Origin: an uncultured bacterium
GTDB lineage: Bacteria; Patescibacteriota; Minisyncoccia; UBA6257; 2-01-FULL-56-20
Reading direction: 5' to 3'
Length of the DNA: 52,838 nt
Assembly (NCBI GenBank): GCA_963745135.1
Contig: CAVUWW010000013.1
Coordinates: 1-52,838, forward strand
How positions within the stretch are numbered: the first letter of the stretch is position 1; each line of letters starts with the position of its first letter. Below the pieces are notes generated by a model, which did not search any database, had not been told where the DNA came from, and saw only the letters and a program-made list of their open reading frames with translations. Both the position numbers and the translations under genes were made by a program. This document shows, one piece after another, positions 1-52,838 of this stretch.

Positions 1-279
1 CGCGCACCCCTTGTGGGTCGTCGGGGCGGTGTTGCCGTTTGACGAGCACATGGAAGTGGTGAAGGACGTGCCGTTCGGAAGGCTGCTGGGGAGGGGGGAA
101 CAGCCGAACCCGGTGCTACAGCCGGCGACGGTCTCGTCGGGGCAGTACGGATTGGAGACCCAGCAGCTCGTCTGGACGCCGCAGGCGTCGTCGGCGGAGG
201 CGGGGCGGAATGAGACAACAAAAATTACGCAGGCAATGGCGATGCCCGACACGAAGAACAGCCAGAATGCCCTTCTCAT
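1..279 (-). CDS. secreted protein, 5' part only (gene runs off the window start)
   Basis: ATG at 279..277 and the frame stays open to base 1 (93 codons). The N-terminus MRRAFWLFFVSGIAIACVIFVVSFRPASADDA is signal-peptide-like and resembles the N-terminus of the next gene. Absent from the ORF track because there is no stop in the window. Confidence 0.5.
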   Translation of the reverse strand, partial: MRRAFWLFFVSGIAIACVIFVVSFRPASADDACGVQTSCWVSNPYCPDETVAGCSTGFGCSPLPSSLPNGTSFTTSMCSSNGNTAPTTHKGCA

Positions 280-299
280 GTTGGAGTTATGCGCTCTAA

Positions 300-2756
300 T
301 CATTGCGTCCCTCCCGACCAGACATAATTGCCGGCGGACGAAACCCACCAAAGGTCGTTGCCGTCCACGCTCACACCCGTAACCTCGTTCACGGCCGTGA
401 AAGTTTCGCCGGCAGTGAGGACTTCTGAACCTGCGAGCGATGCCGCCGTATTGGGCGTCGACCGGACGTAGAGCGTTGGGACAGTGACTGTCACTGTGAC
501 GGGGAAATTCGTCGCTGCGGCGGCACCCGCCGCCACCGAGAACGTGATGCCGTTCGAGGCCGCAGTCGGCGCGACGTTCGAAACCGTCCCTCCCGCCAGG
601 GCGTTTTCAATGGCATCGCATACCGTAATAGTCCCCGCGCACGCCCATTCATGCCATGCGCCGACATCGCCGCTTCCGAAAGACCCGGAGAGCGACCATG
701 AGCCGTTCGCGTCCGTCGAGCCGGAGGACGAGCCGCCCAGCTGGCCCGCCGGAGTGCAATCATACAAGTCCGCGGCGGTCGCGCCCGGATGGATGGCGCA
801 AAGGTTGAACGGCGTGTTCGGCAAAGTGGATGTCACGGTCACCGTCCACGGCTGATTCACGGCGAACTGGCCGGTTTGGCTTCCGTTGATGGAAAGCGAG
901 ATAATCGGTGCCCCGCCGCCAGCCGCGGCCGCCAGCATGAAATACGCCGGAGCGGTCGTCGCGCCGCCCGCGGTCGTCACGGTAACCGTGTTTTGGGCTT
1001 GGGACCCTCCGTTGAGCGTCGAGCCGAGGGCGGAAATGGAAACGTTGACCTGGTCCTGGGCGGAGGAGTTCGGGGCGCCGGCCAATCCCTGGTAGGTGAT
1101 GTCGCTTGCGGGCACGGCGCTCCCGTTTATCGCGACCGTGTTGCCCGACGTTCCGAAATTGCCGTAGAGGATGACATAGGTTCCCGGGGTGACGGTCCCG
1201 TCCGTATATATTCCCGTCGCGGGGTCATAACCCTGCACGGTTATGGTCGGGGCCGCTCCGGTTGTCGGCGGCGCGGTGGCCCCTCCCGTCCCGCACGCCG
1301 AGGCGATTTCGGCCTCGATGCCCGCCAACTGCTGGGCATATCCCTGGTAGACCGTTTCCAAAGTGCTCTGGATCTCGAGGGGAATGGCACCGCCCTGCAG
1401 GGCGACATTCAGGCTGTTCAGCGCGCTCGCGAGGGCCGTGAGCTGGCTTTCGATTCCGGTTGCGTCAGAACAGGTGGTTTGGGTCGGGGTGATTACCGTT
1501 CCCGTCGCCGACCCCACCGTGAACGAAATGGCGTTCGACAGCTCGTTCTGCGACGGGAAGCTGGCCCATTCGAGCCACTGCCCGGTGCTCGAGCTCTGGA
1601 ACACACCCGTACCTGTCCAGCCGCCGTTGGCGTTCGTGGTCCCCCACGGCGTGCAGCTCTGGTTGCCGTTATTGTCAACGGCGCACATCGAAAAAGCGGC
1701 GTTCAAGATGCCGGAGGTGAGCGACAGCGTCCAACTCGTGCCGGCCGGATAGGTTCCGCCGGAAGCCGCGCCGTTCAGGGCGAGGCGGGGGGTCGCCGGA
1801 GTGGTGGATACGGTTCCCGCCGATGCGGCGCTGCCTACCGTGACGGTAGCGATCTGGTCGGCGTTCAGCGCGCTGTTGTTCGTGCAATGCAGGACGAACT
1901 GGGTTGTTGTGGCGACAGAGAAAACAGTCCCCGTGCCAACGCTCGCAGTGCCCGAAATGGCCGGCGTCGGATAGCCGAGACCCGGAGAGAACTGCTCAAA
2001 CCCGTTGTACATCCGACCAATCGCGCATGAAAACACATTCTGGCAGCTCCAAGAGAGCGATACCGAGCCGCCGGAGGCAACGGTCGCGGGGTTCGCGGAG
2101 AACGTGCAGCTTGGGTTGGCGGCGTTGCCGGTGACGCCGGTGGAGGAGGTCCCGCCGCCGGGCGATGACGGAGTCGGGAGGTTCTCCTCGGGATCGATGG
2201 CCTGTTGCATCCACCGCGACTCATCGCCGCCGTCCACGTTGACGAGCGTCGAGATGAGGTATCCCGCGTTCACATCAACCCCATTCGGGAGGAGGACTTC
2301 AAAAGTCGGGGGGGCGGTGAACCCTCCAGATTGGATAAAGTCCGCTCCGAAATTCGAGGTGAGCAGCACCGAAACGCCCAGGCAGGCGGCAAGCTCTTGG
2401 GTGGCGGAAGCGGTCGCGTAGTAGGCGTTGTTGTAGTAGGTCGCCGCGCCATTCGGGGCCGTTCCGGCGACGTTCTGCTGGAGATCCAAGGAGAGGTCGG
2501 AGGCGGCGAGGGAACTGCAGGCCGTGGAGCTGGGCGTGCTGGTGGCGCTACTCAAGGACGGCACGGGAGAACAGTAATTCAAGGTCACGGTCGAGCACGG
2601 ATCTGGCGAGGACGTGGCGTCCGCATGGCGGAACGGGACGATAAAAGCCGCGCAGGCAATGGCGATGCCCGAGGCGACGAGGAGGAAAGAAAGCCGGCGG
2701 GATCTGTTCATTAGAATCATGGCCGCTGTTCGGCCGAATTGCATGATTACCTCCAT
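300..2756 (-). CDS. large secreted Thr/Ser/Gly/Ala-rich surface protein with internal repeats
   Basis: 818-aa ORF with a hydrophobic signal segment RRLSFLLVASGIAIACAAFIVPF. Two similar Cys-flanked modules each end in ..W.EWA... The C-terminus is SH3b-like (LYVRSTPN...DLWWVSSAGNYVW). Overlapping ORFs are shadow frames. Confidence 0.7.
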   Translation of the reverse strand: MEVIMQFGRTAAMILMNRSRRLSFLLVASGIAIACAAFIVPFRHADATSSPDPCSTVTLNYCSPVPSLSSATSTPSSTACSSLAASDLSLDLQQNVAGTAPNGAATYYNNAYYATASATQELAACLGVSVLLTSNFGADFIQSGGFTAPPTFEVLLPNGVDVNAGYLISTLVNVDGGDESRWMQQAIDPEENLPTPSSPGGGTSSTGVTGNAANPSCTFSANPATVASGGSVSLSWSCQNVFSCAIGRMYNGFEQFSPGLGYPTPAISGTASVGTGTVFSVATTTQFVLHCTNNSALNADQIATVTVGSAASAGTVSTTPATPRLALNGAASGGTYPAGTSWTLSLTSGILNAAFSMCAVDNNGNQSCTPWGTTNANGGWTGTGVFQSSSTGQWLEWASFPSQNELSNAISFTVGSATGTVITPTQTTCSDATGIESQLTALASALNSLNVALQGGAIPLEIQSTLETVYQGYAQQLAGIEAEIASACGTGGATAPPTTGAAPTITVQGYDPATGIYTDGTVTPGTYVILYGNFGTSGNTVAINGSAVPASDITYQGLAGAPNSSAQDQVNVSISALGSTLNGGSQAQNTVTVTTAGGATTAPAYFMLAAAAGGGAPIISLSINGSQTGQFAVNQPWTVTVTSTLPNTPFNLCAIHPGATAADLYDCTPAGQLGGSSSGSTDANGSWSLSGSFGSGDVGAWHEWACAGTITVCDAIENALAGGTVSNVAPTAASNGITFSVAAGAAAATNFPVTVTVTVPTLYVRSTPNTAASLAGSEVLTAGETFTAVNEVTGVSVDGNDLWWVSSAGNYVWSGGTQ

Positions 2757-2811
2757 TCTACCATGGTCAATCCGCCGGAGGTGTGCATAAGCTGATTCGC
2801 GTCGCTTGACA

Positions 2812-3279
2812 CTAAAATCTTATCAGCTTCTCCAGCGCGTCAATCAGCGTCGGCTGGTAATCGGTTTCCTTGAGGATGGGCTTCAGGTTTTTCTTGGCTT
2901 CCTCGACCAAATGCGCCGGCATCAGGATCTTCACCGGGGTTTTCAATTTCGCCTTGAACGTGAAGATGAGCTCGGCCCACTCGTCATCAAGATGGTCGGC
3001 GCTCCACGCCTCGAGCTGGCCGAGGGGATAGAATTTTTTGCCGTCAATCGCGAGCTCTTTCTCGGTGAGCGAGAAACCGATTTCGCGCGGCGAGCGGTCG
3101 CCCCATGAGACGAAGAGCATCTCGGCGATGACGACGAAAAATCCGAAGAGGAAATTCCGCTCCCAGACGGCGAAGGCGACGATGACGCACGCGAGGATGA
3201 TGGAAATCCAATACCACGAGACCTCCTTCTCGCGGTACTCGAATTCGGGAGCTTGCCACTCGATTGAGAATTGTGCCAT
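2812..3279 (-). CDS. small membrane protein, unknown function
   Basis: 155-aa ORF with two hydrophobic helices (WYWISIILACVIVAFAVW, FLFGFFVVIAEMLFV). A -10 box lies 6 nt upstream of the ATG. Confidence 0.6.
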   Translation of the reverse strand: MAQFSIEWQAPEFEYREKEVSWYWISIILACVIVAFAVWERNFLFGFFVVIAEMLFVSWGDRSPREIGFSLTEKELAIDGKKFYPLGQLEAWSADHLDDEWAELIFTFKAKLKTPVKILMPAHLVEEAKKNLKPILKETDYQPTLIDALEKLIRF

Positions 3280-3285
3280 GTTTGA

Positions 3286-3294
3286 AGTTTAGCA
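3286..3294 (-). promoter_or_regulatory. extended -10 box TGcTAAACT, 6 nt before ATG 3279 (leaderless candidate)
   Basis: The minus strand reads aTGcTAAACTtcaaacATG. Confidence 0.45.
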
Positions 3295-3404
3295 TAGTTT
3301 GTGGTTCTGTCATTGTGGCTTTCACGGACAAGTACGGATTTATGAACGGATTTACACGGATTATCCGTAAAAATCCGTTCTAAGATCCGTATGTATTCGC
3401 GCAC

Positions 3405-4175
3405 TCACGCTTTTGCTGCAGCCACCGCTATGATTCTCCTCGCTCCTGCCGCTTTCAGCGCGCGCGCCGCTTCCAAAAACGTGCTGCCCGAGGTCGTCAC
3501 GTCGTCAATCAACAGGATTTTCTTGCCTTTTACGGCTTCGGGATTTTTGACCGTGAAACAGCCGGACAGATTTTCGCGGCGTTCCTTGATATCTTTCGTT
3601 TCGGTTTGCGGCTTGGTGTGTTTGGTTTTCAATAAAACATCAGTTACGATCGGCAGAGAAATTCTTTCCGTGAGCTTCGCGGCGATCAAGTTGGCTTGGT
3701 TGTAGCCGCGTTCGAGTTGGCGTTGTTTGGAAAGGGGGATGGGGATGATGGTGAAGCCGGAAACGAAGACCGTCTTCTCTAGAAACACGCCATCAGATCC
3801 TCTGCAAGCCCGAGGCGCGTTCGTTGTGGAAGACGGTCTTCGTTTCCGTTCAGCCGTTCCTTCTAAAAACTTTACCATCAGCTCCGCCAACGGCTCCGCG
3901 GCCTCGCGCGCGTTGCGGAACTTCAAGTTATGGATGAGAGCTTTGAGCGCCGGATTGTTATAGGGACCGGCGGCGCCCATGAGGCAGGGGACTTTTGGAT
4001 GGCAGATTTTGAGGGCGATTGGTAATCGCGCGCCGCATTCGCCGCAGAAGAAGGCGGTGTTGATTGGGATGCCCGTGAAGCAGGCGCCGCAAATGACGCC
4101 ATTCTTGATATTTATTCCGCACCCAAGGCAGGTCCGCGGGAAGAAGATTTCGGTGAGAATTGAGGTGAATTTCAT
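3405..4175 (-). CDS. comFC: ComF family protein (phosphoribosyltransferase domain)
   Basis: Start moved to MKFTSIL (ATG 4175). N-terminal Cys clusters CLGCG..CGAC..CGECG and a C-terminal PRT motif KILLIDDVTTSGSTF. Confidence 0.8.
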   Translation of the reverse strand: MKFTSILTEIFFPRTCLGCGINIKNGVICGACFTGIPINTAFFCGECGARLPIALKICHPKVPCLMGAAGPYNNPALKALIHNLKFRNAREAAEPLAELMVKFLEGTAERKRRPSSTTNAPRACRGSDGVFLEKTVFVSGFTIIPIPLSKQRQLERGYNQANLIAAKLTERISLPIVTDVLLKTKHTKPQTETKDIKERRENLSGCFTVKNPEAVKGKKILLIDDVTTSGSTFLEAARALKAAGARRIIAVAAAKA

Positions 4176-4204
4176 GGTATGATTGTGATAATGCAAATCG
4201 GTAT

Positions 4205-4324
4205 AATGCGAATTTGCGAATGTATGCGAATGCCGCAAATGCCGAGGTGCGAATGCCGCGAATGATTCGCAAAATTCGCACCGCATTATTCGCAGCATTC
4301 GCACGCCATTCGCGGATTCGCATT
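4205..4324. repeat. inverted array hairpin, GCGAAT / ATTCGC units
   Basis: The left half holds about 6 GCGAAT-containing units and the right half about 6 ATTCGC units. The centre is gcgaatgattcgc. It lies between divergent comF and pilM. Confidence 0.8.
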
Positions 4325-4365
4325 ACGCTGGCCGATTATAAACCCATACACCAAGCGCCACCACA

Positions 4366-5451
4366 ATGCAATCTTCTTTTAATCTTTTCCGGCGCACGTT
4401 TTCCGGCTCCTGCCTCGGCGTGGACATCGGTACGACTTCCATCAAGATTGTCGAAGTGGCGGGCGGCAAGGAGAAGCCGGCGGTCCTGAACTACGGGCTT
4501 TTGGAATCGAGCGGCTATCTTGCGCGGTCGAACCAGGCGTTCCAGACGAGCAGCTTAAAAATCTTCGAGGCGGAGGTCGCGGAGCTCTTAAGGGCGCTCG
4601 CGCGGTCGGTGCGGGCCGGGACCAAGAACGCGATCGCGTCCCTGCCGGTGTTCTCGGCGTTCACGACCGTGCTCGACTTCCCGCAAATGCCGCCGCAGGA
4701 GATTGAGCAGGCGCTCATTTTCCAGGCGCGGCAGTACGTGCCGTTGCCGCTTTCGGAAGTTTCGCTCGATTGGCTGAAGGTGGGCGAGTACGAGGACGAC
4801 AAGGGTTTCGCGCACCAGAAAATATTCCTGACTTCGATTCCCAACGAGCAGATAAAAAAATACCAGAATATGTTCGCCGCAGCCGGATTGCATCTGGTCG
4901 CGCTCGAGCTCGAAAGCTTGAGTTTGGCGAGATTGTTCGGCAACGATTCCACGCCCACAATCCTCGTGGACATCGGCAGCCGCTCGACGGACATCGTGTT
5001 CCTCGAGTCCGGCAATCTCGTCTGGAACGCGCAGAGCGATTTCGGCGGCGCGTCGCTCACGCAGGCCTTGGCCTCAAGCTTGGGCGTGAACCCGCTGCGC
5101 GCGGAGGAATTGAAGAAGGAGCGCGGCATCCTTGGCACCGGCCCAAGCTATGAGTTGTCCACAATCATGCTTCCGTTCGTGGATGTTATAATAAATGAGG
5201 TGAAGAAAGCCGATTTCGCTTACCGGCAGCAGTTCCCCGCCGCGAAAAAAGCGGAGCGGGTGATGCTCGCTGGCGGCGGCGCGAACTTGCTTGGCATCGA
5301 GAAATATTTCGAGCGCGAGTTCGGCGTCCCTGCAGTGAAGGCCGCGTCCTTCGTCAGGTTCGGCTATCCGCAGGAGATGGAGCCGCTCGTCCCCGAGCTG
5401 AATCCGCTGATGAGCGTGGCACTGGGGTTGGGGATGAGGAATTTCGTGTAG
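4366..5451 (+). CDS. pilM: type IV pilus assembly ATPase-fold protein PilM
   Basis: 361 aa with an actin-like fold signature CLGVDIGTTSIKIVEV and DIGSRSTDIVF. It is the first gene of the pilus operon. Confidence 0.85.
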   Translation: MQSSFNLFRRTFSGSCLGVDIGTTSIKIVEVAGGKEKPAVLNYGLLESSGYLARSNQAFQTSSLKIFEAEVAELLRALARSVRAGTKNAIASLPVFSAFTTVLDFPQMPPQEIEQALIFQARQYVPLPLSEVSLDWLKVGEYEDDKGFAHQKIFLTSIPNEQIKKYQNMFAAAGLHLVALELESLSLARLFGNDSTPTILVDIGSRSTDIVFLESGNLVWNAQSDFGGASLTQALASSLGVNPLRAEELKKERGILGTGPSYELSTIMLPFVDVIINEVKKADFAYRQQFPAAKKAERVMLAGGGANLLGIEKYFEREFGVPAVKAASFVRFGYPQEMEPLVPELNPLMSVALGLGMRNFV

Positions 5452-5549
5452 GCATACGAATGTACGAATCGGTACGAATATACGAATAGGAAATCAAAAA
5501 AATTAATCTCCCATTCGTATATTCGTAAAAATTCGTAAATTCGTATGCC
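5451..5549. repeat. inverted array hairpin, GGCATACGAAT...ATTCGTATGCC family
   Basis: 4 TACGAAT units, a loop, then 4 ATTCGTA units. It starts at the last base of the pilM stop codon and contains the next ATG (5545) in its last 5 nt. Confidence 0.85.
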
Positions 5550-6141
5550 ACTACCGCAACAAGTCGTCGAAAAATTGAGCCGCGAGCCGATTAAGACGCC
5601 CGGATGGTCGGGCGGGGTTTTGTTCTATTCGGGCGTGCTTTTGGCCGTGGTCGTCGTCATTTACGCCGGACTTTCGTTCGTGTACGCGCCAATCCTGAAT
5701 GCGCGCATCGCGGGCGCCGAAAGCAAAATTTCCGCATTGAGCAATACGATTTCCGCGTCGGACGAGCAGCAGCTTGCCACCTATTATTCCCAGATATCGA
5801 ACCTCCGCTTGCTCATACAGAACCACATCGTCCTTTCACCGTTTTTCGCGTGGCTCGAAGGGCACACGGAAGCGAACGTCTCCTATGCCAACTTGAATTT
5901 TTCTGCGGGGAACCAGGTTGCGCTCACGGCGACCGCGCTAACGGAAGCCGACGTGAACCAGCAGGTCGCGATTTTCCAGGCGGCGCCGGAAGTGAAGATG
6001 GTGAATGTTTCCAACCTTTCGTTCGTCGCGACGAACAATATGTGGCAGTTCAGTGTGTCCCTCGTGATGCAGCCGTCAATGTTCACGTGGCAGCCGCAGG
6101 GCGGCGCGGCGACAGGATCGGCGACGTCGAGCGGGCAGTGA
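5545..6141 (+). CDS. PilN-like single-pass pilus assembly protein
   Basis: 198 aa with one N-terminal TM helix (VLFYSGVLLAVVVVIYAGL) followed by a coiled region. It sits directly after pilM. Confidence 0.55.
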   Translation: MPLPQQVVEKLSREPIKTPGWSGGVLFYSGVLLAVVVVIYAGLSFVYAPILNARIAGAESKISALSNTISASDEQQLATYYSQISNLRLLIQNHIVLSPFFAWLEGHTEANVSYANLNFSAGNQVALTATALTEADVNQQVAIFQAAPEVKMVNVSNLSFVATNNMWQFSVSLVMQPSMFTWQPQGGAATGSATSSGQ

Positions 6142-6148
6142 TGAAGAA

Positions 6149-6201
6149 GGGTCTGGGGTCTAGGGTATAGTGAACCCCAAACCCCAAACCCCAAACCCTA
6201 C
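6149..6201. repeat. inverted array hairpin, GGGTCT/GGGTAT vs ACCCCAA units
   Basis: Sequence gggtctggggtctagggtatag-tg-aaccccaaaccccaaaccccaaaccctac. It fills the gap between stop 6141 and ATG 6204. Confidence 0.8.
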
Positions 6202-6203
6202 TA

Positions 6204-6812
6204 ATGAAGCAATCTTCAAAAAGATTAATCAGTATGCTCCTCGCCCTCGTCTTTTTGGTTGCCGCGTTCATCGGTTTTTTTGACTTCATCCAGCCAGCCT
6301 ACGGCAACATCGGGAACCTGCGGGGCGAGGCGTCCGCGGAACAGCAGCTTTTGACGACGCTTACGGCGACCGTGCAGCAGGCGCAGGCACTTCTCAGCTC
6401 GTACGGCAGCCAAAGCTCGAGTACGGCGGGAATTGGCATGGTTCTGCCGGCGGGGACCGACGTGGCTGGCGCGTTGGCGCAGGTGAACGGCATTGCGACG
6501 GCCGACAATCTCACCATTACCTCGATTGCCGTTTCTACGCCGGTGCTCCAGACGCAGCCGGCCACAAGCGTTTCCTCGACTTTAGCGACCGCGAAGCCGG
6601 CGGGCGAGTTCTCGCTGAAGATCGCGGCGACGGGAAGCTATGAGAGTTTCAAAAGCTTCCTGTCGGACATTGAAACAAACATCCGGCTGTTCGACGTGGA
6701 GAGCGTTTCCCTGCAGCCGGTCGCCGCCGCCGCAGCTTCAGGGAAAAGGTCGGTGTCCGTGGACTATTTCACGTATAATATAGTGGCGCAGACGTATTAC
6801 CAGACCCCTTAA
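6204..6812 (+). CDS. PilO-like pilus assembly protein
   Basis: 202 aa with an N-terminal TM helix (LISMLLALVFLVAAFIGFF). Assigned from its position in the pil operon. Confidence 0.5.
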   Translation: MKQSSKRLISMLLALVFLVAAFIGFFDFIQPAYGNIGNLRGEASAEQQLLTTLTATVQQAQALLSSYGSQSSSTAGIGMVLPAGTDVAGALAQVNGIATADNLTITSIAVSTPVLQTQPATSVSSTLATAKPAGEFSLKIAATGSYESFKSFLSDIETNIRLFDVESVSLQPVAAAAASGKRSVSVDYFTYNIVAQTYYQTP

Positions 6813-6816
6813 AGAA

Positions 6817-6902
6817 GGGTATGGGGTATAGGGGATAGGGTATAGTGAAGAAATTCCGTACCCTATACCCTATACCCTATGCCCTATGCCCTATACCCTA
6901 CC
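6817..6902. repeat. inverted array hairpin, GGGTATR / ACCCTAT family
   Basis: Left arm gggtatggggtataggggatagggtatag, loop tgaagaaattccg, right arm (taccctat/gccctat) x6. The ATG at 6904 follows 1 nt later. Confidence 0.85.
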
Positions 6903-6903
6903 A

Positions 6904-7203
6904 ATGGCAATCATTGTCGAAGAGGAAAAAACAAGCTCGGGGATCATCAGCTTTTTGGGCTGGGCGTCCATCATCGCGATCCTCGCCGTTGCGGCGTATT
7001 ACGGGTTCCTTGCGCCCGCGCCTCTGGTGGTCGTAGCCCCTCCCGCCGATTTGAATAACTTGCTTTCCATTTCAAGCGCCGGTTTGAACGCAAACAGTAT
7101 TTTGCAGGGCGCTGAATTCCAATCGCTTGCGCAACACGTGCCGGAGCCCTCCGCCACCGGTCCTGCGGGAGTCGGGAGAACGAATCCGTTTGTGGCTCCG
7201 TAG
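6904..7203 (+). CDS. small membrane protein in the pilus operon
   Basis: Start moved to MAIIVEEEK (ATG 6904), directly after the hairpin. One TM helix (IISFLGWASIIAILAVAAYYGF). Confidence 0.5.
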   Translation: MAIIVEEEKTSSGIISFLGWASIIAILAVAAYYGFLAPAPLVVVAPPADLNNLLSISSAGLNANSILQGAEFQSLAQHVPEPSATGPAGVGRTNPFVAP

Positions 7204-7204
7204 T

Positions 7205-7293
7205 AATCGCGAATATCGCGAATGAGCGCAAATAACGCGAATAAAACAAAACCACCATTCGCATTATTTGCTTTGATTCGCGTTATTCGCGAA
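7205..7293. repeat. inverted array hairpin, CGCGAAT / ATTCGCG units
   Basis: Left arm aatcgcgaatatcgcgaatgagcgcaaataacgcgaat, right arm attcgcattatttgctttgattcgcgttattcgcgaa. The ATG at 7301 is 7 nt downstream. Confidence 0.8.
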
Positions 7294-7300
7294 CACTCCT

Positions 7301-9025
7301 ATGACCGACGACCAACTGCTTGAACAGCTCCAGCGGCAGAACCTGATCACGCCTCCTTTGGTCACGCGGCTCAAACGGGATGCTTTGATCAAGATGCGGC
7401 CGGTCGAATCGCTTATCGAGGACGAGCGCCTGGTGCCGAGCGAGAAGATCGCGGAATTGAAAAGCCAGATCATGAACGTGCCGTACCAGAAAGTGGATCC
7501 GGCGAGCGTGACCGCCGAGCTGCTCGAACTGATTCCCGAAGACACGGCGCGCACGTACGGCGTCTTGCCGCTCGCGTTGCAGGACAACCTGCTCGTGGCG
7601 GGCATGGTGCACCCGGATGATTCAAAGGCGCAGGAAGCATTGAAGTTCCTCGCGCGGCGCGGCCATTACAATCTGGGCGTGTACGTCATTTCCTTCGGCG
7701 ACTGGCAGGCGGTCTTGCGGAAATATTCGCCGTACCGCACGGAGATCGCGCGCGCGGTGCAGTCGCTGAACATCAAGGAGGGATCGGCAATGCAGAAGTC
7801 GGTGAGCCTGGAGGACGCGATGGCGGGTGATGAGGCGCCGGTCATCCGGATCGTCGCGGACACACTGAAGGAAGCGGTGTTCAGCAAGGCGTCGGATGTC
7901 CACATCGAGCCGCAGGAAAATTCCGTGCGCGTTCGGTTCCGCAACGACGGCGACCTGCACCAAGTGGCGTCGCTCCCGCCGGAGCTTGGCCAGCCGGTCA
8001 TCTCGCGGGTGAAGGTGCTCTCCCAAATGAAGATTGACGAGACGCGCACGCCGCAGGACGGCCGCTTCCGCTCGCGCATTCTTGACAAGGACATTGATTT
8101 CCGCGTCTCGACCTTCCCGACGCCGCTCGGCGAGAAAGTGGCGATCCGCGTGCTTGACCCGGCGACGGGGCTGAAGGATTTTTCGAAGTTGCCATTCCTC
8201 TTTAGAAACGCGGAAATCGTGAAGGAGGGGCTCGAGAAACCATACGGGATGATTCTGATCACGGGGCCTACCGGCTCCGGAAAAACGACGACGCTCTATG
8301 CGTTCCTCCAGCAGATGAACAAGGAGGACGTGAATATCGTCTCACTTGAGGATCCGGTGGAATATTTCGTCGCGGGCGTGAACCAGTCGCAGGTGCGGCC
8401 GGAGATCGGCTACGACTTTGCGTCGGGCTTGCGCGAGATTGTGCGGCAGGATCCGGACATCATCATGGTCGGTGAGATTCGCGACGCCGAAACCGCCGGG
8501 CTCGCCGTGCAGGCGGCCTTGACCGGCCACATCGTGCTCTCGACTTTGCATACCAACAACGCCGCCGGCGTCATCCCGCGCCTCACGGATTTAAAAGTGG
8601 AACCATTCCTACTGCCAGTGTCGTTGAATTTAATGATCGCACAGCGCTTGCTTGGCGTTTTGTGCGACAACTGCAAGGCGGCGGACGTGGCGCCGGAAAG
8701 CGTGCAGAAAATAATCAAAAGCGCGCTCGCGAACCTGCCCGAGGAAGTTACCAAGGAATTTCAGGAGCCATACAAGACCTATCATGCGAAGGGTTGCAAT
8801 GTTTGCAAGGGCAAGGGCATTCTCGGCCGGACCGCGATTTACGAGGCGTTCCACATGAGCCCGCAAATGGAGGAGCTGATTGCCGCCGGGACGCCGACAG
8901 TCCAGAAGATCATGGCGGAAGCGAAGCGGCAGGGTATGCTCACGCTGCGGCAGGACGGCGTGATTAAGGCGTTGCGGGGGATCGTGTCGATCGAGGAGGT
9001 GGCTAGGGAAACGGAGGAAGTGTAG
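7301..9025 (+). CDS. pilB: type IV pilus assembly ATPase PilB (GspE family)
   Basis: 574 aa with Walker A GPTGSGKTTT, a GspE N-terminal domain and a tetracysteine motif CDNC...CNVCKGKG. Confidence 0.9.
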   Translation: MTDDQLLEQLQRQNLITPPLVTRLKRDALIKMRPVESLIEDERLVPSEKIAELKSQIMNVPYQKVDPASVTAELLELIPEDTARTYGVLPLALQDNLLVAGMVHPDDSKAQEALKFLARRGHYNLGVYVISFGDWQAVLRKYSPYRTEIARAVQSLNIKEGSAMQKSVSLEDAMAGDEAPVIRIVADTLKEAVFSKASDVHIEPQENSVRVRFRNDGDLHQVASLPPELGQPVISRVKVLSQMKIDETRTPQDGRFRSRILDKDIDFRVSTFPTPLGEKVAIRVLDPATGLKDFSKLPFLFRNAEIVKEGLEKPYGMILITGPTGSGKTTTLYAFLQQMNKEDVNIVSLEDPVEYFVAGVNQSQVRPEIGYDFASGLREIVRQDPDIIMVGEIRDAETAGLAVQAALTGHIVLSTLHTNNAAGVIPRLTDLKVEPFLLPVSLNLMIAQRLLGVLCDNCKAADVAPESVQKIIKSALANLPEEVTKEFQEPYKTYHAKGCNVCKGKGILGRTAIYEAFHMSPQMEELIAAGTPTVQKIMAEAKRQGMLTLRQDGVIKALRGIVSIEEVARETEEV

Positions 9026-9030
9026 GTGGA

Positions 9031-9150
9031 ACCAGCTACCAGCTGCTGGCGACCAGTCACCGATACTCATGGATTTGAGTTTTCATATGATACAATAAGA
9101 GTAATAATTTTGGATTTAGCTGGTAGCTGGTAGCTGGTAGCTGGTAGCTA
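9031..9150. repeat. inverted array hairpin, CCAGCTA / TAGCTGG units with a ~60-nt loop
   Basis: Left arm accagctaccagctgctggcgaccag. Right arm is (tagctgg) x4.7. The ATG at 9160 is 9 nt downstream. Confidence 0.8.
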
Positions 9151-9159
9151 ATCTCATTC

Positions 9160-10234
9160 ATGGACGACTTCAAGCAAAAACTAAACGACCTGCTCACCGC
9201 CACGGCGCGGCAGAACGCTTCCGACCTCCACATCGCCGTCGGCAAGCGGCCGACGTTGCGTATTGACGGGGTTCTCGTGCCGCTCCAGAAGGAGCCGGTC
9301 TTGACGCCCGAGATGGCGGAGGGAATCATCGGCGCGATGATATCGCCCGAGCAGAAAGAGAGGCTTGCGAAGGACCGGCAGGTGGACTTCGCCTACAGCT
9401 TCGAGGACAAGGCGCGGTTCCGCGTGAACGCTTTCTACCAGCGGGGGTATCTGGCTGCGGCATTGCGTTTGGTTCCCGGGCGCGTGAAGGACATTGAAGA
9501 GCTGAACCTGCCGCCGCTCCTGCACGACTTTACGAAACTTTCCCAAGGTTTCATTTTGGTCGTGGGTCCGGCGGGGCATGGCAAATCCACAACGCTCGCC
9601 GCGATGATCGACGAGGTGAACCACACCCGCTCCGACCATATCATCACGATCGAGGATCCGGTGGAATATCTCTTTACGCAGGACAAGTGCATCGTCTCCC
9701 AGCGCGAGGTGGGAAGCGACACCATTGGCTTCCACGCCGCGCTCCGGACCGTCCTGCGGCAGGATCCCGACGTCATCATGATCGGCGAGATGCGCGACGC
9801 GGTCTCGATTGACACTGCGATGACGGCGGCCGAGACCGGCCACTTGGTGCTCGCAACGCTGCATACTAATTCCGCCGCGCAGACAATCGACCGAATCATT
9901 GACTCGTTCCCCGCCGAGCAACAGGGGCAATGTCACTTCGCAATTGGCGGCCACCTTGGTTGCTATAGTTTCAGAGCGGCTTTTGCCGCGCATCTCCGGC
10001 GGCCGCGTGCCTGCGCTCGAGATCATGATTGTGAACCCCGCCATCCGCAACCTGATCCGCGAGCGCAAAGTGTATCAGATTGACTTGGTGATTGAGACCA
10101 GCTTGCAGGAAGGCATGGTAACGCTGAACCGGTCGCTCGCGAATTTGGTGAAGAACAAAGAAGTGACGCTCGAGAACGCAGAGCTGTATTCATTGAATCC
10201 TGCCGAGTTGAGGATTTTGCTGGAGAGGATGTAG
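9160..10234 (+). pseudogene. pilT: twitching-motility ATPase PilT, interrupted by a +1 frame break
   Basis: ORFs 9160..10083 (Walker A GPAGHGKST) and 9899..10234 (RISGGRVPALEIMIVNPAIRNLIRE) are two halves of one PilT. Deleting one G of the GGGG run at 9924..9927 fuses them. Confidence 0.8.
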
Positions 10235-10240
10235 GAGAAA

Positions 10241-10310
10241 GTTATCAGGTTATAAAGTTATCAGGTTATCAGGTAGGAATTTAACTTTAAAAACCTGATA
10301 ACTTGATAAC
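10241..10310. repeat. inverted array hairpin, GTTATCAG / CTGATAAC units
   Basis: Left arm gttatcaggttataaagttatcaggttatcaggt, right arm acctgataacttgataac. The ATG at 10319 is 8 nt downstream. Confidence 0.8.
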
Positions 10311-10318
10311 TTTCAACC

Positions 10319-11530
10319 ATGAAGTTCAAGTATCAGGCCCGAACCAAAGAAGGGGAGCTCCAAGTCGGCATCATTGACGCCGGCTCGCGCGACGCAGCTT
10401 TGCAGATTTTGGCGGGGCACGAGCTTTACACCTTGAGCGTCGAGACGGCAACGGCGCCGCAGTGGTACGACCGGATCGGGGAATTTTTCGGCCGCGTCAG
10501 GCGCCGGGATCTCGTCATCTTTTCGCGCCAGCTTGCGACGCTCCTCGAGGCGCGCCTGCCCTTGAACAACGCCTTGCGCGTGCTCCATGAGCAGACCGTG
10601 AACGCGCGGCTCAAGGAGGGGATTTTGCAGATGTCCCAGGACATTGACGCCGGGCTTTCGTTTTCGCAGGCGCTCGAGCACCAGGGGCGCATGTTCCCTT
10701 CATATTACATGGAGATGGTGCGGGCGGCGGAGGTGACAGGGAATCTTGCCGAGATATCGGGCTTCCTCGCCGATTACACGGAGCGCGAAGGCGACCTCGC
10801 GAGCAAGGCGTCTTCGGCGATGATCTATCCGGGCATCGTCCTTGGGCTTTTTCTCGTCGTCGGTTTCATCCTGCTCACATTCGTCTTTCCGCAGATTAAG
10901 CCGGTCTTCGACCAGAGCGGCGTGACGTTGCCGTGGTACACCGCGTTTTTCTTGGGGGCGGGCACTTTCATGCAGCAATGGTGGCCGGCGATAATTGTGG
11001 CGGCGTTCGTGCTTGGGGTTGTTGTCTTTGATTATTTCCGCACGCCCGAAGGCATTGCGCTGTTCGACGACCTGAAGATCCGCCTGCCGGTTTTGCAGAA
11101 AGTTTTTTTGCCGCTCCTCATGGCGCGGTTCGGGAATTCGGCGGAGCTTCTGATCCATGGCGGCGTCCCGCTCGCGCAAGCGCTCGAGATCATCAGCCAC
11201 ATGATGGGGAATGTCTTGTACGAGGACGTGGTGCACCAGGTTGCGGAGGACGTGCGGCAGGGGAAATTGCTATCGGAAAGTTTGGCGGACTACCCGCGCT
11301 ATTTCCCGATCATGGTGCCGCAGATGGTGTCGGTCGGCGAGACGACAGGAAAGATTGAGGAGATGTTTGGGCGTCTTTCGAAGATCTATACGCGCGAGGC
11401 AAACCAGACGATGGACAACCTGGTGGACCTCATCCAACCCATTCTCATGATTGGCATGGGCGCGATGGTGGGACTTTTGTTCGCATCAATTCTCGTGCCG
11501 CTCTACCAGCTGACGGCGAGCATACATTAA
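10319..11530 (+). CDS. pilC: type IV pilus platform protein PilC (T2SS F family)
   Basis: 403 aa with duplicated T2SSF-type domains and three hydrophobic segments. Confidence 0.9.
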   Translation: MKFKYQARTKEGELQVGIIDAGSRDAALQILAGHELYTLSVETATAPQWYDRIGEFFGRVRRRDLVIFSRQLATLLEARLPLNNALRVLHEQTVNARLKEGILQMSQDIDAGLSFSQALEHQGRMFPSYYMEMVRAAEVTGNLAEISGFLADYTEREGDLASKASSAMIYPGIVLGLFLVVGFILLTFVFPQIKPVFDQSGVTLPWYTAFFLGAGTFMQQWWPAIIVAAFVLGVVVFDYFRTPEGIALFDDLKIRLPVLQKVFLPLLMARFGNSAELLIHGGVPLAQALEIISHMMGNVLYEDVVHQVAEDVRQGKLLSESLADYPRYFPIMVPQMVSVGETTGKIEEMFGRLSKIYTREANQTMDNLVDLIQPILMIGMGAMVGLLFASILVPLYQLTASIH

Positions 11531-11534
11531 AGAA

Positions 11535-11747
11535 GGGTATGGGGGATAGGGTATAGGGTGAAGAGAAGAAAGAAGAATTTGCCCTGTGGATAACAAGAGA
11601 AGTTACGCGGTTTGACAATGATATACTTAAATAAATATCAAAAAGGTCGAGAAAGTTACTGAAAAATCAGATTAAAAAAAGAAAAGGGCTAGGAATTTTG
11701 GGCTTGGATTGAATATCTATACCCTATACCCTATACCCTATACCCTA
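11535..11747. repeat. GGGTATR / ACCCTAT inverted arrays separated by a ~155-nt A/T-rich spacer
   Basis: Left arm 11535..11560 and right arm 11717..11747, which is (ctatacc) x4. The pilin ATG at 11748 abuts the right arm. Confidence 0.75.
11612..11641 (+). promoter_or_regulatory. possible pilin promoter (TTGACA, 17-18 nt spacer, ATATCA/TATCAA)
   Basis: Perfect -35 TTGACA at 11612..11617 inside the spacer of the split hairpin. The -10 box is weak. Confidence 0.3.
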
Positions 11748-12242
11748 ATGCGAAATGGATTTACTTTGATTGAAATTCTCATCGTGGTCGCGATCATCGC
11801 CATTTTGGCGTCAGTCGTGCTCATCGGCCTTGGCCCAACCCAGCAGTCCGGCCGAGACGCGCGGCGGCTTTCCGACCTCCATGAGGTGCAGAACGCCATC
11901 GAGCTGTACTACCAGAAGTGCGGTTTCTATCCGGGCAGCGTAAGCGGTTCTGGTCCCACTGCAACTTGCGTTTCGCTTAACAGCCAAACCTATACTGGCA
12001 TGAGCGCTGCGATTTTGAGCGCCGGCATCGGCATCACGTCTCCCTTGCCGCTTGATCCGACGAACAATGCCACGTATTATTATTTCTACGGGACGAACGG
12101 CGCCACCTATATCCTCGGCGCGACGCTCGAAAACACGAATAACGCGGTGTTCAGCGGTTACCAAAACCCCCTGCCGACTTCGAACGTAACCATGCCCGGC
12201 GGGCAAAACTGCAACAGTCCTGAATATTGCATGTCATTGTAG
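11748..12242 (+). CDS. type IV pilin (prepilin with class III signal peptide)
   Basis: Start moved to MRNG/FTLIEILIVVAIIAILA, the canonical prepilin cleavage/methylation motif. Confidence 0.9.
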   Translation: MRNGFTLIEILIVVAIIAILASVVLIGLGPTQQSGRDARRLSDLHEVQNAIELYYQKCGFYPGSVSGSGPTATCVSLNSQTYTGMSAAILSAGIGITSPLPLDPTNNATYYYFYGTNGATYILGATLENTNNAVFSGYQNPLPTSNVTMPGGQNCNSPEYCMSL

Positions 12243-12271
12243 GATCAGCAGTTCGTTCGCTTCGGTTCCAA

Positions 12272-12295
12272 AGCCGGCAGAGATGCCGGTTTTTG
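12272..12295 (+). terminator. intrinsic terminator after the pilin gene
   Basis: Stem agccggc / gccggtt, loop agagat, then a T-run. Confidence 0.6.
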
Positions 12296-12303
12296 GTTGG
12301 ATT

Positions 12304-12394
12304 TTACGAAAGTACGAATACAGTACGAAAATACGAATATCCATCACAGTGCAGGTTATTCGTATTTTCGTAAATAATTCGTAATTTCGTAAAC
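12304..12394. repeat. inverted array hairpin, TACGAAW / WTTCGTA units
   Basis: Left arm ttacgaaagtacgaatacagtacgaaaatacgaatat, right arm ttattcgtattttcgtaaataattcgtaatttcgtaaa. Confidence 0.8.
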
Positions 12395-12398
12395 TAGG

Positions 12399-12404
12399 TA
12401 TAAT
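12399..12404 (+). promoter_or_regulatory. -10 box TATAAT, 6 nt before ATG 12411 (leaderless pilD candidate)
   Basis: Sequence ggTATAATaaaacaATG. Confidence 0.5.
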
Positions 12405-12410
12405 AAAACA

Positions 12411-13274
12411 ATGCCTTACGTCCTGCTCTTTGCGCTTGGTCTCTGCATCGGCAGCTTTTTGAACGTTGTCGCGCTGCGCTACGACGGCGAGCATTTTGTG
12501 TTCGACCCGAAAGTGATAGGCGGAAGATCCCATTGCCCGAAATGCGATCGCACGCTCCGTTGGTTTGAGTTGATTCCGATCGTGAGTTTCATCATCCAGC
12601 GCGCCAAATGCCGCGCTTGCCAAGCGCGCATCGGTTTGCGATATCCGGCTGTCGAGCTTTTGACCAGCTTGTTGTTTGTGGCGGTTCCGTGGCGCTTGGC
12701 GCAGCTTCCAGCTTCCAGCTTCCAGCTTCCAGTCGACATTCTTTGGATTGTTGCGTTTCTTATTCTCCTTCTTATCGCCTATATCGACATCCGGCTTGGC
12801 ATCATTCCGGATGAACTTGAAATAATGCTCGGCGTTTGCGCTTTTGGTATTGTTTTGATTTCTTCCCTAGCTGCTAGCTACTCGCCCCTCGCCCCTAATT
12901 TCTCCTTTCTCGGCGCTTTCGCGCCGATTTTCGGCTTCCAGCAAAACGTCTGGACTGCACGCATCATTGGCATGATTTTCGCTTTCGCGTTCTTTGAGTT
13001 GCTCGTGCTCGTGACGCGCGGCCGCGGCATGGGCGTGGGCGACGTGAAGCTCGCCCTGCCGCTCGGATTTCTTTTCGGCTGGCCGGATATTTTGATCGCC
13101 ATCATGTCCGCTTTCGTAGTTGGCGCCGCAGTCGGGGTTGTGAGCATCGCGGTCAAGTGGAAAAAAATGGGCGGCAATCTGCCTTTTGGGCCGTTTTTGG
13201 CTGCCGGCGCGGCGTTCGTCTTCTTTTTCGGGCTGCCGGTGGCGCAGTGGTATTTTCATTTGATGGGGATGTGA
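12411..13274 (+). CDS. pilD: prepilin peptidase PilD (A24 family)
   Basis: 287 aa with N-terminal CPKC..CRAC and catalytic Asp contexts GMGVGDVKL and LPFGPFL. Confidence 0.9.
   Translation: MPYVLLFALGLCIGSFLNVVALRYDGEHFVFDPKVIGGRSHCPKCDRTLRWFELIPIVSFIIQRAKCRACQARIGLRYPAVELLTSLLFVAVPWRLAQLPASSFQLPVDILWIVAFLILLLIAYIDIRLGIIPDELEIMLGVCAFGIVLISSLAASYSPLAPNFSFLGAFAPIFGFQQNVWTARIIGMIFAFAFFELLVLVTRGRGMGVGDVKLALPLGFLFGWPDILIAIMSAFVVGAAVGVVSIAVKWKKMGGNLPFGPFLAAGAAFVFFFGLPVAQWYFHLMGM
12703..12732 (+). repeat. intragenic tandem heptamer AGCTTCC x4.3 inside pilD
   Basis: Sequence agcttcc agcttcc agcttcc agcttcc ag, encoding QLPASSFQLP in the linker between the two PilD domains. Confidence 0.9.
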
Positions 13275-13280
13275 AGAAAT

Positions 13281-13374
13281 TTTCAGTTTTCAATTTCCAA
13301 TGGATGTTTCAGCGATGCAATGATGCAAACTTGAAACATTGGCTCATTGCTTCATCTATTGGAAATTGGAAATT
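13281..13374. repeat. nested inverted repeat (AATTTCCAAT / ATTGGAAATT units)
   Basis: Outer arms ttttcaatttccaatgg and tattggaaattggaaatt. Inner arms atgtttca and tgaaacat. Confidence 0.7.
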
Positions 13375-13394
13375 AATCCGTGGCTACCAAATCG

Positions 13395-13403
13395 TGCTAT
13401 GAT
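13395..13403 (+). promoter_or_regulatory. extended -10 box TGcTATGAT
   Basis: gTGcTATGAT is identical to the box at 23152. AAAGGA follows, and the ATG at 13416 is 12 nt downstream. Confidence 0.45.
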
Positions 13404-13415
13404 TAAAGGAAATCC

Positions 13416-13982
13416 ATGAAAAAGGGATTTACCTTGGTCGAAATGCTCATCGTGCTTGCCATTTCCGCGCTCCTTGCGGGCATCGCCTTGAGCTATAACA
13501 GCGCGAGCCGGAAAGAGATTGCGCTCTCGGTGGAGGCGGCAAAGATCTCCCAATTCATCCTGCAGGCGGAATCGCTCTCCATTGCGACCTACGGCGCCAA
13601 TTCCGCGACCCTTGTGTGCGGGTATGGGATGGTCTTCAACGCCGCAGCGCAGACCTACGGTATTTTCGAATACCAGCCGGCTGGCGCGACGACGTGCAGC
13701 GGCGTTGCTTTGCCTCTCGCTTCCATCGCCGCCGGGGAGATGCAACAATACACGCCGGGGACGTGGAACATCCACGTGGCTCCGGAGGTGCGCCTCGTGA
13801 GCGCCTCGACGGACAGCATAGCAGTCGTCCTCTTCTATCCGCCGGCGCCGACGACTTACATCAGCCGCGACGGAAGCAATTTCCTTTCCCCGACCGTGAC
13901 CTCAAAAATTTACCTCACGACGGCGGACGGCAGCGATGCGAGGACGATCAGCGTGAATTCGGAGGGGCAGGTGAGTTTTTGA
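13416..13982 (+). CDS. minor pilin (prepilin-type N-terminal cleavage/methylation domain)
   Basis: N-terminus MKKG/FTLVEMLIVLAISALLAG. Confidence 0.85.
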   Translation: MKKGFTLVEMLIVLAISALLAGIALSYNSASRKEIALSVEAAKISQFILQAESLSIATYGANSATLVCGYGMVFNAAAQTYGIFEYQPAGATTCSGVALPLASIAAGEMQQYTPGTWNIHVAPEVRLVSASTDSIAVVLFYPPAPTTYISRDGSNFLSPTVTSKIYLTTADGSDARTISVNSEGQVSF

Positions 13983-13989
13983 ATTTGAA

Positions 13990-14062
13990 GGGTATAGGGT
14001 ATGGGGTATAGGGTATAGTGAAACCCTAGACCCTAGACCCTAGACCCTAGACCCTAGACCCT
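13990..14062. repeat. inverted array hairpin, GGGTATR x4 / ACCCTAG x6
   Basis: Sequence gggtatagggtatggggtatagggtatag-tg-aaaccctag(accctag)x4 accct. The ATG at 14063 abuts the right arm. Confidence 0.9.
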
Positions 14063-14605
14063 ATGCAAAGTCAATCCTCACAATCCGGGCAATCGTTGAT
14101 CGAGGCCATGATTGCCATCAGTTTGCTCACCGTCGGTTTCATCGGCATCGCGGCGTTGCTCTCGCAGTCGCTCTATCTCACGCGCGTCATTTCCGACCAG
14201 ACGACGGCGACCTATCTTGCGTCCGAAGGCATTGAGCTTGCGAAGAACCTGATTGATCATGACGTGTATATGCACCTTGCGGGATTGGGAACCGGTTGGG
14301 GAACTTGCTTCAATATCAGCAATCCCGGGACGACCGAGATCGAGCTTGATTACACCTCGCTTGATTGCAGCAAGGCCTATTTCGCCGGAGATTTTTTGCA
14401 GTTCGATCCGGTGACCGGACTTTATGGCTACAGCTCTGATCTGCCGGCTGCGGACAATCCCATCCCGACCAAGTTCACGCGTGAGATTGACATTAATTTG
14501 CAGGGCAACGAGATTACCGTGAATTCCAAAGTCAGGTGGAACACCGGCGCGTTCACGTCGCAGAGCGTCAATCTGGAAGATCATTTTTACAATTGGAGGC
14601 AGTAA
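14063..14605 (+). CDS. pilin-like protein (PilV-like minor pilin)
   Basis: N-terminus MQSQSSQSGQSLIEAMIAISLLTVGFIG, a prepilin-type hydrophobic N-terminus. Confidence 0.75.
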   Translation: MQSQSSQSGQSLIEAMIAISLLTVGFIGIAALLSQSLYLTRVISDQTTATYLASEGIELAKNLIDHDVYMHLAGLGTGWGTCFNISNPGTTEIELDYTSLDCSKAYFAGDFLQFDPVTGLYGYSSDLPAADNPIPTKFTREIDINLQGNEITVNSKVRWNTGAFTSQSVNLEDHFYNWRQ

Positions 14606-14612
14606 TTTTTAA

Positions 14613-14671
14613 GGGTATGGGGTATAGGGTATAGTGAAACCCTAAACCCTAAACCCTAAACCCTAAACCCT
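14613..14671. repeat. inverted array hairpin, GGGTATR x3 / ACCCTAA x5
   Basis: Sequence gggtatggggtatagggtatag-tg-aaaccctaa(accctaa)x3 accct. The ATG at 14672 abuts the right arm. Confidence 0.9.
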
Positions 14672-15277
14672 ATGCAACGCCAATCTCCACAATCCGGCCA
14701 GTCCCTCATCGAGCTTCTCGTCGCCATCGGCCTCTTCTCTATCCTCTTTGCCATTGCGGGCGGGGGATTCGTGAACGCGCTCCATGCCCAGAACCAGGTT
14801 TCGGCGGAGATGGCGGCGGAAAGCAACGTCGGCATCGCGATTGAGGAGATGGCGCGGGAGATGCGGACCGGCTACCTTTTCTGCCACGATTTGAACGGCG
14901 TTTCAACGTGCGACACGAGCGATCCCTCGTACAATCGCCACTGCACATTCGATGCGGCAACCCAACTGCTCACCTGCTCCGACCTTGAATATTACGACGC
15001 GAACGGCGAGAAAATCGATTACGTCCTGAAGGGCGGCGTCCTGGAACGCGGAGACAACGATGCGTACCAGCCGATCACGGGGGATAATGTGACCGTGCGC
15101 TCGCTCTCATTCGTCCTTCACGGCAATACGGAAGGCGACCATTGGAACCCGCGGATCACCGTCACGATCGGCATTGCGCCGAACAATTCGGGCGTCTCAT
15201 GGAACACGGTTGACTTCCAGACCACGGTGAGCGCAAGGGAGATTGATTGCACGGCGGGAGCGAGCCCGAGCTGCTGA
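14672..15277 (+). CDS. pilin-like protein (PilW-like minor pilin)
   Basis: N-terminus MQRQSPQSGQSLIELLVAIGLFSILFAI. Confidence 0.75.
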   Translation: MQRQSPQSGQSLIELLVAIGLFSILFAIAGGGFVNALHAQNQVSAEMAAESNVGIAIEEMAREMRTGYLFCHDLNGVSTCDTSDPSYNRHCTFDAATQLLTCSDLEYYDANGEKIDYVLKGGVLERGDNDAYQPITGDNVTVRSLSFVLHGNTEGDHWNPRITVTIGIAPNNSGVSWNTVDFQTTVSAREIDCTAGASPSC

Positions 15278-15363
15278 AATCCTTAATCCTTAATCGTTAA
15301 TCCTTGACTAAAAATTTCGATTCCCTAGCGTTGTAATTGTTTAAGGATTAAAGATTAAGGATT
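15278..15363. repeat. inverted array hairpin, CCTTAAT / ATTAAGG units, between convergent genes
   Basis: Left arm aatccttaatccttaatcgttaatcctt, right arm aaggattaaagattaaggatt. It exactly fills the gap between stop 15277 and stop 15366. Confidence 0.8.
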
Positions 15364-15365
15364 GT

Positions 15366-16478
15366 TCAAATCTCCATCGTCCCATCCGCTTCCAGTTTGT
15401 ATTTTTTCTTTCTTAAAAACGCCATATATCCCGCGGCGCCGATCATGGCGGCGTTGTCGAGGTTGTATTTGAAATCGGGGACGAGAAATTGCACGCCAAT
15501 GAGTCCGGCCATGCGCTCCATGCTTTTTCGGAGTGCCTTATTCGCCGCGACGCCACCGCAGAGGATAATTGATTCCGCCGCGCATTCTTCAGCGGCTCGG
15601 CGTGTTTTCGCGACGAGCACGTCGATGGCGGCCTGTTGGAAGGAAGCGGCAACATCTGAGAGGCGGGAGGCGGGAGAAGGGAGAGGGGAGGAGAAATTCA
15701 TCTTCCGTCTTCCGTCTCCCATCTCCCTTAGGTAATAAAGAACCGCCGTCTTCAATCCCGAAAAACTAAAATCGTAATTCTTCTGGTCCAGCATCGGGCG
15801 CGGGAAAGTGATGGCGAATGGATTGCCTTTTTTCGCGAGTTTTTCGATTTCCGGCCCGCCGGGATAGGGAAGGTCGAGCAACCTCGCCACTTTATCGAAT
15901 GCCTCGCCGGCCGCGTCGTCGCGCGTCTCGCCGAGCCGCTCCCATTTCGAGAACGATTCCATGCGGAGCAAAATCGTGTGTCCGCCGGAGACGATGAGCG
16001 CGATCGCGGGGAACAGGGACGAGGGGCGAGTAGTGAGTAGGGAGGTATAACCCTTTAAGGATCTTGACGGAAGCAAGAAACTGTAAAGATGGCCTTCGAG
16101 ATGGTTCGCGCCGATGAGACGAGGGAGAGGAGAGAGGGGAGAAGGGAGAAGGGATTTCCGTATTTTTTTTGCAAATTCAATTCCTGTCCACAGTGCAGGT
16201 TCTAGCCCTGGTCCTACAGTAACTGCAATAATATCAATTTTTTTCTCCATCCCTCCTCCCTCCTCCCCTCTCAACCTCTCCCAAAGCAATGGCAAATTCT
16301 TCAAATGTTCCCGCTTTGCCAAATTCGGAACCACGCCGCCGAACGGTCGGTGGATCTTGATTTGCGAGGCGACCAGATTTTTTAAAATCTTAAAACGCGG
16401 ATTCTTCAATCCGCCGGAAGCGTCGAGCAAAGCGATGCCCGTCTCGTCGCAGCTCGTTTCGATGGAGAGGATTTTCAT
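15366..16478 (-). CDS. tsaD: tRNA N6-threonylcarbamoyladenosine synthesis protein TsaD
   Basis: 370 aa with KILSIETSCDETGIAL, VGPGLEPAL and NHLEGH. It carries low-complexity inserts encoded by purine/pyrimidine heptamer arrays. Confidence 0.9.
   Translation of the reverse strand: MKILSIETSCDETGIALLDASGGLKNPRFKILKNLVASQIKIHRPFGGVVPNLAKREHLKNLPLLWERLRGEEGGGMEKKIDIIAVTVGPGLEPALWTGIEFAKKIRKSLLPSPLSPLPRLIGANHLEGHLYSFLLPSRSLKGYTSLLTTRPSSLFPAIALIVSGGHTILLRMESFSKWERLGETRDDAAGEAFDKVARLLDLPYPGGPEIEKLAKKGNPFAITFPRPMLDQKNYDFSFSGLKTAVLYYLREMGDGRRKMNFSSPLPSPASRLSDVAASFQQAAIDVLVAKTRRAAEECAAESIILCGGVAANKALRKSMERMAGLIGVQFLVPDFKYNLDNAAMIGAAGYMAFLRKKKYKLEADGTMEI
15661..15728. repeat. intragenic inverted arrays (GGGAGAR / TCTYCCS heptamers) inside tsaD
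   Basis: Left arm aggcgggaggcgggagaagggagaggggaggag, loop aaattca, right arm tcttccgtcttccgtctcccatctccct. Translated in frame as ..GDGRRKMNFSSPLPSPAS... Confidence 0.75.
16121..16282. repeat. intragenic purine array and pyrimidine array flanking the conserved TsaD GPG core
   Basis: Purine array gagggagaggagagaggggagaagggagaaggga at 16121..16154. Pyrimidine array tctccatccctcctccctcctcccctctcaacctctccc at 16244..16282. Confidence 0.65.
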
Positions 16479-16485
16479 AGGGTAT

Positions 16486-16597
16486 AGCCACTAGCCAATA
16501 GCCACTAGTGAATGATTAGCCACTAGTACCTAGCCAATAGTGAGTTTAATTCCTTTTAGAGTTTACGCTAGTCGCCAGTGGCTAACAACTAGTGGCT
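16486..16597. repeat. inverted array hairpin, GCCACTA / TAGTGGC units, upstream of tsaD
   Basis: agccactagccaatagccactagtg and tagccactagtacctagccaatagtg face gctagtcgccagtggctaacaactagtggct. On the tsaD strand the last arm ends 7 nt before ATG 16478. Confidence 0.8.
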
Positions 16598-16812
16598 CTA
16601 TTTTATCCACCGGAAACATTTGACTCGCCGCCTTTGGTTTGCTAACCTAAAAGCAGTAGGCATCCCACCCCGTGCGCGGGGAATCAGGCGACTGCCATTC
16701 ACTCCAGCGGCGATTCGGCGATTTTTCGGAGAAAACGCCTATGATTGTGCTTACGTCCCACGTTCAGGTAAACGGCGCGCCTTAGCGACGAAGAAACAAG
16801 CGCTTCGGCTTA

Positions 16813-16847
16813 GGGGCTCGCCTGCGGAGCCCCTGCAATCATTTTTT
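16813..16847 (+). terminator. terminator-like hairpin 1
   Basis: Stem ggggctc / gagcccc, with a T-run 8 nt downstream. Confidence 0.4.
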
Positions 16848-16865
16848 CTCGTTCATTCAGTTCAA

Positions 16866-16896
16866 AGGCGACCCTCTTGGGTCGCCTCATGTTTTT
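16866..16896 (+). terminator. terminator-like hairpin 2
   Basis: Stem aggcgaccc / gggtcgcct, loop tctt, then catgttttt. Confidence 0.55.
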
Positions 16897-16975
16897 AGCG
16901 TTGCGTTGCAGGTTTTTTGAACCAATCCTTCTTTTTATTATATCGAGCTTGAAAATTTATCCATTTTAGATCACG

Positions 16976-17015
16976 GCGTCCGCCCAGAAGAAATTCCGGC
17001 GGGCGCATTTTTTTT
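16976..17015 (+). terminator. intrinsic terminator abutting the tRNA-Glu 3' end
   Basis: 9-bp stem gcgtccgcc / ggcgggcgc with one G.U pair, then T8. Confidence 0.55.
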
Positions 17016-17016
17016 G

Positions 17017-17091
17017 TACCGCCATCGGGATTCGAACCCGAGTTCCCGCCGTGAAAGGGCGGTGTCCTAGGCCGGGCTAGACGATAGCGGC
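17017..17091 (-). tRNA. tRNA-Glu (anticodon UUC)
   Basis: Hand-folded cloverleaf: acceptor GCCGCUA/UGGCGGU, anticodon stem CCGCC/GGCGG with loop CUUUCAC, T-arm UCGGG-UUCGAAU-CCCGA. CCA is not encoded. Confidence 0.85.
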
Positions 17092-17168
17092 ATCTCGGAA
17101 TTATAGGAACAAATTTTCAATGAGGCAACACGGAGCATTACGCGAAGCTGCGCTTCGCGTCGTCCAGA

Positions 17169-17435
17169 CCCCATTTCCATAATATCTCCAGCCCGCGTTG
17201 CGAGCAATTTTGCCCGAGTGCCAGGCGCGGCGAAGGAGACAATGGCTCACGCCATGGCTCCGAGTCCCAACGCCGCGATTCGGGCGAAATCGCCGCAACC
17301 CTCCGGGATTTGCCCAAACGCCGCAATGGCTGCGTTGCCTTGGGCTCGCGGTACCGAAAGGTACGGCTTCGCCCTCGCGCCTTGCCCTTGCGGCGCTTGG
17401 GTCGAATCGCGGGCGGAGAGATTATGGAAATGAGG
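17169..17435 (+). ncRNA. unclassified structured RNA, copy A (paralog of 23196..23465)
   Basis: 21-bp closing helix (17169..17189 with 17415..17435). At least 5 further helices change compensatorily relative to copy B. G.U pairs favour the plus strand. Confidence 0.7.
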
Positions 17436-17545
17436 TCACCACTAGACGATGGGAGCCGTCTTCAGGAGTTTAATAAATTTCAGGCGTTCCCGCAACTTTT
17501 TTTTATTGTTGGCAGGGCACGAAATTCATAATACAATTGATTTAT

Positions 17546-18314
17546 ATGGCAAGAGTCATCGCGGTTTGCAACCAGAAGGGCGGTGTGGGGAAGACCACGA
17601 CCTGCACTTCACTCGGCGCTTACCTCGCGCTCGCCGGACGACGGGTGCTTTTGATTGACTTTGACCCGCAGGCGAACGCGAGCTCGGCTTTCGGGGCACC
17701 ATTATGCGAACGTGATGAAGAGCATCTATCACGGCATCATCGGTGCGGCGTCGCCCGAGGAGATCACGAAGCCGACCGCGATCTACAATTACCATTTGAT
17801 CCCCGCCGCGCCGCATTTGGCGGGGATGCTCATCGAGCTTGTGGGCGAGCCGGAGCGGGAATACTTTTTGCGGAAGTTCGTGAACCGCGTGCGGCACGAG
17901 TACGATTACATTCTGATTGACCTGCCGCCGAGCTTGAGCTTGCTCACCGTGAACGGGCTTGTCGCCGCGGACGAGGTCATCATCCCGGTTCAGGCGGAGT
18001 ATTACAGCTTGGAGGGCATCGGGCAGCTGCTCGAAACGATTGAGCTTATCAGGAATAATTTGGGGCATCCGATCCGCGTTTCGGGCGCGCTGATTACGAT
18101 GTATAATAAGCGGGAGCACTTGAGCCGCGAAGTGGCGAAGAACCTACGCGACCATTTCCCGCATCGCGTGTTCGAAGTTGAGATTCCGCGCAGCATTGCG
18201 CTCGCTGAAGCCCCAAGCTACGGCATGCCGATCCTGCTCTACCGCCCGGATTCGAACGGTGCGGCGGCGTATAAAAAATTGGCGGAGGAAATTATAAGAG
18301 AAGAAAGGGCATAG
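17546..18314 (+). pseudogene. parA: chromosome partitioning ATPase ParA/Soj, interrupted by a +1 frame break
   Basis: [18 protein letters not shown] (deviant Walker A) is in one frame and [14 protein letters not shown]... to the end is in the +1 frame. Deleting one G of the GGGG run at 17693..17696 fuses them. Confidence 0.8.
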
Positions 18315-18358
18315 GGTGCAGAACTCTTAACCCCAGACCCTAAACCCCAGACCCTAAA
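18307..18358. repeat. inverted array hairpin, GGGCATAGGGTG / ACCCYAR units
   Basis: The loop gcagaactctt is shared with the element at 30484. The left arm overlaps the parA stop and the right arm abuts the parB ATG at 18359. Confidence 0.75.
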
Positions 18359-19414
18359 ATGCTAGGAAAAGGTTTGGAATCATTGATTCCCCAAAAAAGC
18401 GGCGGCAACGGCGACAATAACGACAGTCATGACGACGGGCAGATTTCCGTGCCGCAAGACGTGAATTCAAGTCTGGCGCCTGTGGATGAGCCGGAGGACA
18501 TGGGTCTCGGGTCTAGGGTCTCGGGTCTAGGGGAAGAGAAAAAATCAGAAACCCTAAACCCAAGACCCCAGACCCTAAACCCTAAGCCCGAACAAATTTT
18601 CGGTTCGATATTCCAGATTGAAGTTGACAAGATCTCGCCGAACCCGGACCAGCCGCGGCGGCATTTCGACGAGACGGCTTTGCACGACCTTGCGCGTTCC
18701 ATCCGCGAGTTCGGTTTTCTCCAGCCGCTCGTAGTCTCGAAAATCGAAAAGGAATCGCCGACGGGCATTGACGTCGAATACCAGCTCATCGCCGGCGAAC
18801 GGCGTTTGCTTGCGGCGAAATTGCTTGGCTTGCGGCTCGTGCCTGCCATTATCAGGAACGTCCATCTCGAGCGTGAAAAATTGGAGCTTGCCGTCATCGA
18901 GAACATCCAGCGCGAGGACTTGAATCCCATCGAGACCGCGCACGCGTTCCAGCGGCTGCAGGAAGAGTTTCGCATGACCCAGCGCGAGATTGCGGCGAAG
19001 CTCGGCAAGTCGCGGGAAGTTGTCGCGAATACCGTGCGGCTGCTCGACCTGCCGGAATATATCCAGGAGGCGGTCCAGAAAGGGGATCTGTCCGAAAGCC
19101 ATGCGCGCTTGCTGCTTTCGATCGGCGATCCGGGCGCGCAGAAAAGGTTGTTCGACGACATTTCCCTGAACCGCCTCACGACGCGCGATGTGAAGGAGCG
19201 CGTGAAGCAGATTGCAAAGCCACGCGAGCCGCGCGAAGGAGCGGAAATCTCGCCGGAGCTGAAAGCCATGCAGGAGTCATTGAGTTCAGCCCTCGGTGCG
19301 CCGGTCGAGATCCATAAAGGAGCGAACACCGGAAAGATCACGATTGTATTTTATTCGCAGGAAGAGCTGGAGAACATTTTGCAGAAATTGAAAAGCGGGG
19401 AGGGAAATCAATAA
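18359..19414 (+). CDS. parB: chromosome partitioning protein ParB/Spo0J
   Basis: 351 aa with N-terminal GKGLESLIP, ParB box ISPNPDQPRRHFDE and LIAGERRLLAAK. It carries an in-frame repeat-element insert. Confidence 0.9.
   Translation: MLGKGLESLIPQKSGGNGDNNDSHDDGQISVPQDVNSSLAPVDEPEDMGLGSRVSGLGEEKKSETLNPRPQTLNPKPEQIFGSIFQIEVDKISPNPDQPRRHFDETALHDLARSIREFGFLQPLVVSKIEKESPTGIDVEYQLIAGERRLLAAKLLGLRLVPAIIRNVHLEREKLELAVIENIQREDLNPIETAHAFQRLQEEFRMTQREIAAKLGKSREVVANTVRLLDLPEYIQEAVQKGDLSESHARLLLSIGDPGAQKRLFDDISLNRLTTRDVKERVKQIAKPREPREGAEISPELKAMQESLSSALGAPVEIHKGANTGKITIVFYSQEELENILQKLKSGEGNQ
18502..18589. repeat. GGGTCTM / ACCCTAA-type hairpin element inserted in frame inside parB
   Basis: Left arm gggtctcgggtctagggtctcgggtctagggg, loop, right arm aaaccctaaacccaagaccccagaccctaaaccctaagccc. 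Translated as GLGSRVSGLGEEKKSETLNPRPQTLNPKP. Confidence 0.85.
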
Positions 19415-19481
19415 AAAACCGCGTCCGTCCCGATAGCAGGAAACGAGCGCGGCACCAGTGCTGATGGGCGGCAAACGCAAA

Positions 19482-19679
19482 TCAAAAAAGTCCGTAGACG
19501 CAAAGCCCAAGAGACATTACCGACAGTATTGCACAGAGCCACCAGCTATCGTCTCCCATTTCGCGCGTTAGCGAAAAGTCCGCTCCGTGATGCTCAAAAC
19601 ATCCGGGAGCGAACTCGACGAGTCCCAGAATGCCAACTATGATCCAAAGCATAACTCTCCTTCTTATTCCGAGCGGCAT
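19482..19679 (-). CDS. possible small membrane protein
   Basis: 65-aa ORF with two hydrophobic stretches. No recognisable motif. Confidence 0.3.
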   Translation of the reverse strand: MPLGIRRRVMLWIIVGILGLVEFAPGCFEHHGADFSLTREMGDDSWWLCAILSVMSLGLCVYGLF

Positions 19680-19750
19680 CGAATAGCTGGAGAAAATATA
19701 ATATGCTTAACTATTGATGTCAAGCAAGTAAGTTAATTCAGTTCATTTTT

Positions 19751-19790
19751 TCATTTGCTCATTCGTTCAAATGAACGAATGAGCAAATGA
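19751..19790. repeat. 40-nt near-perfect palindrome TCATTTGCTCATTCGTTCA/TGAACGAATGAGCAAATGA
   Basis: Related copies lie at 38499..38522 and 49427..49460. Confidence 0.85.
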
Positions 19791-19792
19791 AA

Positions 19793-19957
19793 CCTGGATC
19801 CCGGGTCAAGCCCGGGATGACAGAGAAGGGATTCCGCGCGCAAATCGAGGCATTTTCCGAGCAGGCGCGGGATGCTTCATTCGCCAAGTGCTGCCGAGGG
19901 AATGAAGCGCCCGCGCCCGCGCAGGAAAATTCAATGGCCGTTTGGATTTGCGCGCGG
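19793..19957 (-). repeat. 3'-flank element (GCGCGCAAATCC ... GGATTTGCGCGC clamp, inner hairpin, GTCATCCCGG REP end)
   Basis: The reverse complement aligns along its length with 35861..36025. It starts directly after the relA stop. Confidence 0.8.
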
Positions 19958-19958
19958 T

Positions 19959-21680
19959 CTAGATTAATCTGTAGCTCGCTTCCTTCACTCCCCTTATCGC
20001 TTTCAATTTCAAAATCAGCTTTTCGATTTTCGCCTTGTCTGTGGATTGGATCTCGATCTTGTCGAACGGGTAGCGGCTGCCTTTGGCGTTGTCGGAATGG
20101 AAGGCGAGGATGTTCATGTGGCTGCGCGCGATCGTGCTCGAGAGGTCTTTGATGAGCCCGACGCGGTCCTCGACGGCGATTTTCAGTTCACAACGGTTAG
20201 CCACCGGCCACCGGCCACCGGCCACCAGTTTTTTACGCTTTCCCGCCGCCCGAATATGGTCCTTCGCGACGCCCGTTGCGACGAATTTGAGCCAGTCGTT
20301 TGACGGTTTCTTCCCTTTTTGCGTGATGATTTCCACCATGTCGCCGGAGCGGAGCTTATGGTCGAGCGGCACGAGCGTTCCATTCGCTTTCGCGCCCACC
20401 GCCGCATCGCCGATCTCGGAATGGACGTGGTAGGCGAAGTCCACCGGCGTCGAGCCCGCCGGCAGGTCAATCACGTCGCCGTGCGGCGTGATGGCGAAGA
20501 TGCGGTCCTTGAAGAAATCGATCTTCATCGCGCGCACGAACTCGTCCGGGTCGGATGCCGCCTCGTTCCCGACATGGTCTTGCCAATTCTTCAGCTGTTG
20601 CACCCACTCAAGCTCTTTCGCAAGTTTTTTCCCGCTTATTTGATTTCCTCGCCCCTCGCTGCTTGCCCCTTGTCTCTGTTTATACAACCAATGTGCCGCG
20701 ACGCCGTACTCGTTCTCTTCGTGCATCTCCTTTGTGCGGATTTGGAACTCGATGATTTTCTCGTCCGGGCCGATGACGGTCGTGTGCAGGCTGCGGTACG
20801 CGTTCGGCTTCGGCATCGCGATGTAATCCTTGATGCGCCCGGGCAGCGGCGGCCACGCGTCGTGGATCAGGCCCAAGACGGCGTAGCATTCGGGGATGGT
20901 TTCCACGATGACGCGCATCGCGACGAGATCGTAGATTTTCCCGAGGTCCACGCCGTAGCGCAGAAGTTTCTTATATAAGCTGCTGTAGCGTTTCGCGCGG
21001 AAATCGATGGCGAGCGGGCGGATATTGTTTTTTTTGAGCAACGCTTCAACTCCTGGCTTCAATTTTTCCAAGTACGCGAGCCGCTCCCTGTATTGCTCTT
21101 TCGTCGTGTCGAGCAGCCACCGGTATTCTTTGGGGTGCAGGAACGGGAACGCAAGGTCCTGCAGTTCGCCGCTCAAATTTTGCATGCCGAGACGGTAGGC
21201 CAAGGGACCGTAGATCTCGTCGGTCTCGAGCGCAATGCGCTTCTGTTTTGCGGGCGGGAGCGCGGCGAGCGTTCGCATATTATGGAGCCGGTCGGCGAGT
21301 TTAATGAAGACGACGCGCAAGTCCTGGCTTAACGCCAAGATCATCTTTCTCATGTTTTCTGCGATATTTTCTTTCCCGCGATATTTCACGCGGCCGAGCT
21401 TCGTCATGCCGTCCACGAGGAAGGCGATCTCGTCGCCAAATTCTTTTTTCAGATCATCGAGCGAAACGCCGGTGTCCTCTACCGTGTCGTGCAGCAGCCC
21501 CGCCGCGACCGTCGCGTCATCCATGTGCCATCCGCTCAAAATTTCCGCCACAGCGGCCGGGTGGCTGAAGTACGGCTCGCCACTTATGCGCTTCTGCCCG
21601 CGGTGCGCGCGTTCGGCGAAGGCGTAGGCCTTGGCTATGATTCCCGTGGGATTTTGCCTGATGAGGTCTTTCAGGGGCAT
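19959..21680 (-). CDS. relA: bifunctional (p)ppGpp synthetase/hydrolase (RelA/SpoT homolog)
   Basis: 573 aa with an HD domain (HRGQKRISGEPYFSHP, HDTVEDT), a synthetase region, and TGS- and ACT-like C-terminal domains. Confidence 0.9.
   Translation of the reverse strand: MPLKDLIRQNPTGIIAKAYAFAERAHRGQKRISGEPYFSHPAAVAEILSGWHMDDATVAAGLLHDTVEDTGVSLDDLKKEFGDEIAFLVDGMTKLGRVKYRGKENIAENMRKMILALSQDLRVVFIKLADRLHNMRTLAALPPAKQKRIALETDEIYGPLAYRLGMQNLSGELQDLAFPFLHPKEYRWLLDTTKEQYRERLAYLEKLKPGVEALLKKNNIRPLAIDFRAKRYSSLYKKLLRYGVDLGKIYDLVAMRVIVETIPECYAVLGLIHDAWPPLPGRIKDYIAMPKPNAYRSLHTTVIGPDEKIIEFQIRTKEMHEENEYGVAAHWLYKQRQGASSEGRGNQISGKKLAKELEWVQQLKNWQDHVGNEAASDPDEFVRAMKIDFFKDRIFAITPHGDVIDLPAGSTPVDFAYHVHSEIGDAAVGAKANGTLVPLDHKLRSGDMVEIITQKGKKPSNDWLKFVATGVAKDHIRAAGKRKKLVAGGRWPVANRCELKIAVEDRVGLIKDLSSTIARSHMNILAFHSDNAKGSRYPFDKIEIQSTDKAKIEKLILKLKAIRGVKEASYRLI
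20201..20228. repeat. intragenic tandem heptamer CCACCGG x4 inside relA
   Basis: Sequence ccaccgg ccaccgg ccaccgg ccaccag, encoding LVAGGRWPVA on the gene strand. Confidence 0.9.
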
Positions 21681-21697
21681 GAGCTTATCTTATAGCA

Positions 21698-21726
21698 GCC
21701 ACTAGCCACTAGCCAATAGCCACTAG
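21698..21726. repeat. single tandem array GCCACTA x4 upstream of relA
   Basis: Sequence gccacta gccacta gccaata gccacta. Same unit as the tsaD-upstream hairpin, but no inverted partner is seen. Confidence 0.8.
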
Positions 21727-21740
21727 GGGCAAAGGAAAAT

Positions 21741-21790
21741 GAAGGCGGTCCTCAAATCTCCAAAGAAGACCGCCTTCGTTTTCCCTTTTT
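21741..21790 (+). terminator. orphan terminator-like hairpin
   Basis: Stem gaaggcggtcctc / gaagaccgccttc followed by gttttcccttttt. There is no upstream plus-strand gene. Confidence 0.45.
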
Positions 21791-21793
21791 CTG

Positions 21794-21802
21794 TGTTATA
21801 CT
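21794..21802 (+). promoter_or_regulatory. extended -10 box TGtTATACT, 7 nt before ATG 21810 (leaderless candidate)
   Basis: Sequence cTGtTATACTttcatccATG. Confidence 0.5.
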
Positions 21803-21809
21803 TTCATCC

Positions 21810-22061
21810 ATGGAAAACTTCGAACTGTCGCCCGAGGCGAAGGCATTGAAGCCGGGTCGGTATCAGCATTTCAAGGGCGATATTATGGAGGTGATTGGCG
21901 TTGCGTTTCATAGCGAGACATTGGAAGAATTCGTGGTTTATAAACATCTCACGGGCGAGCACGCAGGCGAAGATTACTATTGGGTTCGGCCGTTGAAGAT
22001 GTTCACCGAAGAAGTGGAGCGGGACGGGGAGAAAATGCCGAGGTTCCGGCATATCGGATGA
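21810..22061 (+). CDS. DUF1653-like small protein
   Basis: 83 aa. GRYQHFKGDIMEVIGVAFHSETLEEFVVYKHL...WVRPLKMF matches my recollection of the DUF1653 pattern. Confidence 0.7.
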   Translation: MENFELSPEAKALKPGRYQHFKGDIMEVIGVAFHSETLEEFVVYKHLTGEHAGEDYYWVRPLKMFTEEVERDGEKMPRFRHIG

Positions 22062-22073
22062 GGTAAGACAAGA

Positions 22074-22114
22074 GAAGATTCCCTTCGCCGTGCCGCGCGG
22101 CGAAGGGAATCTTC
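22074..22114 (+). terminator. 17-bp hairpin after the DUF1653 gene (no T-run)
   Basis: Stem gaagattcccttcgccg / cggcgaagggaatcttc with a 7-nt loop. Confidence 0.45.
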
Positions 22115-22201
22115 GAATTCGAAGCAGTATGTTAATCCGCGGTCGCAAATCAACCGATCGCAGTTCAAAAACCCTTATTTTGCAAGGTGTTTTGCAGGTG
22201 C

Positions 22202-22231
22202 TTGACAGAAATATTCCCATAGTGCTATAAT
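22202..22231 (+). promoter_or_regulatory. consensus sigma70-type promoter of the DGR target gene
   Basis: TTGACA (22202..22207), 18-nt spacer ending in TGc, then TATAAT (22226..22231). Confidence 0.65.
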
Positions 22232-22361
22232 AGCTTGGTAGGCAAAAGCTCTTTTATAACAGATATTCCAAGGATTTACTGCTTCGTTGCAGCTTCCAGC
22301 TTGTCGCACAAACGATGCGTTGAAAGCTGCAACCAAGCGGCAGAAAGAAGGAGGAACCGCC

Positions 22362-23063
22362 ATGCTTACTCATGGAACCGCCTCGCAACTTCATGTTGAC
22401 GGGGGATACGTTGAATTTCAACAGGCAGTGCTTCGCGCCCTGCCTCACGACATCGATCCGAACATCGCCGACGGGTGGCGAAACAACACGGGAGCGCTCG
22501 CAAAAGTTTTGCGCGAGGCCCTGCTTCCGCCGGACAATCCCGCAACGGAAGCCGCTCCGGTTCCCAAGCCCGAACCGCAACCGCTCCTCATCCCCGTCTG
22601 CACGGAGAAGGTTTTCCCGAGAGTGGCTTTCACGGCTCGCGACCGCTTCGTCGTAAACACGAAGAAGAACGCACCCGTGAAGATCTCCTATCTGGGAGAC
22701 AACTTCAAGGCGTGGTTCCTCGGCAAAGAGGAGCAACCGTTTGCGGGATCGACCCTCAACTGCAGCAAGCTCTCGCGCTACTCCGTCGACGGCCCGATTA
22801 TCAAGGAACTCGGCGGCGAGGAAAAGGCCGAGACCACGCTCGCCGAACTCTTTTCGCTCATGGAAATGCAGAAGAACGGCGAAAGCGGTGCGCTGCTCAC
22901 AAACGGATACGCCAATATCTTTTACATCAAGGATACGGCCGGCGGTCTCCGGACGGTGGACGCGCGCTGGGGCGGCGTCGGCTGGCTCGTGCACGCCTTC
23001 GCCGTGGCGCACCCGTACGAGTGGAGCGACGGGTGCCGGGTCTTCTCCCGCGATTCTCGTTAG
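22362..23063 (+). CDS. DGR target protein (variable C-terminus, no signal peptide)
   Basis: Start moved to ATG 22362, preceded by AAGGAGG at -13..-7. The last 38 codons form the VR. The C-terminus ..WGGVGW...YEWSDGCRVFSRDSR is like C-type-lectin-fold DGR targets. Confidence 0.8.
   Translation: MLTHGTASQLHVDGGYVEFQQAVLRALPHDIDPNIADGWRNNTGALAKVLREALLPPDNPATEAAPVPKPEPQPLLIPVCTEKVFPRVAFTARDRFVVNTKKNAPVKISYLGDNFKAWFLGKEEQPFAGSTLNCSKLSRYSVDGPIIKELGGEEKAETTLAELFSLMEMQKNGESGALLTNGYANIFYIKDTAGGLRTVDARWGGVGWLVHAFAVAHPYEWSDGCRVFSRDSR
22939..23052 (+). other. DGR variable repeat (VR)
   Basis: Gap-free alignment to 23667..23780. All 23 mismatches are at adenines of the template copy. Confidence 0.9.
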
Positions 23064-23111
23064 CACTCGGTCGCTTTGCCCTTTTAACCCTTGGACACTC
23101 TGTCCCTTTGA

Positions 23112-23150
23112 CCCCCGCATCTTCTTCGGAAGCGGCGGGGGTTTTCTTTT
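23112..23150 (+). terminator. intrinsic terminator after the DGR target gene
   Basis: Stem cccccgc / gcggggg followed by ttttctttt. Confidence 0.7.
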
Positions 23151-23151
23151 G

Positions 23152-23160
23152 TGCTATGAT
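23152..23160 (+). promoter_or_regulatory. extended -10 box TGcTATGAT upstream of the structured RNA and TR
   Basis: gTGcTATGAT is the same 10-mer as at 13394..13403. Confidence 0.45.
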
Positions 23161-23195
23161 AAATCACGAAGGCAATGAATTCTGCGGAACGGCTA

Positions 23196-23465
23196 GACCC
23201 CTATCTCGAAAATAATTCAGCTCGCGTTGCGAGCGATTTTGTCCGAGAGCTAGGCAGGACAAGGAGGCAATAGTTTTTACTATGGCTCCGCAGTCCTAAC
23301 GACGCGATCGGACAAAATCGCCGCAACCCTCTGGGATCTGGCCAAATGCCACAATGGCTGCGTTGCTTCGGGTTCGCAGTACCATGAGGTACAGCTTCAC
23401 CCTCGCGCCTTGCCCTTGTGGCATTTGGCCGAGATCGCGGGCGAATTATTTTCGAGATAGGGGTC
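23196..23465 (+). ncRNA. unclassified structured RNA, copy B (inside the DGR cassette)
   Basis: Perfect 23-bp closing helix (23196..23218 with 23443..23465) followed by a U-run. Conserved core blocks and covarying helices relative to copy A. Confidence 0.7.
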
Positions 23466-23666
23466 TTGTTTTTCCGCCATGCCTTCGGGAAAACGCTCTG
23501 CCGGAATCACGTCGGGTACGCTTGCCGTGAGTGCGCAGGACGGAGTACTCTTACGCAACATACGAGAATTGGTATCTGCGGCTGGCGGACTTCTACGTCC
23601 CGAATACGATACAGTCCTGAGAGTAATCGAAGGGCAGTGGCGCGGATGGCCGCGGATACGAGACGA

Positions 23667-23780
23667 CCGGCGATCTCCGGACGGTGAACGCGAACTGGAA
23701 CGACGACGGCTGGAACGTGAACGCCAACGCCGTGACGAACCCGAACGAGTGGAACGACGAGAACCAGGTCTTCTCCCGAA
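23667..23780 (+). other. DGR template repeat (TR)
   Basis: In the VR frame it reads TGDLRTVNANWNDDGWNVNANAVTNPNEWNDENQVFSRN. Every Asn codon is AAC. Confidence 0.9.
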
Positions 23781-23791
23781 ACTGTCGTATG

Positions 23792-23825
23792 GCCTCCCGC
23801 TATCTCGCGGGAGGCTTGCTTTTTA
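23792..23825 (+). terminator. hairpin plus U-run directly 3' of TR
   Basis: Stem gcctcccgc / gcgggaggc, then ttgctttttat. The loop contains the avd stop codon on the other strand. Confidence 0.55.
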
Positions 23826-24144
23826 TGCCGTTGATCCAGCCGCCGAGCTGCCTCCCCACCTCGTCGAACTTTTCCGAAAGTAAGATATACTTCTGGTTGT
23901 CGAGCGCTCCCACGTCCCAGAGTATCTGCAAAAAGAACTTCGCCACGTCGAGCCGCACGTTCGCTTTCTGGAGATAGGGCAGCTTCTGCTCCTTGCCCAA
24001 GTAGCTTGCGATGAACAGCAGTTCAGCCGTTTCAACTAACGAGCGATCGATCTTTGTGCCGAGCGAATATCTGAAATCTTTCGGCATGTGCGGCAGGAAC
24101 TCGTGCCAGGCCTTGTATGCGGCCACCAGGTGCTGGATGATCAA
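23800..24144 (-). CDS. avd: Avd-like accessory variability determinant (four-helix bundle); start uncertain
   Basis: ..AYKAWHEFLPHMPKDFRYSLGTKIDRSLVE...LSEKFDEVGRQLGGWINGIK resembles Avd / 23S-IVS four-helix-bundle proteins. The long ORF to 24351 is antisense to the RT, so TTG 24144 is taken as a provisional start. Confidence 0.7.
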   Translation of the reverse strand: MIIQHLVAAYKAWHEFLPHMPKDFRYSLGTKIDRSLVETAELLFIASYLGKEQKLPYLQKANVRLDVAKFFLQILWDVGALDNQKYILLSEKFDEVGRQLGGWINGIKSKPPAR

Positions 24145-24158
24145 AAGCTGGGAACTGC

Positions 24159-24169
24159 GGGGGGGGGGG
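24159..24169. repeat. G11 / C11 homopolymer between avd and RT
   Basis: 11 consecutive G, 19 nt upstream of the RT ATG. Confidence 0.9.
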
Positions 24170-24188
24170 TACGTGAAAATTTGAATCC

Positions 24189-25244
24189 ATGAAGATACAG
24201 TTTGCCGGAAATTTGGAAAAAATCGCGAGCGCCGAAAACCTGCTGGAAGCTTGGCGGGAATTCTTGCCGGGCAAGCGCGGAAAGCATGACGTGCAGGAAT
24301 TCCAACTGCGGCTGATGGATAATATTCTATCACTCCGCGCCGATTTGACAAACGGTACGTACCGCCACGGCGGGTATCAGCATTTCAAAATCGCCGACCC
24401 GAAGCCGCGCGACATCCATAAGGCAACCGTGCGCGACCGCCTCGTCCACCACGCCATTTATCGCCAGCTCTATCCATTCTTCGACAAGACGTTCATCGCC
24501 GACTCCTTTTCCTGCCGCGACGGCAAGGGGACGCATGCGGCGCTGGATCGGTTTTGCGTGTTCGCACGGAAAGCCAGCAAGAACAACACGCGCGCCTGTT
24601 GGATCCTGAAGTGCGACATCCGTAAATTCTTCGCGAACATTGACCATCAAATTTTATTGGAGATTTTGGGAACATATATTCCGGACAAAAAAATTTTGCG
24701 GTTGCTGCGGGAAATCATCGAAAGCTTTTCTTCGACCATGCCCGGCATCGGCTTGCCCCGCCCTTTTGGAGCAAAACCAAAAGAGCGGGGCTTGCCGCTC
24801 GGCAACCTCACTTCGCAATTGTTTGTGAACGTTTACATGAACGAATTTGATCAATTTGCAAAACATACATTGAAGGCAAAATACTATGTCCGCTACGCCG
24901 ACGATTTCGCCGTCTTTTCCCCGAACCGCGATTGGCTCGAAATCATCCTGCCTGAAATCCGGAATTTCCTTTTGAACCGGCTCAAGCTAAATCTACATCC
25001 CGAAAAAGTTTCAATCAGAACCATTGCCTCGGGCGAGGATTTCCTCGGCTGGGTGCATTTTCCCGACCACCGCGTTTTGCGGACGGCGACGAAGCGGCGA
25101 ATGATGAGGAGATTGGCGGACCATCCGAAAGAAGAAACGATCCAGTCTTATCGCGGGCTTTTGGGCCATGGGAATGCGCAGAAGTTGACATCGAGATTAA
25201 AAGGCTTTTGGGTTGCAAACGAAAATGCAACGGATGCCTTTTGA
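24189..25244 (+). CDS. DGR-type reverse transcriptase
   Basis: 351 aa with RT motifs including LPLGNLTSQLFVNVY ([I/L]GxxxSQ) and YVRYADDFAVF. No maturase or endonuclease domains. Confidence 0.9.
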   Translation: MKIQFAGNLEKIASAENLLEAWREFLPGKRGKHDVQEFQLRLMDNILSLRADLTNGTYRHGGYQHFKIADPKPRDIHKATVRDRLVHHAIYRQLYPFFDKTFIADSFSCRDGKGTHAALDRFCVFARKASKNNTRACWILKCDIRKFFANIDHQILLEILGTYIPDKKILRLLREIIESFSSTMPGIGLPRPFGAKPKERGLPLGNLTSQLFVNVYMNEFDQFAKHTLKAKYYVRYADDFAVFSPNRDWLEIILPEIRNFLLNRLKLNLHPEKVSIRTIASGEDFLGWVHFPDHRVLRTATKRRMMRRLADHPKEETIQSYRGLLGHGNAQKLTSRLKGFWVANENATDAF

Positions 25245-25339
25245 GGGGCTCCCGGAGGCGCGAAGGCGCCGAGGGCGAGCGGCCGGCCAGCAGGCCTGAA
25301 CGCTGTACCCTCAAAAGGCATCCGTTGCATTTTCGTTTG
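25216..25339. repeat. perfect 32-bp inverted repeat with a 60-nt GC-rich spacer at the RT 3' end
   Basis: caaacgaaaatgcaacggatgccttttgaggg (25216..25247) pairs with ccctcaaaaggcatccgttgcattttcgtttg (25308..25339). The RT stop codon lies in the left arm. Confidence 0.9.
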
Positions 25340-25360
25340 TCGCTTGATAAACTTTTACCT

Positions 25361-25720
25361 ATGACCTTGGATGAATTCCAGAAAGCCGACTTGCGCGTGG
25401 CTACCATCGTCGCCGCGGAACGGGTCGAGGGGTCGGAGAAATTGTTGAAGCTTCAAATCAATCTCGGAGAGGAATTTCGGCAGATTATTTCGGGAGTGGC
25501 CAAGCAATACGCTCCCGAGGAATTGGTCGGCAAGCAGGTCGTCGTCATCGCAAATTTGGAACCGCGCACTATAATGGGTTTGGAAAGCCACGGGATGCTC
25601 CTCGCGGCGCACGGCGAAAATGGCTCGCCCTCCCAACTTTTGCCGGGCGAAAATCGGGAAGGCGAGCCGGTGATTTTAACGGTCGAGAAGCCGGTTCCGG
25701 CGGGAGCGAAGGTTTCGTGA
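25361..25720 (+). CDS. tRNA-binding domain protein (CsaA / EMAP-II-like OB fold)
   Basis: Start moved to MTLDEFQKADLRVATIVAAERVEGSEKLLKLQINLG, a typical tRNA-binding domain N-terminus. Confidence 0.75.
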   Translation: MTLDEFQKADLRVATIVAAERVEGSEKLLKLQINLGEEFRQIISGVAKQYAPEELVGKQVVVIANLEPRTIMGLESHGMLLAAHGENGSPSQLLPGENREGEPVILTVEKPVPAGAKVS

Positions 25721-25722
25721 TA

Positions 25723-25811
25723 GGCATACGAATGTACGAATTTTTACGAATATACGGACGGGAAACTCAATCTCTTATTCGTATATTCGTACCGATTCGT
25801 AAATTCGCATG
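25723..25811. repeat. GGCATACGAAT...ATTCG hairpin element (near-identical to 27513..27600)
   Basis: Shares both arms and the loop gggaaaYtcaatctc with the copy at 27513. The ATG at 25809 lies in the last arm unit (attcgcATG). Confidence 0.85.
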
Positions 25812-26357
25812 ACCCTCTCAGATAAAACCATGAATAAACCACTATCTATAGCAATTTTCATCATCCTCGTCATTGCGGTCATTGCGGGCGCGGTTTGGTA
25901 CAGCAATAATGTTTTGCAGGGCAATATGGTGAACGGCATCGGGCAAGCGGCAAGCAGCACGGGACAGCCGGCGGGGAATATAAATCAAGCGACAAGCGCT
26001 AACGCTACAACCACAAACATGAACCAAGGCCAATTGCAGATTACGGACCTCGTCGTGGGCACGGGGACGGTGGCGGAGAACGGCGACACGGTGAACGTGC
26101 TTTACACGGGGACGCTCGACGACGGTACTGTGTTCGACGCTTCGTCCATGCACGGCAACCAGCCGTTCAGCTTCACCCTCGGCGCGGGACAGGTCATCAA
26201 GGGATGGGATGAGGGCGTGCTTGGCATGAAGGTTGGCGGCAAGCGCGAGCTCGTCATCCCGCCTTCGCTTGGCTATGGCGCGCAGGGAGCCGGTAATACC
26301 ATCCCGCCGGACGCGACGTTGCATTTTACGGTTCAGCTTTTGTCAGTCGGGCAATAG
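25809..26357 (+). CDS. FKBP-type peptidyl-prolyl cis-trans isomerase with N-terminal membrane anchor
   Basis: Motifs GDTVNVLYTGTLDDGTVFDAS, FTLGAGQVIKGWDEGVLGMKVGGKRELVIPPSLGYG. An alternative start is at 25830. Confidence 0.85.
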   Translation: MTLSDKTMNKPLSIAIFIILVIAVIAGAVWYSNNVLQGNMVNGIGQAASSTGQPAGNINQATSANATTTNMNQGQLQITDLVVGTGTVAENGDTVNVLYTGTLDDGTVFDASSMHGNQPFSFTLGAGQVIKGWDEGVLGMKVGGKRELVIPPSLGYGAQGAGNTIPPDATLHFTVQLLSVGQ

Positions 26358-26468
26358 TTCTCCGTGCGCAAATCTAAATGGCTAACGATGGCCGTCTTCA
26401 AGATTGGGGAAGAAGGCGGCCATCGTTTTTTTCTCGTCCCGCGTCTGTGGGGGTCTGGTTTGCGCGCG
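26358..26468 (+). repeat. 3'-flank element, third member (TTCTCCGTGCGCAAATC ... GGTTTGCGCGCG clamp)
   Basis: Same 5' boundary as 35861 (TTCTCCGYGCGCAAATC). The inner hairpin is the terminator at 26384..26432. Confidence 0.65.
26384..26432 (+). terminator. intrinsic terminator after the FKBP gene
   Basis: Stem aacgatggccgtcttc / gaaggcggccatcgtt, then T7. Confidence 0.75.
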
Positions 26469-26506
26469 AAGCTAAATAAAAATGCCGCCAGAGGGTTGCG
26501 GCTGCT

Positions 26507-27031
26507 TTAGTGATTCGCTTGCGCGAGGAGTAGGTCGCCGTATGACACTGAAATCAAATCGCTTTCGCGGATTTCCAAAAGCGAAAGATATGTTCGGCAT
26601 TGTTTGAGCAGCTGTTCTCGCCCAATGGTTCCGTCGCTGTCAATCGCTTCGATTTCCACGAATGTTCCCAAACTCTCGACGACATCAAGGTGGAATTTTA
26701 CGTTCCCGATGAAATATATCTCCCGCACCTTATCCACCACGACCAGAACGCCCAGGGAGCGGACCAAAATTTCTTTCAGAGAAAATTGAGGATTCGACGC
26801 GAAAAGAATGACGTTCGATTCCTTTGGCCCTTCTTGGTCGGTGCGTTTGTAAAAGACAAGAAAATTCTCAATGTTCCCTTCGCGCAATTTCATCCTGCCG
26901 TCATTCACCCGGAAATACGTGTCGATTTGGCGGTCGGTGCCTTTGAAGTCAGCTCCTTGAGACCTGAGGAAATCCCGAACTTTTTTGTGGCTGCCGCAAC
27001 GAGCTTTGATTTCAACGTTAAGGTGCCTCAT
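26507..27031 (-). CDS. CYTH-domain protein (class IV adenylate cyclase / triphosphatase-like)
   Basis: 174 aa with N-terminal ExExK motif (NVEIKAR), then DTYF, KLREG and FVEIEA strands typical of CyaB/CYTH. Confidence 0.75.
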   Translation of the reverse strand: MRHLNVEIKARCGSHKKVRDFLRSQGADFKGTDRQIDTYFRVNDGRMKLREGNIENFLVFYKRTDQEGPKESNVILFASNPQFSLKEILVRSLGVLVVVDKVREIYFIGNVKFHLDVVESLGTFVEIEAIDSDGTIGREQLLKQCRTYLSLLEIRESDLISVSYGDLLLAQANH

Positions 27032-27116
27032 GGCAGTTCTTTACAAGAATGGTTGCAAAAGAGAATGGGATTGTCAATGGAATACGAATTGCGGCGCTTG
27101 ATGTATAATTGAATAA

Positions 27117-27512
27117 GTGAACCATCGCCACGGTCAAGCATTCCTTTCCGTCGTCCTGCTCATCGGCACCATCGTGATAGTCGTCGGGACAACCATTGCC
27201 TTCGTCACTGTGGCTTTCATTGATAGCAGCTACGGCACGCAGGCATTGCAGGGCGCCGAAGCCACGGCGATGGCGGGCATCAAGGACGCGCAATTGCGCC
27301 TGGCCAGGGGCGACCTTACAAGCGGCGGTGTCTACGCTCTTCCGACCATCGCTGGATCGGCAGCCGTCACGGTCACGCCGCCGAGCGCCGGCCTCGCGAC
27401 GGTCCTTTCCATTGCCACCGTCAACTTCCGCACACGGAAGATCCAAGCCGTGTTTTCAATTGACCCCACGACGGGGAAAGTGACGGAAGTGTCGCAGGTG
27501 GAAATTCAATGA
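27117..27512 (+). CDS. PilX-like pilus-associated protein (GTG start)
   Basis: 131 aa with an N-terminal hydrophobic helix GQAFLSVVLLIGTIVIVVGTTIAFV, then QALQGAEATAMAGIKDA, as in the PilX N-terminal domain. Confidence 0.5.
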   Translation: MNHRHGQAFLSVVLLIGTIVIVVGTTIAFVTVAFIDSSYGTQALQGAEATAMAGIKDAQLRLARGDLTSGGVYALPTIAGSAAVTVTPPSAGLATVLSIATVNFRTRKIQAVFSIDPTTGKVTEVSQVEIQ

Positions 27513-27600
27513 GGCATACGAATGTACGAATAGTTACGAATATACGAATGGGAAATTCAATCTCTTATTCGTATATTCGTACCGATTCGTAAATTCGTAA
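27513..27600. repeat. GGCATACGAAT...ATTCGTAA hairpin element
   Basis: Near-identical to 25723..25811. It starts 1 nt after stop 27512, and ATG 27609 is 8 nt downstream. Confidence 0.85.
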
Positions 27601-27608
27601 CCCTACCA

Positions 27609-29123
27609 ATGACTCTCTCGTCAATCTCTGAAAAACTGCTGGCGCTGTTTCGGATCAAGACCGCGACGGGAGGATTGGAGATCACCGACCAGGTGATGAG
27701 GTTGGGCGTATTCGAGGGATCGGCGTGGCAGTTTTACGCGGTAAGGATGGAACCGGGAATCTTGGAGGGCGGCAAGATAAAAGACAAGCCGAAATTTTTG
27801 GAATACCTCGTGGCGCTCCGCGCAAAGGTGTTCGGTCCCAAAGAAGGGAAGAAAAAGATGCATGTGACAGTGGCGTTGGGCGAGACCGCGATGTTCAATC
27901 AGGTTTTCAGCTTGCCGCTCGTTTCGGGGGAAGGGTTGGAGAGCGCGGCGCGTCTCAACCTGCAGATGTCCTCGCCCGCGGATTTTTCGCAGGTCTATTC
28001 GGGATGGCAGGTCGTGAAGCGTGATATTAGCATGTCGCGGATGGAGCTTCTTGGCGCCTTCGCCGACCGCGCGCTCATTGACGAATTGGTGAACGCGCTC
28101 TTTGATGTGGGTTTCATTGCGATTGCCGTGGAATCGAAGGCGCTCGCGCTCGCGCGGCTTTTGCGGGAAGAGGGCCGCGGACTCGACATCGCGGCGCCGT
28201 ACATCGCGGTCGGCATTGATGACGCGGGCATTGACTTCCTCATCATCCGCAACGGCCAGCTGTACTTCGAGTACGCGAACGTGTGGCGCGACCTTGCCGA
28301 CGAAAAGGGGACGATTTCCGCCGAGAGATTCCAGGAATCGCTCGAGCACAGCTTGCGCCAGGTAATGAATTTTTATCTCCAGCACTGGGAGGGCCGCGTG
28401 GCGGGTGTTATCGTCGCCGCGGCGGTCTTCGTTGACGAGGTGCGGCGCGCCGCAGAGGAGACGCTTTCCCTGCCAATAATCTCGCTCGAGACGATGATGG
28501 AGGGCAGGATAACGCCCGAATGGTTCGTCGCGTTCGGCACGGGGTTGAGAAGCTTATATTCCCGCGGAAAGGATGCCGAGATAACGCTCCTCGGCGAGGG
28601 TGCGCGGGCGACCTACGAGAAAGACCGGATTTTGAACTTCGTGGCGTTCTGGCGCGTCTTCGTCCCGGCGATGTTCGGCGCGCTCATTGTCCTCTTTGGC
28701 CTCGCAAATTTTTTCATGGGGCGCATCGCCGCGGGCTTGCCCTCGCCGTCCGCATCAAGCAGGAACGCGACGCCCGACGCTGCGGACATCGCGAACTTGC
28801 AGTCGCAGGCAGACGCGTTCAACCGTTCCGTCGCGCTCGTCGCGTCGGTCGAGAGCGGGCTGCAGCCGAAGTCGGCCGTTTTGAACGCCGTAGCAGAAAA
28901 CGCTTCGGCGAACAGCATTACCGTAACGCGCCTTTCGTACCCGTCGCCCGGATCGCCGCTCTACCTTGCGGGCACGGCTCCGTCCGAGGACCAGATCCTC
29001 GCGTTCAAGACCGCCATGGCCGCCGAGCCGCAGTTCGCGTCGGTGGACGTTCCGCTTTCGGGGATCCAAAGCGCCGGCGGGACGTATGCGTTCTCAATGA
29101 CGTTTAATTTGGCGGGCAATTAA
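27609..29123 (+). CDS. PilM-like protein fused to a TM segment and PilN/O-like C-terminal region
   Basis: 504 aa. The N-terminal ~330 aa are actin-fold PilM-like (IAVGIDDAGIDFLIIRNGQLYFEY), followed by the TM helix FVAFWRVFVPAMFGALIVLFGLANFF. Confidence 0.6.
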   Translation: MTLSSISEKLLALFRIKTATGGLEITDQVMRLGVFEGSAWQFYAVRMEPGILEGGKIKDKPKFLEYLVALRAKVFGPKEGKKKMHVTVALGETAMFNQVFSLPLVSGEGLESAARLNLQMSSPADFSQVYSGWQVVKRDISMSRMELLGAFADRALIDELVNALFDVGFIAIAVESKALALARLLREEGRGLDIAAPYIAVGIDDAGIDFLIIRNGQLYFEYANVWRDLADEKGTISAERFQESLEHSLRQVMNFYLQHWEGRVAGVIVAAAVFVDEVRRAAEETLSLPIISLETMMEGRITPEWFVAFGTGLRSLYSRGKDAEITLLGEGARATYEKDRILNFVAFWRVFVPAMFGALIVLFGLANFFMGRIAAGLPSPSASSRNATPDAADIANLQSQADAFNRSVALVASVESGLQPKSAVLNAVAENASANSITVTRLSYPSPGSPLYLAGTAPSEDQILAFKTAMAAEPQFASVDVPLSGIQSAGGTYAFSMTFNLAGN

Positions 29124-29130
29124 TTTTTTT

Positions 29131-29204
29131 CTGTCATCCCGAACCTGCCGAGGGATCTTTCCTGCCGTGAAGAAAGGATTCTTCGCTGTCGCTCAGAATG
29201 ACGG
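29131..29204. repeat. pair of GTCATYC...GGATYC REP-like hairpins in inverted orientation
   Basis: ctgtcatcccgaacctgccgagggatc faces aaaggattcttcgctgtcgctcagaatgacgg, between convergent stops. Confidence 0.75.
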
Positions 29205-29766
29205 AAAAAACCCTTTCTAAAATTTTCCTGTCCTTTGGCGTGATTTTATTCAGCACGAAATCCCCGGCTTTTTTTCTTTTTATTTGCGCCTTGCGCCTTG
29301 CGCCTTGCGCCTTGTCCATGGGCCGCACCCCAATCCTTATCCTCTGAAAATCTTTGGTTCCCAAAAAATCGATCACCGACTGCACGCCCTTGTGTCCTGC
29401 CGAGCTTTGGCTGCGGGAGATTTTGAACTCGCCGAGCGGCAGGTCGCTGTCGTCGTGGATTACGGTCAGATCTTCCGGAACGGCATTAAATTTTTTGAGC
29501 GCTTCTTTTGTAGCGAATCCGGATTCGTTCATGAAGGCGAGAGGAACAATGAGCGACATGCGACATGCGACATGCGACATGGACGGATTCACGCAAACAT
29601 AAGAAAATAGCTTTTTATAAGTTTTCCATTTCAAATCGGCGTCATTGGCCAACGAATTTGCCAAATATCGAACCGCCAGCGCGCCCGCGTTGTGGTAGGT
29701 ATTTTCGAATTCCGCGCCAGGGTTGCCGAGGCCGAGGATGATTTTGGAGTTCGCTTTCTCCGGCAT
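29134..29766 (-). CDS. pth: peptidyl-tRNA hydrolase
   Basis: Start moved to MPEKANSKIILGLGNPGAEFENTYHNAG. The C-terminal ~25 aa are read through the REP element. Two heptamer arrays lie inside the gene. Confidence 0.85.
   Translation of the reverse strand: MPEKANSKIILGLGNPGAEFENTYHNAGALAVRYLANSLANDADLKWKTYKKLFSYVCVNPSMSHVACRMSLIVPLAFMNESGFATKEALKKFNAVPEDLTVIHDDSDLPLGEFKISRSQSSAGHKGVQSVIDFLGTKDFQRIRIGVRPMDKAQGARRKAQIKRKKAGDFVLNKITPKDRKILERVFSVILSDSEESFLHGRKDPSAGSG
29284..29311. repeat. intragenic tandem heptamer TTGCGCC x4 inside pth
   Basis: Sequence ttgcgcc x4, then ttgtcc. Confidence 0.9.
29554..29581. repeat. intragenic tandem heptamer CGACATG x4 inside pth
   Basis: Sequence cgacatg x4. 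Confidence 0.9.
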
Positions 29767-29772
29767 TTGCTT

Positions 29773-29778
29773 ATTATA
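29773..29778 (-). promoter_or_regulatory. -10 box TATAAT, 6 nt before pth ATG 29766 (leaderless candidate)
   Basis: The minus strand reads gaTATAATaagcaaATG. Confidence 0.5.
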
Positions 29779-29788
29779 TCTCGAACCG

Positions 29789-29794
29789 TATAAT
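29789..29794 (+). promoter_or_regulatory. -10 box TATAAT upstream of the lepB hairpin leader
   Basis: Sequence ccgTATAATtgtgg. The predicted start is a few nt before hairpin 29807..29929. Confidence 0.4.
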
Positions 29795-29806
29795 TGTGGT
29801 AAGTGG

Positions 29807-29929
29807 GGCATACGAATTTACGAATCGGTACGAATATACTAATAAGATTAGTAGCGGAACCATTCCAAACATTCGTGTACCCATTCTGAATTATTCGTAT
29901 ATTCGTACAAATTCGTACATTCGTATGCC
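29807..29929. repeat. GGCATACGAAT...ATTCGTATGCC hairpin element (long-loop copy)
   Basis: Same termini as 5451..5549. The lepB ATG at 29925 lies inside the terminal ATTCGTATGCC. Confidence 0.85.
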
Positions 29930-30479
29930 CATGCGCAAATTCCTCGCCTCGCTCCTCGAAGTCCTGGAAATCGCGGCAATCGCCGTCGCCGCCGTCTTCA
30001 TCGTGCGCACGTTTCTTGTCCAGCCGTTCTTGGTCAGCGGCACGAGCATGTATCCCACTTTTTCGAACGGCGATTACGTTTTGGTTGACGAGCTGACCTA
30101 CCGCATCCGGCCGCCGGAGCGCGGCGAGGTCATCGTATTCCACGATCCCGAGGATTATTCCACGTATTTCATCAAACGCATCATCGGCCTGCCGGGCGAG
30201 AAAGTGGTTTTGCATAACAGCACCGTCACGGTCTATAACAGCGCGAACCCGAACGGCCTCGTGCTTGACGAATCGTATCTGCCGCCGGGGACGGTTACTT
30301 CGGGAGACCAGACCTACGTGCTTTCTTCAAGCACGTACTTGATGTTCGGCGACAACCGGCCGTTCAGCTACGATTCGCGCAGCTGGGGGCCGCTGCCGAC
30401 GAAGAACATCGTCGGCCTCGTGCGCGTCCGCCTGTGGCCGGTGACCGCGATCACCGCGTTCGCCGCGCCGAAGTATTGA
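29925..30479 (+). CDS. lepB: signal peptidase I
   Basis: Start moved to MPMRKF. Contains the catalytic Ser box SGTSMYPTF, the KRIIGLPGE Lys box and GDNRPFSYDSR. Confidence 0.9.
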   Translation: MPMRKFLASLLEVLEIAAIAVAAVFIVRTFLVQPFLVSGTSMYPTFSNGDYVLVDELTYRIRPPERGEVIVFHDPEDYSTYFIKRIIGLPGEKVVLHNSTVTVYNSANPNGLVLDESYLPPGTVTSGDQTYVLSSSTYLMFGDNRPFSYDSRSWGPLPTKNIVGLVRVRLWPVTAITAFAAPKY

Positions 30480-30483
30480 AGAA

Positions 30484-30560
30484 GGGTATAGGGTTTCGGG
30501 TATAGGGTATAGGGTGCGGAACTCTTGACCCTAGACCCTAGACCCTTGACCCTAGACCCT
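30484..30560. repeat. inverted array hairpin, GGGTATA / ACCCTAG family
   Basis: Left arm gggtatagggtttcgggtatagggtatagggtg, loop cggaactctt, right arm gaccctagaccctagacccttgaccctagaccct. The ATG at 30565 follows 4 nt later. Confidence 0.85.
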
Positions 30561-30564
30561 GCCA

Positions 30565-31878
30565 ATGAACACTAAACTAAACGGGAAGACCGAAAAAAAA
30601 GAAAAGCGAGACAGTTTCCAGGCTCCCCGTGGCATGCACGACCTGATGCCGGCGGACGAGGCGTACTGGGAAAAGATCGAGGGCGTAACGAAATCGCTTG
30701 CGCGGGCGTATTCTTTTGGCCGGCTTGAGCCTCCAATTTTGGAATTCGCCGACCTTTATAGCAAGACGTCAGGCGAGGAGAGCGATGTTGTCCAAAAAGA
30801 GATGTACATTTTGAGGACGAAGGGAGGCGACACGCTCGCGCTGCGCCCCGAATACACGCCAGGCATCTGCCGCGCGTACCTCGAGCACTCGATGGGCCGC
30901 ATGGGCCAGCCGCAGAAGCTCTATTATTTCGGTCCGGTGTTCCGCCATGACCGCCCCCAGCTCGGCCGGTTCCGGCAGTTCAGCCAGCTTGGCTTCGAGG
31001 TCATCGGCGGCGTGAACGACCCGATCTACGACGCGGAAATCATCTCGATGTTTTGGGAACTGCTCCTTGAACTGAAGATCAAGAATTCTTCATTGAAGAT
31101 CAATTCTATCGGCTGCCGCGTGTGCCGGCCGATCTACAAGAAGCAGTTGCAGGCGTACTACAGAAACCACGAGAAGGAACTTTGCGAGGATTGCGTGAAG
31201 CGGATGAAGGAGAACCCGCTGAAGCTTTTTGATTGCAAGGTTCTGCAGTGCCAGCCATTCAAGGAGAAGGCGCCGAATTTTCTGGACAAGCTGTGCTCGA
31301 TGTGCATGGCGCACTTCAAGGCGGTGCTCGAATACATGGAGGAGATTGGCGTCACGTACGAGATTGACCATCATCTGGTGCGCGGGCTTGATTATTACAA
31401 CCGCACGGTCTTCGAAATTTTTGCAGACGGCAAGGAGGCCGAGATCGGCGCACTTGCAGGCGGCGGGCGCTACGACTACCTTATGGAGATGATAGGCGGG
31501 CATCTGACGCCGGCGCTGGGCGGTGCTGCGGGCGTGGAACGGATTATCGCGGTGATGAGGGCGCGCGAAATCGTCCCGAACGGCCGCGCGCAAAAGAAAG
31601 TGTTCCTCACGCACGCGGGCGACACGGCGAAGAAAAAAGCGTTTTCGCTTTTGCACGACCTGCGGAAGGCAGGCATTTCGGTCTCGGAATCGCTCGCAAA
31701 GGAATCGCTGAACGGCCAACTCCGGTCGGCGGACAAGGAAGGCATCGGGTTGGCGCTGATTCTGGGGCAAAAGGAAATCTACGAGCAGAGCATCATCATC
31801 AGGGACTTGAGGACCGGGTTGCAGGAGTCGGTGTTGCTGGAGAAGTTGGTGGATGAAATCAAGAAACGGTTGAAATAA
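30565..31878 (+). CDS. hisS: histidine--tRNA ligase
   Basis: 437 aa with class II motifs (LRPEYTPG, FRHDRPQLGRFRQF, GGGRYD) and an anticodon-binding C-terminus. Confidence 0.9.
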   Translation: MNTKLNGKTEKKEKRDSFQAPRGMHDLMPADEAYWEKIEGVTKSLARAYSFGRLEPPILEFADLYSKTSGEESDVVQKEMYILRTKGGDTLALRPEYTPGICRAYLEHSMGRMGQPQKLYYFGPVFRHDRPQLGRFRQFSQLGFEVIGGVNDPIYDAEIISMFWELLLELKIKNSSLKINSIGCRVCRPIYKKQLQAYYRNHEKELCEDCVKRMKENPLKLFDCKVLQCQPFKEKAPNFLDKLCSMCMAHFKAVLEYMEEIGVTYEIDHHLVRGLDYYNRTVFEIFADGKEAEIGALAGGGRYDYLMEMIGGHLTPALGGAAGVERIIAVMRAREIVPNGRAQKKVFLTHAGDTAKKKAFSLLHDLRKAGISVSESLAKESLNGQLRSADKEGIGLALILGQKEIYEQSIIIRDLRTGLQESVLLEKLVDEIKKRLK

Positions 31879-31883
31879 TATTT

Positions 31884-31960
31884 TGTCATTCTGAGGCGAC
31901 AGCCGAAGAATCCCTGATAATTTTTTGAAGGGATCCTTCGCCTGAAGGCTCAGGATGACA
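31884..31960. repeat. pair of GTCATYCTGAG...GGATCC REP-like hairpins in inverted orientation
   Basis: tgtcattctgaggcgacagccgaagaatccc faces gggatccttcgcctgaaggctcaggatgaca. Confidence 0.75.
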
Positions 31961-31965
31961 TAACT

Positions 31966-32394
31966 ATGGATTCCTGTCTCTTCTGTAAAATAGCCGACAA
32001 ATCAATACCGGCGGCAATCATCTACGAAGACGATAAAACCATCGCCTTCCTCGACATCCATCCGCGGTCGCCGGGGCATGCGGTCGTGATCCCGAAATTC
32101 CACGCGCCGACAATCATTGATCTGCCGGATGCCGAGATTGGTCCGCTCTTCGCCGCGGTGAAAAAAGTGGCGGAGCTCTTGATACACTCTTTAAAGCCGG
32201 ACGGCGTGACGATTGGCATCAATCAAGGCCGTGCGAGCGGCCAGGAAGTGGACCATCTCCACGTCCATCTCATGCCCCGCTGGCACAACGACGGTGGAGG
32301 AGCCGTCCAATCGTTGGTAAACAATAAGCCGAAAGAAACGGTGGAGGAGATGAGGAAAAAGATAGCCAATAGCCACTTGCCACTAGGGGATTAA
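31966..32394 (+). CDS. HIT-family nucleotide hydrolase
   Basis: 142 aa with the histidine triad HLHVHLMPR. Confidence 0.85.
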   Translation: MDSCLFCKIADKSIPAAIIYEDDKTIAFLDIHPRSPGHAVVIPKFHAPTIIDLPDAEIGPLFAAVKKVAELLIHSLKPDGVTIGINQGRASGQEVDHLHVHLMPRWHNDGGGAVQSLVNNKPKETVEEMRKKIANSHLPLGD

Positions 32395-32492
32395 GAGAAA
32401 ATCGCCCCGTGGCGCGATTTCCTGCCATCCCGGCGGAGGCCGGAATCCACGCTTTTAAAAAATGGACACCGCAATTGTTTTTACCTTCTGAA

Positions 32493-33184
32493 TTACCGCA
32501 TCCGGTAAATCACGTCCTTACGCTCAACTACGACTTGCCAGCCGGATTTTTTTGCAGCATCAAATAATTTCTTGTTAGGATTGAAGCAGATCGGCTTGTC
32601 CACTAATTTCAGAAACGGGATGTCGCTCTCGGTGTCTCCTATGCCAATCGAACCACTGAGCGTTACAGACTCCTTTCGAGGATTCGTTCCAAGATTTTCG
32701 CCTTATCCAATATTGGATCATCGCGGCGGGATTCACCGATGAATTTCTTTTTGGAGTCAATTTCATATCGGAATCCATATACCTTATCGAATCCCATCTT
32801 TTCGGCGAACGAACCCACGATAATCCGCGGCGAGTGGGAAATTGCCGCCAAATAGTATCCCTTCCCTTTGAGTTCTTTGACCAGATTGCGCGTGAAGCGG
32901 TAAACGCGGTTTTTGTGCAGCGCAACGACCTCGTTCGCCACGCGGAGGAAGTCGCCGTAGCGTACGCCTTTCAGATTTTTTCTGAACGCTTTCACTACGT
33001 TTGCGATGTACGTTTCGTAATTTCCCTCTCGATCTAGCCATTTCCGCTTGTCACGTTCGTAGATTTTTGCCGCATCCGGTTTGAAAATTCCCTCGTAGAT
33101 CAGCGCGTCCACAAGCTCGATAAGCAAACTTGACCGGAAGACAGTGCCGTCAATGTCGAAAATCGCCAGGCGCTTTTTGGACAT
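32493..33184 (-). pseudogene. HAD-IB family hydrolase, interrupted by a -1 frame break
   Basis: The N-terminal part has AIFDIDGT (DxDxT). The C-terminal part SIGIGDTESDIPFLKLVDKPICFNPN... is in another frame. Adding one base to the T3 run at 32674..32676 fuses them. Confidence 0.7.
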
Positions 33185-33195
33185 ATCTACAGTAT

Positions 33196-33235
33196 AGCTT
33201 GAAGACGGTCTTCCGCTGAAGACGGTCTTCAAGCT
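33196..33235. repeat. two tandem copies of the palindrome GAAGACGGTCTTC inside a larger palindrome
   Basis: Sequence agctt-gaagacggtcttc-cgct-gaagacggtcttc-aagct, 12 nt upstream of the HAD ATG. Confidence 0.8.
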
Positions 33236-33253
33236 GCTTGTGCCGCTTGACAC

Positions 33254-33581
33254 CGGAATGGGGTAGGAATAGGATAGGAAACAGTTATATTTTCTCGTAT
33301 TTACAGAGATTCCAGGCGGGAACGATGATCCTTGGGCATGGGGGATTTCTAGAGTCCCTTTTCTGGGGTGAGCGAACGTTTGGATAGTGGATGGGCCAAG
33401 CTATGATCGGATCCTGTTGGGTAGTATGACGGCTTAGGGGAGTCCCATGAACCCAATGATGCCGTGCGATAGAGTAACCAGGATTCCGGGAGTGGGCAAA
33501 CTCATCCATCCATCGTCGCGGGGAGTAATCCCCGGACGCAATCATAAATCAGGGCACCTTCGGGTGTCCTCGTTATTTTTT
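33254..33581 (+). ncRNA. candidate non-coding transcript ending in an orphan terminator (unclassified)
   Basis: No credible ORF and no upstream plus-strand gene. It ends in a UUCG-tetraloop hairpin plus T6. Confidence 0.25.
33551..33581 (+). terminator. intrinsic terminator (UUCG tetraloop)
   Basis: Stem agggcacc / ggtgtcct, loop ttcg, then cgttatttttt. Confidence 0.65.
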
Positions 33582-33641
33582 GGCTAATCGCTTTCCTTTC
33601 AACTATTGATTTTTCCCTCAATTGCCTTATACTCAATTCCC

Positions 33642-34889
33642 ATGAGGCGCCATCCCGGCCTGTTTCTTGGAATTATCATCATCGTCGCGATCGCGGCGGC
33701 TTTCTTTGTTTATCCGAAGGGCTGGGGCGCCCAGGCCGAGCCGTGGCGCTTGGGGCTTGACCTCGAGGGTGGCGCGCACTTGGTTTACAACATCGACCTT
33801 TCAAAAGTGGCGGCGGCCGACCAGGATTCCGTGGTCGCCGGGCTCCGCGATGTCATCGAGAAGCGCGTAAACCTGTTCGGCGTGAGCGAGCCGCAGGTTT
33901 ACACCGCGCAATCGGGCGGGCAGCAGCAGCTCATCGTGGACCTTGCGGGCGTGAAGAGCGTGACGGACGCGATCAATGAGATCGGCCAGACGCCGCTCCT
34001 CGATTTCCGCGAAGTGGACACCAGCGGCTCGACCACGCAATACGTTTATACGAACCTGACCGGCCAATACATCACGGGCGCACAACTTACCTTCGATCAG
34101 ACGACCGGCGCGCCGCAGGTCTCGATTACCTTCAATACGGACGGCGCGGAAATTTTCGCCAGGATGACGGCCGCGAACGTCGGCAAGCCGCTCGCAATCT
34201 TCCTCGACAACCAGCTCATCGAGGCACCGGTCGTGCAGGAAGCGATCACCGGCGGGAGCGCGCTCATCACCGGCAACTTCACGGTCGCCGACGCGCAGAC
34301 GCTCGTCTCGCGCTTCAACGCGGGCGCGCTGCCGGCGCCAATCACACTCGTGAACCAGCAGACGGTGAGCGCGACCCTGGGCAGCGACTCATTGAAGAAA
34401 GTCATCCTCGCGGGAATCATCGGTGCCCTGCTTGTCATTTTATTCATGCTATTCTATTACCGGCTGTTCGGCCTCTTCGCCGCGTTCGCGCTCGTGATCT
34501 ACATCATTCTCACCCTTGGCGTCTTCAAGCTGATTCCGATTACGATGAGCTTGGCGGGCATCGCGGGCTTCGTGCTCACGATCGGCATGGCGGTGGACGC
34601 GAACATCCTGATTTTTGAGCGCATCAAAGAAGAGAAGAAGCGGGGACTGCCGGACGCGTCGGCCGTCGAGGAAGGGTTCCGCCGCGCGTGGCCGTCCATC
34701 CGCGACTCGAACACGTCCACCATCATCACCGCCGTCATTTTGTATTATTTCACCTCAAGCTTCGTCCAGGGCTTCGCACTCACGCTGCTCTTGGGGGTGC
34801 TGGTGAGCTTGTTCAGCGCCATCACGACCACTCGACTTTTCCTTCGTGTCTTTGCCGGTGGGAGCGCAAAACCAGCAATGAAAATGTAG
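33642..34889 (+). CDS. secD: protein translocase subunit SecD
   Basis: Start moved to MRRHPGLFLG (ATG 33642). Large periplasmic loop followed by a 5-TM block with MAVDANILIFERIKEE. Confidence 0.9.
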   Translation: MRRHPGLFLGIIIIVAIAAAFFVYPKGWGAQAEPWRLGLDLEGGAHLVYNIDLSKVAAADQDSVVAGLRDVIEKRVNLFGVSEPQVYTAQSGGQQQLIVDLAGVKSVTDAINEIGQTPLLDFREVDTSGSTTQYVYTNLTGQYITGAQLTFDQTTGAPQVSITFNTDGAEIFARMTAANVGKPLAIFLDNQLIEAPVVQEAITGGSALITGNFTVADAQTLVSRFNAGALPAPITLVNQQTVSATLGSDSLKKVILAGIIGALLVILFMLFYYRLFGLFAAFALVIYIILTLGVFKLIPITMSLAGIAGFVLTIGMAVDANILIFERIKEEKKRGLPDASAVEEGFRRAWPSIRDSNTSTIITAVILYYFTSSFVQGFALTLLLGVLVSLFSAITTTRLFLRVFAGGSAKPAMKM

Positions 34890-34899
34890 ATTGTTAGAA

Positions 34900-34966
34900 G
34901 GGTATAGGGTCTAGGGTATGGGGTATAGGATACCCTAAACCCTAAACCCTAAACCCTAAACCCTAA
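34900..34966. repeat. inverted array hairpin, GGGTATR x4 / ACCCTAA x5
   Basis: Sequence gggtatagggtctagggtatggggtatagg-a-taccctaa(accctaa)x4. The secF ATG at 34967 abuts the right arm. Confidence 0.9.
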
Positions 34967-35860
34967 ATGTTAAACATCACCGGCAACAAAAAAATATGGT
35001 TCACGCTCTCCGGCATTTTGGTCGGCTTGGCCGTCATTGCGATGGTCGGCTTTGGCTTCAAGGAGAGTGCCGAGTTCAAAGGTGGCACGCTGTGGGAATT
35101 TTCGATCCCGAACGCGAATGTCTCGCTCACGGAAGTGCAGACGTTCTTCGCGCAGAATTTGAACGTCCCGGACGCACAGATCACCTTGGACACATCGAGC
35201 GGCGATTTTATGGCGCGGCTTGACGTGCTTGACGAGGCGACGCACCAGAAATTCGCGAGCATATTGCAGAGCCAATGGCCAACCTTCCAGGAGTTGAGCT
35301 TCCAGTCCATCGGGCCGTCGGTCGGCGCGTCGGTCGAGAAGAATGCGATTATCGCGATTATCCTCGTCATCATCGGCATCTCGCTCTATATCGCCTATGC
35401 GTTCCGCAAGACCTCGCGTCCGGTGAGCTCGTGGAAGTATGGTTGGATCACGCTCTTGACGCTCTTCCATGACGTTTCCATCCCGGCGGGCATGCTCGCG
35501 ATCCTCGGCCACTTTTTGAATGTCCAGATTGACACCAACTTCATCGTCGCGCTTCTCGTCGTGATGGGCTTCTCCGTGCACGACACGATCGTCGTCTTTG
35601 ACCGCATCCGCGAGAACCTGACGCTGAACCGTGGGAAGGAGAAGTTCGAGACGGTCGTGAACACGAGCGTGAACCAAACCCTCGCGCGTTCCATTAACAC
35701 CTCGCTCACGCTGATTCTCGTGCTCATTGCGCTTTATTTTGTCGGTCCCGCCGACCTCCAATATTTCGTCTTGACCTTGCTCGTCGGCGTCACGACCGGC
35801 ATCTACTCGTCCATCTTCATAGCGAGCCCGGCGCTGCTGCTCGTGAGTCCGAAAGAATAG
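34967..35860 (+). CDS. secF: protein translocase subunit SecF
   Basis: 297 aa with six hydrophobic segments and the motif HDTIVVFDRIREN. Confidence 0.9.
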   Translation: MLNITGNKKIWFTLSGILVGLAVIAMVGFGFKESAEFKGGTLWEFSIPNANVSLTEVQTFFAQNLNVPDAQITLDTSSGDFMARLDVLDEATHQKFASILQSQWPTFQELSFQSIGPSVGASVEKNAIIAIILVIIGISLYIAYAFRKTSRPVSSWKYGWITLLTLFHDVSIPAGMLAILGHFLNVQIDTNFIVALLVVMGFSVHDTIVVFDRIRENLTLNRGKEKFETVVNTSVNQTLARSINTSLTLILVLIALYFVGPADLQYFVLTLLVGVTTGIYSSIFIASPALLLVSPKE

Positions 35861-36025
35861 CTTCTCCGCGCGCAAATCCGAACGGCTTTTGAATCGTTCG
35901 GTGTGCGGGCGCTGGCGCTCCATTTCCTCGGTCGCACTCGGCAAATGGAGCATCCCGCGCCTGCTCCCTCCGATACGGTGGATTTGCGCACGGAATCCGC
36001 TCTCTCATTCCGGAATCCGGTCTCC
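35861..36025 (+). repeat. 3'-flank element (GCGCGCAAATCC clamp, inner hairpin, REP-like end)
   Basis: Aligns with the reverse complement of 19793..19957. The inner hairpin covaries (ctccattt/aaatggag versus cttcattc/gaatgaag). Confidence 0.8.
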
Positions 36026-36110
36026 ACAGCCTCATCTGTCTGATGGGCGGCAAAATGCCGGCAATTTATGGCCCGAGCGCGGACACGGCAGAATAATCAT
36101 TTTTCTTTCT

Positions 36111-36135
36111 TTGATATCGCAAATTGCGATATCAA
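36111..36135. repeat. 25-bp palindrome TTGATATCGCAA-A-TTGCGATATCAA
   Basis: 12-bp perfect arms. A related palindrome gtcgccaattgcgac lies at 36165..36179. Both are upstream of the endonuclease gene. Confidence 0.8.
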
Positions 36136-36211
36136 TGAGATATGTGTTTAAGCTTAAATTGGAGGTCGCCAATTGCGACTTCCATTTTTTAATCATTTTT
36201 TAATCTCGATA

Positions 36212-36220
36212 TGCTATAAT
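36212..36220 (+). promoter_or_regulatory. extended -10 box TGcTATAAT
   Basis: aTGcTATAAT, 23 nt before ATG 36244. Confidence 0.5.
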
Positions 36221-36243
36221 TGCGGAAACGCGTTATTCATACC

Positions 36244-36936
36244 ATGAATTGGTGCAGGGGATTTACCAAAGAAACCCATCCGGGCGTTGCAAAAATTTCC
36301 GCGACTATGAAGGCGCGGAAGATTGATAATTTCAAGCAATGGCGCTTGGGCATGATGGAGGCGGGGGAAATAAAGTCAGCATACCCGCCGTTTCCAAAGT
36401 CCGCCATGCTTGCGGAATATATCGGCGTTACGCTCGGCGACGGGCATATAGAGCAATTTCCCCGATGCGAAAGAATTACTATAGCCGGAGATCTTCATAA
36501 GATGGGCTATATCTGGCATTATTTTCAACTCACAAAAAAGCTTTTCGATAAAAAACCGATTGTCGCAAAGGCGAAAAATTCGAACGGTGTTCGGTTGAGT
36601 TTATACGAGAAACATATTTCCGACCGGTTGGGGATACCTGTCGGCAGCCGAAAGAATCTGGATTATAAGCTGCCCGCATGGATTGATGAAAATCCTGATT
36701 ATTTGGTCGGTTTTCTAAAGGACCTTTTTGAAGCGGAGGCATATCTCTCCGTCCATTTGCCGACCTGCACCTATAATTTTGCCTTTGTAAATCTTAACCC
36801 TTATCTTTTGAAGATAGTTGAAAATAGCCTGCGAAAACTTGAATTTCATCCCGAAGTGCGCCATAATGCCATAAGGTTAAGGAAGAAAGCCGAAGTTGAA
36901 AGATTCAGGACGCTCATTTCTTTTCGGGAATATTAA
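36244..36936 (+). CDS. LAGLIDADG-family homing endonuclease (free-standing)
   Basis: Two LAGLIDADG-type motifs: YIGVTLGDGHI and LVGFLKDLFEAEAYL. The gene is visibly more A/T-rich than its flanks. Confidence 0.75.
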   Translation: MNWCRGFTKETHPGVAKISATMKARKIDNFKQWRLGMMEAGEIKSAYPPFPKSAMLAEYIGVTLGDGHIEQFPRCERITIAGDLHKMGYIWHYFQLTKKLFDKKPIVAKAKNSNGVRLSLYEKHISDRLGIPVGSRKNLDYKLPAWIDENPDYLVGFLKDLFEAEAYLSVHLPTCTYNFAFVNLNPYLLKIVENSLRKLEFHPEVRHNAIRLRKKAEVERFRTLISFREY

Positions 36937-36942
36937 CCTGAT

Positions 36943-37016
36943 TGCCGGGTGGTGTAAGGGTAGCACGTCGCGCTCTGGACGCGAAAATCGGGGTCCGATT
37001 CCCTGCCCGGCAGCCA
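36943..37016 (+). tRNA. tRNA-Gln (anticodon CUG), CCA encoded
   Basis: Hand-folded: acceptor UGCCGGG/CCCGGCA (U1-A72), anticodon stem UCGCG/CGCGA with loop CUCUGGA, T-arm CGGGG-UCCGAUU-CCCUG, then GCCA. Confidence 0.85.
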
Positions 37017-37127
37017 TTCGACTCGCTGCGCTCGCTCATGGCTATAGCCGCTGACCCGCAGTGTGGTCTAGAAAGGGGTTCGCCTCTGTATTCTGGTTCT
37101 AACGTCTTCTACGATATCCGGCCGTTT

Positions 37128-37736
37128 TCACAACCTCGCCAAAATTTCTCCTGTCTTTCTCACGCGGCCGATGCGCGGGAAGGTTTTACTGACGGTAAAT
37201 TGGTGCTCTTCCGCCGACGCAGCCGCCATCGCGTCTTCGGCGAAGATTTGATTGTAACCATATTCATAAGCGAACCGCGCGGTGCTCTCGACGCCGATGT
37301 TCGTCGAGATGCCGCAGAGAACCATCGTTGTTATGCCACGCCGCCTGAGTTCCAGATCAAGTTCCGTACCATAAAATGCGCCCCATTGGTGTTTGGTGAT
37401 GACAAAGTCGCCGGGCTTCGGACCTATTTCCGGCACGATGTCCGCCCAATCTGGCTCACGAGTCTGGTTCCATGGTGCCACGTCAGCGATCGGGCGCAAT
37501 GCATCCTTCCCGTCCGGCGACGGCGTCACGTGTACCAAAAATATCGGCATGCCGTTTTTTCTGAAAGCATCCGCAAGCGACGCCGCGTTTATGACGACAT
37601 CAGCCGCCGTGTGTGGGACGGTCTCGCGTCCCACGATGCCTTTCTGGAGATCAATCACGACGAGCGCCGTTTTGGATTTATCGATGGATAGGTTGCCCAT
37701 GCTTCTCATATTGCCACTTTTATAAAGAGATGACAA
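37128..37736 (-). CDS. isochorismatase-family cysteine hydrolase
   Basis: Motifs ALVVIDLQKG and VLCGISTNIGVEST. The start is uncertain (TTG 37736, or ATG 37709 / 37700). Confidence 0.8.
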   Translation of the reverse strand: MSSLYKSGNMRSMGNLSIDKSKTALVVIDLQKGIVGRETVPHTAADVVINAASLADAFRKNGMPIFLVHVTPSPDGKDALRPIADVAPWNQTREPDWADIVPEIGPKPGDFVITKHQWGAFYGTELDLELRRRGITTMVLCGISTNIGVESTARFAYEYGYNQIFAEDAMAAASAEEHQFTVSKTFPRIGRVRKTGEILARL

Positions 37737-37769
37737 GGGATTTCTATTTTGACTTCGTTATTCAGAATT

Positions 37770-37778
37770 TGTTATGAT
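37770..37778 (+). promoter_or_regulatory. extended -10 box TGtTATGAT, 6 nt before ATG 37785 (leaderless candidate)
   Basis: Sequence tTGtTATGATaaaataATG. Confidence 0.5.
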
Positions 37779-37784
37779 AAAATA

Positions 37785-38210
37785 ATGGCAAACAAATTTA
37801 TTTGGCAGGACATATACAGTGTCGGCATCCCGTCAATCGATGCCCAACACAAGGACTTCTTCTCGACGACCAATGAGATCATTGACTTGCTCAACAGGAA
37901 GGAAAGCGCGACTAATGAGCAGCTACTTGCGGAGGTCATGAAACTTGTGAACTATGCCAATACACACTTCAAAACGGAGGAAGGATACTTTGACAAGTTG
38001 CATTATTTTGATGCAGCAACCCATGAGGCCGCCCACAACTCATATCGCAAGCGGGTGGCATATTATTTGGAAGAGTTTGCAAAGCCGGAGGTTGACACGC
38101 CGCGCATGGCGGACGAGATCGCGAGTTATTCGATTTATTGGCTGTCGGATCACATCCTTCAAGTGGACAAACAGTATACGATTTTTTTCAAGGAGCACGG
38201 AGTGAAGTGA
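37785..38210 (+). CDS. bacteriohemerythrin-like metal-binding protein
   Basis: Start moved to MANKFIWQD. His/Glu ligand pattern: IDAQHKDFF, HFKTEEGYF, HEAAH, WLSDHI. Confidence 0.8.
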   Translation: MANKFIWQDIYSVGIPSIDAQHKDFFSTTNEIIDLLNRKESATNEQLLAEVMKLVNYANTHFKTEEGYFDKLHYFDAATHEAAHNSYRKRVAYYLEEFAKPEVDTPRMADEIASYSIYWLSDHILQVDKQYTIFFKEHGVK

Positions 38211-38220
38211 TACAATAACA

Positions 38221-38448
38221 ATGTTGCGGAGAACGCTTTCAATGATCGCGGTTGTGCTCGGAATCGTCTTTGTCATCCTCGCTTTCTTTTACTGGCTCAC
38301 GCCGGCGGGAAATTTGCCGTCGTTCATGCCAGGATTCATCGCCGGGTCTTCGGCGATCCATTTCAAGCACGGCCTGGCGGCGCTCATCGTCGCAATTTTG
38401 CTTTTCATTTACGCATGGTTCGCGGGCGGGAAGAAATCATCTTTATAG
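38221..38448 (+). CDS. small two-TM membrane protein
   Basis: 75 aa with two hydrophobic helices. Confidence 0.55.
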   Translation: MLRRTLSMIAVVLGIVFVILAFFYWLTPAGNLPSFMPGFIAGSSAIHFKHGLAALIVAILLFIYAWFAGGKKSSL

Positions 38449-38498
38449 TTGAGCTTTTCCAAAGCGGTCAAAGAGAGGCAATAAAACAGCGATTGTTT

Positions 38499-38522
38499 TC
38501 ATTCGTTCAAATGAACGAATGA
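38499..38522. repeat. palindrome TCATTCGTTCA-AA-TGAACGAATGA
   Basis: This is the core of the 19751..19790 palindrome. It lies between convergent genes. Confidence 0.8.
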
Positions 38523-38542
38523 AGTTTGTAACACTCTTGCTT

Positions 38543-39403
38543 TCACAGAAAGAGGATCGACGCGATAATTCCGACCGCAATGCAATAAACGGCGAACGGC
38601 CACAACTTTTTTGTTTCGAAATATTTCAATAGGAACTTTACGGAAAGATACGCGAAAATTCCCGCGGCCACTGCGCCCGCCACGGTTTGGCCGAGGAACA
38701 TCGCCTCGCCGGGCGTCGTGAAGAGTTCGGGGATTTTCAAGACCGATGCGGCGCCGATGATGGGCGTGGCAAGGAGAAATGAGAAGCGGGCGGCGTCTTC
38801 GTAGGACAGCTCCGCCAAAAGGCCGCCGGTGATGGTTGAGCCGGTGCGCGAGAATCCGGGCACGAGCGCGAGCACTTGCATGAGGCCGATTTTGACCGTT
38901 TGCCGCCAAGAATTTTTCGCTATACGAATATCACTTTGTTCGCCGACGGTTTCGGTTTCAATTTTCTTTTTCTTGCGCAAAATGTCCGCGCTCCAGAGCA
39001 TAGTGCCGTTTAAGACCAAAACGCCGGCGACGAGGCGCGGCGACGCGAAGAGCTCGGCGAGCGATTGTTGGAATAATAGGCCGAGTATTCCGGCAGGGAT
39101 GGTCGCGACGACGAGCATCCAGCCAAGTTTTGCGTAAGGTCCGCCGGCGTCGATTGCGCGTTCCTTGAGCGAAATCCACATTCCGCGGAAAATTTTCATC
39201 CAGTCGTTCCAGAAAAAGAAGAACAAAACGAGCGCGGTCGCGGTGTGCGTGGCGACGAGAAAGGTCAAAAAAATAGGATTGCTCTGGTTAATGTGCCATC
39301 CGAGAAGCGACGGCAGGATGACGCTGTGCCCCAAGCTTGAAACCGGAAAAAGTTCGGTGATGCCCTGAAAAGCGCCGATCACGAGCGTCTGCAGATAGGT
39401 CAT
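38543..39403 (-). CDS. uppP: undecaprenyl-diphosphate phosphatase
   Basis: 286 aa, polytopic. Contains the GITELFPVSSLGHS motif and FSRTGSTITGG. Confidence 0.9.
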   Translation of the reverse strand: MTYLQTLVIGAFQGITELFPVSSLGHSVILPSLLGWHINQSNPIFLTFLVATHTATALVLFFFFWNDWMKIFRGMWISLKERAIDAGGPYAKLGWMLVVATIPAGILGLLFQQSLAELFASPRLVAGVLVLNGTMLWSADILRKKKKIETETVGEQSDIRIAKNSWRQTVKIGLMQVLALVPGFSRTGSTITGGLLAELSYEDAARFSFLLATPIIGAASVLKIPELFTTPGEAMFLGQTVAGAVAAGIFAYLSVKFLLKYFETKKLWPFAVYCIAVGIIASILFL

Positions 39404-39409
39404 GGATTC

Positions 39410-39418
39410 AATATATCA
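39410..39418 (-). promoter_or_regulatory. extended -10 box TGaTATATT, 6 nt before ATG 39403 (leaderless candidate)
   Basis: The minus strand reads cTGaTATATTgaatccATG. Confidence 0.5.
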
Positions 39419-39469
39419 GACGGCAGGTGGCACCCGTCCAATTTTATTTATGAAAGCTTTCGAGTTAGA

Positions 39470-39814
39470 ATGAGCACTATATTGAAAACGCTCAAATTTC
39501 GGTCTGCATTGGCGAAGCTCATCCTCGACGGCGAGAAGACCACGACGTGGCGGCTTTTTGACGACAAGGATTTGCAGGTTGGCGACGTTGTGGAACTTAT
39601 GAATTGGGAAACGCACGAGATTTTCGGGCGCGCCGTGATTACGGAAGTCGAGGAGAAACCAATCAATTATTTGAACGAAAAGGATTGGGAAGGGCACGAG
39701 CGATTCTTGAGCGACGCCGAGATGTACGCAAAATACCGCGAATATTATCCCGGCCGCGAAGTCGGTTCCAATACGCTCGTGAAAATCATCCATTTCGATC
39801 GCATTGAAAAATGA
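39470..39814 (+). CDS. ASCH-domain protein
   Basis: 114 aa. LKFRSALAKLILDGEKTTTWRLFDDKDLQVGDVVEL is a typical ASCH beta-barrel N-terminus. Confidence 0.7.
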   Translation: MSTILKTLKFRSALAKLILDGEKTTTWRLFDDKDLQVGDVVELMNWETHEIFGRAVITEVEEKPINYLNEKDWEGHERFLSDAEMYAKYREYYPGREVGSNTLVKIIHFDRIEK

Positions 39815-39821
39815 ACCTATT

Positions 39822-40232
39822 TTAATCTGTTTCTGCGAGAAAACCTTGCAATGTCTTATGGATCTCGCCTGCAAGTTTCCGCAACGCTTCGCGGCGCTTC
39901 CAAAATGAATTGTTTTCCGAGAGATCGTTTTTACGGATCAAGCCCAGCTCGCGGATTGCGACGTACCGGTCGTGGCCGAGGTCGTCCGTCGTGCGGATAT
40001 CAATGTCTTCGATGCCCTGATAAACCTGTTTCAGCACTGCGTACTTCGGGGAGATTTCCGCCGCGCGTTTCCCTTTTTTGCCGTCGCTGAAAAAGACGCC
40101 GAACGACGGCGTGGATTCCACATATTCCACGAAATCATGGAGCGTCACGAAAAATCGGTAGCTTGCGGGCGTTTCGCTAACCTTGCCGTATTTTTGGTCT
40201 AAAGCTAATTTTGTCTTGGTTGCCGATGCCAT
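39822..40232 (-). CDS. hypothetical protein
   Basis: 136-aa ORF with no recognised motif. A leaderless-type -10 box lies upstream. Confidence 0.55.
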   Translation of the reverse strand: MASATKTKLALDQKYGKVSETPASYRFFVTLHDFVEYVESTPSFGVFFSDGKKGKRAAEISPKYAVLKQVYQGIEDIDIRTTDDLGHDRYVAIRELGLIRKNDLSENNSFWKRREALRKLAGEIHKTLQGFLAETD

Positions 40233-40238
40233 CGCTCA

Positions 40239-40247
40239 ATGATAGCA
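40239..40247 (-). promoter_or_regulatory. extended -10 box TGcTATCAT, 6 nt before ATG 40232 (leaderless candidate)
   Basis: The minus strand reads aTGcTATCATtgagcgATG. Confidence 0.5.
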
Positions 40248-40281
40248 TGGATTTGGGATAATAGGTATATTTTTTTGCAAT

Positions 40282-41259
40282 ATGCTCATAGACGACGTAG
40301 CCATCAAAATATCGGCGGGACACGGCGGCAAAGGCGCGGCGGTTTTTAATTCGACGCTCATGGCGCTGGGGCCGGCGGGCGGTTCGGGCGGGCGTGGCGG
40401 GAACGTTCTAGCGGTCGGGGTTTCTGATATCAGCGCGCTGAACCAGTTTCGTTTCAAAAAGGAATTTAACGCGGAAAATGGCCGAGACGGACGGGGACAG
40501 TTCCGCGACGGGCATGTCGGAAAAGATTTGGTGATGAAGCTGCCGGTCGGCACGGTGGTATATAAATTGGGACATGGGACAGGGGACATGGGACGGGGTA
40601 TTGAAATCACGCACGTCGGCGAAACGGTTACGCTCGCGAAAGGCGGTCTCGGCGGCAAGGGGAATTTCCAGTTCCGCTCGGCGACGAACACCTCGCCCAC
40701 GCAGTTCCAATCCGGCTTGCCGGGCGAAAGCTTCGATTTGCGGTTGGAGCTGAAGCTCATCGCGGATGTCGGCTTTGTCGGTCTGCCGAACGCCGGCAAG
40801 TCAAGCATGCTGAATATGCTTACGAACGCGTCGAGCAAGGTGGCGAACTATCCGTTCACCACGCTCGAGCCGAATTTGGGCGTCTATTATGAATTGATTC
40901 TCGCCGACATTCCGGGACTTATCGAAGGATCGTCAGCGGGCAAGGGACTTGGCGTAAAATTTCTGCGTCACGTTGAGCGTACGAAAATCCTCTTCCATTT
41001 CGTTTCCGCCGAATCATCCGATCCGGAAAAGGATTACAAAACGATCCGCCGCGAGCTTGGCGCGTATAATAAAGAGCTTCTCGAAAAAACCGAATATCTT
41101 CTCCTCTCGAAAAGCGACCTCGCGGAGAAAAAAGAATTGAAGGAGAAGCTTGAGATCCTCAAAAAATTGAACCCGACCGCAATCGCGGTTTCCGTGAACG
41201 ATCCAGAAAGCGTGAAGAAGGTGGAGAAGATATTAAATCAGATCAAGGTGGAAAAGTGA
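40282..41259 (+). CDS. obg: GTPase Obg/CgtA
   Basis: 325 aa with a Gly-rich Obg fold N-terminus (GHGGKGAA, GGSGGRGG), G1 GLPNAGKSS and G3 DIPGLIEG. Confidence 0.9.
   Translation: MLIDDVAIKISAGHGGKGAAVFNSTLMALGPAGGSGGRGGNVLAVGVSDISALNQFRFKKEFNAENGRDGRGQFRDGHVGKDLVMKLPVGTVVYKLGHGTGDMGRGIEITHVGETVTLAKGGLGGKGNFQFRSATNTSPTQFQSGLPGESFDLRLELKLIADVGFVGLPNAGKSSMLNMLTNASSKVANYPFTTLEPNLGVYYELILADIPGLIEGSSAGKGLGVKFLRHVERTKILFHFVSAESSDPEKDYKTIRRELGAYNKELLEKTEYLLLSKSDLAEKKELKEKLEILKKLNPTAIAVSVNDPESVKKVEKILNQIKVEK
40569..40596 (+). repeat. intragenic tandem heptamer GGGACAK x4 inside obg
   Basis: Sequence gggacat gggacag gggacat gggacgg, encoding LGHGTGDMGRG. It also fits a four-G-run quadruplex pattern. 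Confidence 0.9.
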
Positions 41260-41265
41260 TGAATT

Positions 41266-41274
41266 TGGTATACT
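41266..41274 (+). promoter_or_regulatory. extended -10 box TGgTATACT, 10 nt before ATG 41285
   Basis: Sequence tTGgTATACTtcacagaacaATG. Confidence 0.45.
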
Positions 41275-41284
41275 TCACAGAACA

Positions 41285-43217
41285 ATGGCGAACAGGGCAG
41301 AATTTTTGAATTTGAATCCAAAATCGGCTCGGGAAATTTTATGGAAGACGAACACGGCTTTGCGTTCGGCGGAAAAGGAATTGGCGGCAATCGCGGACGT
41401 ACCGAAAAAAGGGAAGCGCACGGTCGCGAATACTTTCGAGCCGTTAAACCGGGTTTCGATGATTATTGCCGAAGCGCGCAACCGGGCGTCACTTTTTTCC
41501 GCTGCGCATCCGGATTCGAAGATCCGCGCGGCGGCGGAAAAGGCCACGCAGAAGCTCGCGGAATTTTTTCCGAGGATCTATTTGCGGCGCGACATTTATG
41601 AAGCGGTGCAAAGCGTTTCGCCGGAGGGACTTGATGCGGAAGCGAAACGGTTCCGTGAAAAGGAATTGCTGGATTTCAAGCTGACCGGCGTGGACAAGTC
41701 CGCGGACGTGCGGCGTGAAATTCAGCGGCTGACGCGGCGCGGCGTGAAGCTCGGGCAGGCATTCGACCGGAACATCAAAAATGATGTCCGATATGTCGAT
41801 TTGAAGCCAAGCGAACTTGAAGGGCTGCCGGAAGATTATCGGAAAGCGCACGCGCCTAATAAGCACGGCATGGTTCGCCTCTCGACGCAGTATCCGGATT
41901 ATCTGCCGTTCATGCAATACGCGAAGAGCGACGGCGCGCGGCGGCGTTTCAATTTTCTCTTTTTGAACCGTGGCTGGCCGAAGAATGACAAGGTGTTCCG
42001 CGAGCTTTTGGCCGTCCGCCGGCGGCAGGCGCGGCTTTTGGGATTCAAGGATTGGGCGGATTACGCCACGGTGGAAAAGATGACCGGCTCGGCGAAAATC
42101 GTGCAGGCGTTTCTGGATCAAGTTGATCGGCTGACAAAAATACGCGCGGATCGCGACTACCAACTTTTGCTTGCACGAAAACGAAAAGACGACCCAAAAG
42201 CGAAGTCGATCGGCTCATGGGAATCAGTGTATTACGATAATTTGGTTGCGAAAGAAAAAATCGGCTTTGATTCGAAAGAGGTCAGAAATTATTTCCAGTT
42301 CAAAAAAGTGAAAGCGGGGGTTTTGAAAACGGCGGCACGGCTGTTCGGACTGGATTGTCAGCGGGTAAAAGCGTCGGTGTGGCACAAAGATGCCGAGGCA
42401 TTTAACGTGTTTCGCGGAAGAAAGCTTATCGGCCTCTTTTATCTCGATCTCCACCCGCGCACGGGCAAATATGGCCACGCGGCGTGCTTTGACATTCGGC
42501 CGGGCATTCATAGCAAACAGCTTCCCGAGGCGGCGCTGATTTGCAATTTTTCAAAAGAACTGATGAGCCACGACGAGGTCACGACTTTTTTCCACGAGTT
42601 CGGGCATCTTGTCCATTTCATATTGGGCGGCGACCAGCGATGGGCGCGCTACAGCGGTTTTGCGACGGAATGGGATTTCGTCGAGGCGCCGTCGCAGATG
42701 CTCGAGTCGTGGGCGCTTGACTTCGGCACCTTGCGGCAATTTGCTTTCCATCACAAGACCGGAAAGCCGATATCCCGCGATTTGGTCAGCCGCATGCAGA
42801 AAGCCGAAAATTCCGGGAAAGGGATTTGGCAGCGGACAGCAGCTTTTTTACGCGGCGCTGTCGCTGCATTACCACCAGGAACTGTCACCTGCGCGCGCGG
42901 ATTTGCTCGGCATCATGCTGCGCGAGCGGAAAAAATTCAGCCCGTTCGGCTATTTGCCCGGGACGCATCTGCATGCAAGCTTCGGCCATCTGAACGGCTA
43001 CTCGGCGCTTTATTACACCTATACATGGTCGCGCGCCATCGCGGAGGACATCCTGACGCCTTTCCGAAAGAAAGGCATGTATGACCGCGCGACCGCGAAA
43101 AGATATGCCGAGCTGATTCTGGCGCGGGGCGGTTCAAAAGACGCGCGCGAATTGCTGAAGGATTTCCTCGGGCGCGAGTGGAATCTTGAAGCATTCCGGA
43201 GGTGGTTGAAGAAATAG
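41285..43217 (+). pseudogene. M3-family zinc metallopeptidase (oligopeptidase), interrupted by a +1 frame break
   Basis: HEFGHLVH is in ORF 41285..43084. The conserved C-terminus QQLFYAALSLHYHQ...to the end is in ORF 42609..43217. The frames must join between about 42800 and 42840. Confidence 0.75.
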
Positions 43218-43232
43218 GGTTTCATAACAATC

Positions 43233-43258
43233 AAAAACCGCACTTTCGCGCGGTTTTT
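43233..43258. terminator. bidirectional intrinsic terminator
   Basis: Stem aaaaaccgc / gcggttttt with an 8-nt loop, flanked by an A-run and a T-run. Confidence 0.7.
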
Positions 43259-43282
43259 GAACTGGTGGCATAAGGATGCCAC

Positions 43283-43297
43283 GCCAGCCTGTCACCT
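43283..43297 (+). repeat. 15-nt copy of the tRNA-Asp anticodon arm, inverted relative to the gene
   Basis: gccagcctgtcacct is identical to tRNA positions 27-41, including the extra loop base. Confidence 0.8.
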
Positions 43298-43353
43298 TGA
43301 TATTCATAGTACGCGCGTTTTTATGGATGTCAAGCATCCGGAGTCCGCCAACG

Positions 43354-43426
43354 TGGACCGGCGGAGAGTCGAACTCCGATCTGCCAGGTGACAGGCTGGC
43401 CGTGTTACCCTTATCACCACCGGCCC
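43354..43426 (-). tRNA. tRNA-Asp-like (GUC) with an 8-nt anticodon loop
   Basis: Hand-folded: acceptor GGGCCGG/CCGGUCC, T-arm CGGAG-UUCGACU-CUCCG, perfect 5-bp anticodon stem GCCAG/CUGGC enclosing CCUGUCAC (8 nt). Confidence 0.75.
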
Positions 43427-43556
43427 AGCATTTGGCTTTTGAAATATAACATTGCCGATATGAAATTTAGATAAAGAAAAGATAAAAATTTTATGAAGAT
43501 GGCAAAATGACTACAGCCCTCATAAAATAAGCGAAAACAGGTCGTTTAATTTTCGA

Positions 43557-44894
43557 ATGGTATGTGTCCACGCTACTTCGAGGGCGGAATTGCCCTATCA
43601 GCTTTCCCATTTTCGGTTTAATATGGAGTTGATGGAAAAGCCCGAAAATCTGAATACTGGGTCGGCACGGTTTTGGGTCATCGCCGCCGTCGTTTTTTTG
43701 TTCGCCGCTGTGGCGGTTTTTTGGATGGTCCGGTATCCGCGGGTTGCGGTCGTGAAAAGCGGCGTTCCGGTTTCGGCGGCAAGCTCTTCGACTGCCGTGT
43801 TGGGATCTTTAACGGCGAGTTCATCGGTTGCGTTTGGCAATTCTTCAGCGACGGATTCTTTTGGGACAGACGCAAGCGGCGCACCGGAGATTCCGGACAT
43901 TTTATCATTCATCAACACTTCAACGCCGGTGAACACGGCTGCCTATGACGCGAAGATGTTGCAGCTGGCGAATCTGCCGCCGCGCGTCATCAAATACGAG
44001 GTTTCGAGCACCGTCGCGACTTCGGGATTCGTGATGGCGACGCGGACAGTGCCGGGCGTCTCAACGCTGTGGCCGGTATCAACTGCGCGGGCGCCGTATC
44101 CGAACGCTGGCGCGATACTGCCTTTCAATCGCATCGTGGCGTATTACGGAAATTTTTATTCGGCGCAGATGGGCGTGCTTGGCGAGTATCCGCCGGCGCA
44201 AGTTTTGCAAATGCTTGCGAGCACGACGGCGGCTTGGGCGGCGGCCGATCCAACGACGCCGGTGATTCCAGCCATCCAATACATCGCGGTGACGGCACAG
44301 GGGAGTCCGGGGCCGGACGGCAAATACCGGCTGCGGATGCCGGCTGACCAGATCGAGAAGGCGATCAGCATGGCGGCGCAGGTGAACGGGCTCGTGTTCC
44401 TCGACGTGCAGGTCGGTTTGAGCAACGTCGAGACGGAAGTGCCGCTGCTCGCGTCATATCTGAAGTTGCCGCAGGTGGAATTGGCAATTGATCCGGAGTT
44501 CGCAATGCATGACGGCGAGCGGCCAGGAACGGTAATCGGCACGATGGATGCGGCGGATATCAATTGGGCGGCGCAGTATTTGGCGAATATCGTGCATGAC
44601 AACAATCTGCCACCGAAAATTCTCGTCGTCCACCGCTTCACCGAAGACATGGTGACGAATTATAAGAAAATCCAGCCGCTGCCCGAGGTGCAGATTGTTA
44701 TGGACATGGACGGCTTCGGCTTCCCGGCAAAAAAAATAAACACGTATGCGCAAGTGATCGTGCCGGAGCCGGTGCAGTTCACGGGGTTCAAACTTTTTTA
44801 TAAAAACGACATTAAAGGTCCGCTCGGGCACCTCATGACGCCGAGCGAAGTTTTGAAGCTAAGCCCGCAGCCGAGTTATATCCAGTACCAATAA
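43557..44894 (+). CDS. membrane-anchored protein of unknown function
   Basis: 445-aa ORF with a TM helix [20 protein letters not shown]. An alternative start is at 43623. No motif recognised. Confidence 0.6.
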
Positions 44895-44943
44895 TTCGTG
44901 CTACTCCTCACGCAGATTCATTTCCAATTTAAAAGGACAACGG

Positions 44944-44952
44944 TGCTACAAT
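44944..44952 (+). promoter_or_regulatory. extended -10 box TGcTACAAT, 6 nt before ATG 44959 (leaderless candidate)
   Basis: Sequence gTGcTACAATggagctATG. Confidence 0.55.
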
Positions 44953-44958
44953 GGAGCT

Positions 44959-46362
44959 ATGCCAAGAAAAACTGTTAACTTTGGAAACCTAAAATCCCGG
45001 CCGACAGCCGCAGCGCGACTGTTCTGTAGCGAAGTGGTCGACCAGGCGATTGTTGACATCAGCACGGAAATCAAAGACCCGGCCATTCGCCGGATGTTCA
45101 GCCAGTGTTTGCCGAACACGCTTGACACGACGGTGCATTATCGCGAAGACGAGCGCGGCAATCCGGACAGCTTCGTTTCAACCGGCGATATCCCGGCGAT
45201 GTGGCTGCGCGATTCGACCAGCCAGGTCTGGCCGTATCTACGGCTCATCAGCAATGCCCCGGAAATAAAGGATCTTTTTGTCGGCCTCATCATGCGCCAG
45301 GTAAAAAGTATTCTCATTGATCCATACGCAAACGCTTTCACCGATCCTCTCGCCCCGTGCAAAAAAAGAAATCCGTGGTGGCCGAAAGGGGATGCTTGGA
45401 AAAAAGGAGTGTGGGAGCGGAAGTATGAGCTCGACAGCCTTTGCTCATTTTTTCGCCTTGCGGTTGGTTACCATGAAGTGACGAAGGATCTCCTGCCTTT
45501 CAATCGCACTTGGACGAAGGCCGTTGGGAGCGCCATCAAGGTCATACAGCGCGAACAAGAGACGCTTGACAAATCTACAGTGCTCGCTGCCGGCGAAAAA
45601 AGTATGTATAAATTTTTTGGTCCCGACGGGAAACCGCATCCGGCGGTTCGGGTGCGGGGCTATGGCTATCCCGGGAAAAGATCCGGCTTGAGCCGTACGG
45701 TTTTCCGACCGTCCGATGATGAGGCCGTGTTTCCCTATTTGATTCCGGCCAATGCGATGGCGGTGGTTAATTTGCGCGGCGTCGCAAAAATATTGAAGCT
45801 AACCAAGCAGCCGAAACTGGCGAACGTCGCCCTGCGGCTTGCCCAAGAAATCAATGAAGGGATCAAAAAGCATGGCATCGTAAAACGCGAAAAGTTCGGT
45901 AAAGTTTTCGCATTTGAAGCGGATGGCTTTGGTTCGGCGTGTATTATGGATGATCCGAATGTGCCGAGCCTGCTCAGCTTGCCGTATCTGGGATATTGTT
46001 CTGCTGACGACTCTGTTTACGCCGCGACGCGGAAATTGATTTTGAGTGATGCGAATCCGTTTTACGCGAAAGGCCGTGTGGCATCGGGGATGACGAGTCC
46101 GCACACTGGCGTGCTCGACCACATCTGGCCGATTGGGACGATCATGCAGGCGATGACATCGGATGATGAAAGAGAGATTGCCCGCTGCCTGAAAATTCTC
46201 AAGAATACGCACGGAGGAACTTACTTTATTCATGAAAGCGTGAATGTTGATAATCCAAAAGACTATACGCGCCCGTGGTTTGGATGGGCGAATTCGCTCT
46301 TCGGGGAATTGATTCTTGAGCTGCGGGAGAAACATCCGAAGATGCTCACGAAAATATTTTGA
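44959..46362 (+). CDS. glycoside hydrolase family 125 (DUF1237, exo-alpha-1,6-mannosidase-like)
   Basis: 467 aa. The [21 protein letters not shown] signature matches my recollection of GH125. Confidence 0.75.
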
Positions 46363-46367
46363 CGGCG

Positions 46368-46393
46368 CCCGCACTCTTTTGTGCGGGTTTTTT
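46368..46393 (+). terminator. intrinsic terminator
   Basis: Stem cccgcac / gtgcggg, then tttttt. Confidence 0.7.
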
Positions 46394-46421
46394 ATCCAAT
46401 TGCGAATTACTTGCAAATAAC

Positions 46422-46451
46422 TTGACCCACACCATCGGTGGATGGGACAAT
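46422..46451 (+). promoter_or_regulatory. promoter TTGACC, 18 nt spacer, GACAAT, 7 nt before ATG 46459
   Basis: -35 box at 46422..46427 and -10 box at 46446..46451. Confidence 0.45.
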
Positions 46452-46458
46452 GGGAAGT

Positions 46459-47388
46459 ATGAGGAGAGTTATTTTGATCTGGATCGTGGTCGCGGTCATT
46501 GCTGTCGTTGGTCTTGGCTGGCTGGCATTTCGCGGTGGCAGCCCTGTTGCCGGTGCTCCGGCGTCTGGCGGCGTCTTGCAGATCGTCGCCGCCGAAAATT
46601 TTTGGGGTAGCTTGGTTTCGCAGCTCGGCGGCTCGCACGTGCGGGTCTTGAGCGTTGTGTCCGACCCGAACGCCGATCCGCATGAATATGAAAGCGACGC
46701 GAATGACGCGCGCGCGGTTGCTACGGCGAATTACATTATCGAGAATGGCGCGGGGTACGACAGTTGGATGGACAAATTGATCGGCGCTGGCTCGAATCCG
46801 AACCGCACAGTGCTCGACGTAGCGTCGCTTCTCGGAAAAAAGGAAGGCGATAATCCCCATTTTTGGTACAATCCCGATTATGTCAATCAGGTAATCGCGC
46901 AAATGGAGCAGGATCTCATCGCGCTCGATCCGGCAGATTCTTCCTATTATAAGGAGCAGTACGCCGCGCTTCAGGCATCACTCGCGCCGTATCAAACTCG
47001 TATCGCAAGTATCAAGCAGCAGTTCGGCGGCGCGAAAGTCGCGGCGACGGAGGACATTTTCGCTTATCTCGCGGACGCAGCCGGCCTCGATCTTGTTTCG
47101 CCACTGGCGTTCACGCAGGCCGTGGCGGAAGGCAATGACCCGCCGGCCTCGAGCATCGTGGAATTCGAGAATCAGCTCAAGGGCGGCGGCATCCAAATGC
47201 TGGCGTATAATGGACAGACCGTGACGCCGCTCACCGACAGCATGAAAAAGCTTGCCGCAGACCAAGGCATACCCGTCGTCGGCGTCACTGAAACGATCCA
47301 GCCGCCGGATGTTTCATTCCAAGACTGGATGGACGCGCAGCTGATCGAATTGCAAAACGCTTTGAATGCAAAAACACTCGGGCAATGA
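46459..47388 (+). CDS. metal (Zn/Mn-type) ABC transporter substrate-binding protein
   Basis: Start moved to MRRVILIWIVVAVIAVVGLG. TroA/ZnuA-like with DPNADPHEYE. The ORF track starts at GTG 46438. Confidence 0.8.
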   Translation: MRRVILIWIVVAVIAVVGLGWLAFRGGSPVAGAPASGGVLQIVAAENFWGSLVSQLGGSHVRVLSVVSDPNADPHEYESDANDARAVATANYIIENGAGYDSWMDKLIGAGSNPNRTVLDVASLLGKKEGDNPHFWYNPDYVNQVIAQMEQDLIALDPADSSYYKEQYAALQASLAPYQTRIASIKQQFGGAKVAATEDIFAYLADAAGLDLVSPLAFTQAVAEGNDPPASSIVEFENQLKGGGIQMLAYNGQTVTPLTDSMKKLAADQGIPVVGVTETIQPPDVSFQDWMDAQLIELQNALNAKTLGQ

Positions 47389-47398
47389 AAAATAAAAC

Positions 47399-48220
47399 AT
47401 GACCGCTGATTCCGTCATCGCCGCTGAAAATTTGGCGGGAGGATATCCGTCGAACGTCATTTGGAAGGGCGCTGATTTCTCCGTCGGGCAAGGGGAGTTC
47501 GTCGCCGTGCTCGGACCGAACGGCGCTGGCAAGACGACGCTCTTCCGCCTGCTGCTCGGGCTCGCACAGCCGCTCGGTGGCACTTTGAATGTCTTTGGCA
47601 AAGCCCCGCGGCGCGGCAATCCGCGTATCGGCTACGTGCCGCAGCAGCATCCGATAGACAGCGAGACGGGCGTCGAGGCGCTCGAACTCGTGCGGCTCGG
47701 GCTTGACGGGAACCGTTGGGGGATCGGCTCGGCAAAACAGGCGACCGAAGCGGCGCTCGCGGCACTTCGCACTGTCGGCGCGGAAGAATTGGCACATCGC
47801 CCACTCGGCGCGCTCTCGGGCGGGGAGTTGCAGCGCATATTCCTCGCAGAGGCCTTGATCGGAAAGCCGGACCTGCTCCTGCTCGACGAGCCGCTTGCGA
47901 ACCTCGACATGCGCCGCGAGGCGAATCTCGCGCAGCTCATCGCTGGCATCGTTCGTTCGCGCGGCGTTACGGTTCTTTTGATCGCCCACAACATCAATCC
48001 GCTTTTGCCGGTGCTCGACCGCGTCATCTATGTCGCGAACGGCCGGATCATGAACGGCACGCTGTCGGAGGTCATCACTTCAAAGTCGCTCACCGACCTC
48101 TACGGAATTCCAATTGAAGTTTTGAAAGATTCGCGCGGCAGGATTGCCATCATCGGCATGGACGAGGCGCCCGAGCATGAGCACCATATTCATAGCAATC
48201 GCGACATCCCACATCCATGA
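47399..48220 (+). CDS. metal ABC transporter ATP-binding protein
   Basis: Walker A GPNGAGKTTL, signature LSGGELQR and Walker B LLLLDEP. Confidence 0.9.
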   Translation: MTADSVIAAENLAGGYPSNVIWKGADFSVGQGEFVAVLGPNGAGKTTLFRLLLGLAQPLGGTLNVFGKAPRRGNPRIGYVPQQHPIDSETGVEALELVRLGLDGNRWGIGSAKQATEAALAALRTVGAEELAHRPLGALSGGELQRIFLAEALIGKPDLLLLDEPLANLDMRREANLAQLIAGIVRSRGVTVLLIAHNINPLLPVLDRVIYVANGRIMNGTLSEVITSKSLTDLYGIPIEVLKDSRGRIAIIGMDEAPEHEHHIHSNRDIPHP

Positions 48221-49086
48221 TTAGCGCCGCATTCAGCTTTAATATTCTCGCCGACCTGCAATCAATGTGGCAGTACGATTTTATGCGGCATGCGTTCGAG
48301 GCGGGAACGATCGTCGCGATTATTGCCGGGATCATCGGCTACTTCATCGTTTTGCGGCGGTCGTCATTCGCCGCGCACGCGCTGTCGCATATCGGTTTCG
48401 CCGGAGCCGCCGGCGCCGTCCTCCTGGGCGTGAATCCGATCATCGGGCTCCTCGTCTTCACGAGCGGCGGCGGCTTCGCCATGGCGACCTTGGGCCGCAA
48501 AGCCGCGAGCCGCGATGTGCAGATCGGAACCGTGCTGGCGTTTATGCTTGGCCTCGGTGTCCTCTTCATCAGCCTGTATTCCGGCTACGCCACGGAGGCT
48601 TACTCGCTTTTGTTCGGTGAAATTTTGGGGATCAGCAGCGGCGACGTGCTCGTAACGCTCGTCGCGGCGCTCGTTCTTCTCGCAGCAGTCGCGGTTGCGT
48701 ATCGTCCGCTCCTTTTCACATCGCTTGACGAAGACGTCGCGGAAGCGAAAGGCGTGCCGATTTTCTGGATAGGCGTCCTCTTTATGCTGCTCGTCGCCGT
48801 CGCGACCTCCATTGCCGTGCAGGTGGTCGGTGTCCTCTTGATCTTCGCGCTCATGGTTACTCCCGCTGCGGTCGCGCAGCGCCTTGCCCGCCGCCCCGCG
48901 CAGGGGATTCTTGTTTCAGTGCTCATAGCATTGTTCGCCACCTGGTTTGGGCTGTTCATTTCGTTCTACGTGCCGTATCCCGTGAGTTTTTTCATAACAA
49001 CCATAACCTTCGCGGCGTATCTGGCCGTGAGGTTATCGCAGTCGGCGAAAGTTCGCAATGCGCGAGCGGCGGCGCAGCTGTTTTGA
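48217..49086 (+). CDS. metal ABC transporter permease (ABC-3 family)
   Basis: 289 aa, polytopic. It overlaps the ATPase gene by 4 nt. Confidence 0.85.
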   Translation: MISAAFSFNILADLQSMWQYDFMRHAFEAGTIVAIIAGIIGYFIVLRRSSFAAHALSHIGFAGAAGAVLLGVNPIIGLLVFTSGGGFAMATLGRKAASRDVQIGTVLAFMLGLGVLFISLYSGYATEAYSLLFGEILGISSGDVLVTLVAALVLLAAVAVAYRPLLFTSLDEDVAEAKGVPIFWIGVLFMLLVAVATSIAVQVVGVLLIFALMVTPAAVAQRLARRPAQGILVSVLIALFATWFGLFISFYVPYPVSFFITTITFAAYLAVRLSQSAKVRNARAAAQLF

Positions 49087-49104
49087 CGAACCTATCTGGG
49101 GATT

Positions 49105-49362
49105 TTGATCATCGTGCCGTTCCTGACGGACGCGAAAAGCGACCCGTTCGTCAAGTTTCACATAAAGCAGGGCCTCGTGCTCATTATCTTCGAGATCATC
49201 ACGTGGTTTATTGAAATCATTCCGGTCATTGGCTATTTGATCGGATGGATCTTCTGGCTTGTGACGATCATTTTCATCATCGTCGGCGTCATGAATGCGT
49301 CGCAGAAAAAGGAACAGGAATTGCCGCTCATCGGCGGCTATGCGAAGAATTTCAATTTTTAG
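49105..49362 (+). CDS. small membrane protein (DUF4870-like), non-ATG start
   Basis: DPFVKFHIKQGLVLIIFEII followed by two TM helices. The frame is open only from 49087, so the start must be a TTG/CTG/GTG codon. Confidence 0.5.
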   Translation: MIIVPFLTDAKSDPFVKFHIKQGLVLIIFEIITWFIEIIPVIGYLIGWIFWLVTIIFIIVGVMNASQKKEQELPLIGGYAKNFNF

Positions 49363-49387
49363 GATCGGTTTGGTTCGCCGTAATCCG

Positions 49388-49417
49388 AAAGCGTCGATTT
49401 CGAGATCGGCGCTTTTT
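49388..49417 (+). terminator. intrinsic terminator
   Basis: Stem gcgtcgat / atcggcgc flanked by AAA and TTTTT. Confidence 0.65.
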
Positions 49418-49426
49418 GGAATTTTT

Positions 49427-49460
49427 TCATTTGCTCATTCGAACGAATGAACGAATGAGA
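49427..49460. repeat. degenerate copy of the TCATTTGCTCATTCG...CGAATGA palindrome
   Basis: Sequence tcatttgctcattcgaacgaatgaacgaatgaga. Confidence 0.7.
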
Positions 49461-49650
49461 TTTTCGAAAATTCCCCGGGATAGGCGAGTTTAAAGACGGT
49501 CTTCGCCGTGAAAGCTGTCTTCTCGACCCGCAAAAACCAACATTAAATTTTAATGAAGTGAATTATTAAATTTTGATTAAAAGAAACTTGCAAATTGATT
49601 TTTACCTTATACGCTTTAGGAAAGGCCGAAAAAAATATCAAAAATCCGCA

Positions 49651-49812
49651 ATGGACAACAACAACGGCGAGAAAAAGCGGTTTGCGGGGAACTGGAAGTG
49701 CGCGAAGTGCGGGGCGGAGATCACCTCGCTCCCATTCGAGCCGAAAGGCAAGAGCGTGGAGCGCCTGCAGTGCGTGGAGTGTTATAAGAAGAGCAAGGAG
49801 GCGGAGGAATAG
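49651..49812 (+). CDS. small zinc-ribbon protein
   Basis: Start moved to MDNNNGEKKRF (53 aa). Contains CAKCG...17 aa...CVEC. Confidence 0.6.
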   Translation: MDNNNGEKKRFAGNWKCAKCGAEITSLPFEPKGKSVERLQCVECYKKSKEAEE

Positions 49813-49821
49813 GGGATAGAT

Positions 49822-49909
49822 AAAAAGAGCGGGGCGGGCGCAAGAAGACCGTCTTCGCGGAACTCCGCGAAGAGGGTCTTCAAAATCCCGCGCCCGCCCC
49901 GCTCTTTTT
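49822..49909. terminator. bidirectional terminator, 19-bp arms
   Basis: aaaaagagcggggcgggcg pairs with cgcccgccccgctcttttt. The loop contains gaagaccgtcttc. It lies between convergent genes. Confidence 0.75.
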
Positions 49910-49913
49910 ATAG

Positions 49914-51098
49914 TTATTTTCCGTAATTCTTTATCGCTTCGGCATAAATCGCTTCCCATCTTTTTGCTATCTCTGGCGGCGAATAGCGTAAGGCGGTCTT
50001 CCGCCCTCCGGCGCCGAGGGTTTTTTGGAGTTGGGGATTTTTCAGGATTTGGATGATACGTGCGGCAAGGGCTTGGGGGTCATTGGGTTCAACCACAAAA
50101 CCGTTTTCCTTGTTGATATATTCGGGCAACGCACGGGCGTTCACGCCGACGACGGGCACGCCGCACGCCATCGCCTGCATCATGACCATGCTTTGGGTGT
50201 CGGCGGTGCTCGTGATGGCGAAAACTTTTCCGGCGTTCATGATCTCGACCATATGCGGTTGGTCAACGAATCCGGGGAATCTCACCGAGCTTTCAACTTT
50301 GAGCGCTTTTGCGAGGTCGCGTAGCCCTTGTTCATCCGCGCCGCGGCCGGCAATCATCAGTTCCGCCTCCGGGATTTCTTTCTTCACGAATGGCAGTGCG
50401 TGGATGATGACGTCAATGCTGCGTTCTTTGGCCAACCTTCCGGCGTGGATGATGGGACAATTTCCAAGCTTCCATTTTTTTCTCAACGCCGCCCGGTTCC
50501 GGAGCGGCTTGAAAATATCCGTGGCGATGGGGTTTGAGAGTGGGACACCTTTTTTCTTGAAGCCGGTCTCTTCCATCTCTTTGAAGACCGAGCGTGACGG
50601 GCCTGTCACGATCACGCACCGCTCGTAATACCAATTCACGTATTTCAAAATGAGCGCGTCGGTCCATGCGGACTTGAACGGGTTGTAACGCAAAAATTCC
50701 TTCGTTGCGGTGTGGTTCGTGCCGACGAGGGGCTTGTGGAGGAACCGGCTCGCGAGCAGCGCCTCAAAGCCGAGGCCGAAGAACGTTTGGGTATGGATGA
50801 CATCAGGGTTGAATTTTTTCACTTCCAAAAAGCGGAGGCCGTTTGGGATGACGCCGCGACCTTGCCCCGAACCCGTGTTGAAATGGATCCCCGAGAAGCG
50901 CGTGATCTCCACGTTTGGCCCGAGGTCGGGTTCGCGGTGCGGTTCGTTCGAGAGCTTGTAATCGGCTTCGGAATATTTTGGGACGTAAAAATGGATGCGG
51001 TGTCCGCGTTTCGAGAGCTCTTTTGAGAGCGAAATGAGCGAGTCGGAGATGCCGGAGAGTTCAGGGTAAAAATTATCAGAGAACAGTGCAATTTTCAT
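49914..51098 (-). CDS. glycosyltransferase family 4 (GT-B fold)
   Basis: 394 aa. N-terminus MKIALFSDNFYPELSGIS. C-terminal domain with SVRFPGFV and QSMVMMQAMACGVPVVG. Confidence 0.85.
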   Translation of the reverse strand: MKIALFSDNFYPELSGISDSLISLSKELSKRGHRIHFYVPKYSEADYKLSNEPHREPDLGPNVEITRFSGIHFNTGSGQGRGVIPNGLRFLEVKKFNPDVIHTQTFFGLGFEALLASRFLHKPLVGTNHTATKEFLRYNPFKSAWTDALILKYVNWYYERCVIVTGPSRSVFKEMEETGFKKKGVPLSNPIATDIFKPLRNRAALRKKWKLGNCPIIHAGRLAKERSIDVIIHALPFVKKEIPEAELMIAGRGADEQGLRDLAKALKVESSVRFPGFVDQPHMVEIMNAGKVFAITSTADTQSMVMMQAMACGVPVVGVNARALPEYINKENGFVVEPNDPQALAARIIQILKNPQLQKTLGAGGRKTALRYSPPEIAKRWEAIYAEAIKNYGK

Positions 51099-51108
51099 TT
51101 ATTCTTTT

Positions 51109-51187
51109 CTGTCATCCCGGGCTTGACCCGGGATCCAGATTGACTAATTTCAAACCTGGATTCCGGCTCGGTGGCCGGAATGACAAG
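51109..51187. repeat. pair of GTCATYCCGG...GGATYC REP-like hairpins in inverted orientation
   Basis: ctgtcatcccgggcttgacccgggatccag faces cctggattccggctcggtggccggaatgacaag. Confidence 0.75.
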
Positions 51188-51194
51188 CACTCTT

Positions 51195-51797
51195 TCATTC
51201 CTCAAACTCCCTCGCGAATCTTTCTGTGAGCCGCCGCTGGAAGTAGAGCGCGAGGAGGACGATTGCAATCGCGGCGGCGATGATGTAGCCGCCAATATTC
51301 AGGTAATGGACGAGCTGGCTGTAGGCGGCCCCGAAATAGTAGCCGATGAGCAAATAAAGGAGCGAGCTGGGGATGGTGATGATGACGCACCAGAACGCGA
51401 ATTTTTTGATGTCCATCTTCGCGATGCCGGCGGCGACGAGTCCCGGAGTCGCGAGGAGGGGAATGAGCTTGATGGCGATGAGCGATTTGCCGGCATGTTT
51501 GTGGATGGCGCGTTCGGCTTGTTGGATTTTCGGTTTTGTGAGGCCGATAAAGTGTCCGTACTTGTCAACGAACTTTTCGCGGCCCCAGTAGCCGAAAGCG
51601 TAAAGGAAACCGTCAGGGATCAGGTTTCCCAAAATAGAGAGTATGAGCACGGCCCAGACGTTTAGCGCGCCCAACGCGGCACCGAAGGCGGCGGCAGCCG
51701 TCACGACGGGGCCTTCAATGAGCATGGCGATGAAAAGGAGCGTGTAGCTCTGGCCGACGATCCAATGGCCGAGCATTCCGAAGTCAATTGAGGGCAT
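51195..51797 (-). CDS. DedA-family membrane protein
   Basis: 200 aa. EGPVVTAAAAFGAALG and LIPLLATPGLVAAG match the paralog at 52067. Confidence 0.8.
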   Translation of the reverse strand: MPSIDFGMLGHWIVGQSYTLLFIAMLIEGPVVTAAAAFGAALGALNVWAVLILSILGNLIPDGFLYAFGYWGREKFVDKYGHFIGLTKPKIQQAERAIHKHAGKSLIAIKLIPLLATPGLVAAGIAKMDIKKFAFWCVIITIPSSLLYLLIGYYFGAAYSQLVHYLNIGGYIIAAAIAIVLLALYFQRRLTERFAREFEE

Positions 51798-51803
51798 TCC
51801 ATA

Positions 51804-51812
51804 ATTCTAGCA
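51804..51812 (-). promoter_or_regulatory. extended -10 box TGcTAGAAT, 6 nt before ATG 51797 (leaderless candidate)
   Basis: The minus strand reads tTGcTAGAATtatggaATG. Confidence 0.55.
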
Positions 51813-51833
51813 AATGCGTAGCGCATGTTCACT

Positions 51834-52017
51834 GGGCGAAGCGGATACGACGCGCCTTTCGAGGTACGGTGTCGCGTCGTGCTCGCCGCGCACCTGGCCC
51901 TCGGCGCGGGCCGGCTTGTTCGTCCGTGTGCCGATTGAAGGCGCGCACTGCGGGATCGCCTTGAAAGGCACGCCGTATCCGCTTCGCCCAAACCCGACGG
52001 CATCGAATGCCGTCGGG
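51834..52017. repeat. GC-rich long hairpin (16-bp perfect outer arms) plus a second 10-bp hairpin
   Basis: gggcgaagcggatacg (51834..51849) pairs with cgtatccgcttcgccc (51974..51989). A second hairpin cccgacggca/tgccgtcggg lies at 51993..52017. Confidence 0.7.
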
Positions 52018-52049
52018 ATTTCTACTCCCTTCTTATTTGAACCGGCGAA

Positions 52050-52058
52050 TGCTATAGT
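52050..52058 (+). promoter_or_regulatory. extended -10 box TGcTATAGT, 8 nt before ATG 52067
   Basis: Sequence aTGcTATAGTcattaaaaATG. Confidence 0.5.
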
Positions 52059-52066
52059 CATTAAAA

Positions 52067-52786
52067 ATGACACTCAGACCGCAATTTTTGGTGCTTTTGC
52101 TCGTGGTTTGCTTTGTCACGGTTCTTGGATTGCAATTTAACGTTTATCATTATGCGCAGGCGCAGAATTTGGTCGTCGCGGCAAACTTCACTTCTTTTTC
52201 CGGCACTTTGGCTTTTGTGATTGCGGGCGGTTACGTTTTAATGTTCGTCGGGATGCTGATCGAGGGGCCGGTCGTGACGGCTGCCGCCGCCTTCGCCGCC
52301 GCGCTTGGCTATTTCAATATCTGGATCGTGCTCGTGCTCGCGATTCTGGGCGACCTGCTCGCCGACATGATTTACTATGGCATCGGCTACTTTGGCCGCG
52401 TGCACTTCGTTGAAAAATATGGCCACCACATCGGCATCACGACGGCCCGGATGGAGCGTTTGGAATATCTGATCAAGAACCATCCCAAGAAAACGCTTGC
52501 GGCCGTGAAGCTCGCGCCGATGCTGCCCGTGCCCGGTCTCATGATGATCGGCGCGACGCGGATGCCATTCAAGAAATTCAGTACGATGGCGTTCGTCATC
52601 ACGCTCCCCAAAGCGCTGCTTTTCATGGCAATCGGCTATTATTTCGGCCGCGCGTACGATTCCATCGCGCGCTACGTCGAGAACGGGCAGTATTTCATCA
52701 TTGTGGCGCTCGTCGTGATCGTCGCCGCGTTTTACGTTTACAAAAAAATCGCCGCGAGGATTTCGCTGCAATTGGAAGTGATTTGA
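52067..52786 (+). CDS. DedA-family membrane protein (paralog)
   Basis: 239 aa with EGPVVTAAAAFAAALG and KLAPMLPVPGLMMIG. Confidence 0.8.
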   Translation: MTLRPQFLVLLLVVCFVTVLGLQFNVYHYAQAQNLVVAANFTSFSGTLAFVIAGGYVLMFVGMLIEGPVVTAAAAFAAALGYFNIWIVLVLAILGDLLADMIYYGIGYFGRVHFVEKYGHHIGITTARMERLEYLIKNHPKKTLAAVKLAPMLPVPGLMMIGATRMPFKKFSTMAFVITLPKALLFMAIGYYFGRAYDSIARYVENGQYFIIVALVVIVAAFYVYKKIAARISLQLEVI

Positions 52787-52791
52787 GGCGT

Positions 52792-52818
52792 TGTCATTCC
52801 GGCCCCCGAGCCGGAATC
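52792..52818 (+). repeat. single GTCATTCCGG...CCGGAATC REP-like hairpin
   Basis: Sequence tgtcattccggcccccgagccggaatc, directly after stop 52786. Confidence 0.7.
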
Positions 52819-52838
52819 TATGTTTGTAATTTTCAATT

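Follow-up and report, generated by a model that had tools for sequence, protein, structure and literature searches.

The elements reported here resemble REP elements and also the simple-sequence repeats with heptameric units (SSR/STRR) that other bacteria carry. In Xanthomonas and Nostoc, GGGNATC heptamer arrays of ~4 units separate aligned ORFs, have their G-rich strand immediately 3′ of the stop codon and differ between close relatives (PMC4692102); in the Beggiatoaceae, TAACTGA arrays adjoin start codons devoid of a ribosome-binding site (PMC4679880). We analyzed a 52,838-nt stretch of DNA (the window) from a Paceibacterota lineage (Patescibacteria), whose pilus cluster comprises, by Pfam assignment, pilM, a pilN-like gene, pilO, a small ORF, pilB, pilT, pilC, a pilin gene, pilD and three N_methyl minor pilin genes, with start codons backed by conserved N-termini (four to seven relatives compared). 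The gaps between these genes are probably filled by dispersed, fast-turnover palindromic repeat families that punctuate transcripts and do not act as substitutes for Shine-Dalgarno (SD) sequences.

The first-pass annotation had placed a repeat in each gap of the cluster, and hairpins built of 7–8-nt tandem repeats indeed fill all 11 internal gaps as well as the terminal one (Table 1), with inverted repeats or tandem arrays at 5451, 6148, 6816, 7202, 9031, 10241, 11534, 12303, 13287, 13989, 14612 and 15278. All 12 gaps folded better than dinucleotide shuffles (z −3.1 to −9.0; from 5′ to 3′, −7.9, −3.1, −6.3, −9.0, −6.2, −7.4, −6.3, −6.4, −7.4, −5.4, −3.4 and −7.1), and elements that are transcribed through would fold at −24 to −69 kcal/mol. 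Stems of 15–47 bp with periodic internal mismatches occur at nearly every junction; each repeat unit contributes one mismatch between the arms, and the 3′ arrays are 100% perfect, versus 78–91% for the 5′ arms. No sense-strand fold bias, nor any sign of selection on the sense RNA fold, was detected, antisense folds being equally or more stable. The claim that folding brings stop and start codons to the stem base was borne out, with −2 to 6 nt between the stop and the 5′ foot in 8/11 gaps and 0–10 nt between the start and the 3′ foot in 10/11 (internal ATGs at 5545, 6204, 6904, 7301, 9160, 10319, 11748, 12411, 13416, 14063 and 14672). In minimum-free-energy folds, the stem or array ends 0–4 nt before six ATGs (5545, 6204, 6904, 7301, 10319 and 11748), whereas at 14063 and 14672 the stem stops 7 nt short and it is the array itself that reaches into the ATG; 10 nt separate stem and start codon at 9160 and 12411, versus 42 nt at 13416.

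Table 1. Repeat elements and associated features in the window (strand "." where none is assigned).
Feature	Location	Coordinates	Strand	Remarks
TACGAAT-family palindrome	pilM-pilN gap	5451..5549	+	z −7.85; −40.4 kcal/mol; aligned with 4 other copies; pilM TAG overlaps 5′ end, pilN ATG inside 3′ terminal GTATGCC
GGGTCT / CCCCAAA hairpin (GGGTAT family)	pilN-pilO gap	6145..6202	+	z −3.07; loop with TATAGTGAA
GGGTAT / CCCTAT hairpin	pilO-small ORF gap	6816..6899	+	z −6.26; −52.3 kcal/mol; 5′ arm is a four-tract G-quadruplex motif
CGCGAAT / ATTCGCG hairpin	small ORF-pilB gap	7202..7297	+	z −8.95
ACCAGCT / (TAGCTGG)x4.7 hairpin	pilB-pilT gap	9025..9149	+	z −6.17
GTTATCAG / CTGATAAC hairpin	pilT-pilC gap	10238..10318	+	z −7.43
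Long-range GGGTAT (11534-11564) / (CTATACC)x4.4 (11716-11746) pairing	pilC-pilA gap	11534..11746	+	
Canonical intrinsic terminator (GC stem + T5)	3′ of major pilin gene	12270..12296	+	sequence and fold
TACGAAT-family hairpin	pilA-pilD gap	12303..12393	+	repeat search, fold, family alignment
TTTCCAAT / ATTGGAAA hairpin	pilD-minor pilin 1 gap	13286..13373	+	z −7.4
GGGTAT / (ACCCTAG)x5.9 hairpin	minor pilin 1-2 gap	13989..14063	+	z −5.38; perfect 3′ array into ATG
GGGTAT / (AAACCCT)x5.1 hairpin	minor pilin 2-3 gap	14612..14672	+	z −3.35; perfect 3′ array into ATG
AATCCTT / AAGGATT hairpin	convergent gap, last minor pilin/tsaD	15278..15364	.	z −7.13
GGGTCT / AAACCCT hairpin	in frame within parB CDS (linker before ParB_N domain)	18502..18589	+	lone array 18329-18358 adjoins parB ATG
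TACGAAT-family copy	tRNA-binding-domain gene/FKBP gene gap	25723..25811	+	ATG 25809 in 3′ end
TACGAAT-family copy	divergent gap	27512..27604	.	4 nt before ATG 27609
TACGAAT-family copy	pth (−) / lepB (+) divergent gap	29806..29930	.	both starts in terminal GGGCAT / ATGCCC
GGGTAT-family hairpin	lepB-hisS gap	30483..30560	+	
GGGTAT / (ACCCTAA)x5.1 hairpin	secD-secF gap	34899..34967	+	array adjoins secF ATG 34967

These hairpins are not operon-specific; they are members of dispersed families. The TACGAAT family counts five copies in the 52.8 kb, at least ~80% alike over ~95 nt including non-unit bases, and the GGGTAT family about eight (seven to eight), which have common loops and a common 5′ AGAAGGGTAT end. 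TATAGT occurs in 4/7 GGGTAT-family loops; G-quadruplex motifs are present in 6/8 of the 5′ arms, and the 3′ arrays have such motifs on the opposite strand. Many unrelated unit sequences coexist in this one genome, and copies also lie at non-pilus junctions and within the parB, tsaD and pilD coding sequences. The pth/lepB element covers its entire divergent gap, so that both promoters must lie inside the element or in coding DNA. Hairpins occur at 11/11 pilus junctions versus ~8/26 other co-directional junctions (Fisher p = 1.3e-4), an enrichment that is real, yet the hairpins are not unique to the cluster. A Pfam scan of ~49 window ORFs turned up neither a transposase nor a RAYT, and a target-site duplication is clear at one junction only (ATGAAG, pilN-pilO); both results weigh against our preferred reading. 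Outside this genome, TACGAAT-unit hairpins were recovered from at least 17 other metagenome contigs, mostly at stop-hairpin-start junctions; infA-rpmJ and the sequence preceding rpsQ are among these sites. The unit is conserved in contigs of 33–61% GC, the inter-unit spacers of one arm do not even complement those of the other, and a single polarity, TACGAAT...ATTCGTA, holds in 21/21 tabulated copies. The conserved unit and non-complementary spacers suggest a motif recognized by a trans-acting factor rather than products of slippage, which counts against our preferred reading, and the spread over at least 17 contigs leaves room for a dedicated factor.

Comparison with relatives revealed both persistence and loss of the hairpins. 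In L001 (90% PilB identity) and L007 (one of two genomes at 81%), hairpins occupy the matching junctions with unrelated units (CTAATTA, GCGACAT, GGCGAGR and GTATAAG, among others). Position is thus kept while sequence is replaced among this genome, L001 and L007, and at pilB-pilT and pilT-pilC in at least seven genomes; the pilB-pilT gap is structured in 7/7 genomes. On the other hand, four junctions in more distant relatives measure ≤44 nt and have no hairpin, still without SD: N-O and O-x are ≤20 nt in L002/L003, where pilN-pilO is an overlap or a 3-nt gap, and m1-m2 and m2-m3 are ≤44 nt and unstructured in L008/L009. At these orthologous junctions the hairpins are dispensable. Near-saturation in three genomes with different sequences nevertheless suggests selected presence rather than mere tolerance, as does the structured pilB-pilT gap in 7/7 genomes, and both count against the preferred reading.

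As for translation signals, the reported absence of SD sequences holds for 10/11 internal pilus ATGs, the exception being 13416, which is preceded by AAGGA; the AAGGAGG noted at 22362 is present 7 nt before the ATG, in frame with ORF 22362-23063. Across seven genomes (this one and six relatives), SD-like 4-mers precede 10/164 genes, and SD is absent from ~94%, including those of a tightly packed ribosomal-protein operon and those at hairpin-free pilus junctions of ≤44 nt. These counts indicate that SD loss extends over the window and is a trait of the whole clade, independent of hairpins. G content falls to 13–19% at −20 to −1. TANNNT lies exactly 6 nt upstream of 28/161 starts, and 18/31 TGNTANNNT matches have this 6-nt spacing (p about 1e-9 to 1e-11), the signature of leaderless mRNA. 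Within the pilus cluster, pilC and pilD each have a −10 box at exactly this 6-nt distance from the ATG. For pilC, it is the 3′ arm of the pilT-pilC hairpin that forms TGATAACTT (10304-10312), a predicted leaderless-type promoter. For pilD, the box is TATAAT (12399-12404, ATG 12411), and the 12303..12393 hairpin is flanked by it and by the major pilin terminator, which sits upstream of the repeat hairpin in L001 and L008 as well; lying between terminator and promoter, this hairpin may hardly be transcribed. Extended −10 boxes were further located for pilT (TGATACAAT at 9088-9096, in the pilB-pilT loop), for pilA (TGATATACT at 11619-11627 with CTGTGGATAAC, a conserved pilin promoter region in the 151-nt pilC-pilA loop) and, after the hairpin and followed by AAGGA, for the first minor pilin (TGCTATGAT, 13395-13403). 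Because the pilT and pilA boxes are inside hairpin loops, the main transcripts of these two genes would carry the 3′ arm only. Such extended boxes are four-fold enriched in intergenic DNA, a canonical −35/−10 scan showed no enrichment, and −10 boxes also occur within the cluster in relatives. The proposal of a single 11-gene operon does not withstand these internal boxes. No −10 box at leaderless spacing is present at the five junctions for which relatives show a tight or coupled arrangement (M-N, N-O, O-x, m1-m2 and m2-m3).

The first-pass annotation had proposed that each hairpin brings the stop and the next AUG together for ribosomes to reinitiate or shunt across the stem, replacing SD for internal cistrons. 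Although the codon positions at the stem feet fit this proposal, insertion into a 3–20-nt gap would yield the same geometry anyway. Also in its favor, read-through RNA has most of the −20 to −1 region of internal genes in paired form (mean unpaired 0.28 versus 0.41 for other genes), so that de novo 30S entry would be hindered, the five tight or coupled junctions have no leaderless-spaced box, and one gap, pilT-pilC, has GGAG 6 nt before the stem (TAGGAGAAAG). However, SD loss is clade-wide and hairpin-independent, the same cistrons of relatives have gaps of ≤44 nt with neither hairpin nor SD, pilC, pilD, pilT, pilA and m1 have −10 boxes of their own, no stability bias favors the sense strand, and the same elements occupy gaps between divergent genes (27512, 29806) and between convergent ones (15278) as well as, in frame, coding DNA (parB 18502-18589). 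We therefore find a role of the hairpins as SD stand-ins unsupported and reinitiation unlikely overall; coupling across the stem at M-N, N-O, O-x, m1-m2 and m2-m3 is physically possible. The alternative offered alongside, RNA processing or stability elements, is plausible.

Selected RNA punctuation, for which the intercistronic RNase III sites of phage T7 are the model, would involve a factor, either of RNase III type or sequence-specific, that cleaves or binds the stems and so frees monocistronic messages whose 3′ ends are protected and whose 5′ ends are short or leaderless. The long stems at nearly all junctions, the conserved positions with replaced sequences, the TACGAAT unit kept in at least 17 contigs that differ widely in GC content, mostly between stop and start, and the preference of the clade's translation for 5′-terminal AUGs all speak for it, but the mismatch in every arm unit, the equally stable antisense folds, the dispensability in relatives, the in-frame coding copies and at least one hairpin between terminator and promoter make it rather unlikely. 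A DNA-level role, with the elements serving as protein-binding arrays, cruciforms or G-quadruplexes, or as portable promoter modules that insulate and drive neighbors, could account for the conserved units with non-complementary spacers, as expected of protein-site arrays, for the uniform polarity, the G-quadruplex motifs, the extended −10 boxes in loops and arms with their intergenic enrichment, and the pth/lepB element; TATAGT in GGGTAT-family loops and TGATAACTT in the pilT-pilC arm would be the candidate modules. We nonetheless hold it to be very unlikely, given that many unrelated units per genome argue against a single binding protein, that the canonical promoter scan lacked enrichment and that just 4/7 loops contain TATAGT. 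Pilus genes are classic phase-variable loci, and slippage of the perfect 4–6-unit arrays adjoining the ATGs of pilO, the small ORF, pilA, m2 and m3 might toggle pilus expression. We give this hardly any credence: like arrays precede the housekeeping genes secF, hisS, parB, tsaD and relA, the arrays are intergenic, so that 7-nt steps cause no reading-frame shift, and the Xanthomonas and Nostoc heptamer repeats were themselves judged unlikely phase-variation loci (PMC4692102).

Returning to dispersed palindromic repeats, we infer a mechanism of slippage and spread and a role at the RNA level. Repeat families would have settled at gene boundaries and in some coding linkers of this lineage. Replication slippage would lengthen the arrays 7 nt at a time, accounting for an ATG-side array that is in most cases perfect and exceeds its partner in length, and copies would spread or be swapped by transposition-like insertion or gene conversion. 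In such a compact genome, only insertions fitting exactly between stop and start would survive, hence the location of both codons at the stem feet. Once transcribed, the stem-loop would mark the end of the upstream message, as a 3′-end protector or read-through barrier, and would occlude −20 to −1 of the next gene. Expression of downstream genes would depend chiefly on promoters of their own, located within or 3′ of the element, or else on coupling. The elements' polarity, with the G-rich arm after the stop and the G-poor arm before the ATG, would be what SD-independent initiation tolerates. The clade starts translation without SD, probably by two routes, either on leaderless mRNAs specified by a −10 box 6 nt upstream, as predicted for pilC and pilD in this cluster, or through G-poor, weakly structured leaders.

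According to Pfam, the type IV pilus cluster comprises, in order, pilM, a pilN-like gene, pilO, a 99-aa ORF, pilB, pilT, pilC, the major pilin gene, the prepilin peptidase gene pilD and three N_methyl minor pilin genes, with a convergent tsaD 3' of the last of these; PilB homologues place the host in Patescibacteria/Paceibacterota. We anchored start codons on N-termini kept in four to seven relatives and found inverted repeats with period-7/8 tandem arrays in every gap, where the first-pass annotation had located its hairpins. The 11 internal gaps and the terminal one all folded far better than dinucleotide shuffles (z −3.1 to −9.0), with minimum free energies of −24 to −69 kcal/mol across the 12 gaps. 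In most of them only a few nt separate the stop from the 5' stem foot, and at the other side stem or array comes to 0–10 nt from the ATG, as had been described. The observation is confirmed as real and statistically strong. Such elements occupy 11/11 pilus junctions versus ~8/26 of the other co-directional junctions (p = 1.3e-4).

When scored against Rfam 15, the repeat hairpins stayed below every gathering threshold (only three tRNAs pass in the window), and their sub-threshold matches were eukaryotic miRNA-precursor models, that is, generic hairpins. T-runs are absent after the hairpins, which therefore do not display the combination of GC-rich stem and U-tract of an intrinsic terminator. 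A separate canonical terminator does lie 3' of pilA; this terminator and the pilD −10 box flank the pilA-pilD hairpin, which may therefore be reached by read-through transcription only. In read-through RNA, the hairpins are predicted to bury nt −20 to −1 of the gene that follows, with a mean unpaired probability of 0.28 versus 0.41 for other genes. We also noted a purine tract, AGAAG or AACGAAG, directly 3' of many stops in the window and in the gaps of L001, L007, L008 and L009 (loci fetched from relatives). It is common to different repeat families and genomes, hairpin-free gaps included, and is too distant from the ATG for a Shine-Dalgarno (SD) role.

The reported lack of SD sequences held as well: no SD-like motif occurs in the 20 nt before internal ATGs, AAGGA before 13416 being the sole exception, and the AAGGAGG noted before ATG 22362 is real. 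The latter lies 7 nt before the ATG of the DGR target ORF, and no other strong SD occurs in the window. Downstream in the DGR cassette, which also contains a long inverted repeat, a 134-aa ORF without a Pfam match is Avd-like only by its position before the reverse transcriptase gene. Over seven genomes, 10/164 genes (~6%) have an SD-like 4-mer at −18 to −5 and 4/164 a 5-mer, a low count that covers the L003 ribosomal-protein operon too, and the G content of the 20 nt before starts is 13–19% versus 26–29% genome-wide. SD loss is thus a property of the clade. TANNNT stands exactly 6 nt before 28/161 starts of the window and L001–L009, versus a background of ~3 per position, and 18/31 matches to the extended −10 box TGNTANNNT show the same N6 spacing (p ~1e-9 and 1e-11 for the respective peaks). 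Judged by this spacing, the N6 −10 box is a signature of putative leaderless mRNAs.

The view of the cluster as a single 11-gene operon was not borne out, with internal −10 boxes evident at pilT, pilC, pilA, pilD and the first minor pilin gene. The leaderless signature is matched at pilC by TGATAACTT-N6-ATG, made of the hairpin's own 3' units, and at pilD by TATAAT-N6-ATG. Extended −10 boxes lie in the hairpin loops at pilT and pilA, and 3' of the hairpin at the first minor pilin gene; among relatives, the N6 box is common at pilB, pilT, pilD and the first minor pilin gene. Since scans for canonical sigma-70 −35/−10 promoters and terminators revealed no enrichment over shuffles, the promoter evidence is limited to −10 and extended −10 spacing statistics, by which the pilus 'operon' is a predicted string of separately promoted genes. 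The region upstream of the pilin gene is conserved in the window, L001, L007 and L008; the first three share CTGTGGATAAC and AAAGGTCGA, and an extended −10 box (TGATATACT or TGCTACAAT) follows CTGTGGATAAC. This region is probably the pilin promoter with a regulator site.

The hairpins are not operon-specific devices; they belong to dispersed repeat families. Five copies of the TACGAAT family, alignable over ~95 nt with non-unit bases included, and seven to eight of the GGGTAT/ACCCTA family were found in 52.8 kb, and further families of similar placement are built from CGCGAAT, AGCTGGT, GTTATCAG, TTAAGGA, ACGGATT, TGCGAAT and TAGCCAC. Gaps of all three kinds, co-directional, divergent and convergent, contain elements. 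The divergent gap of pth and lepB consists entirely of one copy, with both start codons within its terminal GGGCAT/ATGCCC, and the in-frame copy of parB lies in the linker that joins the N-terminal MLGKGLESLIP motif to the ParB_N domain. We also observed a second palindromic family devoid of arrays, TGTCATCCCGGG...CCCGGGATGACA and relatives.

Coordinates of the pilus cluster, repeat elements and accompanying features (window coordinates unless a related locus, L001–L009, or another metagenome contig, L062–L101, is named)
Feature	Position	Remark
Type IV pilus cluster	4366-15277	
pilT	9160-10234	+1 frameshift near 9929
Canonical terminator	12270-12296	3' of pilA
Pilin upstream region	11570-11660; L001 14280-14330; L007 5785-5830; L008 14201-14263	conserved
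AGAAG / AACGAAG tract	6142, 6813, 11531, 13275, 30480	directly 3' of stops
TACGAAT family	pilM-pilN gap; 12303, 25723, 27512, 29806	
TACGAAT hairpins, other contigs	L090:3292-3354; L081:8532-8609; L062:1558-1627; L101:866-996	examples
GGGTAT family outside pilus gaps	30483	lepB-hisS
GGGTAT family outside pilus gaps	34899	secD-secF
GGGTAT family outside pilus gaps	18502-18589	in frame within parB
In-frame coding repeat/array	12702-12732	pilD
In-frame coding repeats/arrays	15660-15727, 16116-16267	tsaD
Second palindrome family	~19830-19870, 31887-31960, 51113-51190; L002 ~12880-12950	no arrays; other gene ends
DGR cassette	22362-25244	
DGR target ORF	22362-23063	
134-aa ORF	23479-23883	after DGR target
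DGR reverse transcriptase	24189-25244	
Long inverted repeat	23184-23218 / 23443-23477	in DGR cassette
GCGACAT-type hairpins	L001 16633-16760, 17273-17420, 16000-16080	minor-pilin ORF calls run through them

Most gaps contain period-7 (some period-8) arrays in both arms, with 3.3–6.0 copies (TRF). On the ATG side the array is usually a perfect repeat (TRF, 100%) and exceeds the degenerate 5' arm in unit number, and the arms often differ by one base per unit (GGGTATA versus GGGTCTA, GGGTTTA or GGGGTTT). The units of TACGAAT copies are conserved, while the inter-unit spacers are not complementary between arms. Sense and antisense folds were compared to test whether a functional RNA is transcribed; stability showed no sense-strand bias, the antisense folds being equally or more stable. 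This anatomy points to slippage rather than to a tuned RNA helix. Within the GGGTAT family, the G-rich arm is 5' in 8/8 copies, has at least four G-tracts in 6/8, and starts 3–12 nt after the stop in the six intergenic stop-to-start copies. Its orientation with respect to the genes was rejected as evidence because the palindrome is identical on both strands, leaving only the arm asymmetry as informative. Target-site duplications were convincing at pilN-pilO only (ATGAAG).

A PilB scan of genome contigs gave two distant loci only, and the loci of relatives were gathered individually; the six used here have PilB identities of 90% (L001), 81% (L007), 81% (L002), 75% (L003), 72% (L008) and 71% (L009). 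Gene order is kept across the seven genomes. Hairpins recur at orthologous junctions in part: almost all corresponding junctions of L001 and L007 have them, with entirely different units, whereas several in L002, L003, L008 and L009 do not. At pilN-pilO and pilO-small-ORF, L002 and L003 have an overlap or a gap of 3 nt or 20 nt, and the minor pilin genes of L008 and L009 overlap or lie 17–44 nt apart, with no structure between them. The pilB-pilT gap is structured in 7/7 genomes, with a different sequence each time, and pilT DNA is 86% identical between the window and L001 despite replacement of the hairpin units. Strict heptamer arrays number 2.8–9.8 per 10 kb in the window, L001 and L007, and 0–0.5 in the other relatives. 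Hairpin position is therefore often conserved, sequence never, and several hairpins are recent gains. An apparent lack of hairpins at the junctions between the three minor pilin genes of L001 was rejected: automated gene callers let the ORFs run on through GCGACAT-type hairpins, since the arrays of these offer an ATG but no stop, and the spurious N-terminal extensions mask the intergenic hairpins. The frameshift in the window pilT reflects one extra A with respect to its L001 counterpart. Apart from this, the two halves are conserved, and the second frame contains the usual C-terminus, ending in LNPAELRILLERM before the stop; the gene is a pseudogene, or the extra A is an assembly error.

When metagenome contigs were scanned for exact matches to TACGAATATACGAAT, the matches listed included at least 19 full TACGAAT-array hairpins in at least 17 contigs of 33–61% GC. 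Most of those among the matches listed sit at stop-hairpin-start junctions (among others pilT-pilC twice, infA-rpmJ and upstream of rpsQ), with the stop usually 2–12 nt before and the start usually 5–24 nt after the hairpin, and the arrays keep one polarity in all copies tabulated. PilC N-termini from these contigs closely match window PilC, which is the only taxonomic clue to them. Slippage alone hardly explains such conservation of the unit, in one polarity, across these genomes; a factor that recognises the sequence, or an element that spreads horizontally, might lie behind the TACGAAT hairpins.

The first-pass annotation had favoured the hairpin as an SD substitute, with termination-reinitiation or shunting of ribosomes across the stem, and had likened it to phage T4 gene 38, in which a genuine SD lies 5' of a hairpin whose folding brings the distant sequence to the AUG. 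The window hairpins similarly stand between an upstream element and the AUG, but they fail in the defining feature, a 5' SD brought to 5–9 nt from the AUG: 10/11 gaps lack an SD at the 5' foot, in a clade with ~6% SD use. GGAG precedes the stem in the pilT-pilC gap only, and the closest approach at the feet of the GGGTAT family is AAGGG, of which half is taken up by the stem. The substitute role is further unsupported because relatives express the same cistrons with neither hairpin nor SD, and it is opposed by the predicted promoters of several genes and by elements that lack an upstream cistron; at five junctions, shunting or reinitiation could still operate. The stop/start geometry, in turn, would be the outcome of a 60–130 nt palindrome tolerated only by exact fit in a 3–20 nt gap. 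On these grounds, we read the elements as REP-like and heptamer-SSR-like families whose transcripts are predicted to fold into stable stem-loops, and which, at the RNA level, probably protect 3' ends or block read-through between genes that are expressed separately. We consider it unlikely that they represent an undescribed operon punctuation of Patescibacteria, in which a dedicated factor reads conserved-heptamer hairpins such as TACGAAT. Such a factor would either process polycistronic RNA to messages that are leaderless or have a short leader, or pass terminating ribosomes across the stem. If true, internal cistrons would be expressible in a translation system without SD pairing, and a dedicated factor acting on TACGAAT arrays would add a new layer of bacterial gene organisation.

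Known small palindromic repeats include REP/BIME of E. coli and Pseudomonas, Correia, RUP/BOX and Rickettsia RPE; they are known to stabilise mRNA 3' ends and to attenuate read-through, and RPEs also insert in frame into coding sequences. Like REP/BIME, the window elements are dispersed, high-copy, imperfect extragenic palindromes (5 TACGAAT and ~8 GGGTAT) at gene boundaries, operon-internal ones included, and like RPEs they occur in frame, in parB, tsaD and pilD. REPs are 20–40 nt long, lack tandem units, bear a GTAG/CGTC tag and owe their mobility to RAYT transposases. The window elements, unlike them, are built from tandem units, and their copies start with GGCATACG or AGAAGGGTAT instead of the GTAG/CGTC foot; TACGAAT copies in other contigs do end in CGTAG, but as part of the repeat unit. 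Pfam identified no RAYT (IS200/IS605-like Y1) transposase among ~49 window ORFs. The intercistronic RNase III sites of phage T7, whose cleavage yields monocistronic mRNAs with 3' stem-loops, are likewise long imperfect hairpins between successive cistrons; the window elements differ in being chromosomal, repeat-built and variable in presence, and cleavage here is analogy only. We regard REP/BIME, RPE and T7 sites as functional analogies. Integron attC sites, which are imperfect palindromes that separate mobile promoterless cassettes and have an R' GTTRRRY core, were also considered, and no such core was seen by eye in the sequences read; both these and DNA-uptake sequences were dismissed because of the many unrelated units and the conserved gene order.

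The closest published matches are the G-rich heptamer arrays GGGNATC/GGGGAYT of Xanthomonas and Nostoc, of ~four units and unknown function, which favour gaps of co-directional ORFs; there the G-rich strand follows the stop within 50 bp and the C-rich strand precedes the next ORF (Rehm et al. 2015; PMC4692102). Close relatives have the same junctions occupied with extensive sequence and length change, and inverted copies are able to form stem-loops (PMC4692102). The window units are similarly GGG plus 4 nt, in tandem 7-nt arrays of ~four. As in heptameric SSR/STRRs, a class that takes in G4-forming GGGN4 repeats, at least three units stand head to tail (TRF), the arrays are over-represented in gaps of co-directional ORFs, where their G-rich strand closely follows the stop, and length and sequence change fast at the same junction (window, L001 and L007). 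Unlike in the published cases, nearly every array in the window has an inverted partner with which it forms a hairpin of −24 to −69 kcal/mol, the units fall into many unrelated families, the entire pilus cluster is saturated, and the host has a reduced, SD-less Patescibacteria genome. Also close are the TAACTGA direct repeats of marine Beggiatoaceae, cyanobacteria and some Bacteroidetes, a unit common to distant lineages whose arrays end 0–1 nt before the starts of RBS-less genes, vary between strains by indels in 7-nt steps and have inverted partners in 1/170 sets (MacGregor 2015; PMC4679880). The window arrays also abut starts of RBS-less genes, and the TACGAAT unit is widely shared, but they are palindrome arms of diverse units, whereas TAACTGA arrays are direct repeats of one unit. 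The elements are a variant of known repeat classes, new to a clade without an earlier description; a literature search on CPR hairpins or the TACGAAT motif returned nothing specific.

Since the genomes of Patescibacteria (CPR) are tiny and gene-dense, the devotion of ~20% of intergenic DNA to repeat hairpins is unexpected. A practical warning follows from the L001 minor pilins, that is, gene callers extend ORFs through these elements. Two by-products merit attention, the N6 signature of putative leaderless starts and the wide occurrence of TACGAAT hairpins. What began as a single-operon curiosity yields three testable facts on a poorly studied clade: the near-total loss of SD together with a sharp TGnTAnnnT-N6-ATG signature of putative leaderless starts, a conserved 'operon' that appears to be separately promoted genes in series, and fast-evolving heptamer-array hairpins at gene boundaries, of which the TACGAAT type is common to many uncultured lineages.

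Follow-up and report, generated by a model that had tools for sequence, protein, structure and literature searches.

Five short palindromic elements lie between genes of the window (the whole stretch of Patescibacteria, or candidate phyla radiation (CPR), DNA analyzed here, which is a complete contig of 52,838 nt), flush against stop and start codons. In three of them a terminal repeat unit includes an ATG (5545, 25809 and 29925) that is in frame with the downstream open reading frame, and a first-pass annotation had concluded that the repeat itself supplies the initiation codon. The locus raises the question whether this is so, and what kind of element stands at these gene junctions.

Palindromic elements in the window

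The heptamer TACGAAT occurred 35 times on both strands of the window, compared to 5.35 ± 2.09 times in shuffled sequences, and none of 100 shuffles reached 35. Thirty-three of these occurrences were located inside five non-coding palindromic elements of 89 to 125 nt, the same four elements and related array that the first-pass annotation had described. Their size and copy number, as well as the terminal inverted repeats common to the copies, are those of a MITE, in line with the earlier description of a dispersed, MITE-like palindromic family with defined termini. The consensus termini were GGCATACGAAT and ATTCGTATGCC, the right end being degenerate in copies 2 and 3; allowing at most one mismatch, the GGCATACGAAT terminus was found 7 times, compared to 0.95 expected. 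The arms follow the plan unit-N-unit-NNN-unit-N-unit with unit starts 8, 10 and 8 nt apart (8, 11 and 8 nt in the variant array at 12303–12394). Folding of the five elements gave minimum free energies (MFE) of −34.8 to −51.5 kcal/mol and z-scores of −7.5 to −12.0, and none of 200 shuffles folded equally well.

Copy 1 (5451–5549; MFE −46.9 kcal/mol, z −12.0) comprises a left arm at 5451–5487 (GGCA and four TACGAAT units), a loop at 5488–5512 and a right arm at 5513–5549 (four ATTCGTA units and TGCC). It is located between the pilM stop codon (TAG 5449–5451) and the pilN start codon (ATG 5545–5547), the latter inside the last unit. Copy 2 (25723–25811; MFE −34.8 kcal/mol, z −7.5), in opposite orientation to copy 4, lies between the stop of a tRNA-binding-domain gene (25718–25720) and the FKBP gene and has two degenerate units, TACGGAC (inner left) and ATTCGCA (outer right). 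Copy 3 (27513–27604; MFE −42.0 kcal/mol, z −9.6) directly follows the stop codon of a 131-aa ORF (27510–27512), and the ATG of the next gene is found at 27609. Copy 4 (29806–29930; MFE −51.5 kcal/mol, z −9.0), with a 45-nt loop, is placed between the divergent genes pth (ATG 29766, minus strand) and lepB, 3′ of a conserved TATAAT at 29789–29794, and stops 1 nt short of the conserved lepB ATG at 29931. The −10 box GAACCGTATAATTGTGGTAAGT upstream of lepB is common to two retrieved loci, L116 and L117. Since copy 4 sits between this box and the lepB ATG, it would form nearly the entire lepB 5′ UTR, as had been suggested. The variant copy (12303–12394; MFE −38.7 kcal/mol, z −10.0) follows a terminator-like hairpin and precedes the prepilin peptidase gene, whose leaderless-type start is GGTATAATAAAACAATG; the left arm of this copy alternates between TACGAAA and TACGAAT, mirrored as TTTCGTA and ATTCGTA in the right arm.

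Copies 2 and 3, previously noted as nearly identical, agree at 81 of 89 positions (91%), loop included. The non-complementary spacers are common to the copies (outer G/A, middle CGG/AAA) and both orientations are represented, the centre of copy 1 being flipped. Taken together, these features point to a family by descent within the window. Direct repeats flanking the four copies were not visible by inspection.

The same stretch contains other unit families. The CGAAT core had been reported to recur in three further places, two of which are true sister arrays with the same outside-in polarity: one at 4206–4322 with units TGCGAAT/GCCGCAAAT in the divergent spacer between a comF-like gene and pilM, and one at 7202–7298 with units (AT)CGCGAAT between a 105-aa ORF and pilB. 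The third, the ‘ACGAATG’ feature at 19749–19792, has the opposite polarity, with ATTCG on the left and CGAAT on the right, and forms a perfect palindrome of 21 bp rather than a unit array. At least 20 unit-array hairpins were counted in the first 35 kb. Some families, such as AGGGTAT/ACCCTAA, have a 7-nt period yet also form inverted pairs, and the right arms of these other families are perfect tandem heptamers (100% over 4 to 6 units), whereas their left arms are degenerate. In the pilus operon (4366–15277) nearly every intercistronic gap consists of a stop codon, a left array, a loop, a right array and a start codon, with hairpin ΔG values of −24 to −60 kcal/mol.

Neighboring genes keep their ancestral start codons

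At pilN (5545–6141, plus strand) the right terminus of copy 1 coincides with the ancestral start ATGCC. The N-terminus MPLPQQV (ATG CCN) did not vary among 18 homologues with identities as low as 32%, and the same start is used in orthologous operons with an element-free pilM-pilN spacer of 4 nt (L114) or 7 nt (L115). The conserved start of lepB (29931–30479, plus strand, 182 aa) is MRKF, with which the recorded LepB product of the contig (P0045) and 12 aligned homologues (76–90% identity) begin, or which they contain; its ATG lies 6 nt downstream of the element ATG at 29925. For the FKBP gene (25830–26357, plus strand), the syntenic orthologue starts with MNKPL within the conserved AAATAAAACCATGAAYAAACCA. 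This start corresponds to ATG 25830; copy 2 contains a further ATG 21 nt upstream in the same frame, at 25809, which is not conserved.

The starts of PilN, LepB and FKBP are ancestral, and the elements do not create host start codons. The proposal that host genes take their initiation codon from a terminal unit rested on the in-frame ATG in three copies, but an invariant PilN start that is used in element-free orthologues, and conserved LepB and FKBP starts 3′ of the element ATGs, leave it with hardly any probability. With respect to the original finding the main result is negative: the repeat is not the source of host start codons. It also bears on annotation, where the in-frame ATGs of the terminal units lengthen the longest-ORF calls at FKBP and LepB and lead to wrong starts.

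Array-flanked GxxExxY genes and the origin of the elements

The family is not confined to the window. TACGAAT arrays were found at at least 112 other loci, mostly from CPR/Patescibacteria and including several Saccharibacteria MAGs, in genomes with GC contents of 30 to 62%; by our count, CPR names appear in about two-thirds of 80 record titles among the matches listed. A blastn comparison of the window with these loci gave no match, and an exact-sequence lookup of PilM found no record. Both the unit and the 8-10-8 layout of the arms are found again in different CPR classes, and the exact terminus GGCATACGAATNTACGAAT had no match in any retrieved locus. Among 183 arrays, all 69 paired ones had the polarity TACGAAT...ATTCGTA and none the reverse, the palindrome reaching 2 to 3 nt past the outermost units. 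Only 14 of the 183 were inside ORFs; the spacers were co-directional in 39 cases, divergent in 6 and convergent in 5, and solo arrays were common (63 left-type, 51 right-type). Whole-element identity, loop included, was also observed within several other genomes. Target-site duplication, which a MITE would be expected to show, was absent from 49 of 67 paired arrays of CPR loci. A scan of 2.9 million viral contigs for the array returned a single match, so that phages are no obvious vector.

Orthologous junctions revealed presence and absence of elements at the same site, the relatives with empty sites being only 49 to 82% identical in the flanking protein, a distance that does not speak for recent insertion. 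The pilM-pilN spacer holds a TACGAAT element in the window and a CTAATT-unit element in L113, and is empty in L114 and L115. Likewise, the pth-lepB spacer carries a TACGAAT element in the window and, in L117 (LepB 90% identical), a GAAGAAA-unit hairpin whose boundaries are the same, and is a 48-nt spacer with no element in L118 and L119. Relatives at 87 to 90% LepB identity have wholly different unit families at the same junctions, so that either replacement must have been very fast or arrays have grown in situ. At the pilB-pilT junction, the arms of three unit families flank the core ATATGTTATAATTTT on both sides, and ATATGTTATAATTTT makes up the whole spacer in the element-free L114; insertion of a single block is therefore no explanation at this site.

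In six loci (L036, L042, L078, L095, L100 and L089), arrays 350 to 470 nt apart enclose genes for proteins of about 130 aa that match PF13366 (PDDEXK_3) and TIGR04256 (GxxExxY), and inverted unit arrays surrounded all eight GxxExxY genes present in the retrieved TACGAAT loci. Among 78 GxxExxY loci gathered by protein similarity alone, 38 had three or more copies of a 6-mer on the left and three or more of its reverse complement on the right, and 58 did so at the level of two; the direct-repeat control gave 2 and 12, respectively. The unit spacing 8-10/11-8 recurs around these genes. In 29 of 35 of them the innermost left unit ends between −2 and +10 nt from the start codon, and in 18 of 35 the innermost right unit and the stop codon overlap. 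Conversely, a survey of 4771 ORFs yielded 50 that are hugged by inverted arrays, 31 of them GxxExxY. In 35 of 51 cases a protein and its nearest neighbor shared their unit class, compared to about 21 expected by chance. Contig L078 combines both forms, with a gene-bearing element at 1217–1666 and gene-less hairpins at 3673–3772 and 4350–4444; all three have the left arm GATACCAATATACAAATGCATGCGAATGATACGAAT(AG/GGA)TACGAAT (45 nt) and the right terminus TATTGGTATC. This MAG also contains another family, with GAGC...GCTC ends, whose GxxExxY protein (A5) shares only 33% identity. In L078, then, a gene-bearing element has the ends of the gene-less ones, and no such relative was found for the GGCA-type family of the window in the contig or the retrieved loci. 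No GxxExxY gene was found in the 52.8-kb contig itself, and the scanned ORFs of the window gave no match to a transposase, including Y1.

The catalytic D...ExK motif of the GxxExxY proteins is conserved. An AlphaFold model (pLDDT 93.9) has the PD-(D/E)XK fold, with Cas4, lambda exonuclease and an Hjc-type resolvase as the nearest structures. The fold search returned only generic PD-(D/E)XK neighbors at TM about 0.5, which gives no specific mechanistic lead, and a search of PDB sequences with the GxxExxY profile had no match. No activity of GxxExxY is known to us, nor any 130-aa PD-(D/E)XK protein that serves as a transposase by itself. In three array-flanked modules the place of the nuclease is taken by a four-helix-bundle protein (23S-rRNA-IVP-like), and the nuclease may therefore be cargo rather than engine.

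On this evidence the five elements are probably gene-less, non-autonomous members of a palindromic intergenic family with a wide distribution among CPR/Patescibacteria, and MITE-like relatives of a palindromic element with an associated nuclease. A full-length relative consists of two inverted arrays enclosing one GxxExxY gene for a minimal PD-(D/E)XK nuclease of about 130 aa, each end being built from about four 7-nt units, reading TACGAAT from the outside inwards, and 2 to 4 additional palindromic bases (GGCA...TGCC in the window). The nuclease gene starts next to or within the innermost left unit and often stops inside the innermost right unit; the start and stop codons abutting the units belong, in full-length relatives, to the element's own gene. 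The loops of the window's copies measure only 17 to 45 nt where full-length relatives have the gene. Such elements may spread by copying, with the nuclease recognizing the units and driving the process, and the gene-less forms would have arisen from gene-bearing ones instead of serving as targets for their insertion. Their position flush against stop and start codons would follow from the very short spacers of a compact genome. When transcribed, they are predicted to form hairpins of −35 to −52 kcal/mol within operons and 5′ UTRs; at pilN, GGCAU at the base of the hairpin would pair with AUGCC of the start codon.

The order of events may be the reverse, and the arrays primarily binding or target sites whose palindromes came about first, grown in situ by slippage and template switching or spread by gene conversion, with GxxExxY genes as homing-type parasites or trans-acting binders that enter the centre or act on it. 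The arms on both sides of an ancestral promoter core at pilB-pilT in three lineages agree with this, as does the contrast between perfect right-arm heptamers and degenerate left arms in other families, evidence of active in situ slippage. Solo arms have a constant polarity with respect to the nearest gene end, the protein co-varies with the unit class, and arms of about 35 to 45 bp would offer homology for homing between copies. We nevertheless consider this order unlikely: identity over the whole element including the loop, in copies 2 and 3 and in several other genomes, indicates copying of entire elements, the same unit and 8-10-8 plan are found across CPR classes at GC contents of 30 to 62%, and the first right-hand unit incorporates the nuclease stop codon in 18 of 35 genes, which suggests co-evolution as a module.

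Similarly improbable, and a little more so, is that the hairpins are host-selected RNA elements punctuating operons, either as RNase III sites, as mRNA stabilizers or in translational coupling, where a ribosome that terminates at the base of the stem, on the stop codon, would open the stem and release the next start codon. In favor of such a role are the stop-array-loop-array-start layout of nearly every pilus operon gap and the pairing of the pilN start in a terminal 11-bp helix whose first stem base overlaps the pilM stop. Shine-Dalgarno sequences are absent at the compact junctions of L114, and the alternation of TACGAAA and TACGAAT at 12303–12394 is mirrored in the other arm. Sense and antisense folding were compared as a test for selection on the RNA, and no strand bias was found (sense minus antisense MFE −11.9 to +16.1 kcal/mol for 19 elements); copy 1 even folds better as antisense. 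The elements occur in both orientations, with convergent and divergent spacers in roughly ordinary proportions, the degenerate units of copies 2 and 4 are not compensated, the orthologous operons of L114 and L115 work without elements, and the nuclease gene between the arms is left unexplained.

A role as intrinsic transcription terminators or attenuators, suggested by strong hairpins directly 3′ of stop codons, is extremely unlikely given AT-rich stems of 35 to 45 bp with internal loops and no T-tract, terminator scans that found none at the elements (copies 1 and 4), and their location within essential pilus and secretion operons and in the lepB 5′ UTR. Rfam 15 at gathering score detected three tRNAs in the window and no match at the elements. 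A DNA-uptake sequence was rejected, with only five sites in 52.8 kb, units that are almost all intergenic and many other unit families coexisting, and a promoter in the inner unit pair (TATATT) was set aside because its spacing to start codons was not consistent.

In the wider interpretation, which we put forward tentatively, GxxExxY proteins, a large family, could drive a class of compact mobile elements not yet described, whose ends would be inverted arrays of 7-nt protein-binding units, whose gene-less derivatives would fill a large part of the intercistronic and intergenic spacers in some CPR genomes, and in which every lineage of the nuclease would be matched to a cognate unit. A selfish element family with a small nuclease gene of this kind has apparently not been described before, since the literature searched on CPR intergenic repeats, MITEs of Patescibacteria, the TACGAAT motif and GxxExxY contained no description of such elements. 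GxxExxY is listed as function unknown (PMC3424549). If correct, the interpretation would give a first functional context to the orphan GxxExxY/PDDEXK_3 proteins, which are common in CPR genomes, and would identify the source of much non-coding DNA in some very small ones. It would also place very stable hairpins at the stop-start junctions of a clade without Shine-Dalgarno sites, which bears on translation.

Comparison with known systems

TIGR-Tas arrays appear to have an architecture different from that of the TACGAAT elements. The free-standing homing endonuclease genes of T4-like phages likewise place a small nuclease gene precisely between conserved genes, and Tn7 TnsA, I-Ssp6803I and Rpn/YhgA likewise use the PD-(D/E)XK fold for DNA mobility, but these systems have neither flanking unit arrays nor gene-less multicopy derivatives.

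The TAACTGA direct repeats are found in Beggiatoaceae, Cyanobacteria and Bacteroidetes; their published description counts 170 sets in the Maribeggiatoa genome, all but one direct, and takes their patchy distribution to suggest horizontal spread with no known mechanism (PMC4679880). As in the TACGAAT arrays, in these repeats and in the cyanobacterial STRR 2 to 6 intergenic 7-nt units lie a few nt from start codons and Shine-Dalgarno sequences are rare. Those repeats are direct with a strict 7-nt period and are not known to have an associated gene, whereas the units described here form inverted pairs with 8-10-8 spacing and a nuclease gene. The TACGAAT arrays are accordingly not head-to-tail heptamer repeats of 7-nt period.

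Bacterial MITEs (Neisseria Correia, RUP, Nezha) are likewise small, non-coding, multicopy and intergenic, have terminal inverted repeats and are co-transcribed. They can alter the expression of neighboring genes and are taken as deletion derivatives of a gene-bearing parent. The elements studied here differ in having no target-site duplication and no DDE transposase parent, in inverted repeats that are built of tandem sub-repeats, and in the coexistence of unrelated unit families, one taking the place of another at a given junction among close relatives.

The REP/BIME (REPIN) sequences of proteobacteria with their RAYTs differ in the enzyme, an HUH/Y1 transposase there and a PD-(D/E)XK GxxExxY (PF13366) protein of about 130 aa here, in the arms, one imperfect palindrome each there and about four 7-nt units with 8-10-8 spacing here, and in the hosts, here CPR; an IS200/IS605-like Y1 (HUH) transposase flanked by the repeats was not found. 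The resemblance lies in the organization. In both, many short palindromic hairpins are intergenic and co-transcribed without target-site duplication, inverted repeats flank an enzyme gene alongside many gene-less copies, a few copies bracketing a small gene for the enzyme proposed to spread them, and variants of the enzyme match variants of the repeat.

Anatomy, setting and distribution of the TACGAAT elements

The four elements and the related array located by the first-pass annotation were confirmed in the window sequence, at 5451..5549, 25723..25811, 27513..27604 and 29806..29930 (copies 1 to 4) and at 12303..12394 (variant copy). Counting both strands, TACGAAT occurs 35 times, 33 of them inside the five elements, compared to 5.35 ± 2.09 in dinucleotide-preserving shuffles of the window. 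The 11-mer terminus was found 7 times with at most one mismatch (0.95 expected). Each arm is built as unit-N-unit-NNN-unit-N-unit (starts spaced by 8, 10 and 8 nt), and the second arm is the inverse of the first. The elements fold at −34.8 to −51.5 kcal/mol (z-scores −7.5 to −12). Copies 2 and 3 are identical at 81 of 89 positions, the loop included, and the copies have non-pairing spacers in common, an outer G opposite A and a middle CGG opposite AAA. Copy 4 has the opposite orientation to copies 2 and 3, and copy 1 is mixed, its outer spacers following one orientation and its centre the other. The TACGAAT elements are a family by descent, rather than a product of hairpin convergence.

The window is a whole contig, and the names of its LepB homologues, Minisyncoccia or Paceibacterota, put the organism in the CPR/Patescibacteria. 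On the gene map obtained from Pfam scans, copy 1 separates pilM from pilN within a type IV pilus operon (4366-15277), and copy 2 separates a tRNA-binding-domain gene from an FKBP gene. Copy 3 has a gene of unknown function on either side, copy 4 sits in the spacer of the divergent pth and lepB, and the variant copy is upstream of the prepilin peptidase gene. In the pilus operon, a frameshift splits pilT (9160-10235): its ORF stops at 10083, while the conserved C-terminus (IRNLIRERKVYQIDLV...LLERM*) runs in another frame to 10235. Either the gene is a pseudogene or the assembly has an error here. A −10 box lies 6 nt ahead of the ATG in two genes, that for the prepilin peptidase (GGTATAATAAAACAATG, 12396-12413, +) and pth (GATATAATAAGCAAATG, 29764-29780, −), a spacing that suggests leaderless mRNAs. 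The ARAGORN tRNA at 43353-43426 (−) has an undetermined anticodon ('gt' at position 35) and scores 46.6 bits as an Rfam tRNA. A diversity-generating retroelement lies at 22287-25339; the syntenic region of a relative, L116, lacks it. The variable (22932-23060) and template (23660-23788) repeats of the retroelement are 79% identical over 129 nt, and in their alignment the differences fall on adenines of the template; its reverse transcriptase spans 24189-25244, and a perfect 32-nt inverted repeat is present at 25216-25247 and 25308-25339.

A scan of one genome per species for the three-unit pattern returned at least 112 stretches. Among the matches listed, about two-thirds of 80 records bear CPR names of many classes (by count of titles) and GC content ranges from 30 to 62%. 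Arrays of at least three units numbered 183 among these matches, of which only 14 lay within ORFs and 69 were paired; the polarity was TACGAAT...ATTCGTA in all 69 pairs and the reverse in none. By spacer type, again among the matches listed, 39 paired arrays were co-directional, 6 divergent and 5 convergent, and the outer edge of an array typically lay 2-12 nt from a gene end, start or stop alike. The palindrome extends 2-3 nt beyond the outermost unit, loops are also common to copies within a genome, and a target-site duplication was absent at 49 of 67 paired arrays of CPR loci. Only one array match was found in 2.9 million viral contigs. Unlike the four-unit arms found elsewhere, the ATTCGTA-type units of L073 (2833-3295), from a MAG that bears the label Bifidobacterium, stand in long tandem runs of a single direction (11, 7 and 19 units).

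Ancestral host start codons and turnover of intergenic hairpins

The proposal that the terminal units donate the ATG of the downstream genes was not borne out, as orthologues use the same ATG without any element. All 18 PilN homologues, some as little as 32% identical, keep the N-terminus MPLPQQV, and the pilM-pilN spacer is element-free in two syntenic operons, measuring 4 nt in L114 (TAG AACA ATGCCTCTTCCA) and 7 nt in L115. Since MPLPQQV is invariant and is used in these element-free operons, the pilN ATGCC is ancestral; it and the right terminus of copy 1 merely coincide. The LepB product on record for this contig (182 aa) begins MRKF, which is the N-terminus in 10 of 12 aligned homologues (76-90% identical) and follows a called N-terminal extension in the other two. 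This conserved start is the ATG at 29931, 6 nt past that of copy 4. The syntenic FKBP orthologue begins MNKPL within conserved AAATAAAACCATGAAYAAACCA, which corresponds to 25830 in the window, 21 nt past the ATG of copy 2. The further suggestion that the lepB leader consists almost entirely of the element would hold, judging from copy 4 filling the space between the ATG and a promoter, GAACCGTATAATTGTGGTAAGT, conserved in the window, L116 and L117.

Empty orthologous sites were looked for and found, at pilM-pilN in L114 and L115 and at pth-lepB in L118 and L119, two further relatives. Other relatives carry different units at such junctions: the closest long relative (L113/L116, LepB 87% identical) has CTAATT-unit elements at pilM-pilN and tRNA-bind-FKBP, where the window has TACGAAT, and in L117 (LepB 90% identical) pth-lepB holds a hairpin of GAAGAAA units whose boundaries match those in the window. 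In L114, which is element-free, operon spacers measure −4 to 21 nt, so that any insert there touches both genes; the flush fit of elements against stop and start codons thus calls for no particular explanation. No Shine-Dalgarno sequence was found at the compact L114 junctions.

Between 3.3 and 35 kb of the window, nearly every intergenic gap is a hairpin with arms of 7-9 nt unit arrays, and the TACGAAT family is one among many, the others including AGGGTAT/ACCCTAx, CGCGAAT, TGCGAAT, ACCAGCT, GTTATCAG, ACGGATT, AATCCTT and TAGCCAC. At least 13 further intergenic hairpins are built of other units (3333-3391, 6148-6200, 6816-6900, 9029-9150, 10238-10315, 11534-11747, 13287-13375, 13989-14063, 14612-14672, 15278-15365, 16480-16602, 30483-30562 and 34899-34967). 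Their right arms, which adjoin start codons, are often perfect tandem heptamers, e.g. (CCCTAAA)n at 14637-14672 and 34932-34967, and their left arms are degenerate. The parB ORF as called reads in frame through an inverted array (18502-18589; GGGTCTN x4, then AAACCCT-like x6), giving GLGSRVSGLG...ETLNPRPQTLNPKPEQ ahead of the ParB_N domain. A separate hairpin family with core CATTCGTTCA..TGAACGAATG sits at apparent gene 3' ends (19749-19792, about 38499-38527 and about 49430-49465); at 19749 the palindrome is perfect over 21 bp, and its polarity is opposite to that of the TACGAAT arrays.

At pilB-pilT (window 9026-9159; L113 14328-14443; L115 13209-13330; L114 13213-13233), arms of three different families flank the promoter-like core ATATGTTATAATTTT (CATATGATACAAT in the window), which is the entire spacer in L114 and the loop of hairpins from three unrelated units in the other three lineages. 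The arms appear to have been put on both sides of an ancestral core. One-step insertion does not account for this junction.

Association with GxxExxY nuclease genes

Among the TACGAAT loci of other genomes there are left-type and right-type arrays set 350-470 nt apart, with an ORF of ~130 aa between them. The product of this ORF is of the GxxExxY type (TIGR04256, Pfam PDDEXK_3, E 1e-17 to 1e-32) in L036, L042, L078, L095 and L100; in L089 the ORF is broken. Inverted unit arrays were present at all eight GxxExxY genes of the collected loci, two of which have quite different units, CACAGAT (L034) and CTCTGCAT (L086). A set of 80 loci was then retrieved by GxxExxY protein similarity alone, 78 of them with both flanks. 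A 6-mer present at least three times on the left, with its reverse complement at least three times on the right, was found at 38 of the 78 (58 at the two-fold level), compared to 2 and 12 in the direct-repeat control. The units (TACGAAT, TACAAAT, TACTAAT, CTAATT, ATCGAA, CACGAA) always have the same polarity, and the 8-10/11-8 spacing recurs. The gene exactly fills the space between the arms: in 29 of 35 genes −2 to +10 nt separate the end of the innermost left unit from the start codon (e.g. tacgaATG), and in 18 of 35 the innermost right unit contains the stop codon (e.g. ATTCGTAA).

In a survey of 4771 ORFs, 50 were closely enclosed by inverted arrays, 31 of them GxxExxY and three four-helix-bundle proteins. 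Most of the remaining 16 have right-type units (ATTCGT) on their left, as ordinary genes between two hairpins would. The four-helix-bundle proteins, which resemble the 23S-rRNA-intervening-sequence protein (motif SxGANxxEA; L039 6852-7226, L091 6303-6653, L099 1667-1972), are enclosed by TCAAAA, CTAATT and TCTAAT units; they make up another class of cargo for modules of this type.

On the L078 contig, one gene-bearing element and two gene-less hairpins have their termini and an idiosyncratic 45-nt left arm in common. This MAG also has another family (GAGC...GCTC ends), which is paired with a GxxExxY protein only 33% identical. Unit class agrees between a protein and its nearest protein neighbour in 35 of 51 cases vs ~21 by chance. 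The protein retains the D...ExK catalytic motif and is modelled as a minimal PD-(D/E)XK fold (pLDDT 93.9), the nearest structures, at TM about 0.5, being Cas4, lambda-type exonucleases, splicing endonucleases and a Hjc-type resolvase.

Reading of the elements and comparison with known systems

The window holds no GxxExxY gene, and its elements are best explained as gene-less, MITE-like members of a nuclease-associated palindromic family. They would spread by copying, the nuclease would recognise the units, and the gene-less forms would arise by gene loss from full elements rather than the full elements by insertion into hairpins. That the hairpins serve a function at the RNA level is a weakened alternative, as folding is without strand bias, both orientations occur and elements lie in spacers of all types. 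The hairpins must nevertheless affect expression; the pilN start codon forms base pairs within the basal helix of copy 1, and the pilM stop overlaps the first base of the stem.

The element family is more interesting than the first-pass annotation had supposed. The GxxExxY/PDDEXK_3 family is listed as of unknown function (PMC3424549), and our literature search returned no paper tying it to repeats. Heptamer repeats adjoining start codons in Beggiatoaceae and Cyanobacteria resemble the TACGAAT arrays (PMC4679880); unlike these, they are direct repeats with no known associated gene. In their logic the TACGAAT elements come closest to REP/REPIN-RAYT systems and to MITE-parent pairs, but they depart from both in a defining feature each way: they lack a target-site duplication, and the associated gene does not encode a transposase of the Y1 or DDE type.

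Follow-up and report, generated by a model that had tools for sequence, protein, structure and literature searches.

Heptamer-array hairpins of a Patescibacteria genome as possible gene-less copies of PF05635 intervening-sequence cassettes

Tandem heptamer repeats have been known for decades, in cyanobacteria since around 1990, in Xanthomonas and in other bacteria. The gap between pilB and pilT in the genome of an uncultured bacterium holds a hairpin whose two arms are both built from such units, and other gaps nearby hold hairpins of the same design built from unrelated units. The question raised by this locus is how an architecture can be kept while its sequence is free. Here, we analyse the hairpin together with the window that contains it (the whole stretch of 52,838 nt, contig C13), the genome from which the window comes and a set of related genomes. 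Two puzzles come together in this genome and in those of its relatives, the heptamer repeats and the small-ORF intervening sequences (IVSs) of ribosomal RNA. We lean, if only slightly, towards the view that the hairpins are gene-less, foldback-type copies of selfish IVS-type cassettes whose complete members carry a PF05635 gene.

The source organism is a candidate-phyla-radiation (Patescibacteria) bacterium. Its genome assembly comprises 753 kb in 55 contigs and is 77% complete; genome sizes among its relatives range from 0.5 to 1.3 Mb. The PilB encoded in the window is related to PilB from an uncultured Candidatus Saccharibacteria genome.

The hairpin between pilB and pilT

The 3′ arm of the hairpin is a perfect array, (TAGCTGG)x4.7, located 10 nt upstream of the pilT ATG. 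The 5′ arm is degenerate (CCAGCTA, CCAGCTG, CTGGCGA and CCAGTCA), and the two arms form a stem of roughly 26 bp closed by an AT-rich loop of roughly 60 nt. The region folds with −54.3 kcal/mol as RNA (z = −6.4) and with −25 kcal/mol as DNA (z = −4.8), and in both cases none of 200 shuffled sequences equalled these values. No Rfam entry matched the hairpins at the gathering score, and three tRNAs were the only matches in the window.

The preliminary description of this DNA named six hairpins, all of which are present at or near the positions given there, and held that every gap uses a unit of its own. This is so for TAGCTGG, which occurs at a single locus in the whole genome, but not for four of the other units, which recur at between 7 and 18 loci (GTTATCAG, 7; CCTTAAT, 7; GCCACTA, 12; AATTTCC, 18). 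Nor is the GCGAAT hairpin (4205–4324) specific to its gap, since it falls into a large dispersed family (Table 1).

Heptamer arrays across the genome

Using TRF with a cut-off of at least 2.8 copies, we found 276 period-7 arrays in the genome and 2 in a shuffled copy. Arrays of periods 6, 8 and 9 number 19, 66 and 43, respectively, and the families with periods of 8–10 consist of a 7-nt core plus a spacer, as in TACGAAT. Heuristic gene calls place 172 arrays in non-coding and 102 in coding sequence. Hairpins made of these arrays far exceed chance expectation: adjacent array pairs are inverted in 77 cases and direct in 3, and an inverted partner lies within 250 nt of 115 of the 260 non-coding arrays, as compared with 5 that have a direct partner. 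Around 89 hairpins made of inverted arrays are present genome-wide, so the structures are neither rare nor confined to this region.

The copy number of the arrays peaks at four units, and the lengths of perfect period-7 runs show a second mode at 30–32 nt, equivalent to 4.3–4.6 units. The genome contains 90 distinct canonical heptamer units, and the orthologous pilus-operon gaps of four genomes contain hairpins of unrelated units or none, which bears out the earlier proposal of a conserved architecture with a free unit. Mapped onto the gene ends, the hairpins usually span the gap between a stop codon and the start that follows, beginning a median of 5 nt past the stop and ending a median of 8 nt ahead of the start. 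Where both neighbouring genes were called, 62 of 78 hairpins lie between co-directional genes. The two arms differ in quality, 3′ arms being the more homogeneous (36 versus 18, p = 0.0045).

Table 1 Hairpins and heptamer arrays in the window
Position	Strand	Feature	Remarks
4206..4323	.	Hairpin, ATGCGAAT sub-family	Clusters with the 19-member TACGAAT/GCGAAT family
5451..5549	.	TACGAAT-family hairpin	Occupies the whole stop-to-start gap; four 7-nt cores per arm, spacers of 1, 3 and 1 nt
6148..6198	.	AGGGTCT / AACCCCA hairpin, GGGT-type family	
6816..6900	.	AGGGTAT / TACCCTA hairpin	In the largest family
7202..7298	.	ATCGCGAAT-family hairpin, g4→pilB gap	
9031..9149	.	Hairpin with TAGCTGG unit, pilB–pilT gap	
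10237..10322	.	GTTATCAG / CTGATAAC hairpin, period 8	7 loci
11534..11747	.	AGGGTAT ... CTATACC arms	Loop of about 157–161 nt
12303..12393	.	TACGAA-family hairpin	Between a conserved terminator (12273–12294) and the pilD −10 box
12702..12732	+	Solo perfect (CAGCTTC)x4.4 array in pilD	Length unchanged relative to orthologues
13278..13374	.	AATTTCC / GGAAATT hairpin	18 loci
13989..14063	.	AGGGTAT x4 / ACCCTAG x6 hairpin	Two 3′ units fewer in a near-identical strain
14612..14672	.	AGGGTAT x3.3 / AAACCCT x5 hairpin	One 3′ unit fewer in a near-identical strain
15278..15363	.	AATCCTT / AAGGATT hairpin	Convergent-gene gap
16116..16282	.	AGGGAGA / CTCCTCC inverted arrays	Within heuristic ORF 15366–16478 (minus)
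16483..16600	.	TAGCCAC / GTGGCTA hairpin	12 loci
18330..18589	.	ACCCCAG / GGGTCTx / AAACCCT arrays	At the start of and inside ORF 18359–19414
25726..25810	.	TACGAAT-family hairpin	
27517..27600	.	TACGAAT-family hairpin	
29810..29926	.	TACGAAT-family hairpin	
30483..30560	.	AGGGTAT / GACCCTA hairpin	
34899..34967	.	AGGGTAT / ACCCTAA hairpin	End abuts the following ATG
40568..40594	+	Solo (TGGGACA)x3.9 array in obg	Insertion of 5 aa relative to four orthologues

Families of hairpins and their spread

Clustering with blastn resolved the 89 hairpins into 16 groups, comprising the families AGGGTAT/ACCCTAx (22 members), TACGAAT with GCGAAT (19), AATTTyC (14), AATCCTT (8), GTTATCAG (6), GGGAGG (5) and TAGCCAC (3), three groups of 2 members each and six singletons. 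Members of a family have in common the order of their variant units, their spacer lengths, their loops and their termini and have thus been copied as whole elements. With respect to the genes, loops are found pointing either way.

The families also reach beyond this genome. The ATCGCGAAT family has many copies in a genome of a different genus (G002), where it occupies the pilT→pilC gap, whereas in the present genome it lies between g4 and pilB. Among 201 genomes of the order, 13 contain a 17-mer of the largest family that occurs 52 times in this genome; 10 further genomes from the same family of organisms lack it, and four genomes of other families have 6–13 copies each. Loci read in two of these four (G132 and G083, both of 42% GC) have the same 5′ arm, and in G132 also the same type of loop. 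This patchy distribution fits horizontally moving DNA. The suggestion that the hairpins do not reflect the spread of one mobile sequence was therefore not sustained: most of them belong to dispersed families, one of which recurs patchily in distant families of organisms and another of which sits in different gaps across genera.

PF05635 genes between heptamer arrays

The only gene-bearing relatives of the hairpins carry PF05635, not a known transposase. PF05635/TIGR02436 is the ‘23S rRNA intervening-sequence protein’, which is distantly related to Avd. This genome has three such genes, all of them sited between inverted heptamer arrays. On contig C3, the gene is preceded by (GAAGGAA)n and followed by (TTCTTCC)n; C4 begins with the end of the gene, after which comes (CTCCCGC)x4; and on C44, arms of the AGCGACC and GCTGGxx types enclose the gene. 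The C44 cassette is inserted at around position 70–86 of the 16S rRNA gene, and farther down this rRNA gene lies a gene-less hairpin of the GTTATCAG family. The C3 protein, a four-helix bundle of TIGR02436, matches Xanthomonas campestris XCC0516 (PDB 2GSC, E = 3e-17) and is weakly similar to Avd of diversity-generating retroelements.

The association extends to the relatives, 21 of 30 of which have PF05635 genes. Complementary flanks (score of at least 15) surround 17 of 24 PF05635 genes from the genomes of 20 relatives; these arms are 23–40 nt long, and in nearly all cases their best internal period is 7. Among 558 control genes of this genome, flanks of that score were seen around only 18 (3%), corresponding to a 20-fold enrichment (Fisher p = 6e-18).

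Arms of the same or a similar kind occur with and without the gene. In G001, GGAACAx units occur both in a gene-carrying cassette (L138) and in a gene-less g1→g2 hairpin. Arms related to those of the TAGCCAC / GTGGCTA hairpin of the window flank PF05635 genes in G016 and G006, the cassette arms of which resemble the TAGCCAC family, and those of G021 resemble the GGGT family. The largest family (GGGTAT), with at least 22 gene-less copies, has no gene-carrying partner in the 77%-complete genome. Heptamer density and PF05635 copy number are correlated across eight genomes (Spearman 0.80), a figure that is only indicative because the sampled genomes are related and their counts not independent. 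PF05635 is missing from each of the three sampled genomes with background density (G004, G020 and G030); G017 is an exception, with a moderate density of 13 arrays per 103 kb and no PF05635 gene.

Protein and arm units do not change in step. PF05635 proteins that are 50–60% identical often have unrelated arms, and co-variation between protein and arm unit is weak (rho = 0.19). Dependence on a reverse transcriptase, as might be considered for an Avd-like protein, is not supported, as several genomes with 2–4 PF05635 genes have no reverse-transcriptase match.

With respect to the pilB–pilT locus, we found no ORF in the 60-nt loop, so this hairpin is at most a gene-less derivative of an IVS-type cassette. 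It is placed between two protein genes and not in an rRNA variable helix. Its arms have GCGACCAG and GTAGCTGG in common with those of the C44 cassette, a weak likeness judged by eye.

Turnover of units and arrays within coding regions

Recent change can be seen in a contig of a second assembly, that of a strain with 98.9% identity over 5.5 kb. The only multi-base differences within its hairpins are deletions of two ACCCTAG units (14 nt) and of one AAACCCT unit (7 nt), both located in 3′ arms; these unit differences are to be read with some caution, as that assembly has many single-base indels. In close relatives, by comparison, orthologous gaps are short and have no hairpin. Both unit number, between near-identical strains, and unit sequence, between genera, thus change in relatives, a comparison that the preliminary description had proposed.

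Around 100 period-7 arrays lie in confident coding regions, most of them perfect and about 30 nt long. By our reading of the sequence, their hosts include PilD, SecA, ArgRS (two arrays), LeuRS, IleRS, RelA, Obg and a PEP-utilising enzyme. They are mostly single arms and lie in frame in variable loops of these housekeeping proteins. At orthologous coding sites, the arrays of other genera use other units with little net change in length. The SecA site has TATACCC/TAGACCC here and GAAACCC in G001; the second ArgRS site has CAAGCTC here, a full hairpin in G001 and GGCAAAG in G002; and the LeuRS site has ACCCCAG here, AGAAATG in G002 and AGCGACA in G014. The use of the same sites by other units in other genera indicates hot spots at which arrays persist or recur while the units turn over. 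Variant units sit in blocks, such as the 2 + 2 units of SecA. The solo coding arrays, which replace sequence, point to an array-writing or homogenising process that lies outside the cassette model. The TGGGACA unit of obg is also found within the gene for the PEP-utilising enzyme (contig C16), and the ORF at 15366–16478, which surrounds one inverted pair, has a counterpart in the near-identical strain that is called as two genes with TsaD domains (PF00814).

These observations raise the possibility that the entire pattern is a by-product of mutation, with replication slippage amplifying heptamers where MutS-type repair is absent, intrastrand template switching making the inverted partner and nothing being mobile; PF05635 genes would merely end up in, or prefer, the loops of hairpins. 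The whole-unit differences between strains, the more homogeneous 3′ arms, the blocks of variant units, the exchange of units at constant length and the 90 units with their long tail of singletons, TAGCTGG among them, are all in keeping with such a process. MutS was indeed not found in G000 and in 29 of 30 relatives, but it is missing from heptamer-rich and heptamer-poor genomes alike; its absence therefore does not discriminate, and we reject MutS loss as the cause. Families of 14–22 copies, moreover, share non-repetitive loops, termini and variant order, which slippage cannot produce repeatedly and independently, and one family has a patchy occurrence in distant genomes that differ in GC content. 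Nor would generic slippage be expected to give so sharp a preference for period 7 or the 30–32-nt mode, and the enrichment of arms around PF05635 genes also argues against a mutational origin of the whole. As the full explanation, a mutational by-product appears unlikely.

RNA devices and transposase-based elements as unlikely alternatives

The hairpins could instead be selected as operon RNA devices (signals for intercistronic processing or stability, terminators or stems that control translation), the structure being kept while the sequence drifts. They fill stop-to-start gaps, their stems are very stable, a gene for RNase III is present in the genome and, by eye, no Shine–Dalgarno sequence is visible in most hairpin gaps. 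The clade appears to use leaderless-type promoters, in which case every gene may be transcribed as a unit by itself. We considered the 3′ arm itself as a leaderless-mRNA promoter, but the spacing from the TAnnnT hexamer to the ATG is inconsistent by eye.

Other observations speak against a selected RNA function. Hairpins occupy 14.3% of co-directional, 9.3% of convergent and 10.3% of divergent gaps, a similar share of each type. The 22 terminator-like sites (20.5 such sites expected) include no array hairpin, no T tails are present, and in the g8→pilD gap a conserved canonical terminator adjoins the hairpin; on these grounds, we reject a role as terminators. Mismatches compatible with G:U pairing are not significantly more frequent in the sense than in the antisense direction (60 versus 43, p = 0.11), so selection at the RNA level is not indicated. 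The occurrence of loops in both orientations, the short, hairpin-free orthologous gaps of close relatives and the presence of the same arrays within coding regions and rRNA also weigh against RNA devices, which we consider improbable.

REP/BIME–REPIN-type elements, or MITEs that depend on a classical transposase gene at another place in the genome, would likewise form dispersed palindromic intergenic families of elements of roughly 60–140 nt, but this explanation has very little to commend it here: the RAYT/Y1 domain (PF01797) gave no match in the 77%-complete genome while six control genomes gave matches, no target-site duplications were recognised at element borders (inverted ends are present), the arms have an internal 7-nt periodicity that those classes lack, and a single genome of 753 kb accommodates no fewer than 16 groups and 90 units.

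A cassette model

If the hairpins are gene-less copies of IVS-type cassettes, as we are inclined to think, a complete cassette would have inverted arrays of around four heptamers as its ends, forming stems of roughly 28–32 bp, and would carry the small four-helix-bundle gene (PF05635/TIGR02436) between them. Such elements would have settled where extra sequence is tolerated, at stop-to-start junctions, in variable loops of proteins and in variable helices of rRNA. There, their arms would change by whole-unit slippage and unit homogenisation, such that each family, and finally each site, would come to have its own heptamer, and the same architecture would be seen with unrelated sequence. The gene-less hairpins probably derive from the gene-carrying cassettes; the opposite direction, with PF05635 genes inserting into the loops of existing hairpins, could also apply. 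By analogy with the intervening sequences of Coxiella, Leptospira and Salmonella, in which this cleavage has been demonstrated, RNase III may cut the stems on transcripts, and in mRNA such cutting would be a side effect with no purpose. It counts against the model that neither a transposase nor target-site duplications nor an empty-site pair were found; the GGGTAT family without a gene-carrying partner, the case of G017 and the unrelated arms of similar PF05635 proteins likewise do not favour it.

A further reading, which we regard as quite speculative, is that the heptamer arrays are putative cis-sites of the PF05635 protein and that the pair drives the copying or insertion of cassettes and, acting in trans, of gene-less hairpins and solo arrays. 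One subunit per 7-nt unit would then set the period of 7 and the array size of 4–5 units, or 30–32 nt; a solved relative, the S23p of Xanthomonas, is a homopentamer (PMC4990558). If this were true, a single undescribed system for mobility or array writing would have left its footprints in the heptamers of cyanobacteria, Xanthomonas and Beggiatoa. A binding or propagation of arrays by the four-helix-bundle protein can be tested for now, as can the way in which elements spread in genomes of less than 1 Mb with almost no classical transposons, and the effect of a 30-bp stem at nearly every junction on the transcripts of an operon.

Comparison with known repeats

Long inverted arms made of tandem sub-repeats characterise the foldback elements of Drosophila, and the palindromic elements of Rickettsia are inserted in frame into housekeeping protein genes. 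Both resemble the present elements in design only, as hosts, sizes and sequences differ.

The closest parallels make the earlier statement that the organisation matches no described repeat class too strong. The IVS of Coxiella 23S rRNA has a 28-bp terminal stem, an S23p (PF05635) ORF and tandem heptamers that vary between strains; the heptamers lie just inside its 5′ end, and RNase III cuts where the first repeat begins, within the stem (PMC4990558). The IVSs of Coxiella burnetii and Leptospira (PMC4990558) and the cassettes described here are thus alike in having an inverted-repeat stem of around 28 bp around a PF05635 ORF and in their insertion into an rRNA variable helix, which here is represented by the C44 cassette; heptamer copy number is variable between strains in Coxiella and here. 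They differ in that most copies here are gene-less and occupy gaps between protein genes or, in frame, the genes themselves, in that dozens of arm families coexist in one genome, and in that the rRNA host is 16S rather than 23S; excision by RNase III is for our elements a putative feature, by analogy.

Heptamers of the unit GGGAATC in Xanthomonas mostly form arrays of four units, include 70–75 convergent inverted pairs and differ between close species, and GGGGA(C/T)T repeats in Nostoc and the STRR heptamers of cyanobacteria are similarly arranged as short tandem units (PMC4692102). The Xanthomonas and Nostoc arrays share with ours a mode of four units, a mostly intergenic position and co-oriented neighbouring genes; those of Xanthomonas, like ours, are not kept at the same genes between close species, and X. 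campestris also encodes a PF05635 protein, XCC0516. In contrast to the one or few G-rich units of Xanthomonas and Nostoc, however, 90 units of any composition are in use here. The Xanthomonas heptamer paper (PMC4692102) draws no link between heptamers and PF05635, and our literature search found no paper tying heptamer repeats in general to PF05635 cassettes.

The TAACTGA repeats of marine Beggiatoaceae (PMC4679880) are also heptamers in 2–6 copies, lie a few nucleotides upstream of gene starts and are patchily distributed across the phylogeny; unlike the arrays here, they use just one unit and nearly always stand as direct rather than inverted repeats. REP/BIME and REPIN elements (PMC3116915) share with our hairpins the character of short dispersed palindromes in the gaps of compact bacterial genomes, but they have no internal tandem periodicity and belong to one or a few families, and their RAYT partner was not found in this genome, so that an assignment to a REP/BIME-type family with a transposase, considered in the preliminary description, is not supported.

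In practical terms, elements of this kind break short-read assemblies, and inserts in 16S rRNA genes affect surveys of candidate-phyla bacteria. A single TACGAAT arm pair is separated by 1.1 kb (contig C41, 11356–12452). It was considered as a long TACGAAT element, but it is the sole pair of its kind and is better described as a large palindrome, which surrounds a gene for a small membrane protein rather than for a transposase.

Inserts in rRNA and protein genes

The 16S rRNA gene of the source genome (locus L125) contains two inserts, one of which is a PF05635 gene (encoding the small four-helix-bundle 23S rRNA intervening-sequence protein) flanked by heptamer-array arms, and the other a hairpin of the GTTATCAG family that carries no gene. 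Protein loops that hold arrays in this genome carry other inserts in relatives. The leucyl-tRNA synthetase of G017 (locus L104) has a 17-amino-acid insert that includes a GC-rich palindrome, and the arginyl-tRNA synthetase of G001 (locus L096) has two sites of this kind: two different arrays lie side by side in the first, and the second holds a full hairpin, inserted in frame.

Features in the source genome
Feature	Location	Context
Two inserts within the 16S rRNA gene	C44 16990-17715, minus strand	L125
PF05635 gene between heptamer-array arms	~position 70-86 of 16S rRNA	C44, L125
GTTATCAG-family hairpin	C44 16991-17082	second insert, L125
DnaA-box sequence	window 11585-11593	pilC-g8 gap
Intrinsic terminator	window 12273-12294	3′ of g8
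TATAAT −10 box	window 12399-12413	upstream of pilD
Perfect CCCTAAA runs	window 13989-14672; 34899-34967	3′ arms
Palindrome bounded by TACGAAT arrays	C41 11356-12452	
GIY-YIG-type nuclease gene	C49 12078-12365	
Region adjoined by GC-rich repeats	C10 29230-29892	

Signals in the pilus operon gaps

A canonical intrinsic terminator, comprising a GC stem and a T run, follows g8, and its position is kept in G001, G017 and G002 beside the variable hairpin. The −10 box of pilD lies 6 nt upstream of the ATG, with no Shine–Dalgarno sequence, and this geometry recurs in several orthologous gaps of G017 (locus L037) and G001. The clade may make wide use of leaderless mRNAs. Within a hairpin loop between pilC and g8 lies a perfect DnaA-box sequence, TGTGGATAA = TTATCCACA; CTGTGGATAAC is also found in the G001 orthologue of this gap.

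Assemblies, mismatch repair and other repeats

Short-read assemblies are broken up by the heptamer-array hairpins. Two contigs of the source species from Logan assemblies match the window at ~25780-27565; one (L110) has a hairpin at each end, and the shorter (L111) stops in the downstream hairpin. A search for MutS domain V (PF00488) gave no match in the source genome or in 29 of the 30 relatives sampled from the order, the sole hit coming from a 2-Mb bin with 9% contamination.

The CCCTAAA unit of some 3′ arms is that of the plant-type telomere repeat, a match that probably arises by chance where a G3/C3 unit is combined with A/T spacers.

Other palindromes also occur in the source genome. 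One half of the 1.1-kb palindrome on C41 encodes a 127-amino-acid membrane protein; the second half repeats the first in inverted, degenerate form. The small nuclease gene on C49, assigned to its type from a sequence motif, has on either side a different palindromic repeat of high GC content (GTCATCCCGACGAAGGTCGGGA...), and similar repeats are found on C10.

Follow-up and report, generated by a model that had tools for sequence, protein, structure and literature searches.

The window analysed here, a stretch of DNA of 52,838 nucleotides, carries inside the coding regions of pilD, relA/spoT, pth (twice) and obg five tandem arrays of about four heptanucleotide units each, and it was originally predicted that slipped-strand mispairing at these arrays would switch the genes on and off. 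The question raised by this locus is whether the arrays are indeed switches or belong to a different kind of repeat. We consider it probable that all five are ordinary members of a genome-wide heptanucleotide class, which are translated, tolerated in loops of their host proteins and without any switching function. Tandem Repeats Finder (TRF) and direct reading located the arrays at all five places, within intact open reading frames (ORFs; Table 1), so that gain or loss of a single unit would shift the reading frame, as had been pointed out. The pilD array and both pth arrays have more than four copies at 100% matches; relA/spoT has 3.9 copies, the claimed fourth one containing a mismatch. The unit GGGACAT forms arrays at three loci in the genome (G000), the obg array being one of them; the units of the pilD, relA/spoT and both pth arrays are singletons, and other units reach 5–14 loci.

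Table 1. Array-bearing genes and heptanucleotide arrays in the window (copy numbers follow the multiplication sign).
Feature	Positions	Strand	Product or encoded residues	Remarks
pilD, prepilin peptidase	12411..13274	+	287 aa, intact	Pfam A24_N_bact + Peptidase_A24
pilD array, (CAGCTTC)×4.4	12702..12732	+	aa 98-108, QLPASSFQLP	31 nt, 100% matches, TRF and direct reading
tsaD paired arrays, GAGGCGG ×4.6 + CATCTCC ×4.1 (+ strand words)	15660..15727	-		net +11 aa
tsaD array, AGGGAGA-type	16116..16154	-	LLPSPLSPLPR	
tsaD, additional short array	16245-16267			
parB arrays, GGGTCTA ×4.4 then AAACCCT ×5.9	18502..18589	+		N-terminal linker
relA/spoT family gene	19959..21680	-	573 aa, intact	NCBIfam TIGR00691, 595 bits
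relA/spoT array, (CGGTGGC)×3.9, sense strand	20200..20226	-	aa 485-494, VAGGRWPV	27 nt; TRF GCCACCG, 100%
pth, peptidyl-tRNA hydrolase	29134..29811	-	225 aa, intact	NCBIfam TIGR00447
pth array, (AAGGCGC)×4.4, sense strand	29284..29314	-	aa 166-176, KAQGARRKAQ	31 nt; TRF TTGCGCC, 100%
pth array, (CATGTCG)×4.1, sense strand	29553..29581	-	aa 77-87, SMSHVACRMS	29 nt; TRF GCGACAT, 100%
obg	40282..41259	+	325 aa, intact	NCBIfam
obg array, (TGGGACA)×3.9, one variant unit	40568..40594	+	aa 96-105, LGHGTGDMGR	27 nt, TRF 90% matches

Such arrays are abundant throughout this genome of Patescibacteria/CPR size (753 kb), where about 270 of them were counted and TRF returned 334 rows with period 7. Among perfect tandem runs of at least three copies, 69 have period 7, as against five with period 6 and two with period 8, an excess that excludes chance as the source of the arrays. 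The lengths of the perfect period-7 runs are bimodal, with a second mode at 28–32 nt, which is not the geometric decay expected from stepwise growth. The units vary widely in sequence and most are not rich in G, and the same units are found in unrelated genes with unrelated flanks. Intergenic hairpins are numerous, and TRF agrees with the earlier remark that one of their arms is about as long as one of the five arrays. Paired arrays also occur in frame within genes of the same genome (tsaD, parB, GltX, an RluD-like gene and others), the parB pair being of the hairpin type.

With genes beyond the window called heuristically as the longest non-overlapping ORFs, 122 of the 270 arrays fall inside ORFs, as do 41 of the 69 perfect arrays, which lie 30 nt or more within them. 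With a minimum of 80% matches, 81 arrays lie well inside ORFs of at least 150 aa, 50 ORFs in all, and 41 of these arrays are perfect; all 81 intragenic arrays in intact ORFs keep the frame. Most of the hosts are core housekeeping proteins, including AtpA, SecA, TopA, ValS, LeuS, ArgS, GatB, LepA, IscS and MnmA as well as TsaD, ParB, Obg, Pth and RelA. The peptides encoded by the arrays are enriched in P, Q, S, G and R, array lengths are uniformly distributed modulo 3, and among these 81 arrays no bias towards the 5′ end is seen, only eight lying in the first fifth of the host gene.

The proposal that each of the five arrays occupies a linker or loop is borne out. In a profile search, the PilD array lies between the Pfam domains A24_N_bact (residues 9-95) and Peptidase_A24 (113-243), and alignments with orthologs and with PDB structures place the Pth, Obg and RelA arrays in loops of variable length. 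Every array examined coincides with a site at which orthologs vary in length. The first Pth loop (residues 77-87) represents an insertion when compared with the solved Pth structure 7wt6 and is longer by 3 aa than in relative G001 and by 8 aa than in most orthologs, the second (residues 166-176) is longer by 6 aa than in G001 and by 9 aa than in G003, G010 and G017, and the Obg array adds 5 aa compared with G002, G016 and G017 and corresponds to an insert of about 4 aa relative to Thermus thermophilus Obg 1udx. RelA shows a net gain of one codon over all five orthologs. In PilD, orthologs of which were found in 31 of 31 relatives, the closest ortholog has non-repetitive sequence of exactly equal length at the array site. 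The PilD ortholog thereby shows one of the two things that had been named as refuting the original prediction, namely non-repetitive sequence of the same length in orthologs. Over the arrays compared with array-free orthologs, the net changes are 0, +1, +3, +4, +5, +6, +8, +9, +11 and +12 aa. A model in which one native unit was expanded in frame by three units (21 nt, 7 aa) was rejected: the net lengths have no peak at 7 aa, and the uniform array lengths modulo 3 contradict it as well.

At sites orthologous to arrays of G000, G001 (an assembly with 9% contamination) has a heptamer array of its own in 10 of 35 cases, against 7 of 928 background windows (0.75%), and G002 in 6 of 30, against 2 of 710; in G003, arrays were found at 0 of 33 such sites, the genes themselves being kept. 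The units at the shared sites differ between G000 and its relatives. The RelA site carries GCAAACC-type repeats in G001 and GCCAACC-type repeats in G002; the site of the paired tsaD arrays has GACAAGG ×4 in G002, that of the AGGGAGA-type tsaD array has an ACCCTAT array (PYTLYP) in the same genome, and the parB site has a GGAGAAT array in G001. Some arrays are orthologous, their units changing in concert at constant length. In GatB, units of the GCAAATG type in G000 correspond to AGAAATG in G002, with a net insert of 24 nt in both that is missing in G003 and G017, and in MnmA three copies of AGGCGTC followed by AGGTGTC in G000 correspond to four copies of AGGTGTC in G002. The length of orthologous arrays is conserved across genera. 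The unit families, in turn, are specific to genomes: TCCAASC occurs at about 14 loci in G000 and elsewhere at no more than one locus each, in 5 of 120 other genomes of the family, CAGCAGC at five loci in G000 and in none of 30 relatives, and GGAGAAT gives 127 matches in G001 and none in G000. A selection filter alone was rejected as the cause of the recurrent units, because the relatives are under the same filter and yet carry other words. Among about 15 billion proteins, PilD, RelA, Obg, TsaD and ParB each form singleton clusters at 90% identity.

These observations bear directly on whether gain or loss of one unit serves as a phase-variation switch for pilD, relA, pth and obg, which we regard as highly improbable. 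In its favour, 7 is not a multiple of 3, the perfection of the arrays and their concerted evolution imply turnover, that is, the dynamics a switch needs, and a search for MutS-type mismatch repair (MutS1), whose loss would raise slippage rates, found none in G000 or in any of the 19 relatives with a completeness of 90% or more. The latter include array-poor genomes, and mismatch-repair loss as the cause of the arrays was therefore rejected; it is at most a permissive background. Pth, Obg, AtpA, SecA, TopA and the aminoacyl-tRNA synthetases are essential and encoded by single-copy genes in a reduced genome, so that an OFF state would be lethal and hence not a regulatory state. PilD, whose prepilin processing had been put forward as the most obvious phenotype, is the only surface-related host; the rest comprise Pth, Obg, RelA and some 45 other genes that are for the most part essential. 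The arrays have 3.9–4.4 units, compared with mostly 6–38 in documented phase-variable heptanucleotide tracts (PMC2651432), and neither the absence of 5′ enrichment nor the constancy of array length across genera is what switching would lead one to expect.

Indirect data on copy number come from assemblies. Logan's assembly of run ERR11523654, which is independent of the present one, has the same obg array, free of indels, on a contig with 3 SNPs. As strain replicates, duplicated or self-palindromic contigs (C52, C41, C53 and C31) were considered and rejected, since random 1-nt indels dominate their differences, which are assembly noise and not haplotypes; between duplicated assembly segments, eight of the nine covered arrays have equal copy numbers, and one 7-nt indel, which might be taken in favour of switching, adjoins a degenerate array. 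Also in favour of switching is a GH130 gene on contig C34 of G000, which is frameshifted exactly at its array by the equivalent of one unit, the frame being restored with one unit less, although the frameshift may be a 1-nt assembly error instead of an extra unit. A test in which one unit was added or removed and merging of ORFs was scored flagged 27 arrays, the great majority of which were intergenic hairpins or antisense frames, and was too noisy to be informative beyond GH130, the only convincing case. With all 81 intragenic arrays in frame and a single candidate OFF gene that is accessory, the GH130 break suggests that slippage of units is probably real as a mutational hazard; gain and loss of units probably occur, as damage rather than as switching.

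The remaining alternatives concern the origin of the arrays and their possible function. One is that they are half-copies or remnants of in-frame mobile palindromic elements, either similar to the Rickettsia palindromic elements (RPEs) or derived from the arms of GxxExxY (PF13366) nuclease cassettes. The in-frame paired arrays in tsaD, parB, GltX and the RluD-like gene, together with hairpins having arms of equal size, would fit such an origin, as would the amplification of unit families genome by genome in the fashion of mobile families and the presence of identical units in unrelated genes with unrelated flanks; RPEs are a precedent for in-frame insertion into housekeeping genes (PMC10969869). 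We nevertheless find this origin quite unlikely for the five arrays, which have no inverted partner within 90 nt (the best complementary stretch is only 4–6 nt), four of which have units that are singletons in the genome, and two of which, in pilD and relA, change the length of the protein by a net 0 to +1 aa, unlike insertions; orthologous arrays, moreover, switch their unit in place. The nuclease cassette arms were rejected as the source of the arrays. The single PF13366 (TIGR04256) match in G000 is degraded (C28:4284-4607) and flanked by different words, ATGCGAAT-type and ATTCGCA, with periods of 8–10 nt, and G001, where arrays are most abundant, yielded no match to PF13366.

It could also be argued that the arrays are selected DNA or RNA elements, for instance four phased protein-binding sites, or adaptive disordered loops comparable to those of Borgs. 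Their uniform size of about four units whatever the unit sequence, the equal preference for four units in the GGGNATC and GGGGAYT repeats of Xanthomonas and Nostoc (PMC4692102), their persistence at fixed sites across genera and the richness of their peptides in disorder-promoting residues (cf. PMC9879509) would be in keeping with selection. However, the units are so diverse and so seldom G-rich that neither a G-quadruplex nor one sequence-specific binder explains the arrays, the host genes share nothing but permissive loops, and close relatives such as G003 do without arrays at all 33 sites compared. No significant fold signal was found at the five arrays either (z-scores from -1.6 to +2.1), and selection of this kind appears to us very unlikely.

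Returning to the explanation that we favour, the arrays would arise through a process, active in G000 and in some of its relatives, that both generates and homogenises repeats and would place arrays of about four units (28–32 nt) all over the genome, mostly as inverted pairs (hairpins) where they are intergenic. Within genes, selection would let pass only those arrays whose total length keeps the frame and whose translation in three frames is harmless. The peptide so tolerated would repeat every 7 aa, contain much Pro, Gln, Ser, Gly and Arg and lie where a surface loop or a linker is permissive; in the protein, the arrays would appear as short flexible stretches that either extend a loop or take the place of part of it. 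Once established, arrays would be long-lived at fixed sites, with concerted evolution keeping the units uniform at unchanged length, while the dominant unit families would turn over between genomes. Gain or loss of single units would be deleterious, purged from essential genes and visible only as damage in dispensable ones. The data demonstrate that the arrays exist in excess, with a preferred size, in frame and in loops, that sites are shared between genomes, that unit families are specific to genomes and that units change at conserved length; the status of the arrays as passengers, neutral or slightly deleterious, and the manner of their homogenisation are what we infer.

The process itself might be a dedicated, sequence-templated activity of some Patescibacteria that writes about four units of the currently active word at DNA breaks, an idea that we put forward as speculative and on balance unlikely. 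Candidate writers would be a reverse-transcriptase-like or telomerase-like extension of broken 3′ ends, or some other enzyme carrying a 7-nt template particular to the genome. The intergenic inverted pairs would result if both ends of a break were extended, and single arrays such as the five described here if one end was; resection would account for the partial replacement of loop sequence, and changes of template for the dominant words that each genome has at shared sites.

Heptanucleotide repeats as such are known from the STRR of heterocystous cyanobacteria and from the GGGAATC and GGGGAYT repeats of Xanthomonas and Nostoc (Rehm et al., 2015; PMC4692102), and that article cites a 2007 survey on the excess of heptamers. 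The present arrays resemble this LSSR/STRR class in their 7-nt unit, in the excess of period 7, in their preference for about four units and in their many dispersed loci. However, dozens of units are involved here, most of them not G-rich, so that the quadruplex explanation given for Xanthomonas and Nostoc is inapplicable, and whereas that class is predominantly intergenic and under-represented in coding sequence, 122 of the 270 arrays lie, in frame, in heuristic ORFs, those of essential genes included.

With a length of about 150 bp, the palindromic RPEs fall into ten sequence families, each with a conserved peptide (Ogata et al., 2000, as summarised in PMC10969869). The arrays share with them the occurrence of repeat DNA in frame in unrelated housekeeping genes, an extra peptide compatible with the fold and genome-specific amplification, and alignments with orthologs and PDB structures place the arrays, like RPEs, in frame at permissive sites of conserved genes. 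The five arrays are, in contrast, single tracts of 27–31 nt without inverted partner; they frequently take the place of loop sequence instead of lengthening it, and their units change in place. Phase-variable heptanucleotide tracts are found in the hmw genes of Haemophilus influenzae and in TonB-dependent receptor genes, the documented ones lying in adhesin or iron-receptor genes or their promoters (PMC2651432). Such contingency loci also have tandem units in ORFs that are not multiples of three, a change by one unit causing a frameshift, but in known switches the tract belongs to a surface or restriction-modification gene or to the promoter of one, frequently lies near the 5′ end and varies between strains, whereas the arrays described here lie mid-gene in essential hosts. 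Borg tandem repeats, which create disordered protein regions (Schoelmerich et al., 2023; PMC9879509), are likewise perfect, rapidly homogenised, genome-specific, present at many loci and partly located in undisrupted ORFs with disorder-prone peptides; in Borgs, however, every intragenic unit length is divisible by three (PMC9879509), while a 7-nt unit keeps the frame solely through total length and its 7-residue period reads all three frames.

The arrays would represent a third route by which repeat DNA rewrites conserved proteins, beside palindromic elements and codon-multiple repeats: in ultra-small bacteria, a 7-nt repeat read in all three frames would reshape the same loops on the surface of essential enzymes again and again. 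The fact that four units are preferred here even by words not rich in G does away with the quadruplex explanation proposed for Xanthomonas and Nostoc and points to a common mechanism for bacterial heptamer repeats, for the finding of which the genome-specific words and the length-conserved concerted evolution provide handles. In practical terms, heptamer arrays are hotspots of annotation and assembly frameshifts in CPR genomes. Finally, we note as a hint that in a small sample of six genomes, which are not independent of each other, the count of reverse transcriptases and the density of arrays, gauged at loci picked around the array-bearing genes of G000, follow the same rank order.

Five tandem arrays of 7-nt units lie within four intact open reading frames of the window, which profile searches identified as encoding the prepilin peptidase PilD (Pfam A24_N_bact at 9-95 and Peptidase_A24 at 113-243), a RelA/SpoT family protein, peptidyl-tRNA hydrolase (Pth) and Obg (see table). 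The arrays were found as the original prediction had described them, and its remark that they measure about one arm of the intergenic hairpins also holds. They are single arms, no inverted partner being present within 90 nt of any of the five (best complementary stretch 4-6 nt), and sense-strand folds of each array with 60 nt on either side gave z-scores of -1.6 to +2.1. As 7 and 3 have no common factor, all three frames of the unit are translated and the encoded peptide has a seven-residue period (QLPASSF in PilD, for example). The window is one entire contig of the host genome, G000, which comprises 753 kb in 55 contigs at 53% G+C, a usual size for Patescibacteria/CPR. A perfect (CTATACC)x4.4 array was also noted at window 11717-11747, 8 nt into the longest ORF (11709-12242); a G-rich array 180 nt upstream (11534-11559) is its partner, an unusually large distance for the hairpin families of the window.

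Coordinates of the arrays and of other features discussed (C, contig of G000; L, fetched locus in its own coordinates)
Feature	Window	Contig	Locus	Repeat
pilD array	12702-12732			(CAGCTTC)x4.4
relA array	20200-20226			(GCCACCG)x3.9
pth array	29284-29314			(TTGCGCC)x4.4
pth array	29553-29581			(GCGACAT)x4.1
obg array	40568-40594			(TGGGACA)x3.9, one variant unit
Reverse-transcriptase match (PF00078)	24408-25052			
Split GH130 gene		C34:3763-4972	L154:1074-2283	
Array in split GH130 gene		C34:4187-4212	L154:1498-1523	(CCAGCGR)x3.7
Degraded PF13366 gene		C28:4204-4696	L163:1421-1913	
atpA frameshift, 1 nt		C28 ~5665-5700	L163:2880-2920	

The five arrays are beyond chance and nothing special to their four genes. 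At period 7, G000 contains 69 perfect tandem runs with three or more copies, compared with 5 at period 6 and 2 at period 8, and the lengths of the perfect period-7 runs are bimodal, with a decaying tail and a second mode at 28-32 nt. With a minimum of three copies, Tandem Repeats Finder reported 270 heptamer arrays, 122 of them in heuristically called ORFs; genes outside the window were called as longest ORFs, a few of which are probably spurious antisense frames. A set of 81 arrays with at least 80% matches, 41 of them perfect, sits more than 45 nt inside a total of 50 ORFs, each 150 aa or longer; the hosts also include TsaD, ParB, AtpA, LepA, ArgS, ValS, IscS/NifS, MnmA, GatB, SecA, LeuS and TopA. 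In the peptides encoded by these 81 arrays, Pro (2.4x), Gln (2.1x), Ser (1.9x), Gly and Arg are over-represented and Ile, Val, Asp and Tyr under-represented. By fifths of gene length the arrays number 8, 22, 21, 16 and 14, with no 5' excess. The five window arrays, all in frame, belong to a heptamer-repeat system that is genome-wide and lineage-specific, and they are tolerated in permissive loops.

The closest known class is the heptanucleotide long simple-sequence repeats, such as STRR of cyanobacteria and GGGAATC and GGGGAYT of Xanthomonas and Nostoc, in which four units are preferred too; these repeats are rich in G, occur chiefly between genes and are under-represented within them (PMC4692102). 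A precedent for repeat DNA translated within housekeeping genes is provided by the Rickettsia palindromic elements, although these are 150-bp palindromes (PMC10969869), whereas the five arrays are single arms without an inverted partner. Borg tandem repeats make disordered loops, but their units are always divisible by three (PMC9879509), unlike the 7-nt units of G000. No paper on in-frame heptamer arrays in Patescibacteria was found in open-access text.

The placement of the arrays in linkers or loops was confirmed by Pfam domain limits, ortholog alignments and solved structures. The PilD array occupies the linker separating the two Pfam domains, all arrays examined fall at length-variable positions when orthologs from 5-12 related genomes are aligned, and the Obg and first Pth arrays correspond to inserts of ~4 residues relative to Thermus thermophilus Obg (1udx) and ~3 residues relative to the solved Pth 7wt6. 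Relative to orthologs, Obg is longer by 5, RelA by 1 codon (against 5/5 orthologs) and the two Pth sites by 3 and 6 relative to the congeneric genome G001 and by 8 and 9 relative to most other orthologs; for PilD, the loop in G001 is non-repetitive and identical in length. In other genes the net length change ranges from 0 to +12. The arrays therefore in part substitute loop sequence. Expansion by three units (21 nt) is rejected on the observed net length differences. The reading frame is held by total length and not by whole-unit arithmetic.

Relatives carry arrays of other words at orthologous sites. At the PilD site G002, of another genus, has (TATTCTC)x3.4; at the RelA site there are GCAAACC-type repeats in G001 and GCCAACC-type repeats in G002; and at the ValS site (GGAGAAT)x4 and (TCAAGTA)x4, respectively. 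When arrays were defined as windows with at least 17/21 matches at lag 7, they were found in G001 at 10/35 sites orthologous to G000 arrays versus 7/928 same-gene background windows, and in G002 at 6/30 versus 2/710, whereas the related genomes G003, G016 and G017 had 0/33, 1/25 and 1/32; these counts are descriptive and carry no test, as the genomes are kin and sampling was centred on the array genes of G000. In GatB a 24-nt insert is common to three genera and absent from G003 and G017: it reads GCAAATG GCAAATG GCAATTG GCAATTG in G000 and GAGAAAT x3 followed by TAGAAAT in G002, and is degenerate in G016. In MnmA, AGGCGTC x3 then AGGTGTC in G000 corresponds to AGGTGTC x4 at the same place in G002. 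Some arrays are therefore old; their length is kept, and a unit that changes passes the change on to its neighbours (concerted evolution).

Within G000, individual words turn up repeatedly in genes that share neither kinship nor flanking sequence. TCCAACC/TCCAAGC occurs in RsmH, IscS, LigA, AtpA (twice), LepA, MltG, HolB, MnmA and ArgS (RsmH, LigA, MltG and HolB being identified by eye from translations), CAGCAGC in ValS, GatB, TopA and two more genes, and GGGACAT in Obg, PpsA and a third gene. Of the words of the five window arrays, four are singletons. Pattern searches located TCCAASC x3 at ~14 loci in G000; in 5/120 other genomes of the family it matched a single locus each at most. CAGCAGC x3 matched 5 loci in G000 and none in 30 relatives. 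Conversely, GGAGAAT x3 gave 127 overlapping matches in G001 (dozens of loci, the longest arrays having 14 units) and none in G000. Selection for tolerable peptides should filter all these genomes in the same way, yet the words are genome-specific; the recurrence therefore points to a process of copying, templating or homogenising between loci. We also note that some G001 (GGAGAAT)n arrays reach 12-14 units (G001 contigs C242:8905-9002, C243:24865-24948 and C309:14344-14427), that many are in frame within housekeeping genes with GEWRMEN-type peptides, and that the nearest likeness in G000 is a single degenerate GGAGAAC-type array in TypA.

Array density (at least 19/21 matches at lag 7) is 11.9 per 100 kb in G000, 22 in G001, 14 in G002, 3.8 in G016, 4.0 in G017 and 0 in G003, the figures for relatives coming from fetched loci only, a biased sample. 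Searches for MutS1 (TIGR01070) gave no hit in G000 and none in 19 relatives with at least 90% completeness, so a lack of mismatch repair is shared background and does not set array-rich genomes apart; the sole match was a contig-end fragment in G001 (9% contamination). Reverse-transcriptase matches number 5 in G001, 2 each in G002 and G016, 1 each in G017 and G000 and 0 in G003, the match in G000 being a diversity-generating-retroelement enzyme in the window. They were reported in the rank order of array density (G001 > G002 > G000 > G016, G017 > G003), a parallel that proves nothing, as six related genomes are too few and not independent. GxxExxY cassettes do not explain the arrays: the single PF13366 match in G000, a degraded GxxExxY/PDDEXK_3 gene with an internal stop between atpH and atpA, has on its flanks inverted arrays of the words ATGCGAAT and ATTCGCA (period 8-10), a repeat family distinct from the heptamers, and the genome richest in arrays, G001, has no PF13366 match.

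The original prediction read the arrays as slippage switches. Its arithmetic is right, in that gain or loss of one 7-nt unit shifts the frame, but a regulatory on/off switch for pilD, relA, pth and obg is not supported: the genes concerned are essential, single-copy and part of a reduced genome, and the tracts have ~4 units, no 5' bias and a length constant across genera. Phase-variable heptanucleotide tracts of Haemophilus influenzae, in contrast, mostly have 6-38 units and are found within or upstream of genes for adhesins and iron receptors (PMC2651432). In an independent Logan assembly of run ERR11523654, the obg array is identical (3 substitutions relative to the window over 1494 nt). Logan also contains the exact TsaD protein, arrays included. 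Duplicated assembly segments, a noisy source, have equal copy number in 8/9 arrays, and one 7-nt indel adjoins a degenerate array.

When one unit was added or removed at every array and a longer frame sought, 27 arrays were flagged, nearly all in intergenic hairpins or antisense frames, and one was convincing. A GH130 gene (beta-1,4-mannooligosaccharide phosphorylase family) is frame-split exactly at its array; removal of one unit opens a frame of 414 aa in which the Pfam match continues across the array without a break (residues 81-399, profile positions 4-318 of 320) and the loop has the same length as in G001. Orthologs are intact in G001, G003, G016, G017 and the further relative G010. The split fits slippage that has damaged a dispensable gene; an error of 1 nt in the assembly would produce the same split, and the assembly does contain such errors. 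The atpA gene is frameshifted away from any array (after ...LERAAK, the continuation LSKEKGGGSLTALPIIETQ is in the next frame), an assembly or sequencing indel in this essential gene being the likely cause, so that frameshifts in the G000 assembly need read support. Note also that four G000 contigs are their own reverse-complement palindromes (C52, 1-10930; C41, 3563-11913; C53, 2856-7941; C31, 1-4955), with arms 93-99% identical and many random 1-nt indels; they have the look of artefacts from fold-back or chimeric assembly and not of strain variants or real biology.
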